Part shown: in pieces, positions 1 through 64,000 of the stretch
Position numbering within the stretch: the first letter of the stretch is position 1
Layout of the letters: every line of letters starts with the position of its first letter
Assembly: GCF_036365525.1 (NCBI RefSeq)
Contig: NC_090404.1
Location: 4,774,001 to 4,838,000, forward strand
Length of the DNA: 64,000 nt
DNA from: Heterodontus francisci
Lineage: Eukaryota
Direction: 5' to 3'
The notes under the pieces: model-generated
What the model saw: the letters and a program-made list of their open reading frames with translations, nothing else
Told to the model about the DNA's origin: nothing
Databases searched by the model: none
Translations under genes and position numbers: made by a program

Positions 1-1984
1 TAACCAGAACTCAGTGACAGAGTAAGAATTTAGAAAATCAGGAGATATGTATCTTGCAAACTGATTACCCACTGATTTGACACAATTTCATAATTCAATT
101 TTACAAAAAAAATTAGTTGAACCACTGCTCAAAGTTAATTCATTAAAATCTGCGGTGATACTTGATTGAGCTGAGAACAGCTGAGTAAGAAATGTATTGT
201 TCTCTAAGTTATTGCCAGACATAATGAATTAATCTCTCCGATTCTTGAGATTTTGCACTCATTGGAATCCTGGCAAGTATACTATTGAATTGTGGGAGGT
301 CATTTATGTTTAGTGAATTAGCACTATTATATTCTAAGCTAATATTCATGTTAGCTGATTTTATACTGCATTTATCATTTATAAATAAATAAAAATAAAT
401 AAATTAGTTAATATTACTTCAAGACCAGTTTCTGCCTGGCACCTTGTGAATTAATGGAGTTTTAATTAAGTTATTATGACACTTTATCAGTATTAAATAA
501 TTAACGTCATATTAATAGATGAAAACCTTCAGACAAATATATTACTTCATGCTGAAATCGAATCACAGTGCAATAATTTAAAATGAACAATAACTTCTCG
601 TCCCGCCCTGCTTTCTCTCTACAAACTTGTAAACTGGGCAGGTATCTGAATGCGTTGATATATTATAAGCTCCTTCCATTCTCAGCGAGTATTTCACACA
701 ATGTATTTAGCCTGGCCGGGGTCACATGTCACTAACTGGGCTGCAACATGGCATGTTTGTGAAAGCAGCTCTCCCGTGTTTAAATATCGTTATAAATCTT
801 AACTATATGAGATAAAATATCTAAAACATCCGGGCACTTTGCGATCAGTAACTATGCTGCCACTATTTAATCACACGATGTTTTTAGATTTTACTCCCGT
901 AATTCACAAATTAATTGCAAAATATATTTTGATTTTTATTGAAAGAAGTTCCAAAATGATCACTGCAAAACTGGACAAAAACAACTCTTTCAGATCATCT
1001 GTGACATTGAAACCTAATGAGCAAATGTAGCCGAGATTTGGCGGATCAATTTAATATTTATTAAGCATAACTCTCAGGTATAATCTGTTCTTTGTCTATC
1101 ATTCCATCCTGCGTGCAGCACAACTATGGGAGACAGGATGTTGTTACTGAATTCAAAACTAACATTAAACTTTTGTAATTAATTGAATCTGCTTGAATTT
1201 CCAGGTGTTGTTTGTTTGTCTTTAGCCTTACGCAGTCTGCAAGTTTCTTCAAGTTAAATAAAATCATATGCACAATTCTTTGACTGCCATTGACCTCTTC
1301 TCCCAGGAAAATGGTTAATATTAGATTAGTGATAATTATCGCACTATCCAACAACAAATGACATTGAAGAAGGAACATGGAAGAACATGAACGCAAAGAA
1401 TGTAATAACCGGACAGATATATTACACTGACAAACTGCAATTTACAACGCCTATTTAAGTTGTAAGTAAATACAAGCTGACATTCACCTGTTTTAATCAG
1501 GAATATCACAATTAATTTAAAAGCGCTCATTAACCTGAAAACAGCACTGGAATAAGTACACTCTTATTGAAATAATTTCAAGCACAATTAAAAATAGTCT
1601 CCAGTCATAAAGTTTTCCGGTCACGACAATTGTGCGCTTGGCACGCCAGAACTGTAAAAGACGATTCTTGAATAATGAATCGATATTAATATGAAAGCGT
1701 ATTTGGTTTATATGAGGACATATTGCCGCATTATAATTGTTTGAATTGTATTAATTTTACTCTCCAATCTGCAAACCTGCTACTTATTCAGTTTGTAATT
1801 GCAGTAACATTTCACGGATTGAAGGAGCGTTACAAACCATGACTTAACAGTTCAATCTGCAATTATCATTTAAATTTTTTTAAATGCCTTGAAATATCTT
1901 TTTATTTTATTTCTGAAATCTGCCTGTTATCCGGCTTTCGAATCGTCTTTGAAGCAGTTTCAAACAAATAGAATGTATCCATTT

Positions 1985-2910
1985 GATCAGAAAACCTGCA
2001 GCCGCTCGATGTCACCCGGGTTAAACAAAGCAGAAACGCCAAATAGTTTTACAAATTTTACTTTGGAACACAGAGACACACTCTCCTCAGCAGATAAGCT
2101 CCAACTCACATCACTGAGGGGCTGAATCCCGCCTCAGTACGTTTCAAGGCGAAGCAGCTTAATTTCACAATCACTTTCAGTAGAATCAAATGTAACATCC
2201 CAAAAAAAAATCTCAATACAGAATCCACCGAGCCTGCCTGTCTCTGAATTACCAAATATATAAAATAAAGGCAGCAGATTTGTTAGTACAGAGAGCATGT
2301 TTAATAAATTAATATTGATTCTGTAGCATATTTCATTGATATTGCCTGATATCACTGCATTATTGAAAGTGAGGTTATATTAATGTAAATCTGGCCAAAG
2401 CTGCAAATTTGTTATTTCTGCAGTTCTTAATTACATCAAAATTTATTGTATTACATATGAGCATTCGTAAGCAGTAGATTGATAGATAGCAATTTAATTA
2501 CCACAAATAAAAATAGATCAAAATATCAGAAGGCTATTTTTGACCACTGAAGCTTTCTGCATAATTTTATTTCAAACATATTTAAAGACTTATTGTTTCT
2601 ATTAGATCAGAAAACCTGCAGCAACTAGATGTCACCCAGATTAAACATTGCAGAAACGTCAAACGGTTTAACAACAGTTTGGTATTTAAAGTAGCCCAAA
2701 CACTCAGTCCCATCAACAAATAAACACCAAATCACATCAATCTGGCGCTGAATCCTTCAACAGCACCGTGTGTAAAGAAACCATTAAGTTCTTTAATCCT
2801 TTAGCAGCAGAATCACGTAAAACATTGCAACAAATTCGCAATATAGAATCCACCAAATCCACTTTTCAGTGAACGAATGTATCATGACAAAAAACAGAAA
2901 TATAAAATTA
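1985..2910. repeat. Diverged ~290-bp direct duplication in the J-C intron (1985-2275 and 2605-2910)
   Basis: Both copies begin GATCAGAAAACCTGCAGC..GATGTCACCC..TTAAACA..GCAGAAACG and share CAATAxAGAATCCACC; offset 620 bp. Confidence 0.8.
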
Positions 2911-2954
2911 AAAACACAAATAAAATAGTTAATGAATAAATGTATTTTTCTTAC

Positions 2955-3002
2955 CTGCAGTCACCGTCACCATGGTCCCTTGTCCCCAGTAGTCAAGATA
3001 GT
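2955..3002 (-). CDS. IGHJ: IgM heavy-chain JH segment (YLDYWGQGTMVTVTA)
   Basis: WGQG motif; 3' donor GTAAG starting at 2954; upstream 23-RSS. Confidence 0.97.
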
Positions 3003-3041
3003 CACAGTGTTACATTCCCTGGGCTGGGTCACACAATAACC
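3003..3041 (-). promoter_or_regulatory. JH 23-bp-spacer recombination signal sequence
   Basis: On + strand: CACAGTG (3003-3009), 23 nt spacer, ACAATAACC (3033-3041). Confidence 0.95.
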
Positions 3042-3367
3042 GGCTCTGCACAGAATAGTGAGAAATCCATTATTATTTTAAATATCCACACTCCAGAGGC
3101 AAAATCAAATCTTGATGGTTCTTTGTAAAATTATAACTGTGTTAATAATTCTTTTCACTCTTTATAAATTTCCCTGATGTTTTATATTTCACACAGTAAC
3201 ATATCAGCAATTATTGAAATCACCAACTGATGAATGAATAATTAATCCGTTTATCCAAAATAAACCGTGCTAGGAGGACAGTGCTGGACACAAATAGTAC
3301 TTCACTGTATATATAGTTGTATTGTTAAGGCGAGCTCTGACCCAGAATCATCAATTAGTGCTGAGGG

Positions 3368-3436
3368 AGTTTTTGTATTGACAGTAACTGCTGTGCCACC
3401 CAGTATATCACAGTGAGACAAACCGTGTCAAATACT
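3368..3436 (-). other. IGHD: IgH D2 segment (coding 3396-3408, ATATACTGGGTGG) with 12/12 RSSs
   Basis: AGTTTTTGT-12-TGCTGTG on the left; CACAGTG-12-TCAAATACT on the right; matches the classic shark D2 12/12 arrangement. Confidence 0.95.
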
Positions 3437-3748
3437 GCGGCGGACTGTTAACTGTGAAATACAGAGATTACATTTCACAGCGCTCTCAAAAACATGATTC
3501 CGATTCCCCTAAGAGTACATCAGTGAGATAATTCAGTTTATACCTGTCATTATATTTATAAAGGAGATTGGAATATTTCTGAATCATCTGTGCTGATTCA
3601 GCGTGACAGTCAACATGAATGAAGCTGGAGACTTTTATGCAATTTTACAAATCTTTATTGCATTTCCCCAATTTTTTATTTAATCCTCATTGTTTACGGA
3701 CCATCTGCCGTGTTAGTGATCGCTGGTTTGTGCAAACTCCCTGTATGG

Positions 3749-3829
3749 GGTTTTTGTATGAGGAATTCGCTCTGTACAGCACCGTGACCCACTGCTGTAC
3801 CCACAGTGACACGAACCTGCACAAATACT
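3749..3829 (-). other. IGHD: IgH D1 segment (coding 3787-3801, GGTACAGCAGTGGGT) with 12 (V-side) and 22 (D2-side) RSSs
   Basis: GGTTTTTGT-22-CACCGTG on the left; CACAGTG-12-ACAAATACT on the right. Confidence 0.95.
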
Positions 3830-4212
3830 GCACTCACTCTCTGTTCAGTACTGCCTCCCACTATTCACTTCAAATAGAAATTCACTTCTGATCTAATTCA
3901 GAATATATTCAAAAGTTTACACCATGCAGGAGTAATTGAACCAAGTAACTCCCTCCAGGTCTCAGTCACATTAAAACCAGCATCTTATCCAGATCTGCAA
4001 TTGCTGACACTGTAAACATTAAAAATCAGCACAGACAAAATTACTCATCAGTACTTCGGTTAGTGTCTGAGATTTGTACCATTGAATTTTCACTGTGCTA
4101 GCTCTGTCAGAGACGGTCTATGGCCTGGTTCTGAACAACGCCGTTAATATTGTATTTAATAAAATTACTGACCGTCAGTTTATGATCGAAGTTGTCGAAT
4201 TCCCTCTCCATG

Positions 4213-4251
4213 TGTTATTGTACATGTCCAGCCCTGGTTCCTCTCGTTGTG
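4213..4251 (-). promoter_or_regulatory. VH 23-RSS with variant heptamer
   Basis: Minus strand CACAACG, 23 nt spacer, ACAATAACA, directly after YYCARD. Confidence 0.9.
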
Positions 4252-4556
4252 ATCTCTTGCACAGTAATAAATGGCGGTGTCTTCAGTCTTCAGTTTCTTC
4301 ATGTCCAAAGCGAAGATGTTTTTTGAAGTGTCTTTGGACGCAGTAAATCGATCTTTAATCTCCGGGGCGTAGTTGTTGCTGGATGAACTGTAGTAGTAAA
4401 CTATCCACTCCAGCCCCTGCCCGGGAACCTGTCGGATCCAGTACATGCTGGAGCTGCCAAGAGTGAACCCGCTGGTTTTACAGGTCAGTCTCAGGGAGCC
4501 TCCGGGTTTCCCGGTCTCTGCCTCTGGCTGAGTCAACACGACATCCGAATGGACAC
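4252..4556 (-). CDS. IGHV: IgM VH exon ([22 protein letters not shown]...[12 protein letters not shown]...[10 protein letters not shown]), open frame
   Basis: Both canonical Cys and the Trp present, no stops, acceptor TTTTTACAG, followed by an RSS. Confidence 0.97.
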
Positions 4557-4684
4557 CTGTAAAAAAATATCAAAAACCCCGAGGATTAATCCTGGTGAAA
4601 TGATTCCTGACTCTATAACTTTCCAGAGAGAGACTAACACTGAGACGGTAACAGTGAGAGACTCGGACAGTAAAAACTACTCAC

Positions 4685-4730
4685 GGGATAAGAAAACCAG
4701 TAACAGACTGAGAGAAATCGCCGACCTCAT
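4685..4730 (-). CDS. IGHV: VH leader exon (MRSAISLSLLLVFLS-R)
   Basis: ATG at 4730; 46-nt hydrophobic exon; phase-1 donor GTGAGT in frame with the V exon. Confidence 0.95.
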
Positions 4731-4820
4731 CTTTCTGGCAATTTGGGGGTAATGGTTCTGGTAAGAACTCACTGAGCAAACCGACTCCCGTACTGTTGTA
4801 TTGCGGTCCCAGTGACCGGC

Positions 4821-4829
4821 ATTTAAATA
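4821..4829 (-). promoter_or_regulatory. TATA-like box of the VH promoter
   Basis: TATTTAAAT about 95 nt upstream of the ATG, next to a GC-rich motif. Confidence 0.6.
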
Positions 4830-6494
4830 CCCGGCAGAAGGGGGCGAGGTTACAGGCGCCGCCTATTGCTTCCCTGATAGAGGCGGTTACTGGATCCACG
4901 TCCCATCTTCCACATCATCAACAGAATAGACTCATATCATTACACTGAGTTATTATTAAATGTGAACTTTTTATCGGTATCCAGGGATAGTCAGTTGGCT
5001 GTGTGGTTTCAATGCAATGTGTTACTCGGTACTAAATGGAACTGTTGCAGTGAAGAATGTGTCAGTAATAAACAATTGCATTGTGCACTGTGAATTAAAT
5101 CCCTTTATTTCCTCAACTCATCACAGGGGATGTGAATCACTAAGATTAAATTACGTTACCAAGGTCTAAAGTTACTGATAGTATGTATCAATTCATCTCC
5201 CTTTGATCCGTACCAGTGAAGTGTCCCCGATAATTTGAATTGTTATCAATTTATGCAATTAAATGCGGGACATAAGTAAAGTGATTTTATTTTCAATTTG
5301 AATGGCTGTAGTTATACGATTTAGGATCAGAATGAATAGAAACGCCTCGTATTATACAAGTCTTTCTCTCTGTCTGCATTTCTCGAGCTGCTCCTGACGC
5401 CAGTCCTTTTAAAATTACCGAATGCAGAAGTCCGCTTGCCTTGATACGTAAAATTCATATCAGCTTTGGAAAAAGAGAATCTAGTGAATCAGAATCAATA
5501 CGGTAATCAGGAAATCTATCCCTGATACCCAGATCATTGCAGCTAACATTAATAACGACAGACTGTTTAACACGCACTGGTATCAGGAACACAGTATATC
5601 AGGACTTAAAGCTATGCTACAAAATATCACAAAAAGAAACGCTTTATTTGTTGTGGAAACGGATCACAAAGTGGGCATTTCTCTAACCACTGATATCTCC
5701 ACTGAGAGGGATGGATATGCAATCCAAATTATCAGATATTAAACTGTCCACAGCTGTTATCAGCAATGAAAGAGTCTTTATAGTTTGAATGTGATACACA
5801 GCTCTGTGAGAAAATTCAAGGAAATGCAGCGGCTTCAGAGCAATTCCACCTATTTCTTTATTTAATATACGATTCCCAATTTTCTATTTCCGATGTGGGT
5901 GTGGGGGGTCATTAAAATCTCTCTCCAGAACTTCATGCAGTAGAAATAAATGGTCTTAATGATTCAGAATAATATTTAATTGTCACGTGTCAATTTATTA
6001 TTTTTCGCTCCCAGTTGATAATGATATGAGCAGTGAGTTTACCGAAAATCATTCTTTAGACTTGATACCGTGAAATGATTTATTTTTTGTAAGAGCGCTG
6101 CTGAATAGTTAATATTTAAATGGTTAAATGCCACCTTTGTCCATTCATATTCACACTAATCTGCCCCACACAGTATTTGGCACCAACCCAGCCGACTGCC
6201 ATCAGGGAGACTCAAACAGCAATGTCATTTACAGGAAGCATCTGGGGTTCTGTGCAGTAAATCAAAGATCTGTTTCCTCGTTACTGACCGCTTGGCTGCA
6301 AACCAACTTCAAACCCTTACCATTGTCAATGAGGCCTATTGGGAAACAAATCTGCCCAGCAACAATACTGGAGTTAATTTTATTTTTTTCAGTTGCTTAC
6401 CTAGGTGAACTGTTCCCATCTCTCAGCAAAGGAAATATATCCACTGTCTCAGACACCCTTTTCGGACCAACAGTCTGAGGAACTGTGCAGCATA

Positions 6495-6861
6495 NNNNNN
6501 NNNNNNNNNNNNNNNNNNNNNNNNNNNNNNNNNNNNNNNNNNNNNNNNNNNNNNNNNNNNNNNNNNNNNNNNNNNNNNNNNNNNNNNNNNNNNNNNNNNN
6601 NNNNNNNNNNNNNNNNNNNNNNNNNNNNNNNNNNNNNNNNNNNNNNNNNNNNNNNNNNNNNNNNNNNNNNNNNNNNNNNNNNNNNNNNNNNNNNNNNNNN
6701 NNNNNNNNNNNNNNNNNNNNNNNNNNNNNNNNNNNNNNNNNNNNNNNNNNNNNNNNNNNNNNNNNNNNNNNNNNNNNNNNNNNNNNNNNNNNNNNNNNNN
6801 NNNNNNNNNNNNNNNNNNNNNNNNNNNNNNNNNNNNNNNNNNNNNNNNNNNNNNNNNNNNN
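6495..6861. other. Assembly gap (367 N)
   Basis: Run of N. Confidence 1.
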
Positions 6862-7081
6862 NGAAAATACATTCTGTAATTGATAAACATGCTTGTTTGC
6901 GTGGATGGAGGCATAGCTGCAACGATGCAGGGATGACTAGATAGTTGGATGGCTGAATAAAAGCAAAATACTGCTGATGCTGAAATTCTGACATCAAAGT
7001 GGAAAGTGTTGGACATACTCAGCAGGTCTGGCAGCAACTGTGGAGAAAGAAACAGAGTTAACGTTTAACGTCTGTGCAGTA

Positions 7082-7370
7082 GGTGACACAGTGGCACAGT
7101 GGTTAGCACTGCAGCCTCACAATTCCAGTGACCTGGATTCGGGTACTGCCTGTGTGGAGTTCTCCTTGTGACCGCGTGGGCTTCTGCCGGGTACTCTGCT
7201 TTCTTCCCACAGCCAAAGACTTGCAGGTCGATGGGTAAATTGGCTATTGTAAATTACTCCTAGTGTGGGTATGTGGTAGGGAATATGGGATTAACGTAGG
7301 ATTAGTATAAATGGGTGGTTGTTGGTTGGCACAGACTCGGTGAGCCGAAGGGCCAGTTTCAGTGCTGTTT
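7082..7370 (+). mobile_element. HE1-like tRNA-derived shark SINE, inserted into a Penelope-type terminal repeat
   Basis: GGCACAGTGGTTAGCACTGCAGCCTCAC head and GGCCGAAGGGCC-type tail; homologous copies at 11295-11580 and 37860-38188. Confidence 0.8.
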
Positions 7371-7569
7371 GCTTCTCCATAAACTTTCATCAGAACTGGC
7401 AAAGGTTAGACATGTAATAGGCTGTGTGAAAGTGGTGGGGTTGGTGAGGAATAGAATAAAAGTGAAGGTTTGGCACTGAGCAGAAGAGATCTCCTGAATG
7501 TCTAAACGTTTTGTTTCACGTACTGATGAACAGATTGATGGATGCGTGGAATGAATAGATGGACAGATA

Positions 7570-9050
7570 GATAGATGGGCCTGAAAGATGCTGTTCTACA
7601 ACCACATCTTTGTGATTGACTATTCCTAACAGGAAGCCGCCTCTTTATTTCATTTGCATTACTTTGACGCCTTCCAGTTCTTCCTGATTTTCTGGATCAT
7701 TTCAATCCCTCGGATATCCAGAAGTAACGAGATCAAGTCACAAAAAGCATGGTGATATCCCTGCGGTATCTCTACTAATGGGGCACATTTATCACAAAGA
7801 TATAAAGGGAGAATATGACTGGGTTATGAAGGGACGATTGTAATATTTCTGAACATGTGGTCCTTTCATGTACATCAAAGCACTCAACTCGAATTACTTC
7901 AAACACATCAGCAATATAGAAAATCATTGGATACATTTTCCACTTCTCTCTGTAAATACTTATTCCTCTGTTATACTGGTCCATTCACGCCATTCTAAAG
8001 AACACAGATAAAAGGAGAATAAACTGTAACTTTCTTCACCGCCATATATTCAGTGTCAGTCATTGGCCACAGTGAAATATAACATGTGGGTAGAGCACAC
8101 TGTGGTCCCAAATTCAAATGTCCTTAACTCCTTCAGCCACATTTCCCAGAGCCTCTCCATTTAGTCCATTCATGCACTATTGTTCACGAGTTCAGTACAT
8201 CAGTGAGATTTACTGAGGCTGATGGTATAGGGTCACTGTGATAAGAACATAAGAAATAGAGGCAGGAGTAGGCCATTCAGCCCCTCAAGAATGCTCCGCC
8301 ATTTAAGAAGATCATGGCTGAACTTGTTGTGGCCTTAACACCACTTTCTTGCTTGCCCCAAAACCCTCCCCCACCAATCCCCGATAACCTTTGATTCCCT
8401 TGTCGATCAAAAATGGGTGACCATGATATCATTGTGGATTGTTGTGAAGACCCATCTGATGCACTATTGTCATTTAGGGAAGGAAATGTGCTGTCCTTTT
8501 CTGGTCTGGACTACATGTGACTCCAGACCCACGCCGATGTGGTTGACTCTTAACTGTCCTCTGAAATGGACTAGACAGACACTCAGTTCAAGGGCAATTA
8601 GGGATGGGCAATAAATGCTGGCCTATCCAGCGACGCCCACATCGCAGGAACAAATTAAAAATTGGTTGAATATTACAATACAATTCCCAGAATGGCAGAG
8701 TTATCCTCGTGTTGGATTCAAGGTCACACCCACAGACAGTGACTGTACTAACTATAACAAAAACAAAAAGTGCTGGAAAAGCTCAGCAGGTCTGGCAGCA
8801 TCTGTGGAGAGAGAAGCAAAGTTCATGGTTCAGGTCTGTGACCTTTCATCAAAACTGGCAAAGTTTAGAAAAGAATTTCCTCCTGCACTCTGTACTGACT
8901 ACCTGCCGTTCTGAACCATACGGGGGAATGACCTGAGTGATCCGGATTCTGCCTGATTTAACACTGTATCTATAATGGAATTTAACTGTGAATGCCTGGA
9001 GTTCCATTTACTTATTCCTCCTTGATCTATATTTTAATGAGCAATGACCC
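7570..9050 (-). pseudogene. FAM187-like Ig-domain pseudogene copy 1, split by repeats
   Basis: Ordered remnants YRYSVKSGRIRIT, CGCDLESNTRITLPFWEL, HSDPIPS..HEWTKWRGSGKCG, EVIRVEC, PLVEIPQGYHH are collinear with FAM187A as recalled (RFSIRMFSL, YAYDVDIQ, QEPF..WEWTPCDRCG, EVLVRSC, PQVPIQFHQ); many stops. Confidence 0.5.
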
Positions 9051-9057
9051 TTGATCA

Positions 9058-9550
9058 TCAGCCGTGGCTTGGTTGGTACCACTCTCCACTCTGTGTTTGC
9101 AGGTCCCAGTTTCATGTTCTACTCTAGGACCTGAGCACAAAAATTACACTGGAACTACAGTGGAATGCTGCACTGTCAGAGGTATCGTCTTTCAGATGGG
9201 ACAAGAACCCAAGGCGCTGTCTGCTCTCTCAGGTGTAAAGGATCCCATGGCACTATTTCGAACAAGTGCCGGCGAGTTCTACCAGGTGTTCTGATCAGTA
9301 TTTATCCCTCAACCGACCTCACAAAAACAGACTATCTGGTCATCATCGTATTGCTGTTATTGGAGGGGACGAGTGGCCTGCTGCTGCTCCCAATTCGCAT
9401 GTTCGTATGTTTGCTTTATGCAAATTGGATGCTGCATTTCCGACATTCCGAAAGTGACGGTAGTTCACAAGTAGTTCATTAGTTGCAGCGTTTTTGAGAG
9501 GTCCTCTGGTCGTGAAAGGCCCGAGAGAAATGCAACAATTTTTGGTCTTT
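9058..9550 (+). mobile_element. Deu-domain SINE (SacSINE1/AmnSINE-like)
   Basis: Core GCACTGTCAGAGGT..GTCTTTCAGATG..GATCCCATGGCACTATTTCGAA; second copy at 22555-23015. Confidence 0.75.
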
Positions 9551-9854
9551 TTTCCTAACGATAGTTGTAAAAAGGAGTGATGCATTGAGCAAGTAAATCA
9601 TACACTGCTCGAATGATAAAGCTGAGAAGGAGGCCATTCAGCCTTTCAGGACTGTACCAGCTCTTTGACAAACTATCCAATTATTCCACTCCCCCCTGTT
9701 ATTTCGCCAAAATCGTGCATTCTTTTTCCATTTGAAATATCTATGAAATTCCCTTTCAAAAGTTATTGTTCAATCTACTTCCCCCCTTTCAGGAATTGCA
9801 TTCCAGATCATAACAATTTCCTCTGTCATTTGTCTTCGCCCTCATATCGCCTAG

Positions 9855-12080
9855 AGTCATAGAATTAGAGAGTCATTTACGGCACAGACGGAGGCCATTC
9901 GGCCCATTGAGTACATGCTGGCTCTCCACAGAGCTTTTCAGTCAGCCTCACTGCCTCACTCGATCCTCGTATCCCTGCAAGTCTATTTCCTTCAAATGAC
10001 CATCCAATTTCTTTTTGAAGTCATTTATTGTCTCTGCTTCCACCACCTTTGTGGACAGCAATTTCCAAGTCATTACCACCCGCTGTGTTGCAGCGTTCCT
10101 CTTCATATTCCCCTTGCATCTATTGCCCAAAGCCTTCATTCTGTGTCTCCTAGTCCTTGTACCATTAGTTAATGTGAACGACTTTTCCTCCACAAATATA
10201 AAATAAAACAAGAAATGCTGGAAATACTCAATAGCATTTATACACAGAACGGTATGTTAATGTCAGTTATTCTCTGTGATCCTGTCTTCTCAACACCTTC
10301 ACCTTTGTTATCTCTTGCCCCACCCCCACTTTACTTGCTTAAAACCTTTTCCATTTCTAATATTTGTTAGTTCTGATGAAGGGTCACTGACCTGAAACAT
10401 TAACTCTGTTTATCTCTGCACAGATGCTGCCAGACCTGCTGAGTATATCCAGCATTTCATGTTTTTATTTCAGATTTCCAGCATCTGCAGTATTTTGCTT
10501 TTATTTTCCACTTCTAACTTGCCTAAGTCTGTCATAATCTTGTACATGTCTATTAATCTCCCCTCAATCTCTTTTTTTTTTGAAGAAGAATAAGCTCAGT
10601 TTTTCCAACTTGTCCTTGTCACTAAAATCCTCCATCCCCAGAACTATTCTAATAAATCTCTCTCAAGGACCCTCACATGCTTCCAAAAGTGTGGTGACCA
10701 GAAATGGACGCAATACTCCAGCATTGGCCTGACCAGAGCTTTATAAATGTTCAGCGTAACTTCCCTGCTTTTGTACTAAATACCTGTGTTTATGAAGCCC
10801 AAGATCCCATATGCTTGACTTACCACTCTCTCAAGATGTTGTGCCACCTTCAAAGATCAATGCACATGCATCCCAATGTCCCCCTGTTCCTGTACACTCT
10901 TTAGAACTATGCCATTAAGTAAATGTTGCCTCTCCCTTTTCCTTCTGCCAAAATGCATCACCCGCCACTTGTCTGTCCACTCTGCTGACCTATCTATGAC
11001 CTGTTGCAGTCGTTATATATCATCCTCACTATTTGCCATACCTCCAAGATTGATGTCATATGCAAATTTGGAGATTCTACTCCATATTCCAAGATCCAAG
11101 TCGACGCAGCTTTTGGTTATTTTGCTATTTATCTTGAATTTTTGTCCTCTCGTTGTCAACCCTTCTACCACTGGAAATATTTACAATTAACATATTCTAT
11201 CAAACGCATCAAGGCTCCTCAGACAGCACCTTGCAAACCCACAACCTCTACCACCTCGAAGGACAAGAGTACCAGATGCATGGGACCATCACAGGGTGGC
11301 ACAGTGGGGCAGTGGTAAGCACCGCAGCTTCACAGCTCCAGCTGTGCCTGTGTGGAGGTTGTAAGTTCTCCCAGTGATGTTTCCTCCCACATCCAAAAGA
11401 CTTGCAGGTTAATAGGTAAACTGGCCATTATAAATTGTCCCTAGTATAGGTTGGTGTTAGGGGAATATCGAGATAGGTGAGGATGTGGTAGGAATATGGG
11501 ATTAGTGTAGGATTGGTATAAATGGGTGGTTAATGGTCGGCTCAGACTCGGTGGGCCGAAAGGCCTGTTTCAGTGTTGTATATCAAAATCAAATCACCAC
11601 CTGCAAGTTCCCATACAAATCACACAACATCCTGACTTGGATCTATATCGCTGTTCCTTCACTGTCGCTGGGTCAAAATCCTGGAACTCCCTTCCTAACA
11701 GCACCTTGGGTGTAGCTACCTCACATGAACTGCAGTGGTTCAAGAAGGCAGCTCATCACCACCATTTCAATGGCAATTAGGGATGGGCAATAAATGCTGG
11801 CCTAGGCAGGGATGCCCACATCCCATGAATAAAAAAAAATCAAAACACCTCTATGAAATCTCCTTTTAACCTTTTCTTCTCTCAGCAGAACAAACTTTGC
11901 TGCTTCAGTCTCTCCATCTAACAGAAATCTTTATCCTTGGTACCATTTTAGAATATTTTTCTGGACCATCTCCAAGGCCTTGATCTCTATCTGAAAAAGT
12001 GGTACCCAGAAATGAACACAATACTCCAGCTGAAGCCTACTGGTGTTTTGTAAAAGTTTAGCATAATCATAATTTTTCTG
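9855..12080. mobile_element. Nest of CR1 3' fragments (-), a Penelope-type terminal repeat (10195-10505), a second LINE tail and a SINE
   Basis: FKKKLDGHL-type CR1 tail peptide; tail motif GGGCAATAAATGCTGGCC; SINE at 11295-11580. Confidence 0.7.
10368..10406 (+). ncRNA. Minimal hammerhead-ribozyme core in a Penelope-type terminal repeat
   Basis: AGTT-CTGATGA-AGGGTCACTGACCT-GAAAC-ATTAACT: CUGAUGA and GAAA boxes flank a GGTC/GACC stem II. Confidence 0.6.
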
Positions 12081-12289
12081 CTGGAGTCGTCTATGACTTG
12101 ATGCAATGAGAACTGAGGTAAGGGCTAATGTAATATAAACAGATGGATGGTGTGGTGTTGTAATAACTGAGAGAGGATCTAGTGCAATATAAATTGGCAC
12201 ATTATGCAATGCAAGAATAAAAGAGATATTGTCCAGCGTAATATAGATGGATATGTGACATTGAGTAATATAAACAGCGGAATCATTTT

Positions 12290-13390
12290 GTGTAATAGGT
12301 TTAGAGCCATGCTTAAATATATTACATGTTCGGCAATTACGTTTTGAATAGAAGGAAATAAAATGCTAAAATATAATTTGTGATGGTAATTATCCATCTT
12401 TGTTGAATCCATTGAGAAGTATTAATAATGATGTGCTTTCTGCACAAACGCACACATTTTACATTTACACATATGCAATTACACATACATGTACACTTAC
12501 ATGTGTGTTTGTGTGTGGTCGATTAGTTTTCGGTTGTCCCCATCTAGCAGCTGAGAGCTATGGAATTAGGTTAAAGTTACACTAGACTCTGCCTCCTTTG
12601 TTGCTGCACTAGACACTGCTGCAGTTTATATTTCAGTAGACATTATCTCAGTTGGCATTGCATTAGACATCTCTTTGTTTATTTTGCACACGACTCATTC
12701 TAGTTTACTGCTGCACTACACCATGCTTCTACTTATATTACACAAGGCCCTGCCTCAGTTGTTTCTGCAATGTACCATATCTCTGTTTATATTACACTGG
12801 ACTCTGTCCCAGCATACTACATTAGACCATGTGCAGTAATTACTGCAGGAGACCATTTGTCTGTTTATAATACATAGGCGTTGCTCAGTTGTTACTACCA
12901 GATCATGTCCCACTTATATTACACGAAATCCTATCCCACCAATGTTATACTAGACCATGTTGCTTTTTATATTATGCTAGGTCTTGTCCCAGTTATTACT
13001 GCGGCAGCCCAAAGGGTTGTGTTGTGTGGTCACGGTTCCAGACTCTGCCTGACGCCGTCATTAGGTCAGACGAAACCTAAATAGAAAATCCTGCAGGGAA
13101 AACAATTCTTAACAATAGAAAGGAATTGTGAAAATTATCACAGTACAAAACAAGTGATGGATTCGTAAACTTCAACACAACAGAATTTGTCAGTAAGCAG
13201 TGTAAATTGCTTAATTTTAGTCCTATCCCTCAACCCAGTTCATCTCTGGGAGATTGTTACAAGATTCGCCCAATCCTTTCAACAAAAATATTACCCACAT
13301 AATACCAGAGCAATTAGAAATTGCACACCACTGCTTATCGCTGTGGACAAGATTAACCGTATTCTTACAACCAAAAATGATTGCACCACA
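12290..13390 (-). pseudogene. FAM187-like pseudogene copy 2, interrupted by 27-bp satellite (12585-13000)
   Basis: Shares the CTGCAG-acceptor exon (13000-13096) and upstream block with the other copies; NSIALSC*MGQP, LLNGFNK and MDNYHHKLYF remnants. Confidence 0.5.
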
Positions 13391-13565
13391 CACAGACATA
13401 TATTTTCACTTATATTCCTATCCATCTATCTATAGAACAGTTAAATGGTCTGGTGCCATAAAATAACTGAGACACGGCCTCGTATAAACAAAAGACAAAG
13501 ACATGGTTTAATGAAATTAGACAGCGTTATGGTTTAATGCGATATTCAATTCAATTCAATTCCAT

Positions 13566-14480
13566 TTTATTGATGATAAGTTGAATTGGAGAGAACAGTG
13601 TGGAGATGTGGTGGCCAAGTGACATACACCAATATACTACTCAGAAAGTTAAAATCCTTTCGAGGAGAACCCGTAATCATGAAACTCTTCTATATGGTTG
13701 TTGTTTAGGGTGCTGTCCTTTTTGGATGTCTTTCCTGGTACTGTTGTCTTCGGAATGTAGATACTTTCAGGGTACAGAGATTTCTGAGCCAAGCAGGAAT
13801 GGTAGTGATGAGCAGATATTTCTTGACAACATCTGCTCTCAAAGAATTTGTACAAAAGAACATGATGAACAGTCAGAATCGCCCCTTGTCTCAATATTAC
13901 TTTTCAAAGCGTTCAGGGAAAAGGCTGCAATCCCTTCAATGTCGGACAAATCGGTTCTTGAACTCGTTCGTGCTTTTCTCTAAGATAACTTTTAATGGGA
14001 GCTTGATAAATGGATGACCATATCCATTCATTGAAGGACTCATTGATTATTTTCATGTATTGAAATTAGTTTTAAACGTCTATTTTAATCAACCTAGACT
14101 TTGTGTGATAGGGTAATTTTCTTTCTTTTTATTGCTATCGTCCATATGCAATTTTACAGTGTGCAATGTTATTCCGATCGAGCAGCTGAGAGTTATGGCA
14201 TTAGTTGGATTTTAGCATCCTGCACCAGCCCATCTGGCGGTGCTGTGTGGTCACGGTTCCAGACCCTGGCTGACACAGTCAGTTGGTCAGATGAAAGCTA
14301 AACAGAATATCCTGCAGGAAAAACATCCCTCAGCAATAAAAGGAATCTGTGAGCAATTTTCACAGTACAACACAACAGTGAATTCGTAAACTTTAACACA
14401 AAGTTTATCACTAAGTAGAGTAAAGTTCATTACACCTTTAGTCTGGTCCCTCAATCCCAGTTGATCGCTGGGAGATGGTT
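13566..14480 (-). pseudogene. FAM187-like pseudogene copy 3 (second Ig domain, TM, 3'UTR)
   Basis: In order: GTVTTQHRQMG, AITLSC, YMKIINES, IAAFSLN, YLLITT, versus FAM187A IQFHQQRLG, GLIISC, YLKGVNRS, VAGFRL, YLLITA; AATAAA at 13571-13566. Confidence 0.6.
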
Positions 14481-15739
14481 ACATTACGCCAGTTGACGCT
14501 GACCATTGTTTGGAAAATTTAGCAACATCATTATTTTTCTACTCGTCTGCGGCCTCGTGAAATGAGAAATGAAACAAGGCCTATTTTAAATATAAACAGA
14601 TACATGGTCCGGTAGTACACATTACATAACACTCGGCCCTGTTTACATTACATTTGGACCGATTTCAGTTGATGTTCCTGTCGTCTTGTCTCAGTTTTAA
14701 ATGCAGAAAAGTTTGCCTCTTGGTTTTGCAAACAAGATTCTGTCTCAGTCATTACTGCACTAGGCCAACTCCCTCTCTCTCTCCCTCTCTGTTTCTAATG
14801 CACCACCTCCTCTCCCAGTTACGAAACTATGTCTCTATTTCCATTGCACCAGACCCTGTCTCTGTTATTACTCAACTAAATTAATTCTGCTGATATTTCA
14901 CTGTCCCAGTTTATGTTACTCGAGATGCTGCCTCCTTTATTGGTGCACCTGACTACGCTTCTACTCACATTTCACAAGGCCCTGTCTCACGTATTACTAC
15001 ACTGGGCCATATCTCTGTTTCTATTAAGCAAAGCCCTGTCTCAGCTTACAACATAAGACCATGTGCTGTTATTGGTGCAGGAGACCATTTCTCTGTTTAT
15101 AATACATTCGGCCTTGCTCCATTATTACTGCACTAAATCATGTCCCCCCCTTATTACATTTCCTTTGTTCTGAGGAGAATACCTCAAGTCTTAAATCATA
15201 TTTTAGAATTTTATTTCCTTCTACCCAAAACGTAATTGCAGATCATTTAATACAATTGGCCAAGGCTCGAGATTTATTGAACACATCGATTTCATTGTTT
15301 ATATTACATTAGACCATGTTGTTTGTTTCTATTCTGCTCGGCTGCCTCAGATGTTGCGGCGCGAGGCCATATCTCTATTCATTCCACTAAACGATGTCAC
15401 ATCCTATAATGTTGTAGTTTGTGCCTCAGTTATTAGTGAAGTAACCAGAAAAAATATTGGAAGATGTCGGAGAGGAAATGGTGACGGTAAAACGTTAAAA
15501 TGAATTTTATGGAAGCAGAAATGGTGCGAAATTCACATAAAGCAGCAAGTGTTTCATTCCTTTACAAACAATGGAAATAATAAATCAGTCATTTATAGAT
15601 TTATTAGCTTCACATTATGTACAGGTAGTTTCATTTTTACCATCACTTGCACAAATCATCACACACGCGAGGTGTTTGCCATCAGCTTCTGTGTGATGGT
15701 GAGGTGACCACTTAACAATAAAGCACAGAGACTGGTGAG

Positions 15740-16080
15740 TCGCTGCTCATTATCCCTCGGTCTGCAATTACATTTTGAATTAAATAAATGCTTTAAAAAT
15801 TGGTGAAGATAATTACTTATATTTATGGAGTTGTAAATAATATGGTGTGCTTTGCACAGATACAAATGGGGTGACTTTGGTGAGAGAGTGAAACCAGGGG
15901 CTAAATGGGGACTGTGCTGATGAAAAGACCCTGTTTGAATGTCTGCATTTAGCACCCAATTTCCATCTAATTGCTGATTGCCATAAAATTGAACTTGTCT
16001 GGAAATGTTAAACCAGAGACCAGCAGGTTCAACACTCAGGTGCTGATTAACCACAATATTCTTGAATCAATATATGTGGG
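15740..16080 (-). pseudogene. Possible FAM187-like 3' fragment (copy 4)
   Basis: AGLWFNIS...GLFISTV...CIC remnants resemble the strand G/TM/Cys tail; weak. Confidence 0.3.
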
Positions 16081-16146
16081 CTCCATGCACGCACTTCTAC
16101 TATAAGTGTGAGGTTGGCGGCCTGACACACGGTAACAAGTTTCAGG

Positions 16147-16400
16147 ATGGCTCAGGAACCAACTGAGTGGCTGCACAGATTCTCAGAAAGCCTTGTAGGT
16201 CCTGATGGAGGAGGTCCAGGAGAGGAGGGATGTCCTGTACCCGCAATGTACCCCTCTGTCTCACTATCCTGCAGCAGCTGGTGCTACTCTGCCTGGCCTC
16301 ATGTCCTCCGCCCATTCGTACACCAGGATGCCGATGACCTAGCTGTGAAGGCCATTCCTTGAGAGGCAGGTTCTGCCACAAGTGGCGGAACCCCTTCAAC
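16147..16400 (+). mobile_element. Harbinger-type Myb/SANT-like ORF remnant
   Basis: HRFSES / L*VLMEEVQERRDVLYP ... KWRNPFN resembles the RFS..LEVLVEEV..RR..L..QCRKKFN signature; frameshifted. Confidence 0.5.
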
Positions 16401-16649
16401 CAAGATCAACAAATTAAACTAACAAACGTTCAGCCATTTTGCTCTATTACAAATTTCTCTGTGCAGAAATCGGCAACATTCATCTGGAATTAGTTGCACT
16501 TCAAATTTTTGGACCTCCTAGAGAAGGTGATGGGCTGGTACATCAACGCAAGTTGTTTCTTGGTGTATTAATATCAGAAGCAGTAACTGACATCGACATT
16601 TTCACAAGAAGAGCAATGGCCAAACACAACCACAAGGTGTCAGTGAAAG

Positions 16650-18250
16650 CCCGATTGTTTATATTACTTGAAACAGGTGCTGCCTTCATTATTACTGCTC
16701 CAGATCCTGTTTCTGTTCATATTACACTGGATGCTGTCTCTGTTTATATTAAGCTAGAACTTGCTTTTGTCTATATTATACTAGATGTTGTCTCTGTTTA
16801 TATTATACCAGGTCATTTTCCTATTCGTATTCCAACAAATATTGTCTCTGAACATATAAAAACAGTCCATTGCTCAGCTGTTCCGACATTGGCCCAATCT
16901 CAGGTGTTAATACTCTGGACCATGTTTCTGCTTGCACCACACAATACCCTGTCTAGGTCATTCCTGTACGAGATCACATTTCTGTTTCTATCACACAAAG
17001 CCCTGTCTCTGTTATTACTGTAATGAACCATCTCTCTGTTACTACGACACGGAATTCTGTCTCACCTCGTGCTGCACTTGTCCATGTCTCAGATCATTGA
17101 AATCGAGGTTCTGTATCAATAATTACTGCACTGGACCTTGTCTCGGTTTTTCTTCTAATGGACCCTGTCTCACGTATGACTACATTCTATCATGTCCCTG
17201 TTCTCATTACACAAGACACTGTCCCAATTATTATTGCACTCGACAGATTTCAGATTACACTTGATCATGTATCTGTTTAAATTACACCAGAACATGACTC
17301 TTAATACGACACGAGACACAATCTCAGTTTTTACTGAGCTGGACCCAGTGTTGGTTCATATTACCGTAGATCTTGTATCAATAATTGGTGCACTGGAGCC
17401 TGTCTCAGTATTCCTGCACCAGGCCCTGTCCCTGTTTATATTACCACAGTGCCTGTCTCTGATCCTATTGCACCAGTCCCTCTATCAGTTATTACTGCTC
17501 TGGACCCTATCCCAGCTGCTACTACACAGGACTATGTCTCTGTTTATATTAAGTTCGGCAAAGTCTCTGTTATTGCTGCACCAAACCCTGTGTCTGTTTA
17601 TAGTACACTAAACCCAGTCTCAATTAGTGCTGGACCATTCAATGTCTCCGTTCATATTACACTGGAACATGTCCCTGTTAATACTCCACTTGAACATGTC
17701 CCTGTTCGTATTAAAATCAGCCTTGTCTTTTCATTACTAATGTGTTTATATTGCAATTGGAACACTCTCTGTTTATATTACACAGGACCCTGTCTCTTTT
17801 TATATGACACTTGATCCTGTCTCTTTTTATATTACACTAGACCCTGTCTCTGTTTATATTCCATTTGACCCTTTCTCTGTTTATATTACACTAGAACATG
17901 ACTCAGTTACGACTGGACTTCGTTGCATCTCTGTTTATATTACATTCGACCCTATCTCTGTTCTTACTGCACCAGGCCTTGGCCATGTTTACATTACACT
18001 AGACCTTATCTCTGGTCTTTCTGCACGAGGCCCTGTCTCGATTTATATTACACTCAACCTTATCTCTGTTCTTTCTGCACCAAGCCCTGCCACTGTTTAT
18101 ATTACTCTCGACCCTGTTTCTGATTGCATTACACTCTGCCGTGCCTCTGTTATTATTAAACTAGGCCCTGTCTCTGTTTATATTACTTTGGACGCTGACT
18201 CTGTTTATATTACAGTTGACCCTGTCTCTTTTTATATTTCACGAGACCCA
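16650..18250 (+). repeat. Degenerate 27-bp satellite (ATTACACTAGACCCTGTCTCTGTTTAT)
   Basis: 9-aa ITLDPVSVY periodicity in ORF 17804-18265. Further tracts at 12585-13000, 14600-15420 and 20630-20820; inverted tracts at 12100-12290, 21670-21880 and 29340-29780. Confidence 0.85.
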
Positions 18251-18254
18251 TTTC

Positions 18255-20628
18255 GGCAAAAGTGACGATAAGGCTGGAAGGTTTAAGGTAGTTATGGAAA
18301 AGGACAAAGATAGACCAGAAATAAAGGTACTGAATTGGGGGAAGGACGATTTCAATACGATAAAACAGGATCTGGCCGAAGTGGACTGGGAGCCTGTACT
18401 TGGAGGAAAGTCTGCACCAGACCAGTGGGAGTCATTCAAGGAAGCTTTTAGCAGATTCACAGCGCTGAAAGCAGTGGAGGTACTAGATGAGTATCGAAAG
18501 TGTAGCCGGGGGGGGGGGGGAGGGGTACTTAAAAAAGTAATTAGGAGAGAGAAGAGTAGATAAGAAAAAACACTGGCAGGCTAGATAAAGGTAAATTCTA
18601 AAGCGTGTTCTAAGTATATTAAGGGTAAGAGGATAACCAGGGAAAGAGTAGGACCCATTAGGGACCAAAGGTGCAATCTCTGTGTGGAGCCGGAGGGCAT
18701 TGGTGAGGTTTTAAATGATTACTTTTAATCTGAGTTCACCATAGAGAAGGTCAATATTGGTGTAGAGATCAGGGAAGGGGATTGTGATATACTTGAATAT
18801 ATTAGCATTGAAAGGGAGGAAGTATTAGCGGTTCTGGTGGGCTTAAAAGTGGATGAATCCCCAGGCCCAGATGAGATGTATCCCAGGCGGTTATGTGAGG
18901 CAAGGGAAGAGATAGCATGGACTCTGACACAAATTTTCAAATCTGCTCTGGCCACAGGAGAGGTACCAGAGGATTGGAGGACAGCGAATGTGGTACCATT
19001 ATTCAAGAAGGGTAGTAGGGATAAACCAGGGAATTACAGGCCGGTGAGTCTAACATCAGTGGTAAGGAAACTATTGGAAAAATCTCTGAGGGATAGGATT
19101 AATTTCCACTTGGAGAGGCAGGGGTTAATCAGGGATAGGGAGCATGGCTTAGTCAGGGGGAGATCGTATCTAACTAACTAGATTGAATGTTGCAAGGCGG
19201 TGACTCAATGTATAGATGAGGATAAAGCAGTTGATATTCTACATGGACTTCAGTCAGGTTTTTGATAAGGTCCCACATGGGAGATTGTTTAAAAAGATAA
19301 GATCTCATGGGATCCAGGGCAATTTGGCAAATTGGATCCAAAATTGGCTCAGTAGCAGGAGGCAGAGGGTTATGGTTGAGGGTTGTTTTTGCAAGTGGAA
19401 GCCTTTGACCAGTGGTGTACCGCAGGGATCGGTGCTGGGACCCAGACTGTTTGTAGTGTACATTAATGATTTAGGCGTGAATATAGGAGGTGTGATCAGT
19501 AAGTTCGCAGATGACATGAAAATTGGTGGTGTCGTAAATAGTGAGGAGGATGGCCTTACATTACAGGACGATATCGATGGGCTGGGAAGATGGGCGCAAC
19601 AGTGGCAAATAGAATTTAATCCTGAGAAGTGTGAGGTGATGCATTTTTGGAGTACTAATCAGGCAAGGGAATATATCGTGGATGGTAGGACCCTATGAAG
19701 TACAGAAGGTCAGAGGGACCTCGGTGTACTTGTCCATAGATCACTGAAAGCAGCAGCACAGGTAGATAAGATGGTTAGCAGGGCATATGAAAATTATTAG
19801 AGGCATTTATGGGATAGATAGGAAGAAACATTTTCCCCTAGCGGAGAGGTCAATAACTAGGGGACATAGATTTAAGATAAGGGGCAGGAGTTTTAGAGGG
19901 GAGTGGAGGAAATAAAATTCACCCAGAGGTTGAATGGAATCTGGAACACACTGCCTGAAGAGGTTGTAGAGGCTGGAACACACACGACATTTAAGAAGTA
20001 TTTAGATGAGCACTTGAAATGCCATAGTATACAAGACTATGGGTCAAGTGCGGGCAAGTGGGATTAGTTTTGGACAGGTGCTTGATGGTCAGCGCAGGGG
20101 TGCTGGGCCGAAGGGCATGCTTCTGTGCTGTAAAACTCTATGACTCTATAGGATTCTTGCATTTATGAGCCGAGGCATTGAATATAAGAGCAGGGAGGTT
20201 ATGATGGAGCTGTATAAAACACTGGTTAGGCCACAGCTGGAGTACTGTGAACAGTTCTGGGCACCACACTATTGGAAGGATGTGATTGCACTGGAGAGGG
20301 TGCAGAGGAGATTCACCAGGATGTTGCCTGGGCTGGAGCATTTCAGCTATGCAGAGAGACTGAAAAGGCTAGGGTTGTTTTACTTAGAGCAGAGAAGGCT
20401 GAGGGGGAACATGATTGAGGTGTACAAAATTATGAGGGGCAGTGATAGGTTAGATTGGAAGAAAATGTTTCGCTCAGCGGAGGCGTCAATAACCAGGGAG
20501 CATAGATTTAAGGTAAGGGGCAGGAGGTTTAGAGGGGATTTGAGGAATTTGTTTTTCACTCTGAGGATGGTTGGAATCTGGAATGCACTGCATGAAGAGG
20601 TGGTGGAGGCAGGAACCCTCACAACATT
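18255..20628 (+). mobile_element. 5'-truncated CR1 LINE (RT) inserted in the 27-bp satellite, with a nested CR1 tail
   Basis: PGPDEMYPR, NYRPVSLTS, GVPQGSVLGP, KFADD, RPQLEYC motifs. Confidence 0.9.
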
Positions 20629-20859
20629 TACACTATATTACACTAGACCATGTTTCAGTTATGACTGGACTTCGTTGCATCTCGGTTTATATTACACTAA
20701 CCCCCTATCTCTGTTCTTACTGCACCAGTCCATGTCTCTGTTTATATTACACTGGACCCTCTCTCGGTTTATATTACACTGGGCCATGTTGGTTTTTCAC
20801 TGCACTAGGCCATGTTTTCAGCAGATGAAGAGATATTATTATAAATAAAGATGTTAGAC

Positions 20860-21025
20860 TGGAAATTGGTATCAGGTTACGGCCGAATGGACGCTTTTGG
20901 CTCGGCCGTCCTTTCTACCCAGGGCCTGGTGTTCAATTTCATTGCAGTCAACGGAGTTGCTGCCTCTCCCGGGCGGTCAATCCGATAGTGACTCTTTCTG
21001 TGCCACTACCTGAAACCAATTTCCA
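20860..21025. other. 166-nt element with 18-bp terminal inverted repeats and internal hairpins (MITE- or structured-RNA-like)
   Basis: TGGAAATTGGTATCAGGT pairs with ACCTGAAACCAATTTCCA (17/18); internal ACGGCCGA/TCGGCCGT stem. Confidence 0.6.
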
Positions 21026-21054
21026 TCTTATGTGTTTGTGTGTTGGGCGGGCGC

Positions 21055-21510
21055 AATCATTTTCTGCATGGAAGAATACCTTTAATCTTGTTAATACCTA
21101 TCAGTAGCTTATGTGAAATTTCTAATTGCTCTGGTATTATGTGGGTAATATTTGTGTTGAAAGGATGGGCTGAATCCTGCAACAAGCTCCCAGAGACGGA
21201 CTGGGTGGGATTGAAGGACAGGACTAAAGGTTAGTAATAGTGCACTGCACTTTACAACACTTGGTAACAAACTCTGTTGTGTTAAAGTGTACTAATTCAC
21301 ACTTGTGTTGTACTGTGACAATTCCTCACTTTTTAATGTTCAGGATATTTTTGTCGCTGCGGGATTTTCAATTTCGAGTTCACCTGACCTCGTGATCGTG
21401 CTCGAAACAGCCTGGAACAGTGACCCCGCAGACGCAACCGACAGGCTGCCGCCGGGTCCTAATGTCCACCAAGTTCCATCATCTGATCAACAGGGACAAC
21501 TGAAATGAAA
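21055..21510 (+). pseudogene. FAM187-like pseudogene copy 5 (inverted relative to the others)
   Basis: Reverse-complement homology to 13000-13390 and 25290-25440; GRIPLILLIPISSLCE resembles HTPEVLVRSCLVPCE. Confidence 0.5.
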
Positions 21511-22554
21511 ACACACAATGTTATATATAGGCGAGTGTGTGTGTGTGTGTGTGCCAAATAAATCATACTTAATGATTGCAAGGTGGTTCCACATAGTTAT
21601 ATAACCTATTTCACTAGATTGTTTCTGCATTTTATTTCCTTTTATTCAAACTGTAATTGCAGATTGTTTAATACCGTGTGATATAAACAGAGATATGGCC
21701 CCGTGCAATGATAACAGAGAGACAGGACATCAAGAACCATGTCTTGATGTAATCGTAATTGAAACAATACTTCGTACAATAATAACAGCAAATACTTTGC
21801 CTAACACCTCATAACAGAGTCAATGACCACTGCAGTTTGAATGAGATGGGCTTAGTGTAATTACGCAGGCACTGTCTGGTGTAATGGGAGCTGGGAAAAG
21901 ATCATGTCAGCATTGACACTCTCAGCCTCAGTCAGAAGGTGTGGGATCAAGCCCCACTCCAGACACTCGACTGCATAATCTAGGCCGATGCTCCCGTTGC
22001 CAATATAAATGCAAGTCGTTCTGATCTTTTGCCCACTATTTTGTTAGACTCAGAAGGAGTGAGGGGAATGGCAGATGCAGCAATTCTAGGCAATTTCTCC
22101 ATCCAGCGAGGCAGGGGTTCTGGTGACATAATTGCAAGTTTGACGTGACTGCCCACTCCTAAAAGACCTCTTCCCCCTCTCCCCCAAACAATCACAGAGG
22201 CCGGCTCAAGGGTATCAATAACAGAGGCTGCTTTTACTGCAGGAACTCTTACCTTGAGAGAGGCAGGGGGTCTAATAAACACCCGATTGCAATAGGAAGA
22301 CAAAGAGCAGGTAAGCACTGACGTTTTGGGCCCAGTACAGGCTTCTGTGTTATGGTGAGTGAAACAGGGAGTAGTGTGAAAAAATAGGAATGGAAACATC
22401 ATGACAGGCACATGTGGCTGACTCCAACTGACTAAGTTGATGCACAAAAGGGGGTGACCATGAGGACAGGGCGTACTCCAGAGATTTCTGATATCTGAGG
22501 TGACAATGGTGGATGTCTCAGAGGAACTGAAAAGAAACTGTTTCTTCTCATCTG

Positions 22555-23015
22555 TCAGCTGTGCCTCAGTTTTTACAACGCTCACCTTTGAGTCATAAGC
22601 TTCCAGGTTCAAGACCCAATCCGGGGCTTGAGAGCAAAAATCAATTCTGATACAGTAGTGCAGTATTGAGGGAGCACAGCACTGCCAGAGGTGCCGTCTT
22701 TCAGATGAGATGTCAAACCGAGGCCCAAATCTACTTGCTCGGGTGGATGTAAAAGCTCTCTGGTACTATTTGGAAGAAGAACAAAGGAGTTATCCCCAGT
22801 GTCCTGGTCAAGGTTTATCCCTCAATCAACATCACAAAGACAGATTATCTAGTCTTTATCGCATTGCTGCTTGTGGGAGTTTGCTGTTTGTAAAGTGGCT
22901 GATATGTTTCCTGCATTACAACAGTGACTACACTTCAAAAGTACTTCATGGATTCTAAAGCATTTTGAGATGTCCGGTGGTTGTGAAAAGCCTGATATAA
23001 ATGCAAGTCTTTCCT
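22555..23015 (+). mobile_element. Deu-domain SINE (SacSINE1-like)
   Basis: GAGGTGCCGTCTTTCAGATGAGATGTCAAACCGAGGCCC core; ATATAAATGCAAGTCTTT tail. Confidence 0.8.
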
Positions 23016-23580
23016 TTCCTTTTTGCAGTCGCTGTGTTGCACAGGATCATCGGGGCCGGATCTGACAGTTCGTAGAAACCAATGTTTTAAATCTTCTGCT
23101 AAAGCCAATTAAATTCAAAGTTCAAACCTCACCAGAGGAAAATTAAGAGTTGTGCAAAAATGAGTGAGCTGTCCAATTAATCCCATTGTTCATATCGCTG
23201 CCAATTTGCACCCCCCACCCCCACTCCACCACAACCATCTTTATGGCAACAAAACCAAAAGGGGAGATGAGAAGAATTTTGTTTTAATACAGAGATTTTC
23301 TGTGATCTGGAATGCACACCGTGAAAGGGTGCTTGAAGCAAATTGAATAGTAACTTTCAAAGGGAACTGGATAAATACCTGAGGGGAGGGGGGAGATTGT
23401 TGCAGGATTCACCCCATCCTTTCAACACAAATATTACCCACATAATACCAGAGCAATTAGAAATTTCAAACAGCTACTGATAGCTATTAACAAGGTTAAA
23501 GATATTCTTCCAGACAGAAAATGATTACACCCGCCCGATTTTGAACACTTCTATTAAATAGTAACACACGCAGGTGGAGT

Positions 23581-23612
<32 letters not shown>

Positions 23613-24160
23613 AAAACAGACACTTTTAAAAAGTCAGAAACACGAGGTGGTGAGAGATAGAAGCTGAGAAATAGAGAAAACAAGGAACACACAGAGAGAA
23701 TGGCATAAAATTAAAGGGAGCAAACTGCCAGCTGCCGGTTTCAGAGAGCAGAGGGAGCTCAGTGACTGATCCACAGACACTGCCAGTTATGTCCGGGAAT
23801 GGAGACTCGAAACAGAAACAACAGGTTCATTTGTAAATGTCACCACAATGTGATCTGTGTGACTCTGCACTGACTCTGTGGACAGATATAGGCCGCCTTG
23901 GCAGATGTTTCCACCAGATTGTGGCCCCTGGATTTATTTTCTGCTCAGAAGTGAGATGTGTGGTTTGGAACCAGCAGAAGAGAAACAGGAAGTTGTGTTG
24001 CCTGAGAATGAAATAGCAGGTGTCAATTTCAGGTTTTCGCCATGAACAGTCTTCCTGCCTGTGAGGGTGGATTCAATCTGACAGCACCAAGAACAAGCTC
24101 ACATATTGCTTCTGGTCTCAAAATTCCATTCACCTCCATTCACATTTAATTCACATTTGA

Positions 24161-24913
24161 TTCAGTGAGTTCAGTCTGCGAGAGAGGGGAGAGGTTCATT
24201 GAGTTCAGTCTGAGCAAGAGGAGAGAGGTTCAGTGAGTTCAGACTGAGAGAGGAGAGAGGTTCAGTGAGTTTAATCTGAGAGAGAGGAGAGAAGTTCAGT
24301 GAGTTCTGTCTGAGAGAGAGGAGAGAGGTTCAGTGAGTTCAGTCTGAGAGAGAGGAGAGTGATTCCGTGCGTTCAGTCTGAGAGGAGAGAAATTCAATGA
24401 GTTCAGTCTGAGAGAGAGGAGAGAGGATCAGTGAGTTCAGTCTGAGAGAGAGGAGATTGATTCAGTGAGTTCTGTCTGACAGAAAGGAGAGAAATTCAAT
24501 GAGTTCAGTCTGAGAGACAGGAGAGAGATTCAGTGAGTTCAGTCCGAGTGAGAGGAGAGCGATTCAGTAAGTTCAGTCTGAGAGAGAAGAGAGAGGTTCA
24601 GTGAGTTCAGTCTGAGGCAGAGGAGAGAGGTTCAGTGAGTTCAGTCTGAGAGGGAGGAGAGAGATTCAGTGACTTCAGTCTGAGAGAGAGGAGAGAGATT
24701 CAGTGAGTTCAGTCTGAGAGAGAGGGGAGAGGTCCAGTGAGTTCAGTCTGAGCGAGAGAAGAGAGATTCAGTGAGTTCAGTCTGAAAGAGAGGAGAGCGG
24801 TTCAGTGAGTTCAGTCTGAGAGAGAGAAGAGAGATTCAGTGAGTTCAGTCTGAGAGAGGAGAGAGGTTCAGTGACTTCATTGCATCTGAAAGAGAGGTTC
24901 AATGAGTTCAGTG
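24161..24913 (+). repeat. 34-bp minisatellite, about 22 copies (TTCAGTGAGTTCAGTCTGAGAGAGAGGAGAGAGG)
   Basis: Directly visible tandem array. Confidence 0.95.
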
Positions 24914-24919
24914 ACAGAC

Positions 24920-25500
24920 GTGTTCACCTGGGCAATGGAAGGGTCTGTGTGTGATCACTTTCTCAACAAGACCACACAACAGAATGTGTTGAGAATAGGT
25001 GTTATCGTTATTGAATGATACGTAATACTATTACATTTTGAATAAATTGAAATTGTATAAAATGTTGTGAAACGCTTCGTGCACATAATCACTTATGTTC
25101 GTGCAATGCATTGCATGCATTAAGAAGTATGTGTTCTGGGCACGCCGTATCCACACACAACACACAAACACACACATACACATATATGCCTCACACACGG
25201 TCACCCACAGACCACACACCCACACCCACCGAGTATACCACACACGTGCACATACACACACGCAGAAACATTTTGTTTTAGCTGGTTTCAGTTGCACCAC
25301 TTAACCAGTTGATGAAAATCTAATCGGGTGGACATTAGGACCCTACGGCAGCCCATCTGGCGGTGCTGGGAGGACACGGTTCCAGACTCTGTCCAATACA
25401 ATCTGTGGGTCAGGCGAAAGTTAAACAGAAATTCCTGCAGAAAAAAAAATCCTTAACATTAAAAAAAAACTATCAGCAATGGAGACAGTACAAAACAAAT
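24920..25500 (-). pseudogene. FAM187-like pseudogene copy 6; its upstream part continues at 28825-29070 beyond a CR1 insertion
   Basis: Same CTGCAG-acceptor exon (25290-25440); homology with 13100-13390 resumes after the LINE. Confidence 0.5.
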
Positions 25501-28500
25501 ATCATAGAGCTATGCAGGAAAAAAAACAGGCCCTTCGGCCCATTGTGTCTTTCCATTCATCAAGCACCTAACTATTCTAATCCCATTTTCCAGCCATTGG
25601 CTCAGAGCTTTGTATACTATGGCGTTTCAGGTGCTCATCTATATACTTCTTGCTGTGAGGGTTCCTGCCTCTACCACCTCTTCAGGCAGTGCATTCTAGA
25701 TTCCAACCACTCTCTGGGTGAAAATGTTTTCCTCAAATCCACTCTAAACCTCCTGCACCTTCCCTTAAATCTATGCCCCCTGGTTATTGACCGCTCGGCT
25801 AAGGGAAAATGTTTCTTCCTATCTAACCTATCAATGCTCCTCATAATTTTGTATCCCTCAATCATATCTCCCCTCACACTTCTCTGCTCTAAGGAAAACA
25901 ACAGTAGCCTTTTCAGTCTCACTTCACAGCTGAAATGCTCCAGCCCAAGCAGCATCCTGGTGAATCTTCCCAGCACCCTCTCCAGTGCAATCACATCCTA
26001 CCTATCGTGTGGTGCCCAGAACTGTGCCCAGTACTCTAGCTGTGGCCTAACTAGCATTTTATACAGCTGAATAATAACCTCCCTGCTCTGAAATTCTATG
26101 CCTCGGCTCATGAAGGCAAGTATCCCAGATGCTTTCCTAACCACCTTATCTACCTGTGCTGCTGCCTTCAGTGATCTATGGACAAGTACACCAAGGTCCC
26201 TCTGACCCAAAATGCATCACATCACACGTCTCAGGATTAAATTCCATTTGCCAAACCTCCACCCATCTTGCCAGCCTATCAACATCGTCCTGCAATCTGA
26301 GGCTTTCCTCCTCAGTATTTATGACACCACCAATTTTCGTGTCATCTGCGAACCTACTTACCATACCTCCTATGTTCACGTCTAAATCATTAATGTACAC
26401 TAAAAACAGCAAGGGTCGCAGCAACAATCCCTGTGGTACACCACTGGTCACAGGCTTCCACCCACAAAAACAACCCTCGACCATCACCCTCTGCCTCCTG
26501 CCACTGAGCCCATTTTGGATCCAATTTGCCAAATTGCCTTGGATCCCATGGGCTCTTAGCTTCTTGACCAATCTCCCATGTAGGACCTTATCAAAAGTCT
26601 AACTGAAGTCCATAAATACTACATCAACTACTTGACTTTCATCCACACATTTCATCACCGACTCAAAAAATTCAATCAAGTTAGTCAGACACGATCTCCC
26701 CCTGACAAAGCAATGCTGACTATCCCTGATTAATCACTGCCTCTCCAATTGGAGATTAATCCTGTCCCTCAGAGATTTTTCCAATAGTTTCCCAACCAAT
26801 GATGTTAGACTCACTGGCCTGTAATAACCTGGTTTATCCCTGCGACACTTCTTAAATAATGGTACCACATTCGCTGTCCTCCAATCTTCTGGTACCTCTC
26901 CTGTGGCCAGAGAGGATTTGAAACTTTGTGTCAGAGCCCCTGCTATCTCCTCCCTTGCCTCACATAACAGCCTGTGATACATCTCATCTGGGCCTGGGGA
27001 TTTATACAGTTTTCAGCCCGATATAACTGCAAATACGTCTTCCCTTTCAATGCTAATATGTTCAAGTATATCACAATCCCCCTCCCTGATCTCTACATCT
27101 ACATCGTCCTTCTCCATAGTGAACACAGATGAAAAGTAATCATTTAAAACCTCACCTATGTTCTCCGTCTCCACACACAGATTGCCACTTTGGTCCCTAA
27201 TGTGTCCTACTCTTTCCCTGGTTATCCCCTTGCCTTTAATATACTTGCAAAACGCCTTCGGATTTTCCTTTATCACGCCTGCCAGTGTTTTTTCATGTCC
27301 CCTCTTCGCTCTCCTAATAACTTATTTAAGTAACCCCCTACAATTTCTATACTCCTCTAGTGCCTCCACTGTTTTCAGCACACTGAATATGCCATAAGTC
27401 TACGTTTTTTTACTGATCCAATCCTCTATATCCCTTAACATCCAGGGTTCCCTGAACTTGTTGGTTCTACCCTTCACCTTCCTGGGTACATGTTGGCTCT
27501 GAACTCTCACTATTTCCTCTTTGAATGACTCCCACTGATCTGATGTCGACTTTCCTACAAGTAGCTGCTCTCAGTCCACTTTGGCCAGATCATGTTTTAT
27601 CATCCGAAAATCGGCCTTCTCCCAATTCAGTACCTTTATTTTCCGTCCATCTTTGTCCTTTTCCATAACTACCTTAAATCTTGCAGAGTTATGGACACTA
27701 TCCCCGAAATGTTCCCCCACTGACACTTCTACCACTTGTCCGACTTCATTCCCTAGGATTAGGTCCAGTACTGCCCCTTCTCTTGTTTGGACTATCTACG
27801 TACTGGCTCAAAAAGCTCTCCTGTATGCATTTTAAGAATTCCGCCCCCTTTAAGCTATTTGCACTGAGACGATCCCAGTTGATATAGGGGAAGTTGAAAT
27901 TCCCTGCTATTATTACCCTATTATTTATACATCTCTCTGAGGTTTGCCTACATATCGGCTCCTCTATCTCTCCCTGACTATTTGGAGGCCTGTAGTACAC
28001 TCCCAGCCAAGTGATTGCCCCCTTTGTATTTTTAAGTTCTACCCATTTGAGGAACCTTTTACATATCATCCCTCCTTATTGCAATAATTGACTCCTTGAT
28101 CAACAGTGCAAGGCCAACTCCTCTTTTACACCCTCCCCTACCATGCCTGAAGATTCAATACCCTCGGATACTGAACTGCCAGCACTGCCCTTCCCTCAAC
28201 CATGACCCTGTGACAGCAATAATACCATATTCCCAAGTGCTAATCAACACCCTCAATTCATCTGCCTTACTTGTAACACTCCTTGCATGAAAATAAATTC
28301 AATCCAGCCTTGCATCTTGCACTTGTGCCTTAACAGGTCTATATTTGCTCTGCCTTCCAGAATGACTCAGTTTATATCTATGACTGTGCATCACCCTCTA
28401 CCATACCTCCACTCAGTATCCCATCCCCCTGCCAAGTTAGTTTAAACCCCCCACCCCCACACCCTCCAACAGCACGTGCAAACCTCCCAGCAAGGATGTT

Positions 28501-28825
28501 GGCCTGTTCCGGTTCAGGTGCAACCCGTCCAACTTGTACAGGTCCCAAATTTGCCGGAAAAAGACCCAGTGATCCAGGAAACTAAAGCCTTCCCTCCTGC
28601 ACCACCTCCTCAGCCACGCATTCATCTGCTCTGTCCTTCCAATCCTATGCTCACTCGCACGTGGCACCGGGAGTAATCCAGGTATTACAACCTTTGAGAT
28701 CCTGCATTTTAATCTGCTTCCCAGCTCACTAAATTCTTGTTGCAGGACCTCATCCCTCTTTTCACCTATGTCGTTGGTCCCAAAGTATACTACGACCTCT
28801 GACTGTTCCCCTCCCCTTTCAGAAT
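25500..28825 (-). mobile_element. Near-full-length degenerate CR1 LINE (ORF1 esterase part, endonuclease, RT)
   Basis: GTNDIG/DGLHLN SGNH motifs, GVYYRPPNS, RFADDTK, RPQLEY; possible AATAT target duplication. Confidence 0.9.
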
Positions 28826-29219
28826 ATGAATTAGTAAACTTTGACACAACACAGTGTGTCACTAAGTAATGTAAAGCGCAGTGCACTATGCTCACCTTCA
28901 GTCCTGTCCCTCAATCCAGGTTCATCTCTGGGAGACTGTTGCAGGTTTCAACCCATCCTTTCAACACCAATATTACCCACATAATACAGAGCAATTAGAA
29001 ATTGAACACAGCTGCTGATAATTATTCACAAAACTAAACGTATTTTTCCAACGAAAAATGATTAAATCCTCACACACAAATGTATATCTTGATATGTATT
29101 AATATATATGACGGTCACTGTCGTCCCATCGAGCTATATGTCTGTCTATCTCCCAATCTATCTGTCCGTCTGTCTCGCTTTATGGCTAGCTAGCGATCAA
29201 GCTATTTGTGTGGCTATTT

Positions 29220-29228
29220 GTCTATCTG

Positions 29229-29279
<51 letters not shown>

Positions 29280-29330
29280 GTCTGTCTATCTATCTATCTA
29301 TCTATCTATCTAGCTGTCTATCTATCTATC
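29220..29330. repeat. (TATC)n microsatellite
   Basis: Visible tandem repeat. Confidence 0.95.
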
Positions 29331-31271
29331 TTTGTAAGAGATGTTTTACAGTGCAGCAATAAATAAGATAGGACCTGGTGTAATATAAAAAGAGACAGGA
29401 GAGAATGCAGTCTTGACTGAGACAGGGCTGTGGGTAATACAATTTGAGACTGGGCCTTGTGCAGTAATAACTGAGACATTGCCGAGTGTAAAATAACCAG
29501 ATACATGGTCTAGCCGAGTAATAATCTGGACATGTTCTAGTGTAATGTAAGCAAGGACTGGGGGCAGCCTAGTGGAATATAAACCAAAACAAGGTCATTT
29601 AAATAAAAAGTATGTGAGGGCCTTGTGTAATGTAACCAGACACATGTTCTCGAGTAATAGAGATATCAACAGTCAATTTTATTGTAAACAGAAACACCAG
29701 TTAATATAGCAAGAACTGAGAGAGGGCCAAGTGAAGCTAGTAACGCTGCATGACCTCAAATAAAATAAACTAAGAGAGATTTTTACTTCAAAATCCTTCC
29801 TAATAGCAGTGTGGGTGTACCTACTCCACAGGGACTGCAGCGGTTCAAGAAAGCAGCTCACTGTCACCTTCTCAAAGGCAATTATGGATAGGCAATTAAT
29901 GCTGGCCTGGCCAGCGACACCCACAACCCATTAAACGAATAAATAAAATAGACTTTCACTGCCATCCGCTGGCCAGATATTGCCATTGCTCCTACTGTGA
30001 AAATGTCAATGTCGCTTACTGTTTCTGTCGTAATGTATCAAGAAACAACTCAACTAATTCCAGATGAACGTGGCCGATTTGTGCCTCGAAACATCAGGAA
30101 CAGTGCAAAGCGGTTGAATTCCAGTTTATGTATTTTTGTTGATCTTGGTTCAAGGGAGGAGTGTTGACCAGGACACAGTGTGGAACTATGGGACTTTTAA
30201 TGTCCACCTCAACAAAAAAGGGGTGGGGGAGAGATTATTGTTTCAAAATGTCCCTGGAATGATATTGCCCTTTCATTAATGGACCCATTGGAAGCCTGGT
30301 TAATATACTCAGTTTCTGAAGCTGACATGGAATCCACAAATTACTGATTCTGAAATCAGAGTCAAGTTGTGTTACCCAAGTTGCTGCTGAAATGTTTCCT
30401 GTGTCCAGGTGACATTTTATATCAACATTGGTTAATACCATTGCTGTTACACTTCCGTATACTGATATCACAAATAGCAACTTCTGGATTACAATTACAA
30501 AACTTTTGATTGATACAATTGAAATTCATTGAATCAAGGACTCTGACAGCACAGAAGTGTGGCTGCTTGAAAGAGCTATCCAATCAGTTCCATTCTCCTG
30601 GTCTTTCTCCAAAGTCCTGAAAATCTTTCCTTTTCATGTAATTATACAATACACTTTTGAAAGTTACAATTTTAAGTGGTTACACCAACCTTTCAGGTCA
30701 TTCATTCCAGCTGATAACTCGCTGAACTTTTAAATAAAACTCCTCATCTTCTCCCTTCTTCATTGACCATTGATTCTAAATCTGTGTCCTCTCGTTATCA
30801 ACATTCCTGCCAGTGGAAACTTTGTCATGGATGTTTTTCCGTGCGATTTGTGTGGTTTGGAACGGAGAAATGATTGTTCGAATGAGTGAGTTCACAGGAT
30901 TCAGTATTTCACCTTCTTCCTCAACACCTGAGGCCAAGAAGTTAGATGTTGATGTAGTGTAGCTGATATCAGCATCACCTGACACGGGAAAGGTCCCTGG
31001 TCACTTGGGAAACATTTCATTCAGTTTGTGACAGGATGTTGCTGGTTTATAAACAGTAATGTAAACTATTATCATTCGCCTGACAGATGAGCTGTCTTGT
31101 GATAAAAGCAGAAAGCGCTGCAAATACTCAGCAGGTCTGGCAGCATCTGTGGAGAGAGTAGCAGTGCTAAATTTTCAGGTCTGTGACCTTAACTCAGAAC
31201 ACAGATCAGCACTTTCTATTTTCATTTCAGACTTCCATCATCAGCAGTTTTTCCTTTTATTGAACGCTTGC

Positions 31272-31342
31272 TTCCCTGGTCAGGAAACAAACCCGGCCGT
31301 GGCGGCAGGAACTCCCAATTCTAACCACTAGACCATCAAGGA
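31272..31342 (-). pseudogene. tRNA-Glu pseudogene
   Basis: TCCTTGATGGTCTAGTGGTTAGAATT...GGGTTTGTTTCCTGACCAGGGAA aligns with vertebrate tRNA-Glu; anticodon arm and T-loop degenerate. Confidence 0.75.
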
Positions 31343-32149
31343 ACAGGACCTGCGAGCTCCGGAGCCATTGTTGATATAATTGAAGGTATCGGTGTTAATT
31401 TCTTAATTTAATTTGTGCTGGATGCAAAACCATTTCATAACGCTGCTGCTTCCAGATCTATTTAAATGTGTCTGTATATTTCGTTCACGTTTCGAGTCAG
31501 TCTGTCTTCAATCTGAAAGTAATTTCTGCCTGTTTATTTCCCTCTTACTTTTCATTTAGACCTAAATATTATCACGGTCTTGTGTTTTATTTCTCTCTTT
31601 GGGAAATATTGTGCTGTTCCTTTAGGACTGTAAAAGATCAGTGCAACTTTCAGGCAGTAAGTTCCGGAGGGTCAGTGAGCCAGGGTGCATTCCGATTGCC
31701 AAACAGCAGCCACAGAGAAAGAGAGGACACGAGATTCAATGTTACAGGTTAGACTTTTAAAATTAGCCGAACAACTGTCAGAAGCGGAGCTCTGAGACAA
31801 TTTAAACTGAAAAAAACTGTGTTATTTCTCTCTCAAAATTCTACAAAGCGTCATGCCGAATTAATTCGACAAAAAATAAGAAAAGGCTTCTTCTTTCACA
31901 ACAAGTTATCTGCTGTGTTCATTGCTGGAAAAAAAAGAAGAGGTTAATGCAACAACTGCCGAACTGCTGAACCTTTATATTTGAGGTATCCTTTTTCTCA
32001 TGGGACCATGGAAGTCTGCAAGTGAACTTTGACTGTAGTGTATTGGAAGACCAGTCATCAGAATCGTAACTTACAGAGACTTGTTTATTTGTTCTATTTC
32101 TGAGAGGAAGATACACTTACAAATCAACAATCTTTTAAAACAGAGTTTC

Positions 32150-34690
32150 TAGAATCATAGAGTGATAGAGCACAGAAGCAGGCTATTCGGCCCATCCTGT
32201 CCATGCTGGCCATCAAGCACCTATCCATTCTAATCCTATTTACCACCATATGGCCCATAGCCTTGTATGCTATGGCGTTTCAAGTGCTCATCAAAATACT
32301 TCGCAAATGTTGTGAGGGTTCATGCCTCCACCAAAATTTCAGGCACTGTGTTCCAGATTCCAACCACACTCTGGGTGGTTTGTTTTCCTCAAATCCCATC
32401 TAAGCCTCCTGCCCCTTATCTTTAATCAATGCCCACTGGTTATTGACACCTCTGCTGAGGGAAATCGTTTCTTCCTATCTACCCAAACTATGCCCCTCAT
32501 AATTTTCTACCCCTCAATCAGGTCCCCCCTCAGACTTCCCTGCGCTTAGGAAAACAACCCTAGCCTATCCACTCTCTCTTCACTGCTCAAATGTTCCAGC
32601 CCAGGCAACATCCTGGTGAGCCTCCTCTGCACCCTCTCCAGAGCAATCACATCTTTCCGATAGTGTGGCGACCAGAAGTGCACAGAGTACTCCAGCTATG
32701 GCCGAAATAGTGTTTTGTACATCTCCATCATAACTTCCCTGCTCTTATATTCTATGCCTCGCATAATATAGGCAAATATCCCAAATGCCTTCCTAACCAC
32801 CTTATCTACCTGTGCAGCTGCCTTCAGTCTTCAGTGATACATGGACAAGTCCGCCAAGGCCCTTGTGACTCTCTCTACTTCCGAGGGACCTGCGACACAT
32901 TGCATATTCTCCTGCCTTGTTAGTCCTCCCAAAATGCATCTCAGGATTAAATTATATTTGCCACTGCTCCGCACATCTTATCAGCCCATATATATCGTCC
33001 TGTAATCTAATGCTATCCTCCTCACTATTTACAACACCACCAATTTTCGTGTCATCTACAAATTTACTGATCATACCTCCTATATTCACGTCTAAATCAT
33101 TAATGTACACCACAAACAGCAAGGGTCCCAGCCCCGATTCCTGTGGTACACCACTGGTCACAGGCTCCCAATCGCAAAAACAATCCGCAACCACCACTCT
33201 CTGCCTCTTGTCACTAAGCCAATCTTGGATCCAATTTGCCAAATTATCCTGGATCCCATGGTCTCTTATCTTCTTTCCCAATCTCCCTTCGGGACCTTAT
33301 CAAAAGCCTTACTGAAGCCCATGTAGACTACATCAACTGCTTTACCCTCATCGACACACCTAGTGACCTCCTAGAAAAATTCAATCAAATTTGTTAGACA
33401 CAATCTCCCTCTGACAAATCCATGCTGACTATCCCTTATTAATCACTGCCTCTCCAAGTGTAGTTTAATCCTGTACATCAGAACACTTTCCAAACGTTTC
33501 CCAACGACTGGTGATGGACTCATTTGCTTGAAAGCAACTAGTTTATCCCTTCTTTCCTTCTAGAATAATGATACCTCATTCACTGTCCCCCAGTCCTCTG
33601 GCACTTCTCCTGTGGCCAGAGAGGTTTTGAAAATTTGTGTCAGAGCCCCAGTAATCTCCTCACTTGTCTCACAAATCAGCCTGGGATACAGCTCATCTGG
33701 GTCTGGGGATTTATCCACTTTTAAGCCCACGAAAACCATTCATACCTCCTCCCTTTCAATGCTAATTTGTTCAAGTATATCACAATCCCCTTCCTGATCT
33801 TTTCACCTACATCGTCCTTTTCCAATGTGAACACAGATGGAAAGTAATCATCTAAAACCTCACCTACATCTTCCAGCTCCACACAAAGATTGCTGCTTTG
33901 GTCCTTAATGGGCACTACTTGTTCCCTGATTATTCTCTTGCCATAAATATACTTATAAAACGCTTTGGGATTTTCCTTTATCTTGCCCACCCGTGTGTTT
34001 TTCATGCCGCCTCTTCCCTCTCAAATTTTTTTTTCACTACACCCCGACACTTCCTCTCATCCTCGAGGGCCTCCACAGCATTCAGCTCTCTGAATATGCC
34101 GTAGGGCTCCTTTTGTTTTCCTTATTCAATCCTCTATATCACTTGACATCTTGGGTTCCCTAGACTTATTGGTCCCGCCCTTTACCTTTACTAGAATATG
34201 TTGGCTCTGAACTCTCACTATTTCCTTTTTGAATGACTCTGATATATACTTTTCTGAAAGTAGCTGATCCCAGTCCAATTTGACCAGGTCCTGTTTTATA
34301 ATATTTGAAAGCGGCCTTCCCCCAATTCAGTACCATTATTTCCGGTCCATCTTTGTCCTTTTCCATAACTACCTTAAATCTTACAGAGTCCTATCCCCGA
34401 AATGCTTCCCCACTGACGCTTCTACCACTTTTCCGGCTTCATTTTCGAAGCGCAGATCCTGTATGGCCCCTTCTCTTGGAGGACGTTCTACGTGCTGGCT
34501 AACAAAGATCTCACAGATGCACTTTAAGAATTACGCCCCCTTTAAACCTTTTTCACTGAGACTATCTCAGCTAATATTGTGGAAGTTGAAATACCCTACT
34601 ATTATTACCCTATTATTTTTACACCTCTCTGAGATTTGCTGACATATCTGCTCCGTTACCTCTCCGTGGCTGTTTGGAGGCCTGGAGTGC
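32150..34690 (-). mobile_element. CR1 LINE ORF2 remnant
   Basis: KIKENPKAFYKY, GVPQESGLGP, KFVDDTK. Confidence 0.9.
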
Positions 34691-34869
34691 AGTTGGGGGT
34701 ACTCATTCAAGGAATGCACAAAATTAATATGTAAGTGCAGCAGGCGATTAGGAAGGCAAATGGAATGTCGGCCTTTATTACAAGGGGGTCGAAATACAGA
34801 AAGAAAGAAGTCTTACTGAAACACTGTCTGCATTTTTGGTCTCCACATTTAAGAAAGGAATTTTTTATT

Positions 34870-36230
34870 CGTTACAAAGGATGTGGGCGTCGCTGGCCAG
34901 GCCAGCATTTATTGCCCATCCCTAATTGCCCTTGAGAAGGTGGTGGTGAGATGCCTTCTTCAACCGCGGGTAGGAACGCACAGTGCTCTTAGGAAGGGAG
35001 TTCCAGGTTTTGATGCAGTGACAGTGAAGGAACAGCGATCTGGTTCGAAGTCAGGGTGGTGTGTGGCTTGGAGGGGATCTTGCAGGTGGTGGTGTTCCCA
35101 ACCATTGCTGCCCTTGTCCTTCAAGTTGGTAGAGGTCGCGGCTTTGGAACGTGCTGTCGAATGAGCCTTGCTGCATTGCTGCAATGCATCTTGTAGATGG
35201 CACACATTGCTGCCACTGTGCGTCGGTGGTGAAGCGAGTGAATGTTTCCGGATGGGGTACCAATCAAGCCGGTTGCTTTGTCCTTGATGGTGTCCAGTTT
35301 CTTGAATGTTGTTGGAGCTACATCCATCCAGGCAAGTGGAGAGTACTCCCTCACAATCCTGACTTGTGCCTTGCAGATGGCAGACAGGCTTTGGGGAGTC
35401 AGGAGGTCAGTTACTCGCCACAGGATGCCTAGCCTCTGACCTGCATTTGTAGTCATGGCTACTCCTGTATGTTTCTGATCAATGTTCACCCTCAGGATGT
35501 TGATAGTGGGGGATTCGGCGATCATAATGCCATTGAATGACAAGGGGAGATGGTTAGATTCTCTTTTGATGAAGATGGTCATTGCCTGGCACGTCGGTGG
35601 TGCGAACGTTGCTTGCCACTTATCAGTCCTCACTGGATATTGTCCAGGTCTGGCTGTATTAATACACGGGATGCTTCAGTATATGAGGAGTTGCGAATGG
35701 TGCTGAATATTGTGTAATCATCAGCGAACATCCCCACTTCTGACCTTATGATTGAAGGAAGGTCATTGATGCAGCAGCTTAAGATGGTTGGGCCAAGGAC
35801 ACTACGCTGAGGAACTCCTGCAACGATGTCCTGCAGCTGAGAATTTTGACCTCCAACAACCACAGCCATCGTCTTTTGCACTAGGTATGAGTCCAACCAG
35901 TGGAAAAGCTTCCCCCTGATTCTCATTGATTCCAGTTTTACTAGGGCTCCTTGGAGTCGTTCTCGGTCAAATGTTGCCTTGATGTCAAGGGCAATCACTC
36001 TCACCTCACCTCGAGAGTACAGCTCTTTTTTCCATGTTTGAACCAAGGCTGTAATGAGGTCTGGAACTGAGTGGCCCTGGCGGAACTCAAACTGAGCGTC
36101 ACTGAGCAGGTTATTGCTGAGCAACTGCCGCTTGATGGCACTGTCGGGGTCACCTTCCATCACTTTACTGATCATCGAGAGTGGACTGATGGTGCAGTAA
36201 TTGGCCAGCTTGGTTTTGCCTTGCCTTTTG
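34870..36230 (-). mobile_element. Second-family CR1/L2-group LINE RT remnant (another copy at 52400-53500)
   Basis: LDIKATFDR, GVPQRSVLGP, MFADD, KAQVRIVREYSP. Confidence 0.8.
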
Positions 36231-37090
36231 GGCAGGCGGTGTCGTAGAGGCATTGTCAATGCACTAGTAATCCAGAAACGCAGGGTATTCCCTTAAGGGA
36301 AGGAGTTCGAATCCCACCATGGCAGAAATTGGACTAAAAGCAAAATACTGCGGATGCTCGAAATCTGAAATAAAAACAAGAAATGCTGGAACCACTCAGC
36401 AGGTCGGGCAGCATCTGTGGAGAGAGAAGCAGAGTTAACGTTAAGGGACACTGACTATGATGAGAGGTTGAGTAAATTGGCCGATATTCTCTGGAGTTTA
36501 GAAGAATGAGAGGTCTTCTAATTGCCAGGGTAGAAGCTGAGAGATGGTTTTCATTGGTCAGGGAATGCAGAAAACTGGGACACAGCCTTAGGATAAGGGG
36601 CCAATCATTCAGGCGTCAGATGAGGAGAAATTACTACACTCAAAGCTTTGTGAATGTTTGGAATTCTCTACCATAGAGGGTTGTGGATGCTCCACTATTG
36701 CATACATTTAAGGTTGGGATAGATAGTTGTTTGGCTTCGCAATGATTCAAAGGGTATGGGGAGTGGTAGGAAAGTGGCGTTGAAGCCCAAGATCAGCCAT
36801 GATCATTTTAAATGGCGGAGCAGTCTCGATGGACCAGATGATCTACTTCTGCTCCTATTGCTTGTGTTCTTGTGGGAGCTCCCTTGGGCAGTGGTATTTG
36901 GCAAATAACCCTCTGGCTGGGTAATCCTTTGCAAGTTTCGATTGGATGCTGCTTTAATGCAACTGATGCACTTAAAACTTGCCTCCTCCCAACTGAATAG
37001 AATTCCTCAAGTGTTGTTGTCGAGAGTTGTCGTCATTTGCAATTTCAGTGAGGTCTTTGTTTCACAGCAGAGGCTGTTTATCGGTGTGAC

Positions 37091-37106
37091 AGCGCCCTCT
37101 GGTGAG
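37091..37106 (-). promoter_or_regulatory. CTCF-like motif
   Basis: Minus strand CTCACCAGAGGGCGCT matches the CTCF core consensus. Confidence 0.55.
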
Positions 37107-37144
37107 CACTAATCGGAACTCTCATTCTGGAGTTTTTGACGAGA

Positions 37145-39520
37145 ACATCGGAGCAGGAGCAGGCCACACAGCCAATCGAGCCGACTCCGCCATTCAACAC
37201 GATCTTGGCAGATCATCCACTTCAACGACTTTTCCCACGCTATCTCCCCTTTATGCCATTGACGTCTAGAAATCATGTTAATGATTGCTTTAAATATCCT
37301 CATTGACTGAGTTTCCACAAACCTATGGGGGAGAGAATGCCAAAGATTCACAACCCTCTGAGTAATGACATTTCTCCTCATCTCTGCCTGAAGTGGTTTC
37401 ACCCTTATTTTGAGATTGTGCCCCCTGGTTCTAGATCCCCCAACAAGGGGAAACATCTTACCTGCATCTACCCTGTCTATCCCCTTAAGTATTTTGTAGG
37501 TTACAATGAGATCATCTCTCATTCTTCGAAACTCTAGAGAATACAGGCCCAGGTTCCCCACTCTCTTTTCAGAAGGCAGTCCTGCCATCCCGGGAGCAAG
37601 CCTGGTGAGCCTCGTTGCACTCTCTCTTTGGTAATAATATCCTTCCTCAGTAAGGGAACCAAAACGGCACACAATCCTGCAGGTGCTGTTTAACCGAGGT
37701 TCTGTACAATTGAAGCCAGACTTCACCAGTCCCGTACTCAAAACCTCTTGCAAAAAAATCTAACATATCATCAGCCTTCCTAATTGCTTGTTGCACCTGC
37801 ATGTTCGCTTTCAATGACTTATTGACGAGGACACCCAGGTCTCTTTCACATCTGCTTTTATTTTAGAGATACAGCACTGAAACAGGCCCTTCGGCCCACC
37901 GAGTCTGTGCCGATCATCAACCACCCATTTATACTAATGCTACACTAATCCCATATTTCTACCTCATCCCCACCTGTCCCTATATTTCCCGACAACCTAC
38001 CTACACTAGGGGCAATTGCTAATGGCCAATTTACCTGTCAACCTGCAAGTCTTTGGCATGTGGGAGGAAACCGGAGCATCCGGAGGAAACCCACGCAAAC
38101 ACAGGGAGAACTTGCAAACTCCACACAGGCAGTACCCAGAATTGAACCCGGGTCGCTGGAGCTGTGAGGCTGCGGTGCTAACCACTGCATTATTTAATCT
38201 CTTACTATTTAAGAAATACTCTGCCCATCTATTCCTCCTAGCAAAGTGAATAACCTCACATTTTTCCACATTATGTCCATCTGCCACGTTCTTGCCCACT
38301 CACTAGGTCTCTCCAAATCCCCTTGAAGCCGCTTTGCATCTTCCTCACAACAGACATTCCCGTCTAGTTTTGTGTCATCCACGAACATTGAAATATTACA
38401 TTTGGTTCCCATATCTAAATCATTGACATATATTGTGAACAGCTGGAGCCTAAATACTGATCCTCGTTTTCCCTCACCAGTCACAGCCTGCTAATGCGAG
38501 AATTACCCATTTATTACTACTCTCTGCTTTCAGCCTGCTAACAGATCCTTAAACTACTCCAGTATATATTACCTCCTATCGCATGTGCTTTCATTTTGCT
38601 GACCAACCTCCTGTGGGGGACTTTATCAAAACGTTCTGAAAATCCAAGTATACTACGTCCATTGACTCTCCTTCATCACTTCTGTTAGTAATATCGTCGA
38701 AAAGCTTCTAAAGTTTCGTCAAACATGATTTCCCATTCATAAAACCATGTTTACTATGCACAGTCTGATCATTATTATCCAAGTGTCCACTTATTACATC
38801 CGTTACAATACATTCTAGCATTTCCCTGGCACTGATGTAAGACTAACAGGTCCGTACTTCCCTGTTTTCTCTCTCCCTCCCTTCTTAAATTGTGGGGTGA
38901 CATTTCTCACCTTCCAATTTGCCGGAACCGTTCCAGAATCTATAGAATTTTGGAATATGATCACCAACACTTCCACTATCTCATTGTTTCCGCTTTTAAA
39001 ACACTGAGATACGAACGTAGGAATTCGGAGCAGGAGTAGGCCACTCAGCCCCTCGAACCTGCTACACCATCCAATACGTTCATGGCTGAACTGATTATTC
39101 CACATTACCACCTACCCCCGATCATCTTTCACCCCCTTGCTTATCAAGAAGCTATCTACCTCCGCCTTAAACATATTAAAAGACTCTGCTTCCATTGTCT
39201 TCTGAGGAAGAGAGTTCCAAAGACCCACGACCCTCTGAGAGAACTGGGATGAGAGAGGGATATACAATATCAGGTCCCATGGACTTATCAGCATTTAGCC
39301 CTATTAATTTCTCCAATACAACCTTCTTCCTAACACCAAATTCCTTCAATTACTCATTCTCCCTAGTCCCTTGAATCTCTAAAGCTGGGAGATTAATTAT
39401 ACCTTCCTCAGTGAAGACTGACACAAAGTAAACATTTAGCTTCTCTACCATTTCTCTATTCCCCACTTTAAATTCACTTGAATCTGCCTGTAATGGACCC
39501 ACATTAGCCTTAGCCTAACG
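37145..39520 (-). mobile_element. CR1 LINE remnant with nested SINE (37860-38188) and nested CR1 tail (39010-39245)
   Basis: YGPVSLTS, MFVDDTK, LYSLEFRRMRDDLI. Confidence 0.85.
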
Positions 39521-39547
39521 AGTACCATGCATCCCTGAAGTACTGCG

Positions 39548-40042
39548 GGGCTCATGGCGCAGAAATGCAAGGTGATGTTGGAGATCAGGGCATTGCCAAT
39601 CGCTAGCTCAGTAATCTTGGCATCTTTTGTCAACATAGAAACAAACCAATTAATGATGTCGGTGTTCCTGTGTACATTCCCTCCATTAAGATGAAGCATA
39701 TACTGTGCCGGCTGCCCAGCGTGCTGACTGCACCAGTACATATAAGTGTTAGAATCGTTTCTCGTTTCAAGCTGCACAGTCGTGTGATGTTACTTTTCTC
39801 TTCAATTGTCATTTCAAGGACAGTCTGTTCAATTGTGTCTTGGTGGTTCAATTATAAGAGAATATCATAGTAATAGTCATGATTCGAAGCATTATCATCA
39901 CCACCATCTCAATGAACATAATTATTATCATTTGACCAATAATGAAACCTAGGTTGCAGCAGGGAAAATGCATTTTTGCTTGAAAGGAAACATTACAGTA
40001 AAGTAATTTAATGATTATTAACAGTGGCAGCCTGTTCCATAT
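39548..40042 (-). pseudogene. TCR alpha/delta-type V pseudogene (leader 39997-40042, V ~39548-39851)
   Basis: 46-nt leader (I)WNRLPLLIIIKLLY with GT donor; DTIEQT..LC[fs]..YMYWCSQHAGQPAQYML..HFCAMS; degenerate heptamer CGCAGTA. Confidence 0.7.
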
Positions 40043-40489
40043 GATGCTTTCTGAGTCTGTAATTCTGCAGTCTGGAAAATCCGCTGTCTGAGCGAACGCA
40101 TTTCCTAACCCACTGACCTTCTAACTCAGCCAGTGCCAAACAGGGAACAGCGACAGCAATTTCTCCATAAACACAGGGGAAGCAAGGCGGCTCAGAGACA
40201 GAGCAACTGAAGTTTTGCGGGCGGGGCTGCCGCGGGGGGCAGTGTTGACACACGGAGGATTCATTTGTAAGGAACTGAATTCATTCATAATGTCGCAATC
40301 TGAAATTGTATAACTCTGCCTGTCTCTAAGAGTTGTTTTACTTGCGTAATTATTGCACATTCGCTACAAGCAGGCTTGCGATATGAAAGACAGAATTATT
40401 ATATTATTTACAAGTTACCGAAATCTTCATCAGTGAAGTGGGTTAAAACTCGGGTGGGAATGTAACGGTGGGAAATGGAATGAAATGGT

Positions 40490-41040
40490 AATAAAAGCAA
40501 AATACTGCAGATGTTGGAAATCTAATAGGACAAGGTCACAGAAAATAACTGAGCATCAGGTCATGGACCAAAGGCAGCGGTATGTTAATGTGTGGTCACA
40601 TACAAGCGTTACTGCAGAGAGGGTGCACATTGACAGAAAATGAACAGCCCTGACCCCAAGCACAATCATGAAAAAAACTGAGTAGGCACAATAGAAACAA
40701 ACGAAGCAAATTAAAATAAAATAAAAGAAACAAAGAAAAAAGAAAAAAGAAAAAATAACTAAGAATAAAAATTAAAAGGTGGGTCCGTCATGCACTGAAA
40801 TTTTTGAACTCATTGTTCAGTCCGGCAGGCTGTAGTGTGCCGAATTGGTAAATGAGATGCTGTTCCTCGAGCTTGTGTTGATGTTCACTGGAACACTGCA
40901 GCCATCCCAGGACAGAGATGTGGGCATGAGAACAGGGGGTGTATTGAAATGGACAGCAACCGGAAGCTCGGGGTCGTGCTTTCGGACTGAGTGGAGGTGT
41001 TCCACAAAGCGGTCACCCAAACTGCGTTTAGTCTCCTCGA
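40490..41040 (-). mobile_element. Penelope-like element 3' fragment (GIY-YIG end plus terminal repeat)
   Basis: LGDRFVEHLHSVRK..LPVAVHFN. Confidence 0.75.
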
Positions 41041-41239
41041 CATTGGGGACGGAAGTGACTGTTCAGAGAGGTAGAAATGGACGGGAGAAGAAATTCCAGC
41101 CGGTCGAATAACAACTCGGCACTGTTTCTTCCTTTCCAGTTCTGTAAGGTCGCAGTCTCTATTTCTGAAGTTCAGACTGGAACCGCAGAGATAAAACTCT
41201 GCCTGACACCGCTTATTGTCCTGATCACAGGTCGGTACC

Positions 41240-41664
41240 ATTAGAAACTCCCTGCAACATTCGCCAATCATCATTAAATTTCCCATCTCCAGCTGTGGGT
41301 CACTTTCACTTTATTATACTTCATCTAACATGCTGGGTGTCCGCTGTTTATTTTCAGAGATGGGTAACAGAGACTCAGGGCTCCAGTAAGAACAAGGAGT
41401 TGGATCAGTAAATTTAGCAATAATCTATAGTTGTTCTGCATGGTTTCACTTGCCAGCTGTAACCTGTTCTGGTATCACCAGTATCCACACCGAGCTCCTT
41501 AGTATCTGTTCAGAACCGATAGTCACGAAAATAAGGAAACGGCTCCCGGTTTTGAACACTTCAGCGGTAATCTCAACCGGATGCAAGGCACTTTTCTCCT
41601 GCCTTTGAAAGGCTTGAGGATCACAGACAACGACTATTATTACTGCACCATAAGACCCACAGTG
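41240..41664 (+). pseudogene. TCR delta/alpha-type V pseudogene (V exon 41358-41657)
   Basis: NLFWYHQYPHRAP*YLFRTD..FSGNLN..GLRITDNDYYYCTIR followed by CACAGTG (41658-41664); nonamer lost; decayed leader containing IIIK. Confidence 0.8.
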
Positions 41665-41767
41665 AATAAGATTCCTCGAGCAGAACACAGGTCGGCATTA
41701 AGGGTGGGCGCCAAGAAAATACATGGGATTGAATCCCATTTCAGTTTGCACAGAAAATGAAGGGAAT

Positions 41768-42290
41768 ATGCACTTTTTGCGAGCTATTTTCTCAGTCAGT
41801 GCTCTCACCGTTGTGAAAGGTAACATTTTTGCAGCATTTGAATCTTGGGTCAAATTCAGATATTCCCAGCTACCTGTTAACAATGACTTGCAGATCTCTG
41901 GGATGAATAACAGGATCGATCTGTCCAAGTAACATATCCGTCAGGCCACATCTTGCAAAGTTTCTGGAATTGCATTGGTAACAAAAGCGGCTGAATGAAA
42001 TCATCACTTTACTGGTACAAGTTGAACATAAGTGATACCGCACACCGATTTGAAGAGGAGTGGCTACTTATAATGTCCCTGATAGCCTTAGGACTGTCTC
42101 AATGATGTTCATGCTCGGGAGGGTATTCATTCATACCAGGGCTTGAGAGCAAATCGAATTATTTCACCTTAATTAGAGAGAGATCTATTTCTCATATAAC
42201 ATAAAGATATCCAGTTAGACAACAATGGAGACAATGTGAGAAAGAAGCAGAAAGACTGCCAACGAGATAAACAACAAGTGACTGAGACAG
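41768..42290 (+). pseudogene. Degenerate leader plus V-type Ig domain with no recognisable RSS
   Basis: Leader MHFLRAIFSVSALTVVK-G with GTAAC donor (41768-41819); acceptor at 41893; in-frame NC..SSLYWYK..LFLI*HKDIQLDNNGD with many stops. Confidence 0.55.
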
Positions 42291-42542
42291 GGAGAAAGAT
42301 GCACAAACGTATTCAGGGAAGAAAGTATTGGTGAGACACAGCAGTAATTAGTCCTCAACGAACCTGATTGGTTCACAGTTGACATAATATCTGAGCCACC
42401 AGCCAACGTAACCCAGAGAAACACCCGTCCGTTTTCCAATAAGTGAATTCTGCCTCGATCAAAGGTCATTCTTCAATATCGGATTGGAAAATTAACAATT
42501 AAAGCATTCTACTATTTTCAGTCGAACGCTAAACCAGACAGC

Positions 42543-43009
42543 ATGTGCTTCCTACGTTTCTTACTGATGATACTGGTCTTGTTGTCCGGTGAACCTATGT
42601 TTAAAAGATCAGTGTGTCCTCCATTGGTTATATTCAGTCTTCTAATTTCGACTTCTGTGTATTGTTACAGGAATGAGTGGTGACGATTCAGTGTCCCTGG
42701 ACCCACTTGAATTAACGGTTCAGGAAAGACGGGCGGTAATTCTGAACTTTAGTTACACGACAGCGTAGCCTGACTTAAATCTCTTCTGGTACATGCAGTA
42801 TCTGAGGGAAGCTCCGAGATTTTACTGAGAACATGCAGCATGGTACAGGGGGATAAATCTCCAGATTTTCCAGATTCTGGTGAATTGGTCAAAGAAAAGA
42901 AAACAGTTCCTTCAAAAGTCGACGGGGCTCTTGTCTCTGACTCTGCGGTGCGTTACTGAGTCCTCCGCCTCACACTGTCAGAGGAGCGCAGTCTGTCAGT
43001 ACAAACATG
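42543..43009 (+). pseudogene. TCR alpha-type V pseudogene with 23-RSS
   Basis: Leader MCFLRFLLMILVLLS-G (42543-42588); V 42671-42970 DSVSLDP..LFWYMQYLREAPRF..SDSAVRY*; RSS CACACTG-23-ACAAACATG; both Cys lost. Confidence 0.85.
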
Positions 43010-43744
43010 TCAAAGGACTCTCACCTCCTCTCACTGAATCTAGATTGTTATCTGATAATGGAACACAAACCAAACTATGAAGATAAACACATGGGTCAAT
43101 TTATAGATGGGTAGTTCATTAAACAGTTAGAAAGATAAATGGACAGTCTCGCCGCCTTCACTTTCTCCTTCAATGATCTCTTCCTCCTTTGTTTGAAAGT
43201 ATCCAGCTGCTGCAGACAAGCGCCTGTGAATTCCGGCTGTGGAGTCTGTGAGTATAAAGCTCAGTGTGTTTCACAGCTCAGTAACGGGTTGGTTCTTGTT
43301 CGTTTGGGAGCTGAATGATGAGATAGTTGGACATTAGCACTTCAGTCATCATTCCGATTGCCCGACTGCAACATAACCAAGAGGTGGATCGGATCATGAA
43401 GAATATAAAACAGTTAACTCTGGATATAACTTTAAATTAAATTGCGGAATTATAGCTTAGGGACACGGGTTCAAACTATGAAAGGTCATTTCAGGACCGG
43501 TATCAGGAAATTCTTCAGCAATCAATGCGTGGAATCAAGTTCCAGATGCAACAGAAGATGGTCAAACCTGGGATTAATTTCATAAAATGATGGATATTCC
43601 AAAGGCGAAGGTTGGAGCAGGATGGGGTTGGAGGCATGTTGGTGTTAAACAGTCTATCCTAAGAGTGGCAGAATTCCAACTCCCGCCCTGCATGATCCTG
43701 TGATCTTGTGATCAATCGCAGGAGTCGGCAATTTCTTTTGGACA

Positions 43745-43778
43745 TGCAGTCGCTTGTAGTCACCAGCAGAGGGCACTA
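43745..43778 (+). promoter_or_regulatory. CTCF motif with upstream (U) module
   Basis: TGCAGTCGC-spacer-CACCAGCAGAGGGCACTA. Confidence 0.65.
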
Positions 43779-44300
43779 AATGTCTTCACTGTGTTGGTGT
43801 CAATGTGGCAGCGACTGCAGCTTCAGTATTGAGTAACTTTACTGAAGAAGCGGATTGAAGAAAAGTTTCGGTAACAGAAACATTCATTTCAAATGGAAGT
43901 TGTTTTTATCGATGTCATGATGAAGGAATAAAATATTATTACTAATGGCGATATTCTGCATTTTGTAAGAAGCCGATCACCACAGAATCACTCAGTCCAT
44001 TTGTTGTGACACTCCGCCACTCTCCTCAAAGCTGTCAATTATTCCCTATTGCATTCAAGTAAAAGGTGCTGGCTGTCTCGTTTATCTGCAGAACAACTGC
44101 AAACTTGTTATGCTGGCTGTGGGAAATTCTAATGAGCAGTGCACAGGTCTTCTCGTGGAATTCAATGGCACAGATGCCAGGACAACATGAATTATTTTCC
44201 TCATGCACCAGCCTCACAGACTGGCTCTGTTAAAGGGCCAACATTGAGTTTTAACCCCGTCCAGTTCCCTGTTGTGAGAACAATTTCCCTGTTCACTGCT

Positions 44301-44460
44301 CTGATGTCATCAATTCTGGATGAAAGGACCGAAGAGCTGATTGGATGAATTGCAGTACTAATGCGCTGAGTGCTGATTGGATGAACTGGAGAATAAAGGA
44401 TTTGTGATCTGATTGGACGAATTAAACAACAAAGGACCCGTGAGTTGACTGGATGTCACC
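44301..44460 (+). promoter_or_regulatory. V-gene promoter: 36-bp-periodic inverted CCAAT boxes with CRE-like TGATGTCA
   Basis: CTGATTGG at 44337, 44373 and 44409; variant units at 44301 (CTGATGTCA) and 44445. Confidence 0.6.
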
Positions 44461-44590
44461 TGCTGTCCAGGCCAGCAATGGACCTATCGGGAGAAAGGCT
44501 GGATATCGAACAGCATCTTCGAAAGGCCTGATGAAAACAATTCCAGCTTCAATCAGTTCAGTTCATATCAGCCCACAACTGTCTGAAAAC

Positions 44591-45448
44591 GTGTTGGATG
44601 TTACTTTTTATTTATTCCTCACAGCTGCAGCTCTCTTAACTGGGAAGTTCACAATTTACACAAGGCCGCCTTTCACATCTTGATCATATAGTTCATCGGT
44701 CTGTTCCCTGAAGACAAGGGTAACAATCGATTGATCGGAAGTGAACAAAGCAATCCGGATCTACCTTGAGTCAACACTGAACACTGTTTGAGCAAACTCG
44801 ACAAGCTCCCCCAATAAGAGAAATTGGAAGAGTTGAGCTGAGATTACAGGGGAATGGCAGACAGACATGGTCCTCCCCACCAGGGCTAATGACAGACACC
44901 GATAGACACACGAGTCTTACACCCATAGGCCGTTTGTAGGCTTCCCTTTACAGTCGATCCCAGCACCTTCCTGTTGCAGCTTCTGAACTGTGGAAAGTGT
45001 ATTTGTGCTTACCTGTCCTGAATTCTCAGTTAAGTATTGGGGGTGACGGGCTGATTCTGGGAGATAGACGTTGGTTAATTTAATATTGCTCTGTTCTTGC
45101 AGGACATTGTCGAGGAGACTCCGTTTCACAGACACCGGCTGTAATCACAGTAAGTGAAGGAGACGATGTTCGGTTGCACTGCGATTATACAACTACAAGC
45201 AGCAGCAATCCTTACCTATTCTGGTACCGTTAGTATCCCAGTGGATACATGGAATATCTGCTGCAAAGAAACAAATACAGTGAGGACCGAGAAAGATTTC
45301 CAGAGGACCGTTTTTCAGCGGAGCTCGATGATTCGATCCGAACCATCCCGCTGAAAGAATCTAAAACAGAACTGACAGACTCTGCGGTGTACTACTGCGC
45401 ACTGAGACCCACAGAGACACAGAGCTGGGCTGATCCTGAACAAAAACT
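44591..45448 (+). pseudogene. Near-intact TCR alpha/delta V gene (leader 44591-44642, V exon 45103-45409, 23-RSS 45410-45448)
   Basis: GDSVSQTPAVITVSEGDDVRLHCDY..YLFWYR*YPSG..DRFSAEL..TDSAVYYCALR; single TAG at 45231; CACAGAG-23-ACAAAAACT; putative leader has a GTG start and GG donor. Confidence 0.92.
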
Positions 45449-45749
45449 GTCAGAGAGTCTCTCAACATAACAGCAAGTTAGGGAAACATTGTGATTGGAG
45501 GCGAGTGTCTGCATTAGTGATTAGAACTTGTACTGTTAATGTTAATATACAGTTATCCTTTTTCCTGCAATGTTTCACTTTTCAAATAATGATCTAATTT
45601 CCTTTTAAAAGTAACGATTGAATCTACCTCCACCAACATTTGCAGGCAGTGTCTTATGGAGCATAACATCTCTCTGAATAAAGGCAAAATTCTCTTCCTT
45701 TTTCCTCTGTTTCTTTTTGCAAGTATCTATGTGTTTTTGCAGATTGGCA

Positions 45750-47200
45750 ACACCGGACAGCCCGCTTCTACCTCCTTCCAAAAATTCACAAACAAGACTG
45801 TCCTGGCAGACCCATCGTTTCAGCCTGTTCCTGCCCCACTGAACTTATTTCTTTCTTTCTTGACTCTATCTTTTCTCAACTGGTCCAGTCTCTTCCCACC
45901 TGCATCCGTGACTCTTCTGAAGCCCTACATCGTATTTGACAATTTCCAGTTTCCTGGCCCACACCACCTCCTCTTCACGATGGACGTCCAATGTTTCTAC
46001 ACCTCCATCCCCCACCAGGAAAGTCTGAGGGCTCACCGCTTCTTCCTTGAACAGAGGTCTTCGTTATGCCTGCCTTTTTGTGGGATATGTCGAACATTCC
46101 TTGTTCCAGTCCAACTAAGGCCCCCTGACCCAACTCGTTTTCCGGTATATTGATGATTGTATCGGTGCCGTTTCCTGCACCCGCCCCGAACTGGAAATCA
46201 TTGTCAACTTTGCTTCTAATTTCCACCCTTCTCTCACCTTTACATGGTCCATCTCCGACACATCCCTTCCCTTCCTTGACGTCATTGTCTCCATCTCTCG
46301 GGATAGGCTGTCTCATATAAGCCCACAGACTCCCATAACTACCTCGACTACACTTCTTCACACCCTACCTCCTGTAAGGACTTTATTTTATTATCCCAGT
46401 TTCTCGGTCTCCAAGGCATCAGTTCCGATGATGCAACCTTCGGCAACAGCGCTTCTGACCTGTTTTCCTCTTTCCTCAACACAGCATTCCCCGTACCATC
46501 CCACACCACCTCCCACGCTCCACCCCCACAGCCACACTGTTGTTGACGGGGCCCTTCAACCATGTCTGGCCTATTTCCCACACTTCTGCCCGCACCCCTT
46601 CCCCTCCATCCCAGAACCGCGACAGGGTTCCCCTTGTCCTCACTTTCCACCTCACCAGCCTCCATATCCAAAGGATCATCCTCCACCATTTCTGCCACGT
46701 CCAGCGTGATGCCAATACCAAACGCAGCTTCCCCTCCTCTCCCATGTCAGCATTCCGAAGGGATCATTCCCTCCGCGACACCCTAGTCAACTCCTCCATT
46801 ACCCCCAAAGGCCGTCCCCTTCCTATGGCTCCTTCCCATGCAATCACTGGAGGTGCAATACCTGCCCCTTTACCTCCTCTCTCCTCACTATCCACGGTCC
46901 GAAACACTCCATTCAGAAGAAGCAGAGGTTTGCTTGTACTTCCTTCAATGCAGTATACTGTATTCGCTGCTCGCAATGCAGTCACCTCTGCACTCGGGAG
47001 ACCAAAGGCAGATTGGGTGACCGCTTTCGGGAACACCTCTGCTCAGTCTAAAAACATGCCCCGAGCTTCTTGTCGCTTGTCATTTCAATACCCGCACCCG
47101 CTCCCACCCATACAAAGCCCCGCCCCTCCCACCCTCCAACTCCCCCCACCCCTCCCCCCAACTCTGCTCTCTTGCCGAATTCTCTGTCCTGGACTTGCAG
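45750..47200 (+). mobile_element. Penelope-like retroelement (RT plus GIY-YIG), degenerate
   Basis: LFTMDVQCFYTSIPH, RYIDD, AFRRDHSLRDTLV, YCIRCSQC..ETK.RLGDRF. Confidence 0.85.
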
Positions 47201-47214
47201 CAGTGTTACGTGTG

Positions 47215-49020
47215 CTGTGGATAGAGTGGAACCAGTGGATGGAGCTTACTTAGGTTTCCAGAAGGCATTTGATAAGGTGCCACATCAAAGGTTATTGCAG
47301 AAAATAAAAGCTCATGGTGTGGGGGGTAACATATTGACATGGACAGAAGATTGGTTAGCTAACAGCAACAGAGAGTAGGCATAAATAGGTCAGTTTCTGA
47401 ATGGCAAGATGTAACGAGTGGTGTGTCACAGGGATCTGTGCTGGGGCCTCAACTTTTTACAATTTATATAAATGACTTCAATGAAGGGACCGAAGGTATG
47501 GTTTCTCAATTTGCTGATGACATAAAAATGGCTGGAAAGTAACTTGCAAAGAGGACATAAGAAGGCTACAAAGGGATGTAGATAGGTTAAGTGAGTGGGA
47601 TAAGATCTGGAAAAGTGTGTATAATGTGGGAAAGTGTGAGATTGTCCACTTTGGCAGGAAGAATAAAAAAGAAACATGTTATCTAAATGGTGAGAGATTT
47701 CCGAGCTGTGAGATGCAGAGGGATCTGGGTGCCCTAGTGCATGAATCGCAAAAGGTTAGTATGGAGATACAGCACATAATTAGGAAAGCTAATAGAATGT
47801 TATCGTTTAATTGAATACAAAAGTAAGCAGGTTATGCTTCAGCTATAAAGGACGTTGGCGTGACCACATCTGGATTACTGTGTACAGTAACTGGTTCCTC
47901 ATTTAAGGAAGGATGTAAATACGTTGGAGGCAGTAGAGAGATGGTTTCCGAGACGAATACCTGGAATGGATGGGCTTTCTTACCAGGAAAGGTCCTGGGG
48001 AAAATTGATATACAGAGAGATTTGGGTGTTCAGGTCCATTGTTCCCTGAAGGTGGCAACGCAGGTCAATAGAGTGGTCAAGAAGGCATACGGCATGCTTT
48101 CCTTCATCGGACGGGGTATTGAGTACAAGAGTTGGCAAGTCATGTTACAGTTGTATAAGACTTTGGTTCGGCCACATTTGGAATACTGCGTGCAGTTCTG
48201 GTCGCCACATTACCAAAAGGATGTGGATGCTTTGGAGAGGGTGCAGAGGAGGTTCACCAGGATGTTGCCTGGTATGGAGGGCGCTAGCTATGAAGAGAAG
48301 TTGAGTAGATTGGGATTATTTTCATTCGAAAGACGGAGGTTGAGGGGGGACCTGATTGAGGTGTACAAAATCATGAGAGGTATAGACAGGTTAGATAGCA
48401 AGAAGCTTTTTCCCATAGTGGGGGATTCAATTACTAGGGGTCACGAGTTCAAAGTGAGAGGGGAAAAGTTTAGGGGAGATATGCGTGGAACGTTCTTTAC
48501 GCAGAGGGTGGTGGGTGCCTGGAACGCGTTGCCAGCGGAGGTGGTAGACGTGGGCATGATAGCATCTTTTAAGATGTATCTAGACAGATACATGAATGGG
48601 CAGGAAGCAAAGAGATACAGACCCTTAGAAAATAGGCGACATGTTTAGATAGAGGATCTGGATCGGCGCAGGCTTGGAGGGCCGAAGAGCCTGTTCCTGT
48701 GCAGCAATTTTCTTTGTTCTTTGTTCTTTGAAAGATAGGATAAGGTTGGCTTGCATCAGCTGGAACTTAGAGGAGTAAGAGGCGACTTGATTGAAACATA
48801 TAATATCTTGCGGGGGCTTGACAGGGTGGATGTGGAAAGGATGGTTCCCCTTGTGGGAGAATCTCGAACTGTTACTGTTTAAAATTAAGGTGTCGCCCAT
48901 TTGAGACCGAGATGAGGAGAATTTTTTTCTCTCAGAGGGTCGGCAGTCTTTTGATTCCTCTTCCTCAAAAGGCAGTGGAAGCAGAGTCTTTGAATATTAT
49001 TAAGGTACAGTTAGATATTT
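47215..49020 (+). mobile_element. CR1 RT remnant with a nested young CR1 3' insertion (47988-48729)
   Basis: FQKAFDKVPHQRL; nested copy has an open frame and a (TTCTTTG)n tail. Confidence 0.85.
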
Positions 49021-49581
49021 TATTTCTTTTCATCATTCGTTTTTTAACCATGTGTCTGCCCACTTTTTGTTCGTGTTTGTGCTTTTGGCTTGGGCTGTTC
49101 ATTATTCTGTCATTTACATCCTCTCTGCACTAATGCTTCGTCCTTCACCACACGATTGGCACTCTCTTTGCCTTTGCCTTTGCCCCATGACCTCCTTGTC
49201 TGTTAATCGTTGACCATCTGTCCTATCAACACTTTCCCTTTTGTTCCCTTTACCCCCAACCCCGCTTTATTTGTATCTAAGCTATTACATTTCTAAACTT
49301 TGCCCATTCTGATGAAAGGTCAGTCACATGAAACGTTAACTCTGCTTCTCTCTCCACAGGTGCTGAGTGTTTCCATCACGTTTTATTTTTATTAATGTTT
49401 TTGTGTCCAGCTATTACTGACCCTCCCTCACACGGGCAACAGTTTCTCTTTATTCACTCTATCAAAATCCATTTTTTCTTCATATGTCACTCAGTGATCT
49501 TTTATTCTTTATATTGTATCCTGCTTTTGTTGGGATTTACTATTCACACATTCTCTAAATGTTTCTCTCTCTATCCTGCAG

Positions 49582-49919
49582 AGAGCGGCCTTGAAGGCAT
49601 CACTCATCAACCAAAAGAAAATGTGACAGCTCGGGGAGGAGTGATCTCCACCATGACGAGCTCCTATACTGAGGTGACGAGAGTTTGCCTGGACTGGTAC
49701 CGGGATGGTCTCTCCTGGATCCGGAGAAATTCTCATCTACTGCACCGACGGGTTCATTGACAATTCGTCTTTTGCAACCCGGCGCTTCACCACATCTTTG
49801 GTCAAAAAATACACAGCCATCAGTGAAACAGTTTCACAGGTGGCGGCTGCCAGGAAATACTTCTGAGTCTTAACACCGCACACAGCCGTGTAGGTTGGGA
49901 AAGAGCCTATACATAAACT
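49582..49919 (+). pseudogene. TCR alpha/delta-type V pseudogene with 23-RSS
   Basis: Acceptor CCTGCAG; ..SSYT..CLDWYR..DNSSFATRRFT..KYF*VL; CACAGCC-23-ACATAAACT (49881-49919). Confidence 0.75.
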
Positions 49920-50703
49920 GAAGATGTAATGACAAGAATACTGTGTCAGTGAACTCGCGGTATCATTGTATTTCATGATCGCTACTGAGTGCAATGGTCC
50001 AATGGAGAAGCGTAACAATTCTTTCATCCATTTTTCCCTCAGTGTATCATAAACGGACAGATTGACAATTTTATCGAACATTGTGCACCCAAAGGATTTT
50101 ATTTTTGTTGACCACAAATTACCGATATCTCGAAAACACTTGGACTCCCAAATTCCTTCATTCCTCCACAAGAGTCAGCGTCAGAATCAATGACACCATT
50201 TCTGGCACAGAATTCCACATTCATACTTCTTACTTTGTGATAAACTTCCTTTTATTTAAAAGTCAATCTTCTGCTGTTTGAAAGCTCACACTATTGGCTA
50301 TCTTTATTGTCGCTGTTTCCACAGGGACCAGCAGAGTTTCTTCTTTGCTTTGCATTGTTACAGTCCATTTTACCAGATTGTGTTGATGAGCGGTCACCTC
50401 CTCCTGGGAATGCCCCGCCCACCCACCCCCAACACCTTGGATTCAGTCTCCAATCCTCTCAGTGATCCTCTCCGCTCAAGAGGACACCTGTCGGGACCTA
50501 GGAAGCTCCCGGCAGAAAGGAGGTTCTGTTTGGAATGACTCCGTTATTGACTGGGCAGAGGAGGGCTGAAGCTCCCACAATTCACATCAGCTTGCAAACG
50601 CCTGGGATGTCGCTGACAGTGACGTTTCAGTCAATGATATTGCATTTGCGAATGTGTGGGTAGTGAGCCATCTGACACCAACAATCAAGACCATCAAGAT
50701 TTT

Positions 50704-51632
50704 GAAAGCAAGAAATGCTGGAAATACTCAGTAGGTATGGCAGCATCTGTGGAGAAGAAGCAGAGTTAATGTTCACTGGAACGGGCAGAGATGTGAGAGC
50801 GGGGGGACTGCTGAAATCGCAAGCAACCGGAAGCTCGGGGTCATGCTTTCGGGCTTGGCGGAGGTGTTCCACAACGCGGTCACCCAGTTTGCGTTTGGTC
50901 TCCCCAATGGAGAGGAGACCATATTGTGAGCAGCGAATACAGTATACTACAGTGAAAGAAGTATGAGTAAATCGTTGGTTCACCTGAAATGAGTGTTTGG
51001 GGCCTTGGATAGTGAGGAGAGAGGAGGTAAAGGGGCAGGTATTACACCTTCTGCGATTGCAGGGGAAGGTGCCTTGGGAAGGGGACGAGGTGTATTGGTA
51101 AATGGAGGAGTGGACCAGGGTGTCGCGGAGGGAATGATCCCTTCAGAATGCAGACATGGGAAGGGAGGGGAAGATGCATTTGGTAGTGGCATCACGCTGG
51201 ACGTGGCGTAAATGGCGCTGGATGATCCCTTTGAATATGGAGACTGATGGGGTGGAAAATGAGGACAAGGGGAACGCGTTTCTGAGAGGGGGGGGAAGGA
51301 GTGAGGGTAGAGGTGCAGGAAATGGGCCGGACATGGTTGAGGGTCCTGTCAACCACAGAGGGGGGAAATTCATGGTTGAGGAAAAGGGGAAGTCATATCA
51401 GAAGCGCTGTCATGGAAGGTAGCATCGTCAGAGCAGATCCATCGGAGACTGGGACTAGTGTCTGGGAGAAACTGGGAGAATGGAATGGAGTTCTTACAGG
51501 AGGCTGGGTGTGATGAAGTGTAGTCAAGGTGGCTGTGGGAGTCGGTGGGCTTATAATGGATATTAGCAGACAGCCTATCCCCAAAGATGGAAACGGAGAA
51601 GTCGAGGAAGGGAAGGGCAGTGTCGGAGATGG
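50704..51632 (-). mobile_element. Penelope-like element inserted into a V-gene leader exon
   Basis: LPFLDFSV, HYKPTDSH, VYCIRCSQYGLLSIGETKRKLGDR; flanked by MGNR (ATG at 51644) and ILMVLIVGVR (~50700). Confidence 0.8.
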
Positions 51633-54239
51633 ACGGTTTCCCATGATATTTCCTGAATCTGTAACTCTGCAATGCAGGAGAATCTCTGACGGAGCAGAAA
51701 TACAAATCCCACTCCCCCTCCACTGCTGATCCAACCAATGACAAGAATGGACCCGCGGCAGCACTCCCTCCAATAACACAATCGGGTCAGAGCAAGAGCA
51801 GCAAATGGAAGTTGTGGGCGAGGATGCTGCAGACTCAAAATTTGAGTGAAGTGTGAGGCGACACTCTGCTGCACTCGGAACTGATTGAGCGGGAATAGTG
51901 TCTGTTGAATCTCCAGAATTCAGTGGCTATTCTCCACCTGCTTACTGTTCAGTTGACTGGGAAATTTAGAGTGGAAGGAGAATGAAGGTACCAGAATAAG
52001 AGAATCTGAGAGCACAGAGTGAGGCCATTCGGCCTATACTCCCGATGCCTCTTTGGAAGAGTTCACTAATTCATACCTCACCCCCTACATTTTTCGCATT
52101 GTCCTGTTTTGTTGTTCATTTTCAAGTATTTTAGAATTCCCTTTCGAAAATTGCTGTTCAATCTGCTTCCACCACCCTTTCAAGCAGTACATTCCAAATC
52201 TTAACAAATCACCGTGTATTAAATATAACTCAATTTTCCCTGTCATTTTTCAACAACTATTTTAAATTGGAGGCCTTGGGATACACAATTTTATGCCAGT
52301 GGAAACAGTTACGTGCAATCTACTCTATACTGATATATGGAGAACAATCCCAGCTTTCTCTCGTCCCTCTGCATAAAAGTTCATCATTTTACTTATTCTT
52401 TAATCGGAGGTGGGCATCTCTGGTGAGGTCAGTATTTAATACTTGTCTCTACTTGCCTTTAATAAGGTGGCGGTGAGCTGCCTTCTTGAACTACCGCAGT
52501 CCTGGGGGTGCAGGTTCACCCACAGTGCTATTAGGAAGTGAGCTCCAGGATTTTGATCCAGCAACAGTGAAGGAACGGCATTTTAGTTTCAAGTCAGGAT
52601 GGTGTGTGGTTTGGAGGGGAACTTTCAGCTGCTAGCGTTCCTATGTATCTATCGTCCTTGTCCTTCCAGGTGTTAAAGATCACGGGAATGGAAGGTACTG
52701 TCCAAGGCGTCTTGGTGCGTTGCTGCAGTGCATCTTGTAGATGGTACACACTGCTGCTACTGTGTATGGGTGGTGGAGTGAGTGAATGCTGAAGGTTGTG
52801 GATGTGGTGCCGATCAAGCGGGCTGCATTCTCCTGGATGGTGTGGAGCTTCCTGACTGTTGTTGGAGCTGCACGTCTATAGGCAAATGGAGGGTATTCCA
52901 TCACACTCCTGACTTATGCATGTAGGCGGTGGACAGGCTTTGTGGAGACAGTAAGTTAGTCACTCGCCGCAGAATTCCTAGCCTCTGACCTGCTCTAGTA
53001 GCCATAGTACTTTTATGGCTGGTCCAATTCAGTTTCTGGTCAATGATAACCTGCAGAATTAGGTACGTGGGGGATTCAGCAATGGCAATGGTATTGTACA
53101 TCAAGGGAAGATGGTTCGATTCTCTTTTGTTTGAGATGGTCATTGCCTGGCACCTGCTTTGTGTGAAGTTTACCTGCCACTTATCAGCCCAAGCCTGGAT
53201 GTTGTCCATGTCTTGCTGCATCTGGATACGGACTGCCACAAATGGTGCTGAACATGGTGCAATCCTCAGCGAATATACCAATTCTGACCTTATTATTGAT
53301 GGAAGGTCATTGACGAAGCAGCTGAGGATGGTCTTTCCTAGGACACTACCCTGAGGAACTCATGCAGTGATGTCCTGGGACTGAGATGATTGACCTCCAA
53401 CAACCACAACCATCTTCATTTGTCCAGGTATGACTCCAACCAGCGGAAATGTTCCCCCTTGATTCTCATGGGCACCCGTTTTGCTCAGGCTCCTTGATGC
53501 TATACTCCTGCTACCATTTTGGTTTACTTCCTCTGCACTCGCTTCAATGTCTTGAGATTCTTTTTCAATAGTGGGGACAGCTGTTAAGCAAACAGGCATA
53601 TAATTTCCTGTAGTCTGTCACACCCCTTTTTGCGAGTTTTCAATCCTCTCGGAGGTTTCCAGAATCTAGGGTATTTTGGGAGATTGCAACCAATACATCC
53701 ACTATCTCTACAGTGACTTCTTTTAAAGGGAGATGGAATGGAGCAAGGTGAGGGGATCCCTCGGCTGGTGTTCAGTGAGTTCAGGAAGATGGTATCAGAG
53801 GGAATGGAGCAGGGAGAGAAGATTCCTGGGGTGATCTTCAGTGAGTTCAAGGAGATGGTGTAAGAGGGAATAGAGCAGAACAAAGAGGAAGTTCATCTGA
53901 GGCGGCGGGGGGGGCGGGGCGGGGGTGCGGGGGTGTTGCGGAGGGCAAAGAACGAGGTATAGTAGAAATGATGGAGGCAGTGATTCAACATGTGCATAAC
54001 AGAAAAGTGGACACTGTGTGTGTATCTGACAGAACAGGTGGACAGTGTGGTTTGTGTATATAACAGTAAATTTGAAGTTAGAGTCGATGTGTCAGATAGG
54101 CCTCAGAATCCGGGGCTCATTCCTACCGTTTGTCCTCACTCTTGTGTCTACCAGATCCCAGGCTCTGGGAGTCATCCCAGCAAATAACTTGATTAAAATT
54201 CATTGAAACCCTAATTAACTAATTAATTAATAAATAGAG

Positions 54240-57200
54240 GTGCAACTACACCGAAGGGACGAGATTACTGCATTTAATATTTATAGTAGAAATCTAGCGC
54301 TCGGGACCATATAGTTAATTGTAACTTTATTTAGTAAGGATTTAATAAGTATTTCTTTTAAATTAATTTATTAATTAGTGCTAGAAATGTCTGTTAGAGG
54401 GGTAAAGTGCTTCACCTGTGAGATGTGGGAGGTCCGTGACACTTGCAGCATTGCGGACAACGTCATCTGCAAGAAGTGTACCCAATTGCAGCTCGTCACA
54501 GACCGCATGGATCGGTTGGAGCAGCAATTGGATGCGCTTAGGAGCGTGCAAGTGGTGGATAACATCATAGACAGGAATTTTAGAGACGTGGGTACACCCA
54601 AGGTGCAGGCAGATGGATGGGTGACCGCTAGAAGGGGCAGGCAGTTAGTGCAGGAATCCACTGTGGCTGTCCACCTCTCTAACAAGTATACCGTTTTGGA
54701 TACTGTTGGGAGGGATGGCCAATCAGGGGAAAACAACAGCAGCAGCCACAGCAGTGGCACCACGGCTGGTACTGTTGTTCAACAGGGAGAGACAAAGCGC
54801 AGAACAGCATTAATTCTTGGGTACTCTATAGTCAGGGGCACAGATAGGCGCTTCTGAGGACGTGAAAGAGACTCTCAGATCGTATACTGCCTTCCTGGTG
54901 CCAGGGTCAAGGATGTCTCTGAACGGGCAGGGGGCATTCTGAAGGGGAGGGTGAACAGCCAGAGTTTGTGGTACACATTGGTACCAACGACATAGGCAGG
55001 AAGAGTGACGGGGTTCTGCAGGAGGAATTCCGAGAGTTAGGTAGTAAGTTAAAAAACAGGACCTCTAGGGTTGTAATCTCGGGATTACTCCCTGTGCCAC
55101 GTGCCAGTGAGGCTAGAAATAAGAAGATAGTGCAGCTGAACACGTGGCTAAACAGCTGGTGGAGGAGGGAGGGTTTCAGATATCTGGATCATTGGGATCT
55201 CTTCCGGGGCAGGTGGGACCTGTACAAGAAGGACGGGTTGCATCTAAACTGGAGGGGCACAAATGTCCTGGCCGCGACTTTTGCTAGCGTCACTCGGGAG
55301 GGTTTAAACTAGTGTGGCAGGAGGGGTGGGAACAAGAGCAGTTGGTCAGCAGGTGAAACAACTGAGGGGGAACTAGTAAATAAGGCCAGTAAGACTGAGA
55401 GGAAGAGCAGGCAGGGAGATGTTGCTGAGCACAGCGGGACTGGTGGTCTGAAGTGCATTTGTTTCAATGCGAGAAGTATAACAGGTAAGGCAGATGAAAT
55501 TAAAGCTTGGATTAGTACTTGATGTTGTTGCTATTACAGAGATTTGGTTGAGGTAAGGGCAGGATTGGCAGCTAAATGTTCCAGGATTTAGAAGCTTCAG
55601 GCGGGATAGAGGGGGGTGTAAACGGGGTGGGGGAGTTGCATTACTGGTGAAGGAGGATATCACAGCTGAATATGTTACAGCATAATATAGACAGATTGGA
55701 GAGTTGGGCAGAGAAATGGCAGATGGAGTTCAATCAGGGCAAATGCGAGGTGATGCATTTTGGAAGATCCAATTCAACAGTGAACTATACAGTGAATGGA
55801 AAAGTCCTGGGGAAAATTGATGTCCAGAGAGATTTGGATGTTCAGGTCCATTGTTCCCTGAAGATGGCAACGCAGGTAAATAGAGTGGTCAAGAAGGCAT
55901 ACGGCATGCTTTCCTTCATCGGACGGGGTATTGAGTACAAGAGTTGGCAGGTCATGTTACAGTTGTATAGGACTTTGGTTCGGCCACATTTGGAATACTG
56001 CGTACAGTTCTGGTCGCCACATTACCAAAATGATGTGGATGCTTTGGAGAGGGTGCAGAGGAGGTTCACCAGGATGTTGCCTGGTATGGAGGGCGCTAGC
56101 TATGAAGAGAGGTTGAGTAGATTAGGATTATTTTCATTAGAAAGACGGAGGTTGAGGGGGGACCTGATTGAGGTGTACAAAATCATGACATGGGGGATAG
56201 CAAGAAGCTTTTTCCCAGAGTGGGGGATTCAATTACTAGGGGTCATGAGTTCAAAGTGAGAGGGGAAAAGTTTAGGGGGGATATGCGTGGAAAGTTCTTT
56301 ACGCAGAGGGTGGTGGGTGCCTGGAACGCGTTGCCAGCGGAGGTGGTAGACGCGGGCATGATAGCATCTTTTAAGATGTATCTAGACAGATACATGAATG
56401 GGCAGGAAGCAAAGAGATACAGACCCTTAGAAAATAGGCGACATGTTTAGATAGAGGATCTGGATCGGCGCAGGCTTGGAGGGCCGAAGGGCCTGTTCCT
56501 GTGCTGTAATTATCTTTGTTCTTTGTTCTTTGTTCCTTGTACTGCGGGAGGATACCTCGGAAATACCTCGGCAGCGAGGCAATATGCAGAGCTCAGGAAT
56601 AGGACGGGTGCAGTCGCAATGTTGGGGGTTTACTACAGGCCTCCCAACAGCCAGCGGGAGAGAGAGAAACATATATGTAGATAGATTTTGGAAAGATGTA
56701 AAAGCAACAGGTTTGTTGTGGTCGGTAATTTAAACTTCCCCTAGATTGACTGGGACTCAATTAGTGCTAGGGGCTTGGATGGGGCAGAATTTGGAAGGAG
56801 CATCCAGGGGGGCTTCTTGAAACAATGTGTAGATTGTCCAACTAGGGAAGGGGCCGTACTGTACCTGGTATTGGGGAATGAGCCCAGCCAGGTGGTCGAT
56901 GTTTCTGTAAGGGAGCATTTCCGGAACGGTAGCCATAATTCCGTAAGTTTTAAGGTACTTGTGGATAAGGATAAGAGTAGTCCTCCGGTGAAGGTGCTAA
57001 ATTGGAGGAAGGCTAATTATAACAATATTAGGCAGGAACTGAAGAATTTAGATTGGGGGCGGCTGTTTGAGGGTCAATCAACATCTGACATGTGGGAGTC
57101 TTTCAAACGTCAGTTGATTAGAATCCAGGACCAGCATGTTCCTGTGAGGATGAAAGATAAGTTAGGCAAGTTTCGGGTACCTTGGATAACGAGGGATATT

Positions 57201-59110
57201 GTGAGCCTAGTGAAAAAGTAAAAGGAAGCATTCGTAAGGGCGAGAAGGCTGGGAACATACGAAGCCCTTGAGGAATATAACGAAAGTAGAAAGCAACTTA
57301 AGCAAGGAGTCAGGAGGGTTAAAAGCGGTCATGAAAAGTCTTTGACAAACAGGATTAAGGAGAAACCCAAGGCTTTATATACGTATATAAAGAACAAGAG
57401 GGTACCCAGGGTAAGGGTTGGCCCACTCAAGGACAGAGAAGGAAATCTGTGCGTGGAGCCTGAGGAAGTGTGCGAGGTACTAAATGAGTACTTTGTATCA
57501 GTATTCACCCAAGAGAAGGACTTGGTGGATGATGAGTTCAGGGAAGGGAGTGTAGATTGTCTGGGTCATGTCGATATCAAAAATGAGGTGTTGGGTGTCT
57601 TGAAAAACATTAAGATAGAGATGTCCCCAGGGCCTGATGGGATCTACAGCAGAATACTGAGGGAGGCAAAGGAGGAAATTTCTGGAGCCTTGACAGAAAT
57701 CTTTGTATTCTCATTGGCTACAGGTGAGATCCCAGAGGACAGGAAAATAGCCAATGTTGTTCCTTTGTTTAAGAAGGGTGGTAAGGATAATCCAGGAAAT
57801 TAGAGGCCGGTGAGCCTTACGTCAGTGTTAGGGAAATTATAAGAGAGGATTCTTCGGGACAGAATTTATTCCCATTTGGAAACAAATGGACTTATTAGCG
57901 AGAGGCAGCATGGCTTTGTGAAAGAGAGGTCGTGTCTCACTAACTTGATCGTGTTGTTTGAGGAAGTGACGAAGATGATTGATGAAGGAAGGGCAGTGGA
58001 AGTTGTCTACATGGACTTCAGTAAAGTCTTTGACAAGGTCCTTCATGGCAGATTGGTACAAAAGGTGAAGTTACACGGGATCAGAGGTGAGCTGGCAAGA
58101 TGGATGCAGAACTGGCTCGGTCATAGAAGACAGAGGGTAGCAGTGGAAGGGTGCTTTTCTGAATGGAGGACTGTGACTAATGGTGTTTTGCAGGGATCAG
58201 TGCTGGGACCTTTGCTGTTTGCAGTATATGTAAATGATTTGGGGGGAAATGTAGCAGGTCTGATTAGTAAGTTTGCGGACGACGCAAAGGTTGGTGGAGT
58301 TGAGAATAGTGATGAGGATTGTCAGAGGATGCAGCAGGATATAGATTGGTTGGAGACATAGGCAGAGAAATGGCAGTTGGAGTTTAATCCAGACAAATGT
58401 GAGGTAATGCATTTTGGAAGGTCTAATACAAGTGGGAAGTATACAGTAATGGCAGAACCCTTAGGAGTATTGAGAGGCAGAGAGATCTGGGCGAACAGGT
58501 CCAAAGATCACTGAAAGTGGCAACGCAGGTGGATAAGGTAGTCAAGAAGGCATATGGCATGCTTGCCTTCATCGGTTGGGGCATAGAGTATAAAAATTGG
58601 CAAGTTATGCTGCAGCTGTACAGACCCTCAGTTAGGCCACACTTGGAATATTGCATACAGTTCTGGTCGCCATACCACCAGAAGCATGTGGAGGCTTTGG
58701 AGAGGGTACAGAAGAGGTTTACCAGGATGTTGCCTGGTCAGGAGGGTATTAGCTACCAGGAGAGGTTGGATAAACTCGAATTGTTTTCACTGGAACGACG
58801 GAGGTGGAGGGGTGACATGATAGAGGTTTACAAAGTTATGAATTGCATGGACAGAGTGCTTAGTCGGAAGGTTTTTCCCAGGGTGGAAGAGTCAGTTACT
58901 AGACGACATAGGTTTAAGGTGCGAGGGGCAAAGTTTAAAGGGGATGTGCGAGGCAAGTTCTTTACACAGAGGGTGGTGAGTGCCTGGAACCTGCTGCCGG
59001 GGGAGGTGGTGGAAGCAGGTACGATAGTGACATTTAAGAGGCATCTTGACAAATGCACGAATAGGATGGGAATAGAGGGATACGGTCCCCGGATGTGCAG
59101 AAGGTTTTAG
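54240..59110 (+). mobile_element. Near-full-length CR1 LINE (ORF1 Zn-finger/esterase, ORF2 EN-RT) with a nested young CR1 fragment (55670-56539)
   Basis: CxxC..CxxC, HIGTNDIG, DGLHLN, CICFNARS, KFADD; stops and frameshifts. Confidence 0.92.
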
Positions 59111-59392
59111 TTTTGACAGGCATTGTTCATTTTTCTTTGAATTGTGCATCCTTGTTTGTCTAATAGGCTTCAGGATTAGGAAGTCATTCCCAGGGGTTGT
59201 CCTCTCTGATGTATTAGATAGTCCCTTGGATGTGGGCTCATTCATCGGGTTTTTGCTTCCTGTAGTGGCAGATGGACCCCAGGATCTTGGAATAATTCCC
59301 AGCATTTATTCTTAATGGTCTATCGTTCCAGATATTCATTAGTCTTGAGGAATCATTCCCAGCGTTTATTGTCTCTCATGTCTGTGTTATAT

Positions 59393-59572
59393 TTCTAACC
59401 TGGTCTGTGCCTGCCCTGGGAGCGTTTGCTGGTGCAGTGCAAAGGGAGCTTTACTGTGTATCTAACCCGGGCTGTGCCTGCACTGAGAGTGTGTGTTGTC
59501 GCAGGGTGAAGGCAGCTGCACTCTGCATTATCCCGTGCACTACCTCTTCTGGGAGTGTTTGATGGACAGTAT
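59393..59572 (+). repeat. About 3 diverged copies of a ~65-bp satellite (TCTAACCC..CTGTGCCTGCCCTGGGAGTGTTTGATGG..)
   Basis: Tandem similarity visible. Confidence 0.6.
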
Positions 59573-60357
59573 TCTTTCATATACTATACTGTATCAGCCT
59601 GTGATGGAGCAGGACGCTGCTCTTTAATGCAACGTGGCACCTGACTGTGACAGACTATAAGATGGGAGGTGCTCCTCTTCGCTGTGCGGCCATTCTGTCC
59701 CTGGGCATTGGCATTTGGAGGCAGAAGGAAAGGTGTCTTTATTCTGATGGGCCACTGGATGGCGCAGCAGCACCATCACCGAAAGACTTTTGGTTCAAAC
59801 ACAAACCAGACAGGACTGGTGGAAAATACCTGTCAGGAAAAGGGAAAATGTGTAATCGGTTAAATGGAGTGCGTGAATGGGCCTTGGAGCAAGGATTTCA
59901 GCAAAGTCAAGTTAGTCCATTTGTTACTCAAGATTTATTAACAATTTCAAAAAAAACATTTTACAGTAACATTCTTAAAGGGTCTAAAGTGAATTTAACA
60001 CCTGTGAGTAACATTGAGGACAAAACACATGCGATCTGAGCTGTAGACTACTTCTAAAATTGTTACAGATCAGAGAGAAAACAGGGGCTCAACATAAAGC
60101 GGAGGAAACAGTTGCAAATAAGGAATAGTTATTTATTTACAGATTAAATTCAAACTACTGTGAAACTCGAAGGCGCATAGACATGATAGGTAAGATTATC
60201 TGACACAATTCAAAGAGAAAAACGGAAACAATGTTTATGATCTTCTCAGCTACAGATTCTGAACCATAAACTGACGGCAATTTACTTTTACAGTTTGTTT
60301 GATAATACAGAGATGTTAAAAAATAAGGAAAATCCAGGGCGGCCGAAATTCGATCGA

Positions 60358-60366
60358 TCACTTAAC
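60358..60366 (-). CDS. IGHM: IgM TM2 exon (VK*)
   Basis: TTTTACAG|GTT AAG TGA; AATAAA at 60137-60132. Confidence 0.93.
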   Translation of the reverse strand, partial: VK

Positions 60367-60498
60367 CTGTAAAAGAGGGATAAAAGAATGAAGCAGAGAT
60401 TTCGTGGTCTTGGACATTCATCTCAGAACTATGAAATTTTAGAGATTTGTTAAACAGCTTCATTTAATTTGAAATGTGAGTGGATTGAATATTCTCAC

Positions 60499-60626
60499 CT
60501 TCACCAGAGTGACGGCAGCGCTGTAGAAAATGCTCAGGAAGAACAGGATGATGAATGTGGAAGCGGTTGTCCAGATGTTGCCGCTCTCTTCCTCATTGTC
60601 TTCAATCCAGATGTGGCCTGTGTAAT
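60499..60626 (-). CDS. IGHM: IgM TM1 exon ([43 protein letters not shown])
   Basis: Conserved mu TM motif; phase-1 acceptor; GTGAG donor. Confidence 0.96.
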
Positions 60627-61189
60627 CTTCGGGTTTTTAGAGGAGAAATATATTTAGATCGTTCATTAATCCAGGATATAAGATTGTCAATTTGCACTCG
60701 CAGAGTTCTTCCTTAAGCCATTATTTTGCTCTCTAATTTAATTTTCAATTTGTATCTATTGTGAAGATAATCACTCTTAGCAATCTACCTCTGTTACTAA
60801 CCCCACAGCCATTCTTCCCATATGATCCTCGTCCAGGCCCTGTTGGAAAATATGATATTTCTTTCTTCAGGGTCAGGCGCTATTCTCGTCTGGATCAATC
60901 TTGTTCTATCATTCGGGATATCGATGGAATTTTACTGATCAATATCGATAGTTTTGAGATTTTCATTGGTGCTGGGTAAGAGATTGGATGCGAGTTCTAA
61001 TCTTGTTTATTTGTGATGGAAGTTGTTGGTCAATCATTAACTGACCTCAGTTTCTAAGTGAAAACTTTGCTTCACTGTGTTTGTAGGTCCAACATGTATG
61101 AGGGAATATGTTGGAGAAGGTGCCCATTCAAACAGTGCATTTGAATGCTACTTTCACATATCGCCTGGTGCTTTTGTTTGTACGCTTTA

Positions 61190-62110
61190 ATACATGTGTA
61201 TGTGTGCATAAGTATCTGTTACTTTGCATCACTCAGTGCGTGTCCATGGCTTGTGTGTGTGAGATTTAATGTATGTTTTAATGCGTTTCTTTGTGCACCC
61301 GCCTGTGAATGTATCAATGTGCGTATTTATATCTTGATGCCCGTGTGTTGTGTCCCTGTATGTCAGTATGTGCTTATGTGCCAATGTGTATCAATGTGTG
61401 TTTTCAAGTGGCCGCGTGTGTGTGTATGTGCATGTGCGTGTGTATAAAATATATCATCCTTAATGTTTTATCTTCATTCATCCATGTGTGTGCATGAGCA
61501 TGATAATGTTTGTTTTTGTGTGTGGTTTGGTCCCCATGCGTGCTTCATGTTGTGAGCTTTTGTGTTGACAGATGTCTTTATGTTTTCCTGTGTGTCAATG
61601 TGTGTTTATGTTTCCATGTGTGCGTATGAGTTTGTTATTGTTTCTTTTTGTGTGCTTCTGTCCCCATAAGTGTGATAATGCGTCTGCTTTTGTGTTGATG
61701 TCTACGTTTATGCATTAATATGTGTGATTATGTGTACATGTGTGCTAATGTGTGTGTTATGTGCATGTTTTTGCATCCATGTATGTGTCATAATGTTAAT
61801 GTTGGTGTCTATTTGTGTGTGAGTGATCGTGTTAATGTGTCTGTTTAAATGTTTGTGTGCAGATGTGTTTGTCTGTTAATGTGCGAGTATGTTTCCATCT
61901 AGCTGTGTTTATGTCTATGATAATGAAAGCTTTTCCGTCTATGTTTCTGTGTTTGTGAGACTGTACTAATGTGTACATTTATGTTTATTTTTGCGTGGGT
62001 GACTGTGAAGTGTTTATATCTGCGTTTGAGTCTGTTTGTGTGTGTAGGTGTAAGTGTGTGGTTGTGCATTTGAGTGTGTTTATGTGTGTGTTTTTGTCTG
62101 TGTGCCTGCG
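61190..62110. repeat. Degenerate TG-rich low-complexity tract in the Cmu4-TM intron
   Basis: Visible (TG)n-derived composition. Confidence 0.85.
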
Positions 62111-62273
62111 CATCTTTATTCTTGTTCAAAGTTTTACAGAGAATAAATAACCGGGTCTGACCCTGACGGTGTGCATTATGGAGAATATTCTTCACTGTTC
62201 TGTGTATAAATGTATTCTGTGCGAGATGTCATCTGACATCATCTGAATGACTGCAACAATGCAACTGATGGAT

Positions 62274-62442
62274 AAAAACAGAAGTTCTGGAAATACTCAG
62301 CAGGTCAGACAGCAGCTGTGGACAGAGAAGCAGAATTAACGTTTCAGGTCGGTGCCCTTTTCACACACCTGAAATGTTAACTCTGCTTCTCTCTCCACAG
62401 ATGCTGCCTGACCTGCTGAGTATTTAAGCATTTTCTGTTTTT
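62274..62442. mobile_element. Inverted pair of Penelope-type terminal repeats (~75-bp arms)
   Basis: 62274-62349 is the approximate reverse complement of 62367-62442. Confidence 0.75.
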
Positions 62443-63428
62443 ATTTCAGCTTTCCCCTGTCTGCAATATTTTGCTTTTATTTCCATGAAACTGATGGGCC
62501 TCAGAATCATCAGGAACAGGAGATGATTAAATCTTCAGCTAGATTTAGATGATTAGATTATTAGAATTTAACCGGGAGACCGTGAACGATATTACGTTAC
62601 ATAAATATATATTTTACAATGTGATTCCCATGTGGAAAGTTTAAAATCTTCGCACACTGCGCTCGAAGCCGACTTTGTACTGATGGCATTTGAGTCCATT
62701 TAATAGAGAGCAGGGGGACTGGGAGTATAAGGTTTACAAATGTCCTTGCCCCTTTTTCTGTTGGAGGAAATATGGGGAGGAGCAACAGTCAGTTCACAAT
62801 TCTCTTTACCGTCTGTCTGTTGCAGAAGTACCGTTGCAGTGGATTCACAAGTACCCTTTCCTCTTTGTTTGGGAAGTGGGGTACAGTGTTTTAGTAAATT
62901 CCTCTTCCCCCTCTTTCTGATGGGGGATTTTGGGAAGACTTCGTATTCGTGTGTGGCCATCACTTCAGTTCCCAGTGTGCATGATGCTGCAACTAAAAAC
63001 TGACCCTATTCTGAAGGGATGGCCAACACGAGAAGCAGGTACACCGAGATCTAAATGCACTGCGTATTTTTGTTGGTAAGGGGAAATGTCCAGATTCCCC
63101 ATCTCCTCCTCCCCGGCCCCCCACCCCTGTCCCCCTCTAATGCTCCCCACCGCCTCCCCCTCCTCCAACGGGAGGAAAGTTGCTGAAATTCTTCCACAGA
63201 ATCCAATAATGAATCAGGTTTACTCTGTGAATTAATATGTGCTGGAAACACTGGTTGGACAAGACTTGGGCCCGAGACCTGCAAATATCATGCTTTGATG
63301 AAAAGACCTACACTTAGCAAATGTGTGAAGCCCAATTCATTGAGCTGTTGTGTATTTAAATCGCGATTGGAAGAAAAGGTCTTTATTGTGTTTTTTTATT
63401 TAAGAATTGAAATGCAATCGAGAAATTC

Positions 63429-63823
63429 TCATTGACATGAATTAACGGTGTCCAACAGTGCAAGGGAAATGTTCACAAAACTCGGTTTACCGCTGGATTT
63501 ATTAACTGTTCTGTTGATGATCTTCAAGGGGATCGCTTCATGTCCCACCACACAGGAGTAAGAAGCGCCGCTGGCCCACTCCTCCGCTGCAATGGATAAC
63601 AGGCTGTAGATGAAGAAGGAGCTCTTGTCGTTCTCCGCCATCACCTCGGTGTTCTTGTAGTTGCCGGGATTCACCGACTTGTCATTGACAGTCCACTTGA
63701 CGAAGATCTCTCGGGGGGAGAAACCTCTCACTAAGCAGGTGAGGGAGAGGAACCTCTCTGCGGAGACTTCTTCTGCTGGGGGCAGGAGAACAGACACAGA
63801 CGGTTCCCGCAGATCTTTCCATG
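63429..63823 (-). CDS. IGHM: IgM Cmu4 exon plus secretory tailpiece of the neighbouring cluster
   Basis: [21 protein letters not shown]; internal donor G|GTAAA after 63491; tail [20 protein letters not shown] with NIS glycan site and penultimate Cys; two AATAAA at 63400-63395 and 63387-63382. Confidence 0.98.
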
Positions 63824-64000
63824 CTGAAAAATTAAAATAAATGTCAATAAACTAGACAATTTCAGAGACAATGACACCGGTGGTTAAATGTGAGAGAAAT
63901 TGTGAAGGTTTTCCTTTTCCTCTCTGGGGCCTGTGCTGTTTTCCAGCCGGCGCAGAGGCGCTGCAATCCTGCTCGCCGAGAACATAAAGGATTTGACTGG

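Follow-up and report, generated by a model that had tools for sequence, protein, structure and literature searches.

IgH-like V segments (TAILV / VH-delta) are located inside the TCR alpha/delta locus, and trans-rearrangements of IgM/IgW VH segments to TCR-delta occur in sharks. V exons of TCR alpha/delta type situated between IgH clusters have been described in four elasmobranchs, both sharks and rays, in one sentence (section 6) and a schematic (Flajnik et al. 2025, Sci Adv, PMC12227049). The same paper describes the antigen-receptor complex (AgRC), in which IgM, IgW, and IgNAR miniclusters show linkage to TCR alpha/delta. TCR V segments between IgM clusters are thus an already known arrangement, reported in 2025 (PMC12227049), and the "reciprocal arrangement" that the original prediction inferred for the locus studied here had already been published.

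The window is a 64,000-nucleotide stretch of the Heterodontus francisci genome (NC_090404.1, positions 4,774,001 to 4,838,000). It contains parts of two IgM miniclusters (A and B) and a spacer of ~56 kb separating them, and an array of five V relics (V1 to V5) is found inside the spacer (Table 1). These are very probably germline TCR alpha/delta-type V segments that have become non-functional relics, four of them certain and one probable. Cmu4/TM1 and VH-D1-D2-JH share the minus strand; V1 is also on the minus strand and V2 to V5 are on the plus strand, in agreement with the mixed orientation that had been predicted for the V relics. Both predicted flanks, an IgM TM exon and an IgM VH, were found, but they do not directly adjoin the array; the distance is 10 kb on the TM1/Cmu4 side and 35 kb on the VH side. 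The V-D-D-J of minicluster A lies past the window end. The cluster B VH shows 82% identity to an Ig heavy chain V region from Heterodontus francisci, and it scores 226 bits with a VH HMM and 59 bits with a TRA/DV HMM. The predicted absence of TCR D, J, and C from the window was borne out for J: the IgH JH is the sole J-like element, and no TCR J-like element was found in the window. Debris like that between V4 and V5 is present at 38.0-39.5, 40.8-41.3, and 50.6-51.9 kb, and most of the spacer (4.6-60 kb) is filled with it.

Table 1. Coordinates of the features in the window.
Feature	Position	Strand	Parts and signals
IgM minicluster B, 5' part	2955..4566	-	VH-D1-D2-JH
JH, cluster B	3002-2955	-	23-RSS and splice donor
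D2, cluster B	3408-3396	-	3' RSS, 12-spacer
D1, cluster B	3801-3787	-	RSSs with 12- and 22-spacers
VH exon, cluster B, open	4566-4252	-	heptamer CACAACG 4251-4245
Assembly gap (N)	6495-6862		
Spacer ORF, RVT_1 domain	19216-19695		
Spacer ORF, RVT_1 domain	35633-36292		
V1, TCR alpha/delta-type V pseudogene	39541..39851	-	coding relic 39851-39548; degenerate heptamer CGCAGTA 39547-39541
V2, TCR alpha/delta-type V pseudogene	41358..41664	+	V exon 41358-41657; perfect heptamer CACAGTG 41658-41664
V3, TCR alpha/delta-type V pseudogene	42543..43009	+	leader 42543-42588 (46 nt); V exon 42671-42970; RSS CACACTG (42971-42977)-23-ACAAACATG (43001-43009)
V4, best-preserved TCR alpha/delta V pseudogene	44591..45448	+	leader 44591-44642; intron 44643-45102; V exon 45103-45409; good RSS CACAGAG (45410-45416)-23-ACAAAAACT (45440-45448)
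Retroelement and repeat fragments separating V4 and V5	45593..49330	.	repeat families D2/D3, inverted pair I8
V5, probable V-segment relic	49484..49919	+	leader-like ORF from 49484; acceptor CAG 49579-49581; V-exon relic 49582-49880; RSS-like end CACAGCC (49881-49887)-23-ACATAAACT (49911-49919)
Spacer ORF, GDSL esterase	54923-55309		
Spacer ORF, RVT_1 domain	57843-58358		
IgM minicluster A, 3' end	60463..63797	-	Cmu4 with secretory tail and TM1
TM1 exon, cluster A	within 60636-60463	-	peptide read
Cmu4 exon with secretory tail	63797-63432	-	C1-set E = 2e-21

Each coordinate at which the original prediction had placed its at least five V relics corresponds to a real landmark. The splice acceptor CAG is directly before 41358, 42671, 45103, and 49582 on the plus strand, and V1, on the minus strand, has its final coding base at 39548. 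The three heptamer-23-nonamer RSSs that had been predicted are those of V3, V4, and V5. Leaders, predicted for most of the relics, are intact in V3, decayed in V4, and represented by a leader-like ORF in V5; in V2 the leader is doubtful, and V1 lacks one.

V1 to V5 are all pseudogenes, with stops, frameshifts, or lost signals in each. V1 has one frameshift near 39770 and a substitution of Tyr42 by Cys, and neither a splice acceptor nor a leader was seen on reading its sequence. The nonamer is lost in both V1 and V2. The N-terminal half of V2 has stops and frameshifts throughout, including a TAG following WYHQYPHRAP, and its 3' end, YYC-T-I-R-P-T, resembles the germline ends of fish TRA/DV. The V3 leader retains the ATG, a hydrophobic core, and the GT donor, and is followed by a phase-1 intron of 82 nt with a CAG acceptor. 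The V exon of V3 is disrupted by a TAG in CDR1, a change of Cys23 to Phe, a stop and a frameshift past FR2, and a TGA at Cys104. In V4, whose phase-1 leader is homologous to that of the bamboo-shark (Chiloscyllium punctatum) protein P0002, the lesions were checked against P0001 and P0002. There are three: GTG in place of the start ATG (44591), a splice donor mutated from GT to GG (44643-44644), and a TAG at an FR2 codon (45231-45233) that is Gln in P0001 and P0002. A polymorphic V4 allele may be intact at the 45231 codon, and the leader lesions would persist in it. A start codon, splice sites, an open V exon, and both cysteines, as in a functional V gene, are found together in none of the five, and V1 to V5 are predicted to have no coding function.

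The 23-RSSs of V3, V4, and V5 are formally 12/23-compatible with the 12-RSSs of IgH D and of TCR D-delta/J-alpha. RAG cutting at these RSSs is possible, and it could be expected to yield non-productive joins only. It is possible, if rather doubtful, that V1 to V5 are not orphans at all and are instead the distal members of a TCR alpha/delta V region that is very large, still in use, and interleaved with IgM clusters. In that case, this spacer would hold pseudogenes only, and intact neighbours elsewhere would rearrange over a long range to TCR D-delta/J-alpha. The retention of the 23-RSSs in V3, V4, and V5 is consistent with such use, and so are contigs of V4-family paralogs in a putative RNA run (X5), in which leader and V exon are correctly spliced together. 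However, the array in the window contains no intact V, and no V(D)J joint involving V1 to V5 was seen in the contigs. Contigs matching the locus read through the RSS in germline form.

The assignment of the relics as TCR alpha/delta-type was examined with a profile HMM made from 102 TCR alpha/delta-type V proteins (the TRA/DV HMM) against the whole window translated in six frames. It matched the IgM VH and the sites of V1 to V5, the last not significantly, and nothing else in the window. The scores were 52 + 82 bits for V4 (E = 5e-24), 37 + 8 bits for V1 (E = 4e-10), and 17 + 32 bits for V2 (E = 1e-8), and V3 was matched in three collinear pieces (19, 15, and 15 bits). The TRA/DV and VH profiles gave 45 and 8 bits for V1, 49 and 13 bits for V2, 50 and 0 bits for V3, and 134 and 31 bits for V4, respectively. 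In the phylogenetic tree, V4 clusters with bamboo-shark P0001 and P0002 with 99% support, V1 and teleost TCR alpha/delta V proteins fall together in a set with 97% support, and V3 is paired with a coelacanth TRA/DV-type V. V4 is 63% identical to P0002, and the named relatives of P0001 are all "T-cell receptor alpha/delta variable". From Trp to Cys, V1, V2, and V4 each have 174 nt, compared to 177 nt in the VH, a spacing canonical for a V-set Ig domain. The profile and tree comparisons indicate that V1 to V4 are clearly to be classified as TCR alpha/delta-type rather than VH-type, as had been predicted for the whole array, and the prediction found no protein-level support for V5.

Two other origins were rejected. 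A VH-type V, like TAILV / VH-delta, would not give VH profile scores of 0-31 bits against 226 bits for the VH of the window, and V1 to V4 are outside the VH clade, which has 100% support. A non-rearranging IgSF V or VJ exon (UrIg/UrIg2-like or other), the grouping that the original prediction had named as speaking against it, does not fit a heptamer-23-nonamer after the coding ends and the lack of a J motif.

The structure matches resolve the class of V4 best. Apart from a few delta chains, nearly all PDB matches of the N-terminal half of V4 were TCR alpha chains (best E = 2e-9), and the N-terminal piece scored 26.3 bits with Pfam V-set (cut-off 26). By these PDB matches, V4 would be closer to TRA/DV than to all other V classes. 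The V1 pieces leaned to alpha in PDB, where the class was not discriminated. The formal class comparison of V1 to V3 covered the VH set only. It is unlikely that some of the relics (V2, V3, and V5) are Ig light-chain, TRB, TRG, or "intermediate" V segments and not TRA/DV. The PDB matches of the V2 pieces, which are compatible with this, include Ig light chains as well as CD4 and TCR alpha, and none is significant; the N-terminal piece of V3 has no PDB match, and V5 has no match anywhere. The RSSs of kappa-type V segments have 12-spacers in the well-studied mammalian loci, and shark light chains may differ. The spacers of V3 and V5 are 23, unlike the mammalian kappa type. V2 and V3 are placed among teleost TRA/DV proteins in the tree, with 42% identity over 62-81 columns, and they are related to each other and to V4 at the DNA level (z = 4.5-6.9 among the three; z = 4.5-4.6 for V2 against V3 and V4). 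The germline ends of V2, V3, and V4 resemble the C-A-L-R-P-T type of fish TRA/DV, which also argues against a light-chain, TRB, or TRG origin. V domains intermediate between TCR and Ig are, on the other hand, described in such regions (PMC12227049).

V5 is a probable V-segment relic by its gene-structure signals. The acceptor is pyrimidine-rich, and the V exon ends in Y-F-(TGA) directly before the RSS-like signal, the TGA being at the Cys104 position; frameshifts are also present. The composite 3' signature is present at three sites of the window (V4, V5, and VH), while 0.09 are expected from shuffles. The spacing from Trp41 to Cys104 is 169 nt. The TRA/DV HMM gave a non-significant 6.8 bits (E = 0.77), Pfam, PDB, and Atlas gave no support, and a DNA-level relation to V1-V4 was not found.

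The array may be a relic of a mixed Ig/TCR ancestral locus or a V block co-amplified with IgM clusters, the two alternatives of the original prediction. The DNA identity of V1 to V4 to each other is about 57%, and they represent different, anciently diverged V sublineages. Such divergence argues against local duplication of one orphan. Paralogous contigs of the V3-V4 block show about 91-95% identity, and at least one copy is represented in transcript contigs. As they include non-coding DNA, the whole V3-V4 block seems to have been duplicated; we infer this duplication history from few contigs. The read-based check covered 4.4 kb of the array. A misjoin through a repeat or the N gap, bringing TCR alpha/delta V segments to IgM as an assembly artefact, is very improbable: the gap between the array and cluster B, the dense LINE copies in the spacer that could mislead an assembler, and the 4.4 kb extent of the read check leave some room for it, but there is no N from the array to Cmu4/TM1 of cluster A, 41.2-45.6 kb are covered by overlapping DNA contigs of a public run with about 99% identity, and the same arrangement is published for four elasmobranch assemblies (PMC12227049).

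The window probably belongs to the antigen-receptor complex of elasmobranchs, in which TCR alpha/delta-type V exons are both in linkage with the IgH miniclusters and scattered among them. Segmental duplication may have increased the number of IgM clusters inside or next to a diverse TRA/DV V array, and neighbouring TCR V segments would have been carried along or stranded in the course of it. At a great distance from the TCR D/J/C recombination centre and no longer under selection, the stranded V segments would decay, presumably by point mutations, indels, and retroelement insertions.

The locus shares with the elasmobranch AgRC the V-D-D-J-C IgM miniclusters and a spacer between them that holds TCR alpha/delta-type V exons. 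It differs in that it is resolved here base by base, the V segments are pseudogenes of different sublineages, and three residual 23-RSSs are present. As in TAILV / VH-delta, Ig and TCR segments are mixed in one linkage group and their RSSs are 12/23-compatible; the direction is opposite, with TCR-type V segments among IgH clusters, and no use was seen. Mammalian Ig/TCR V pseudogenes and orphons likewise consist of a decayed leader, V exon, and RSS remnants among retroelements and are unused, whereas the relics here are among IgH clusters, and not in their own locus or on other chromosomes. V4 shares FR2 W-Y-R-Q, the C-A-L-(R/S)-P-T end, and the read-through into the RSS with bamboo-shark P0001/P0002 and teleost genes, and it is distinguished from P0001/P0002 by the stop at the FR2 Gln, the missing start ATG, and the mutated donor.

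All five V-gene relics (V1 to V5) in the spacer between the two IgM miniclusters are pseudogenes. A profile for TCR alpha/delta-type V genes (TRA/DV) was built from 102 proteins related to P0001, a V gene of the bamboo shark Chiloscyllium punctatum. Those relatives of P0001 that carry a specific name are all named "T-cell receptor alpha/delta variable". The profile was run against every stop-to-stop segment in all six frames of the window. Across the whole window it matched the IgH-type V gene (VH) and four other sites, and these four are exactly the first four V sites of the original prediction. For the fifth predicted site, V5, the V-gene architecture was recovered, but not a protein-level match (6.8 bits with the TRA/DV profile, E = 0.77).

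Positions of the V relics and IgM cluster elements, with total scores against the TRA/DV and VH profiles
Feature	Position	Strand	Evidence	TRA/DV (bits)	VH (bits)
V1	39845-39505	-	TRA/DV profile, 37 + 8 bits	45	8
V2	41452-41697	+	TRA/DV profile, 17 + 32 bits	49	13
V3	42652-42956	+	TRA/DV profile, three collinear pieces	50	0
V4	45090-45458	+	TRA/DV profile, 52 + 82 bits	134	31
VH exon, cluster B	4566-4252	-	open	59	226
D1, cluster B	3801-3787	-	RSSs with 12- and 22-spacer		
D2, cluster B	3408-3396	-	3' RSS with 12-spacer		
JH, cluster B	3002-2955	-	W-G-Q-G-T motif, 23-RSS, splice donor		
Cmu4 exon and IgM secretory tail, cluster A	63797-63432	-	Pfam C1-set, E = 2e-21		
TM1 exon, cluster A	within 60636-60463	-			

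The class of the relics was examined with a further profile, for VH, made from 76 proteins, and with a quick maximum-likelihood tree in which the V pieces were joined with X at every break. V1 to V4 score higher with the TRA/DV profile, and the window's own VH with the VH profile. In the tree, all VH sequences form a clade with 100% support, and V1 to V4 lie outside it. V4 groups with P0001 and a second bamboo-shark V gene, P0002, at 99%. V1 falls within a 97% set that includes teleost TRA/DV sequences, V3 is paired with a coelacanth V, and V2 is among TRA/DV sequences with no firm placement. The germline ends of V1 (C-A-M-S-P), V2 (C-T-I-R-P-T), and V4 (C-A-L-R-P-T) agree with the C-A-L-(R/S)-P-T ends of fish TRA/DV proteins. 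In PDB searches, for which exons and stop-bounded pieces served as separate queries, the best 60 matches of the N-terminal half of V4 were nearly all TCR alpha, with a few delta (top E = 2e-9); the C-terminal half was less selective. The V1 pieces lean to TCR alpha, the V2 pieces gave mixed, insignificant matches, and the V3 pieces had no matches in PDB. The Pfam V-set was reached by V4 and by the C-terminal half of V2, and by no other V piece. Thus the TCR alpha/delta class that had been proposed holds for V1 to V4 against VH, by profiles and tree. For V1 to V3, support for the assignment is good where VH is the alternative; where the alternative is a light-chain, TRB, or TRG class of sharks, the assignment is only probable.

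At the DNA level, V2, V3, and V4 are ~57% identical to one another (z = 4.5-6.9). V1 is barely related to the other relics and V5 is unrelated, so the array consists of several old V sublineages rather than recent copies of a single gene.

The relics have decayed in different ways. V1 has no acceptor and no leader, and it carries one frameshift and a Tyr42 to Cys substitution. The N-terminal half of V2 is scrambled, and a TAG follows FR2. Both have a heptamer without a nonamer, CGCAGTA in V1 and a perfect CACAGTG in V2. V3 keeps an intact leader (42543-42588) and a phase-1 intron of 82 nt, with a TAG in CDR1, Cys23 changed to Phe, a stop and a frameshift after FR2, and Cys104 changed to TGA. 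The least decayed is V4, in which the V exon is interrupted only by a TAG at 45231-45233, a position occupied by Gln in P0001 and P0002. The leader frame of V4 was set by comparison with P0002, because the hydrophobic cores of both leaders are homologous. In that frame, GTG stands at the expected start ATG (44591), and the donor is GG instead of GT (44643-44644). Three relics, as originally predicted, retain a heptamer-23-nonamer signal: V3 (CACACTG-23-ACAAACATG), V4 (a good signal, CACAGAG-23-ACAAAAACT), and V5 (CACAGCC-23-ACATAAACT).

V5 is probably a V relic, to which no class is given. A leader-like ORF is present, and the CAG acceptor at 49579-49581 is accompanied by a pyrimidine tract. 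TGG-TAC-CGG (W-Y-R) lies 169 nt upstream of Y-F-TGA, where the distance is 174 nt in V1, V2, and V4. The window contains three instances (V4, V5, and VH) of the composite pattern of a Y-(Y/F)-C codon, heptamer, 23-nt spacer, and nonamer, against 0.09 expected from shuffles. V5 pieces had no match in Pfam or PDB. In the ESM Atlas, one piece was without a usable match and the other gave chance SpoIIE matches. V5 and a LINE fragment are flanked by an inverted pair of repeat fragments (46813-47062 and 50838-51087), which are 81% complementary.

The DNA of the window is elasmobranch. The VH of cluster B, one of the two IgM miniclusters, shares 82% identity with an Ig heavy-chain V region of Heterodontus francisci and 73-78% with VH of bamboo shark and catshark. 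An exact look-up of the window's ORFs in the protein collection found none of them. With Cmu4 and TM1 at one end and VH-D1-D2-JH at the other, the window runs from the 3' end of cluster A to the 5' part of cluster B. The clusters are ~56 kb apart. A run of N at 6495-6862 separates cluster B from the rest, and 6863-64000 is without N. The cluster B VH heptamer is off-consensus (CACAACG, 4245-4251, minus strand). About 150 bp downstream of it, a consensus-like CACAGTG-24-ACACTAACC stands alone at 4057-4097 (minus strand), not preceded by any obvious coding segment. In cluster A, a long low-complexity tract lies between Cmu4 and TM1 (61000-62300, minus strand); its translations are His/Thr-rich, as is typical for CA-rich simple repeats.

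The spacer is mainly retroelement debris with repeated LINE copies. Pfam found reverse-transcriptase domains in three spacer ORFs and a GDSL-esterase in one. Ten long ORFs of the spacer, located at 8-23 kb and at 59.6 kb, had no Pfam domain. Two stop-free segments, 9135-9479 (+) and 22659-22955 (+), share a short H-C-Q-R-x-R-L-S-D motif and have no Pfam domain. A tandem array with a 34-nt unit in at least 18 registers occupies 24147-24958. The repeats at 40.8-41.3, 45.6-47.3, and 50.6-51.9 kb resemble Penelope-type elements, but such an identity had no Pfam support and is not claimed.

Read evidence came from contigs of one public sample, which bear neither on expression level nor on absence. 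DNA contigs overlap across 41200-45600 at ~99% identity, so the assembly is sound in this part. Numerous other contigs at 90-99% identity, chiefly on V exons and on the V4 leader, indicate that the genome holds relatives at other sites. A small run of the same sample, flagged only "RNA?", is treated here as putative RNA. Some of its contigs show a V4-like leader end fused straight to a paralogous V exon, where the DNA run has intron-like sequence. The V4 leader (44594-44643) is at least 90% identical to these paralogs, and the joined V exon reads G-A-D-S-V-S-Q. Such spliced contigs show that V4-family paralogs are transcribed and spliced. In one of them (~91% similar), 43247 is connected directly to the V4 acceptor (45103), and the interval left out is of the GT...AG type, indicating that the V3-V4 block, including its non-coding DNA, has one or more paralogous copies; identity of the block to its paralog or paralogs is 91-95%. 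The GTGAGT at 43248, ~280 nt past the V3 RSS, is a strong cryptic donor that is used in the ~91%-similar copy. Its splicing to a V4-like acceptor implies that transcription reads through from one V pseudogene to the following one. Contigs close to the locus continue past the RSS as far as 45500 in germline configuration, and the contigs matching the locus showed no V(D)J joint.

Very likely, V1 to V5 are the decayed remains of TRA/DV segments that were left stranded, or were taken along, when IgM miniclusters multiplied inside or next to a diverse TCR V array; they now have no coding function. The V genes may be orphans or distal members of a single huge V region that is still in use, and the block may have been co-amplified with IgM clusters. 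The absence of a TCR J, claimed for the window in the original prediction, was borne out: a scan for nonamer-spacer-heptamer followed by (F/W)-G-x-G found the IgH JH only. In the window, the RSS scan detected 12-spacer signals nowhere but at the IgH D segments. Cluster B is arranged as VH-23, 12-D1-22/23, D2-12 on the 3' side, and 23-JH, so the 23-RSSs of V3, V4, and V5 are formally compatible with IgH D segments, as with any 12-RSS. Such joins would be non-productive. VH-to-TCR-delta trans-rearrangements are known. It is conceivable, though very improbable, that intact relatives elsewhere in the array join their 23-RSS to the 12-RSS of IgM D1/D2-JH units. The resulting heavy chains would combine a TCR alpha/delta V domain with an IgM constant region, the reciprocal of those trans-rearrangements, and the decayed copies would be a remnant of a shared V pool.

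The window adds detail only. None of the TCR-type V genes in this spacer is alive, and they trace to several old V sublineages instead of to one duplicated orphan. Three RSSs are formally compatible with IgH D, at least one paralogous block exists, and members of the V4 family are transcribed. These details can serve annotation and, later on, a test of co-duplication across the genome. The arrangement itself is not a discovery. The reciprocal arrangement of the original prediction is present here, but it is not new, since TCR alpha/delta-type V exons between IgH clusters were reported in four elasmobranchs by Flajnik et al. 2025 (PMC12227049), who also consider what follows from it for trans-rearrangement and TCR hypermutation. 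The mixing of IgH clusters with TCR alpha/delta V genes bears on the divergence of Ig and TCR loci, and on why sharks form Ig-V/TCR chimeras and hypermutate TCR genes; this significance was already argued in 2025 from chromosome-level assemblies (PMC12227049).
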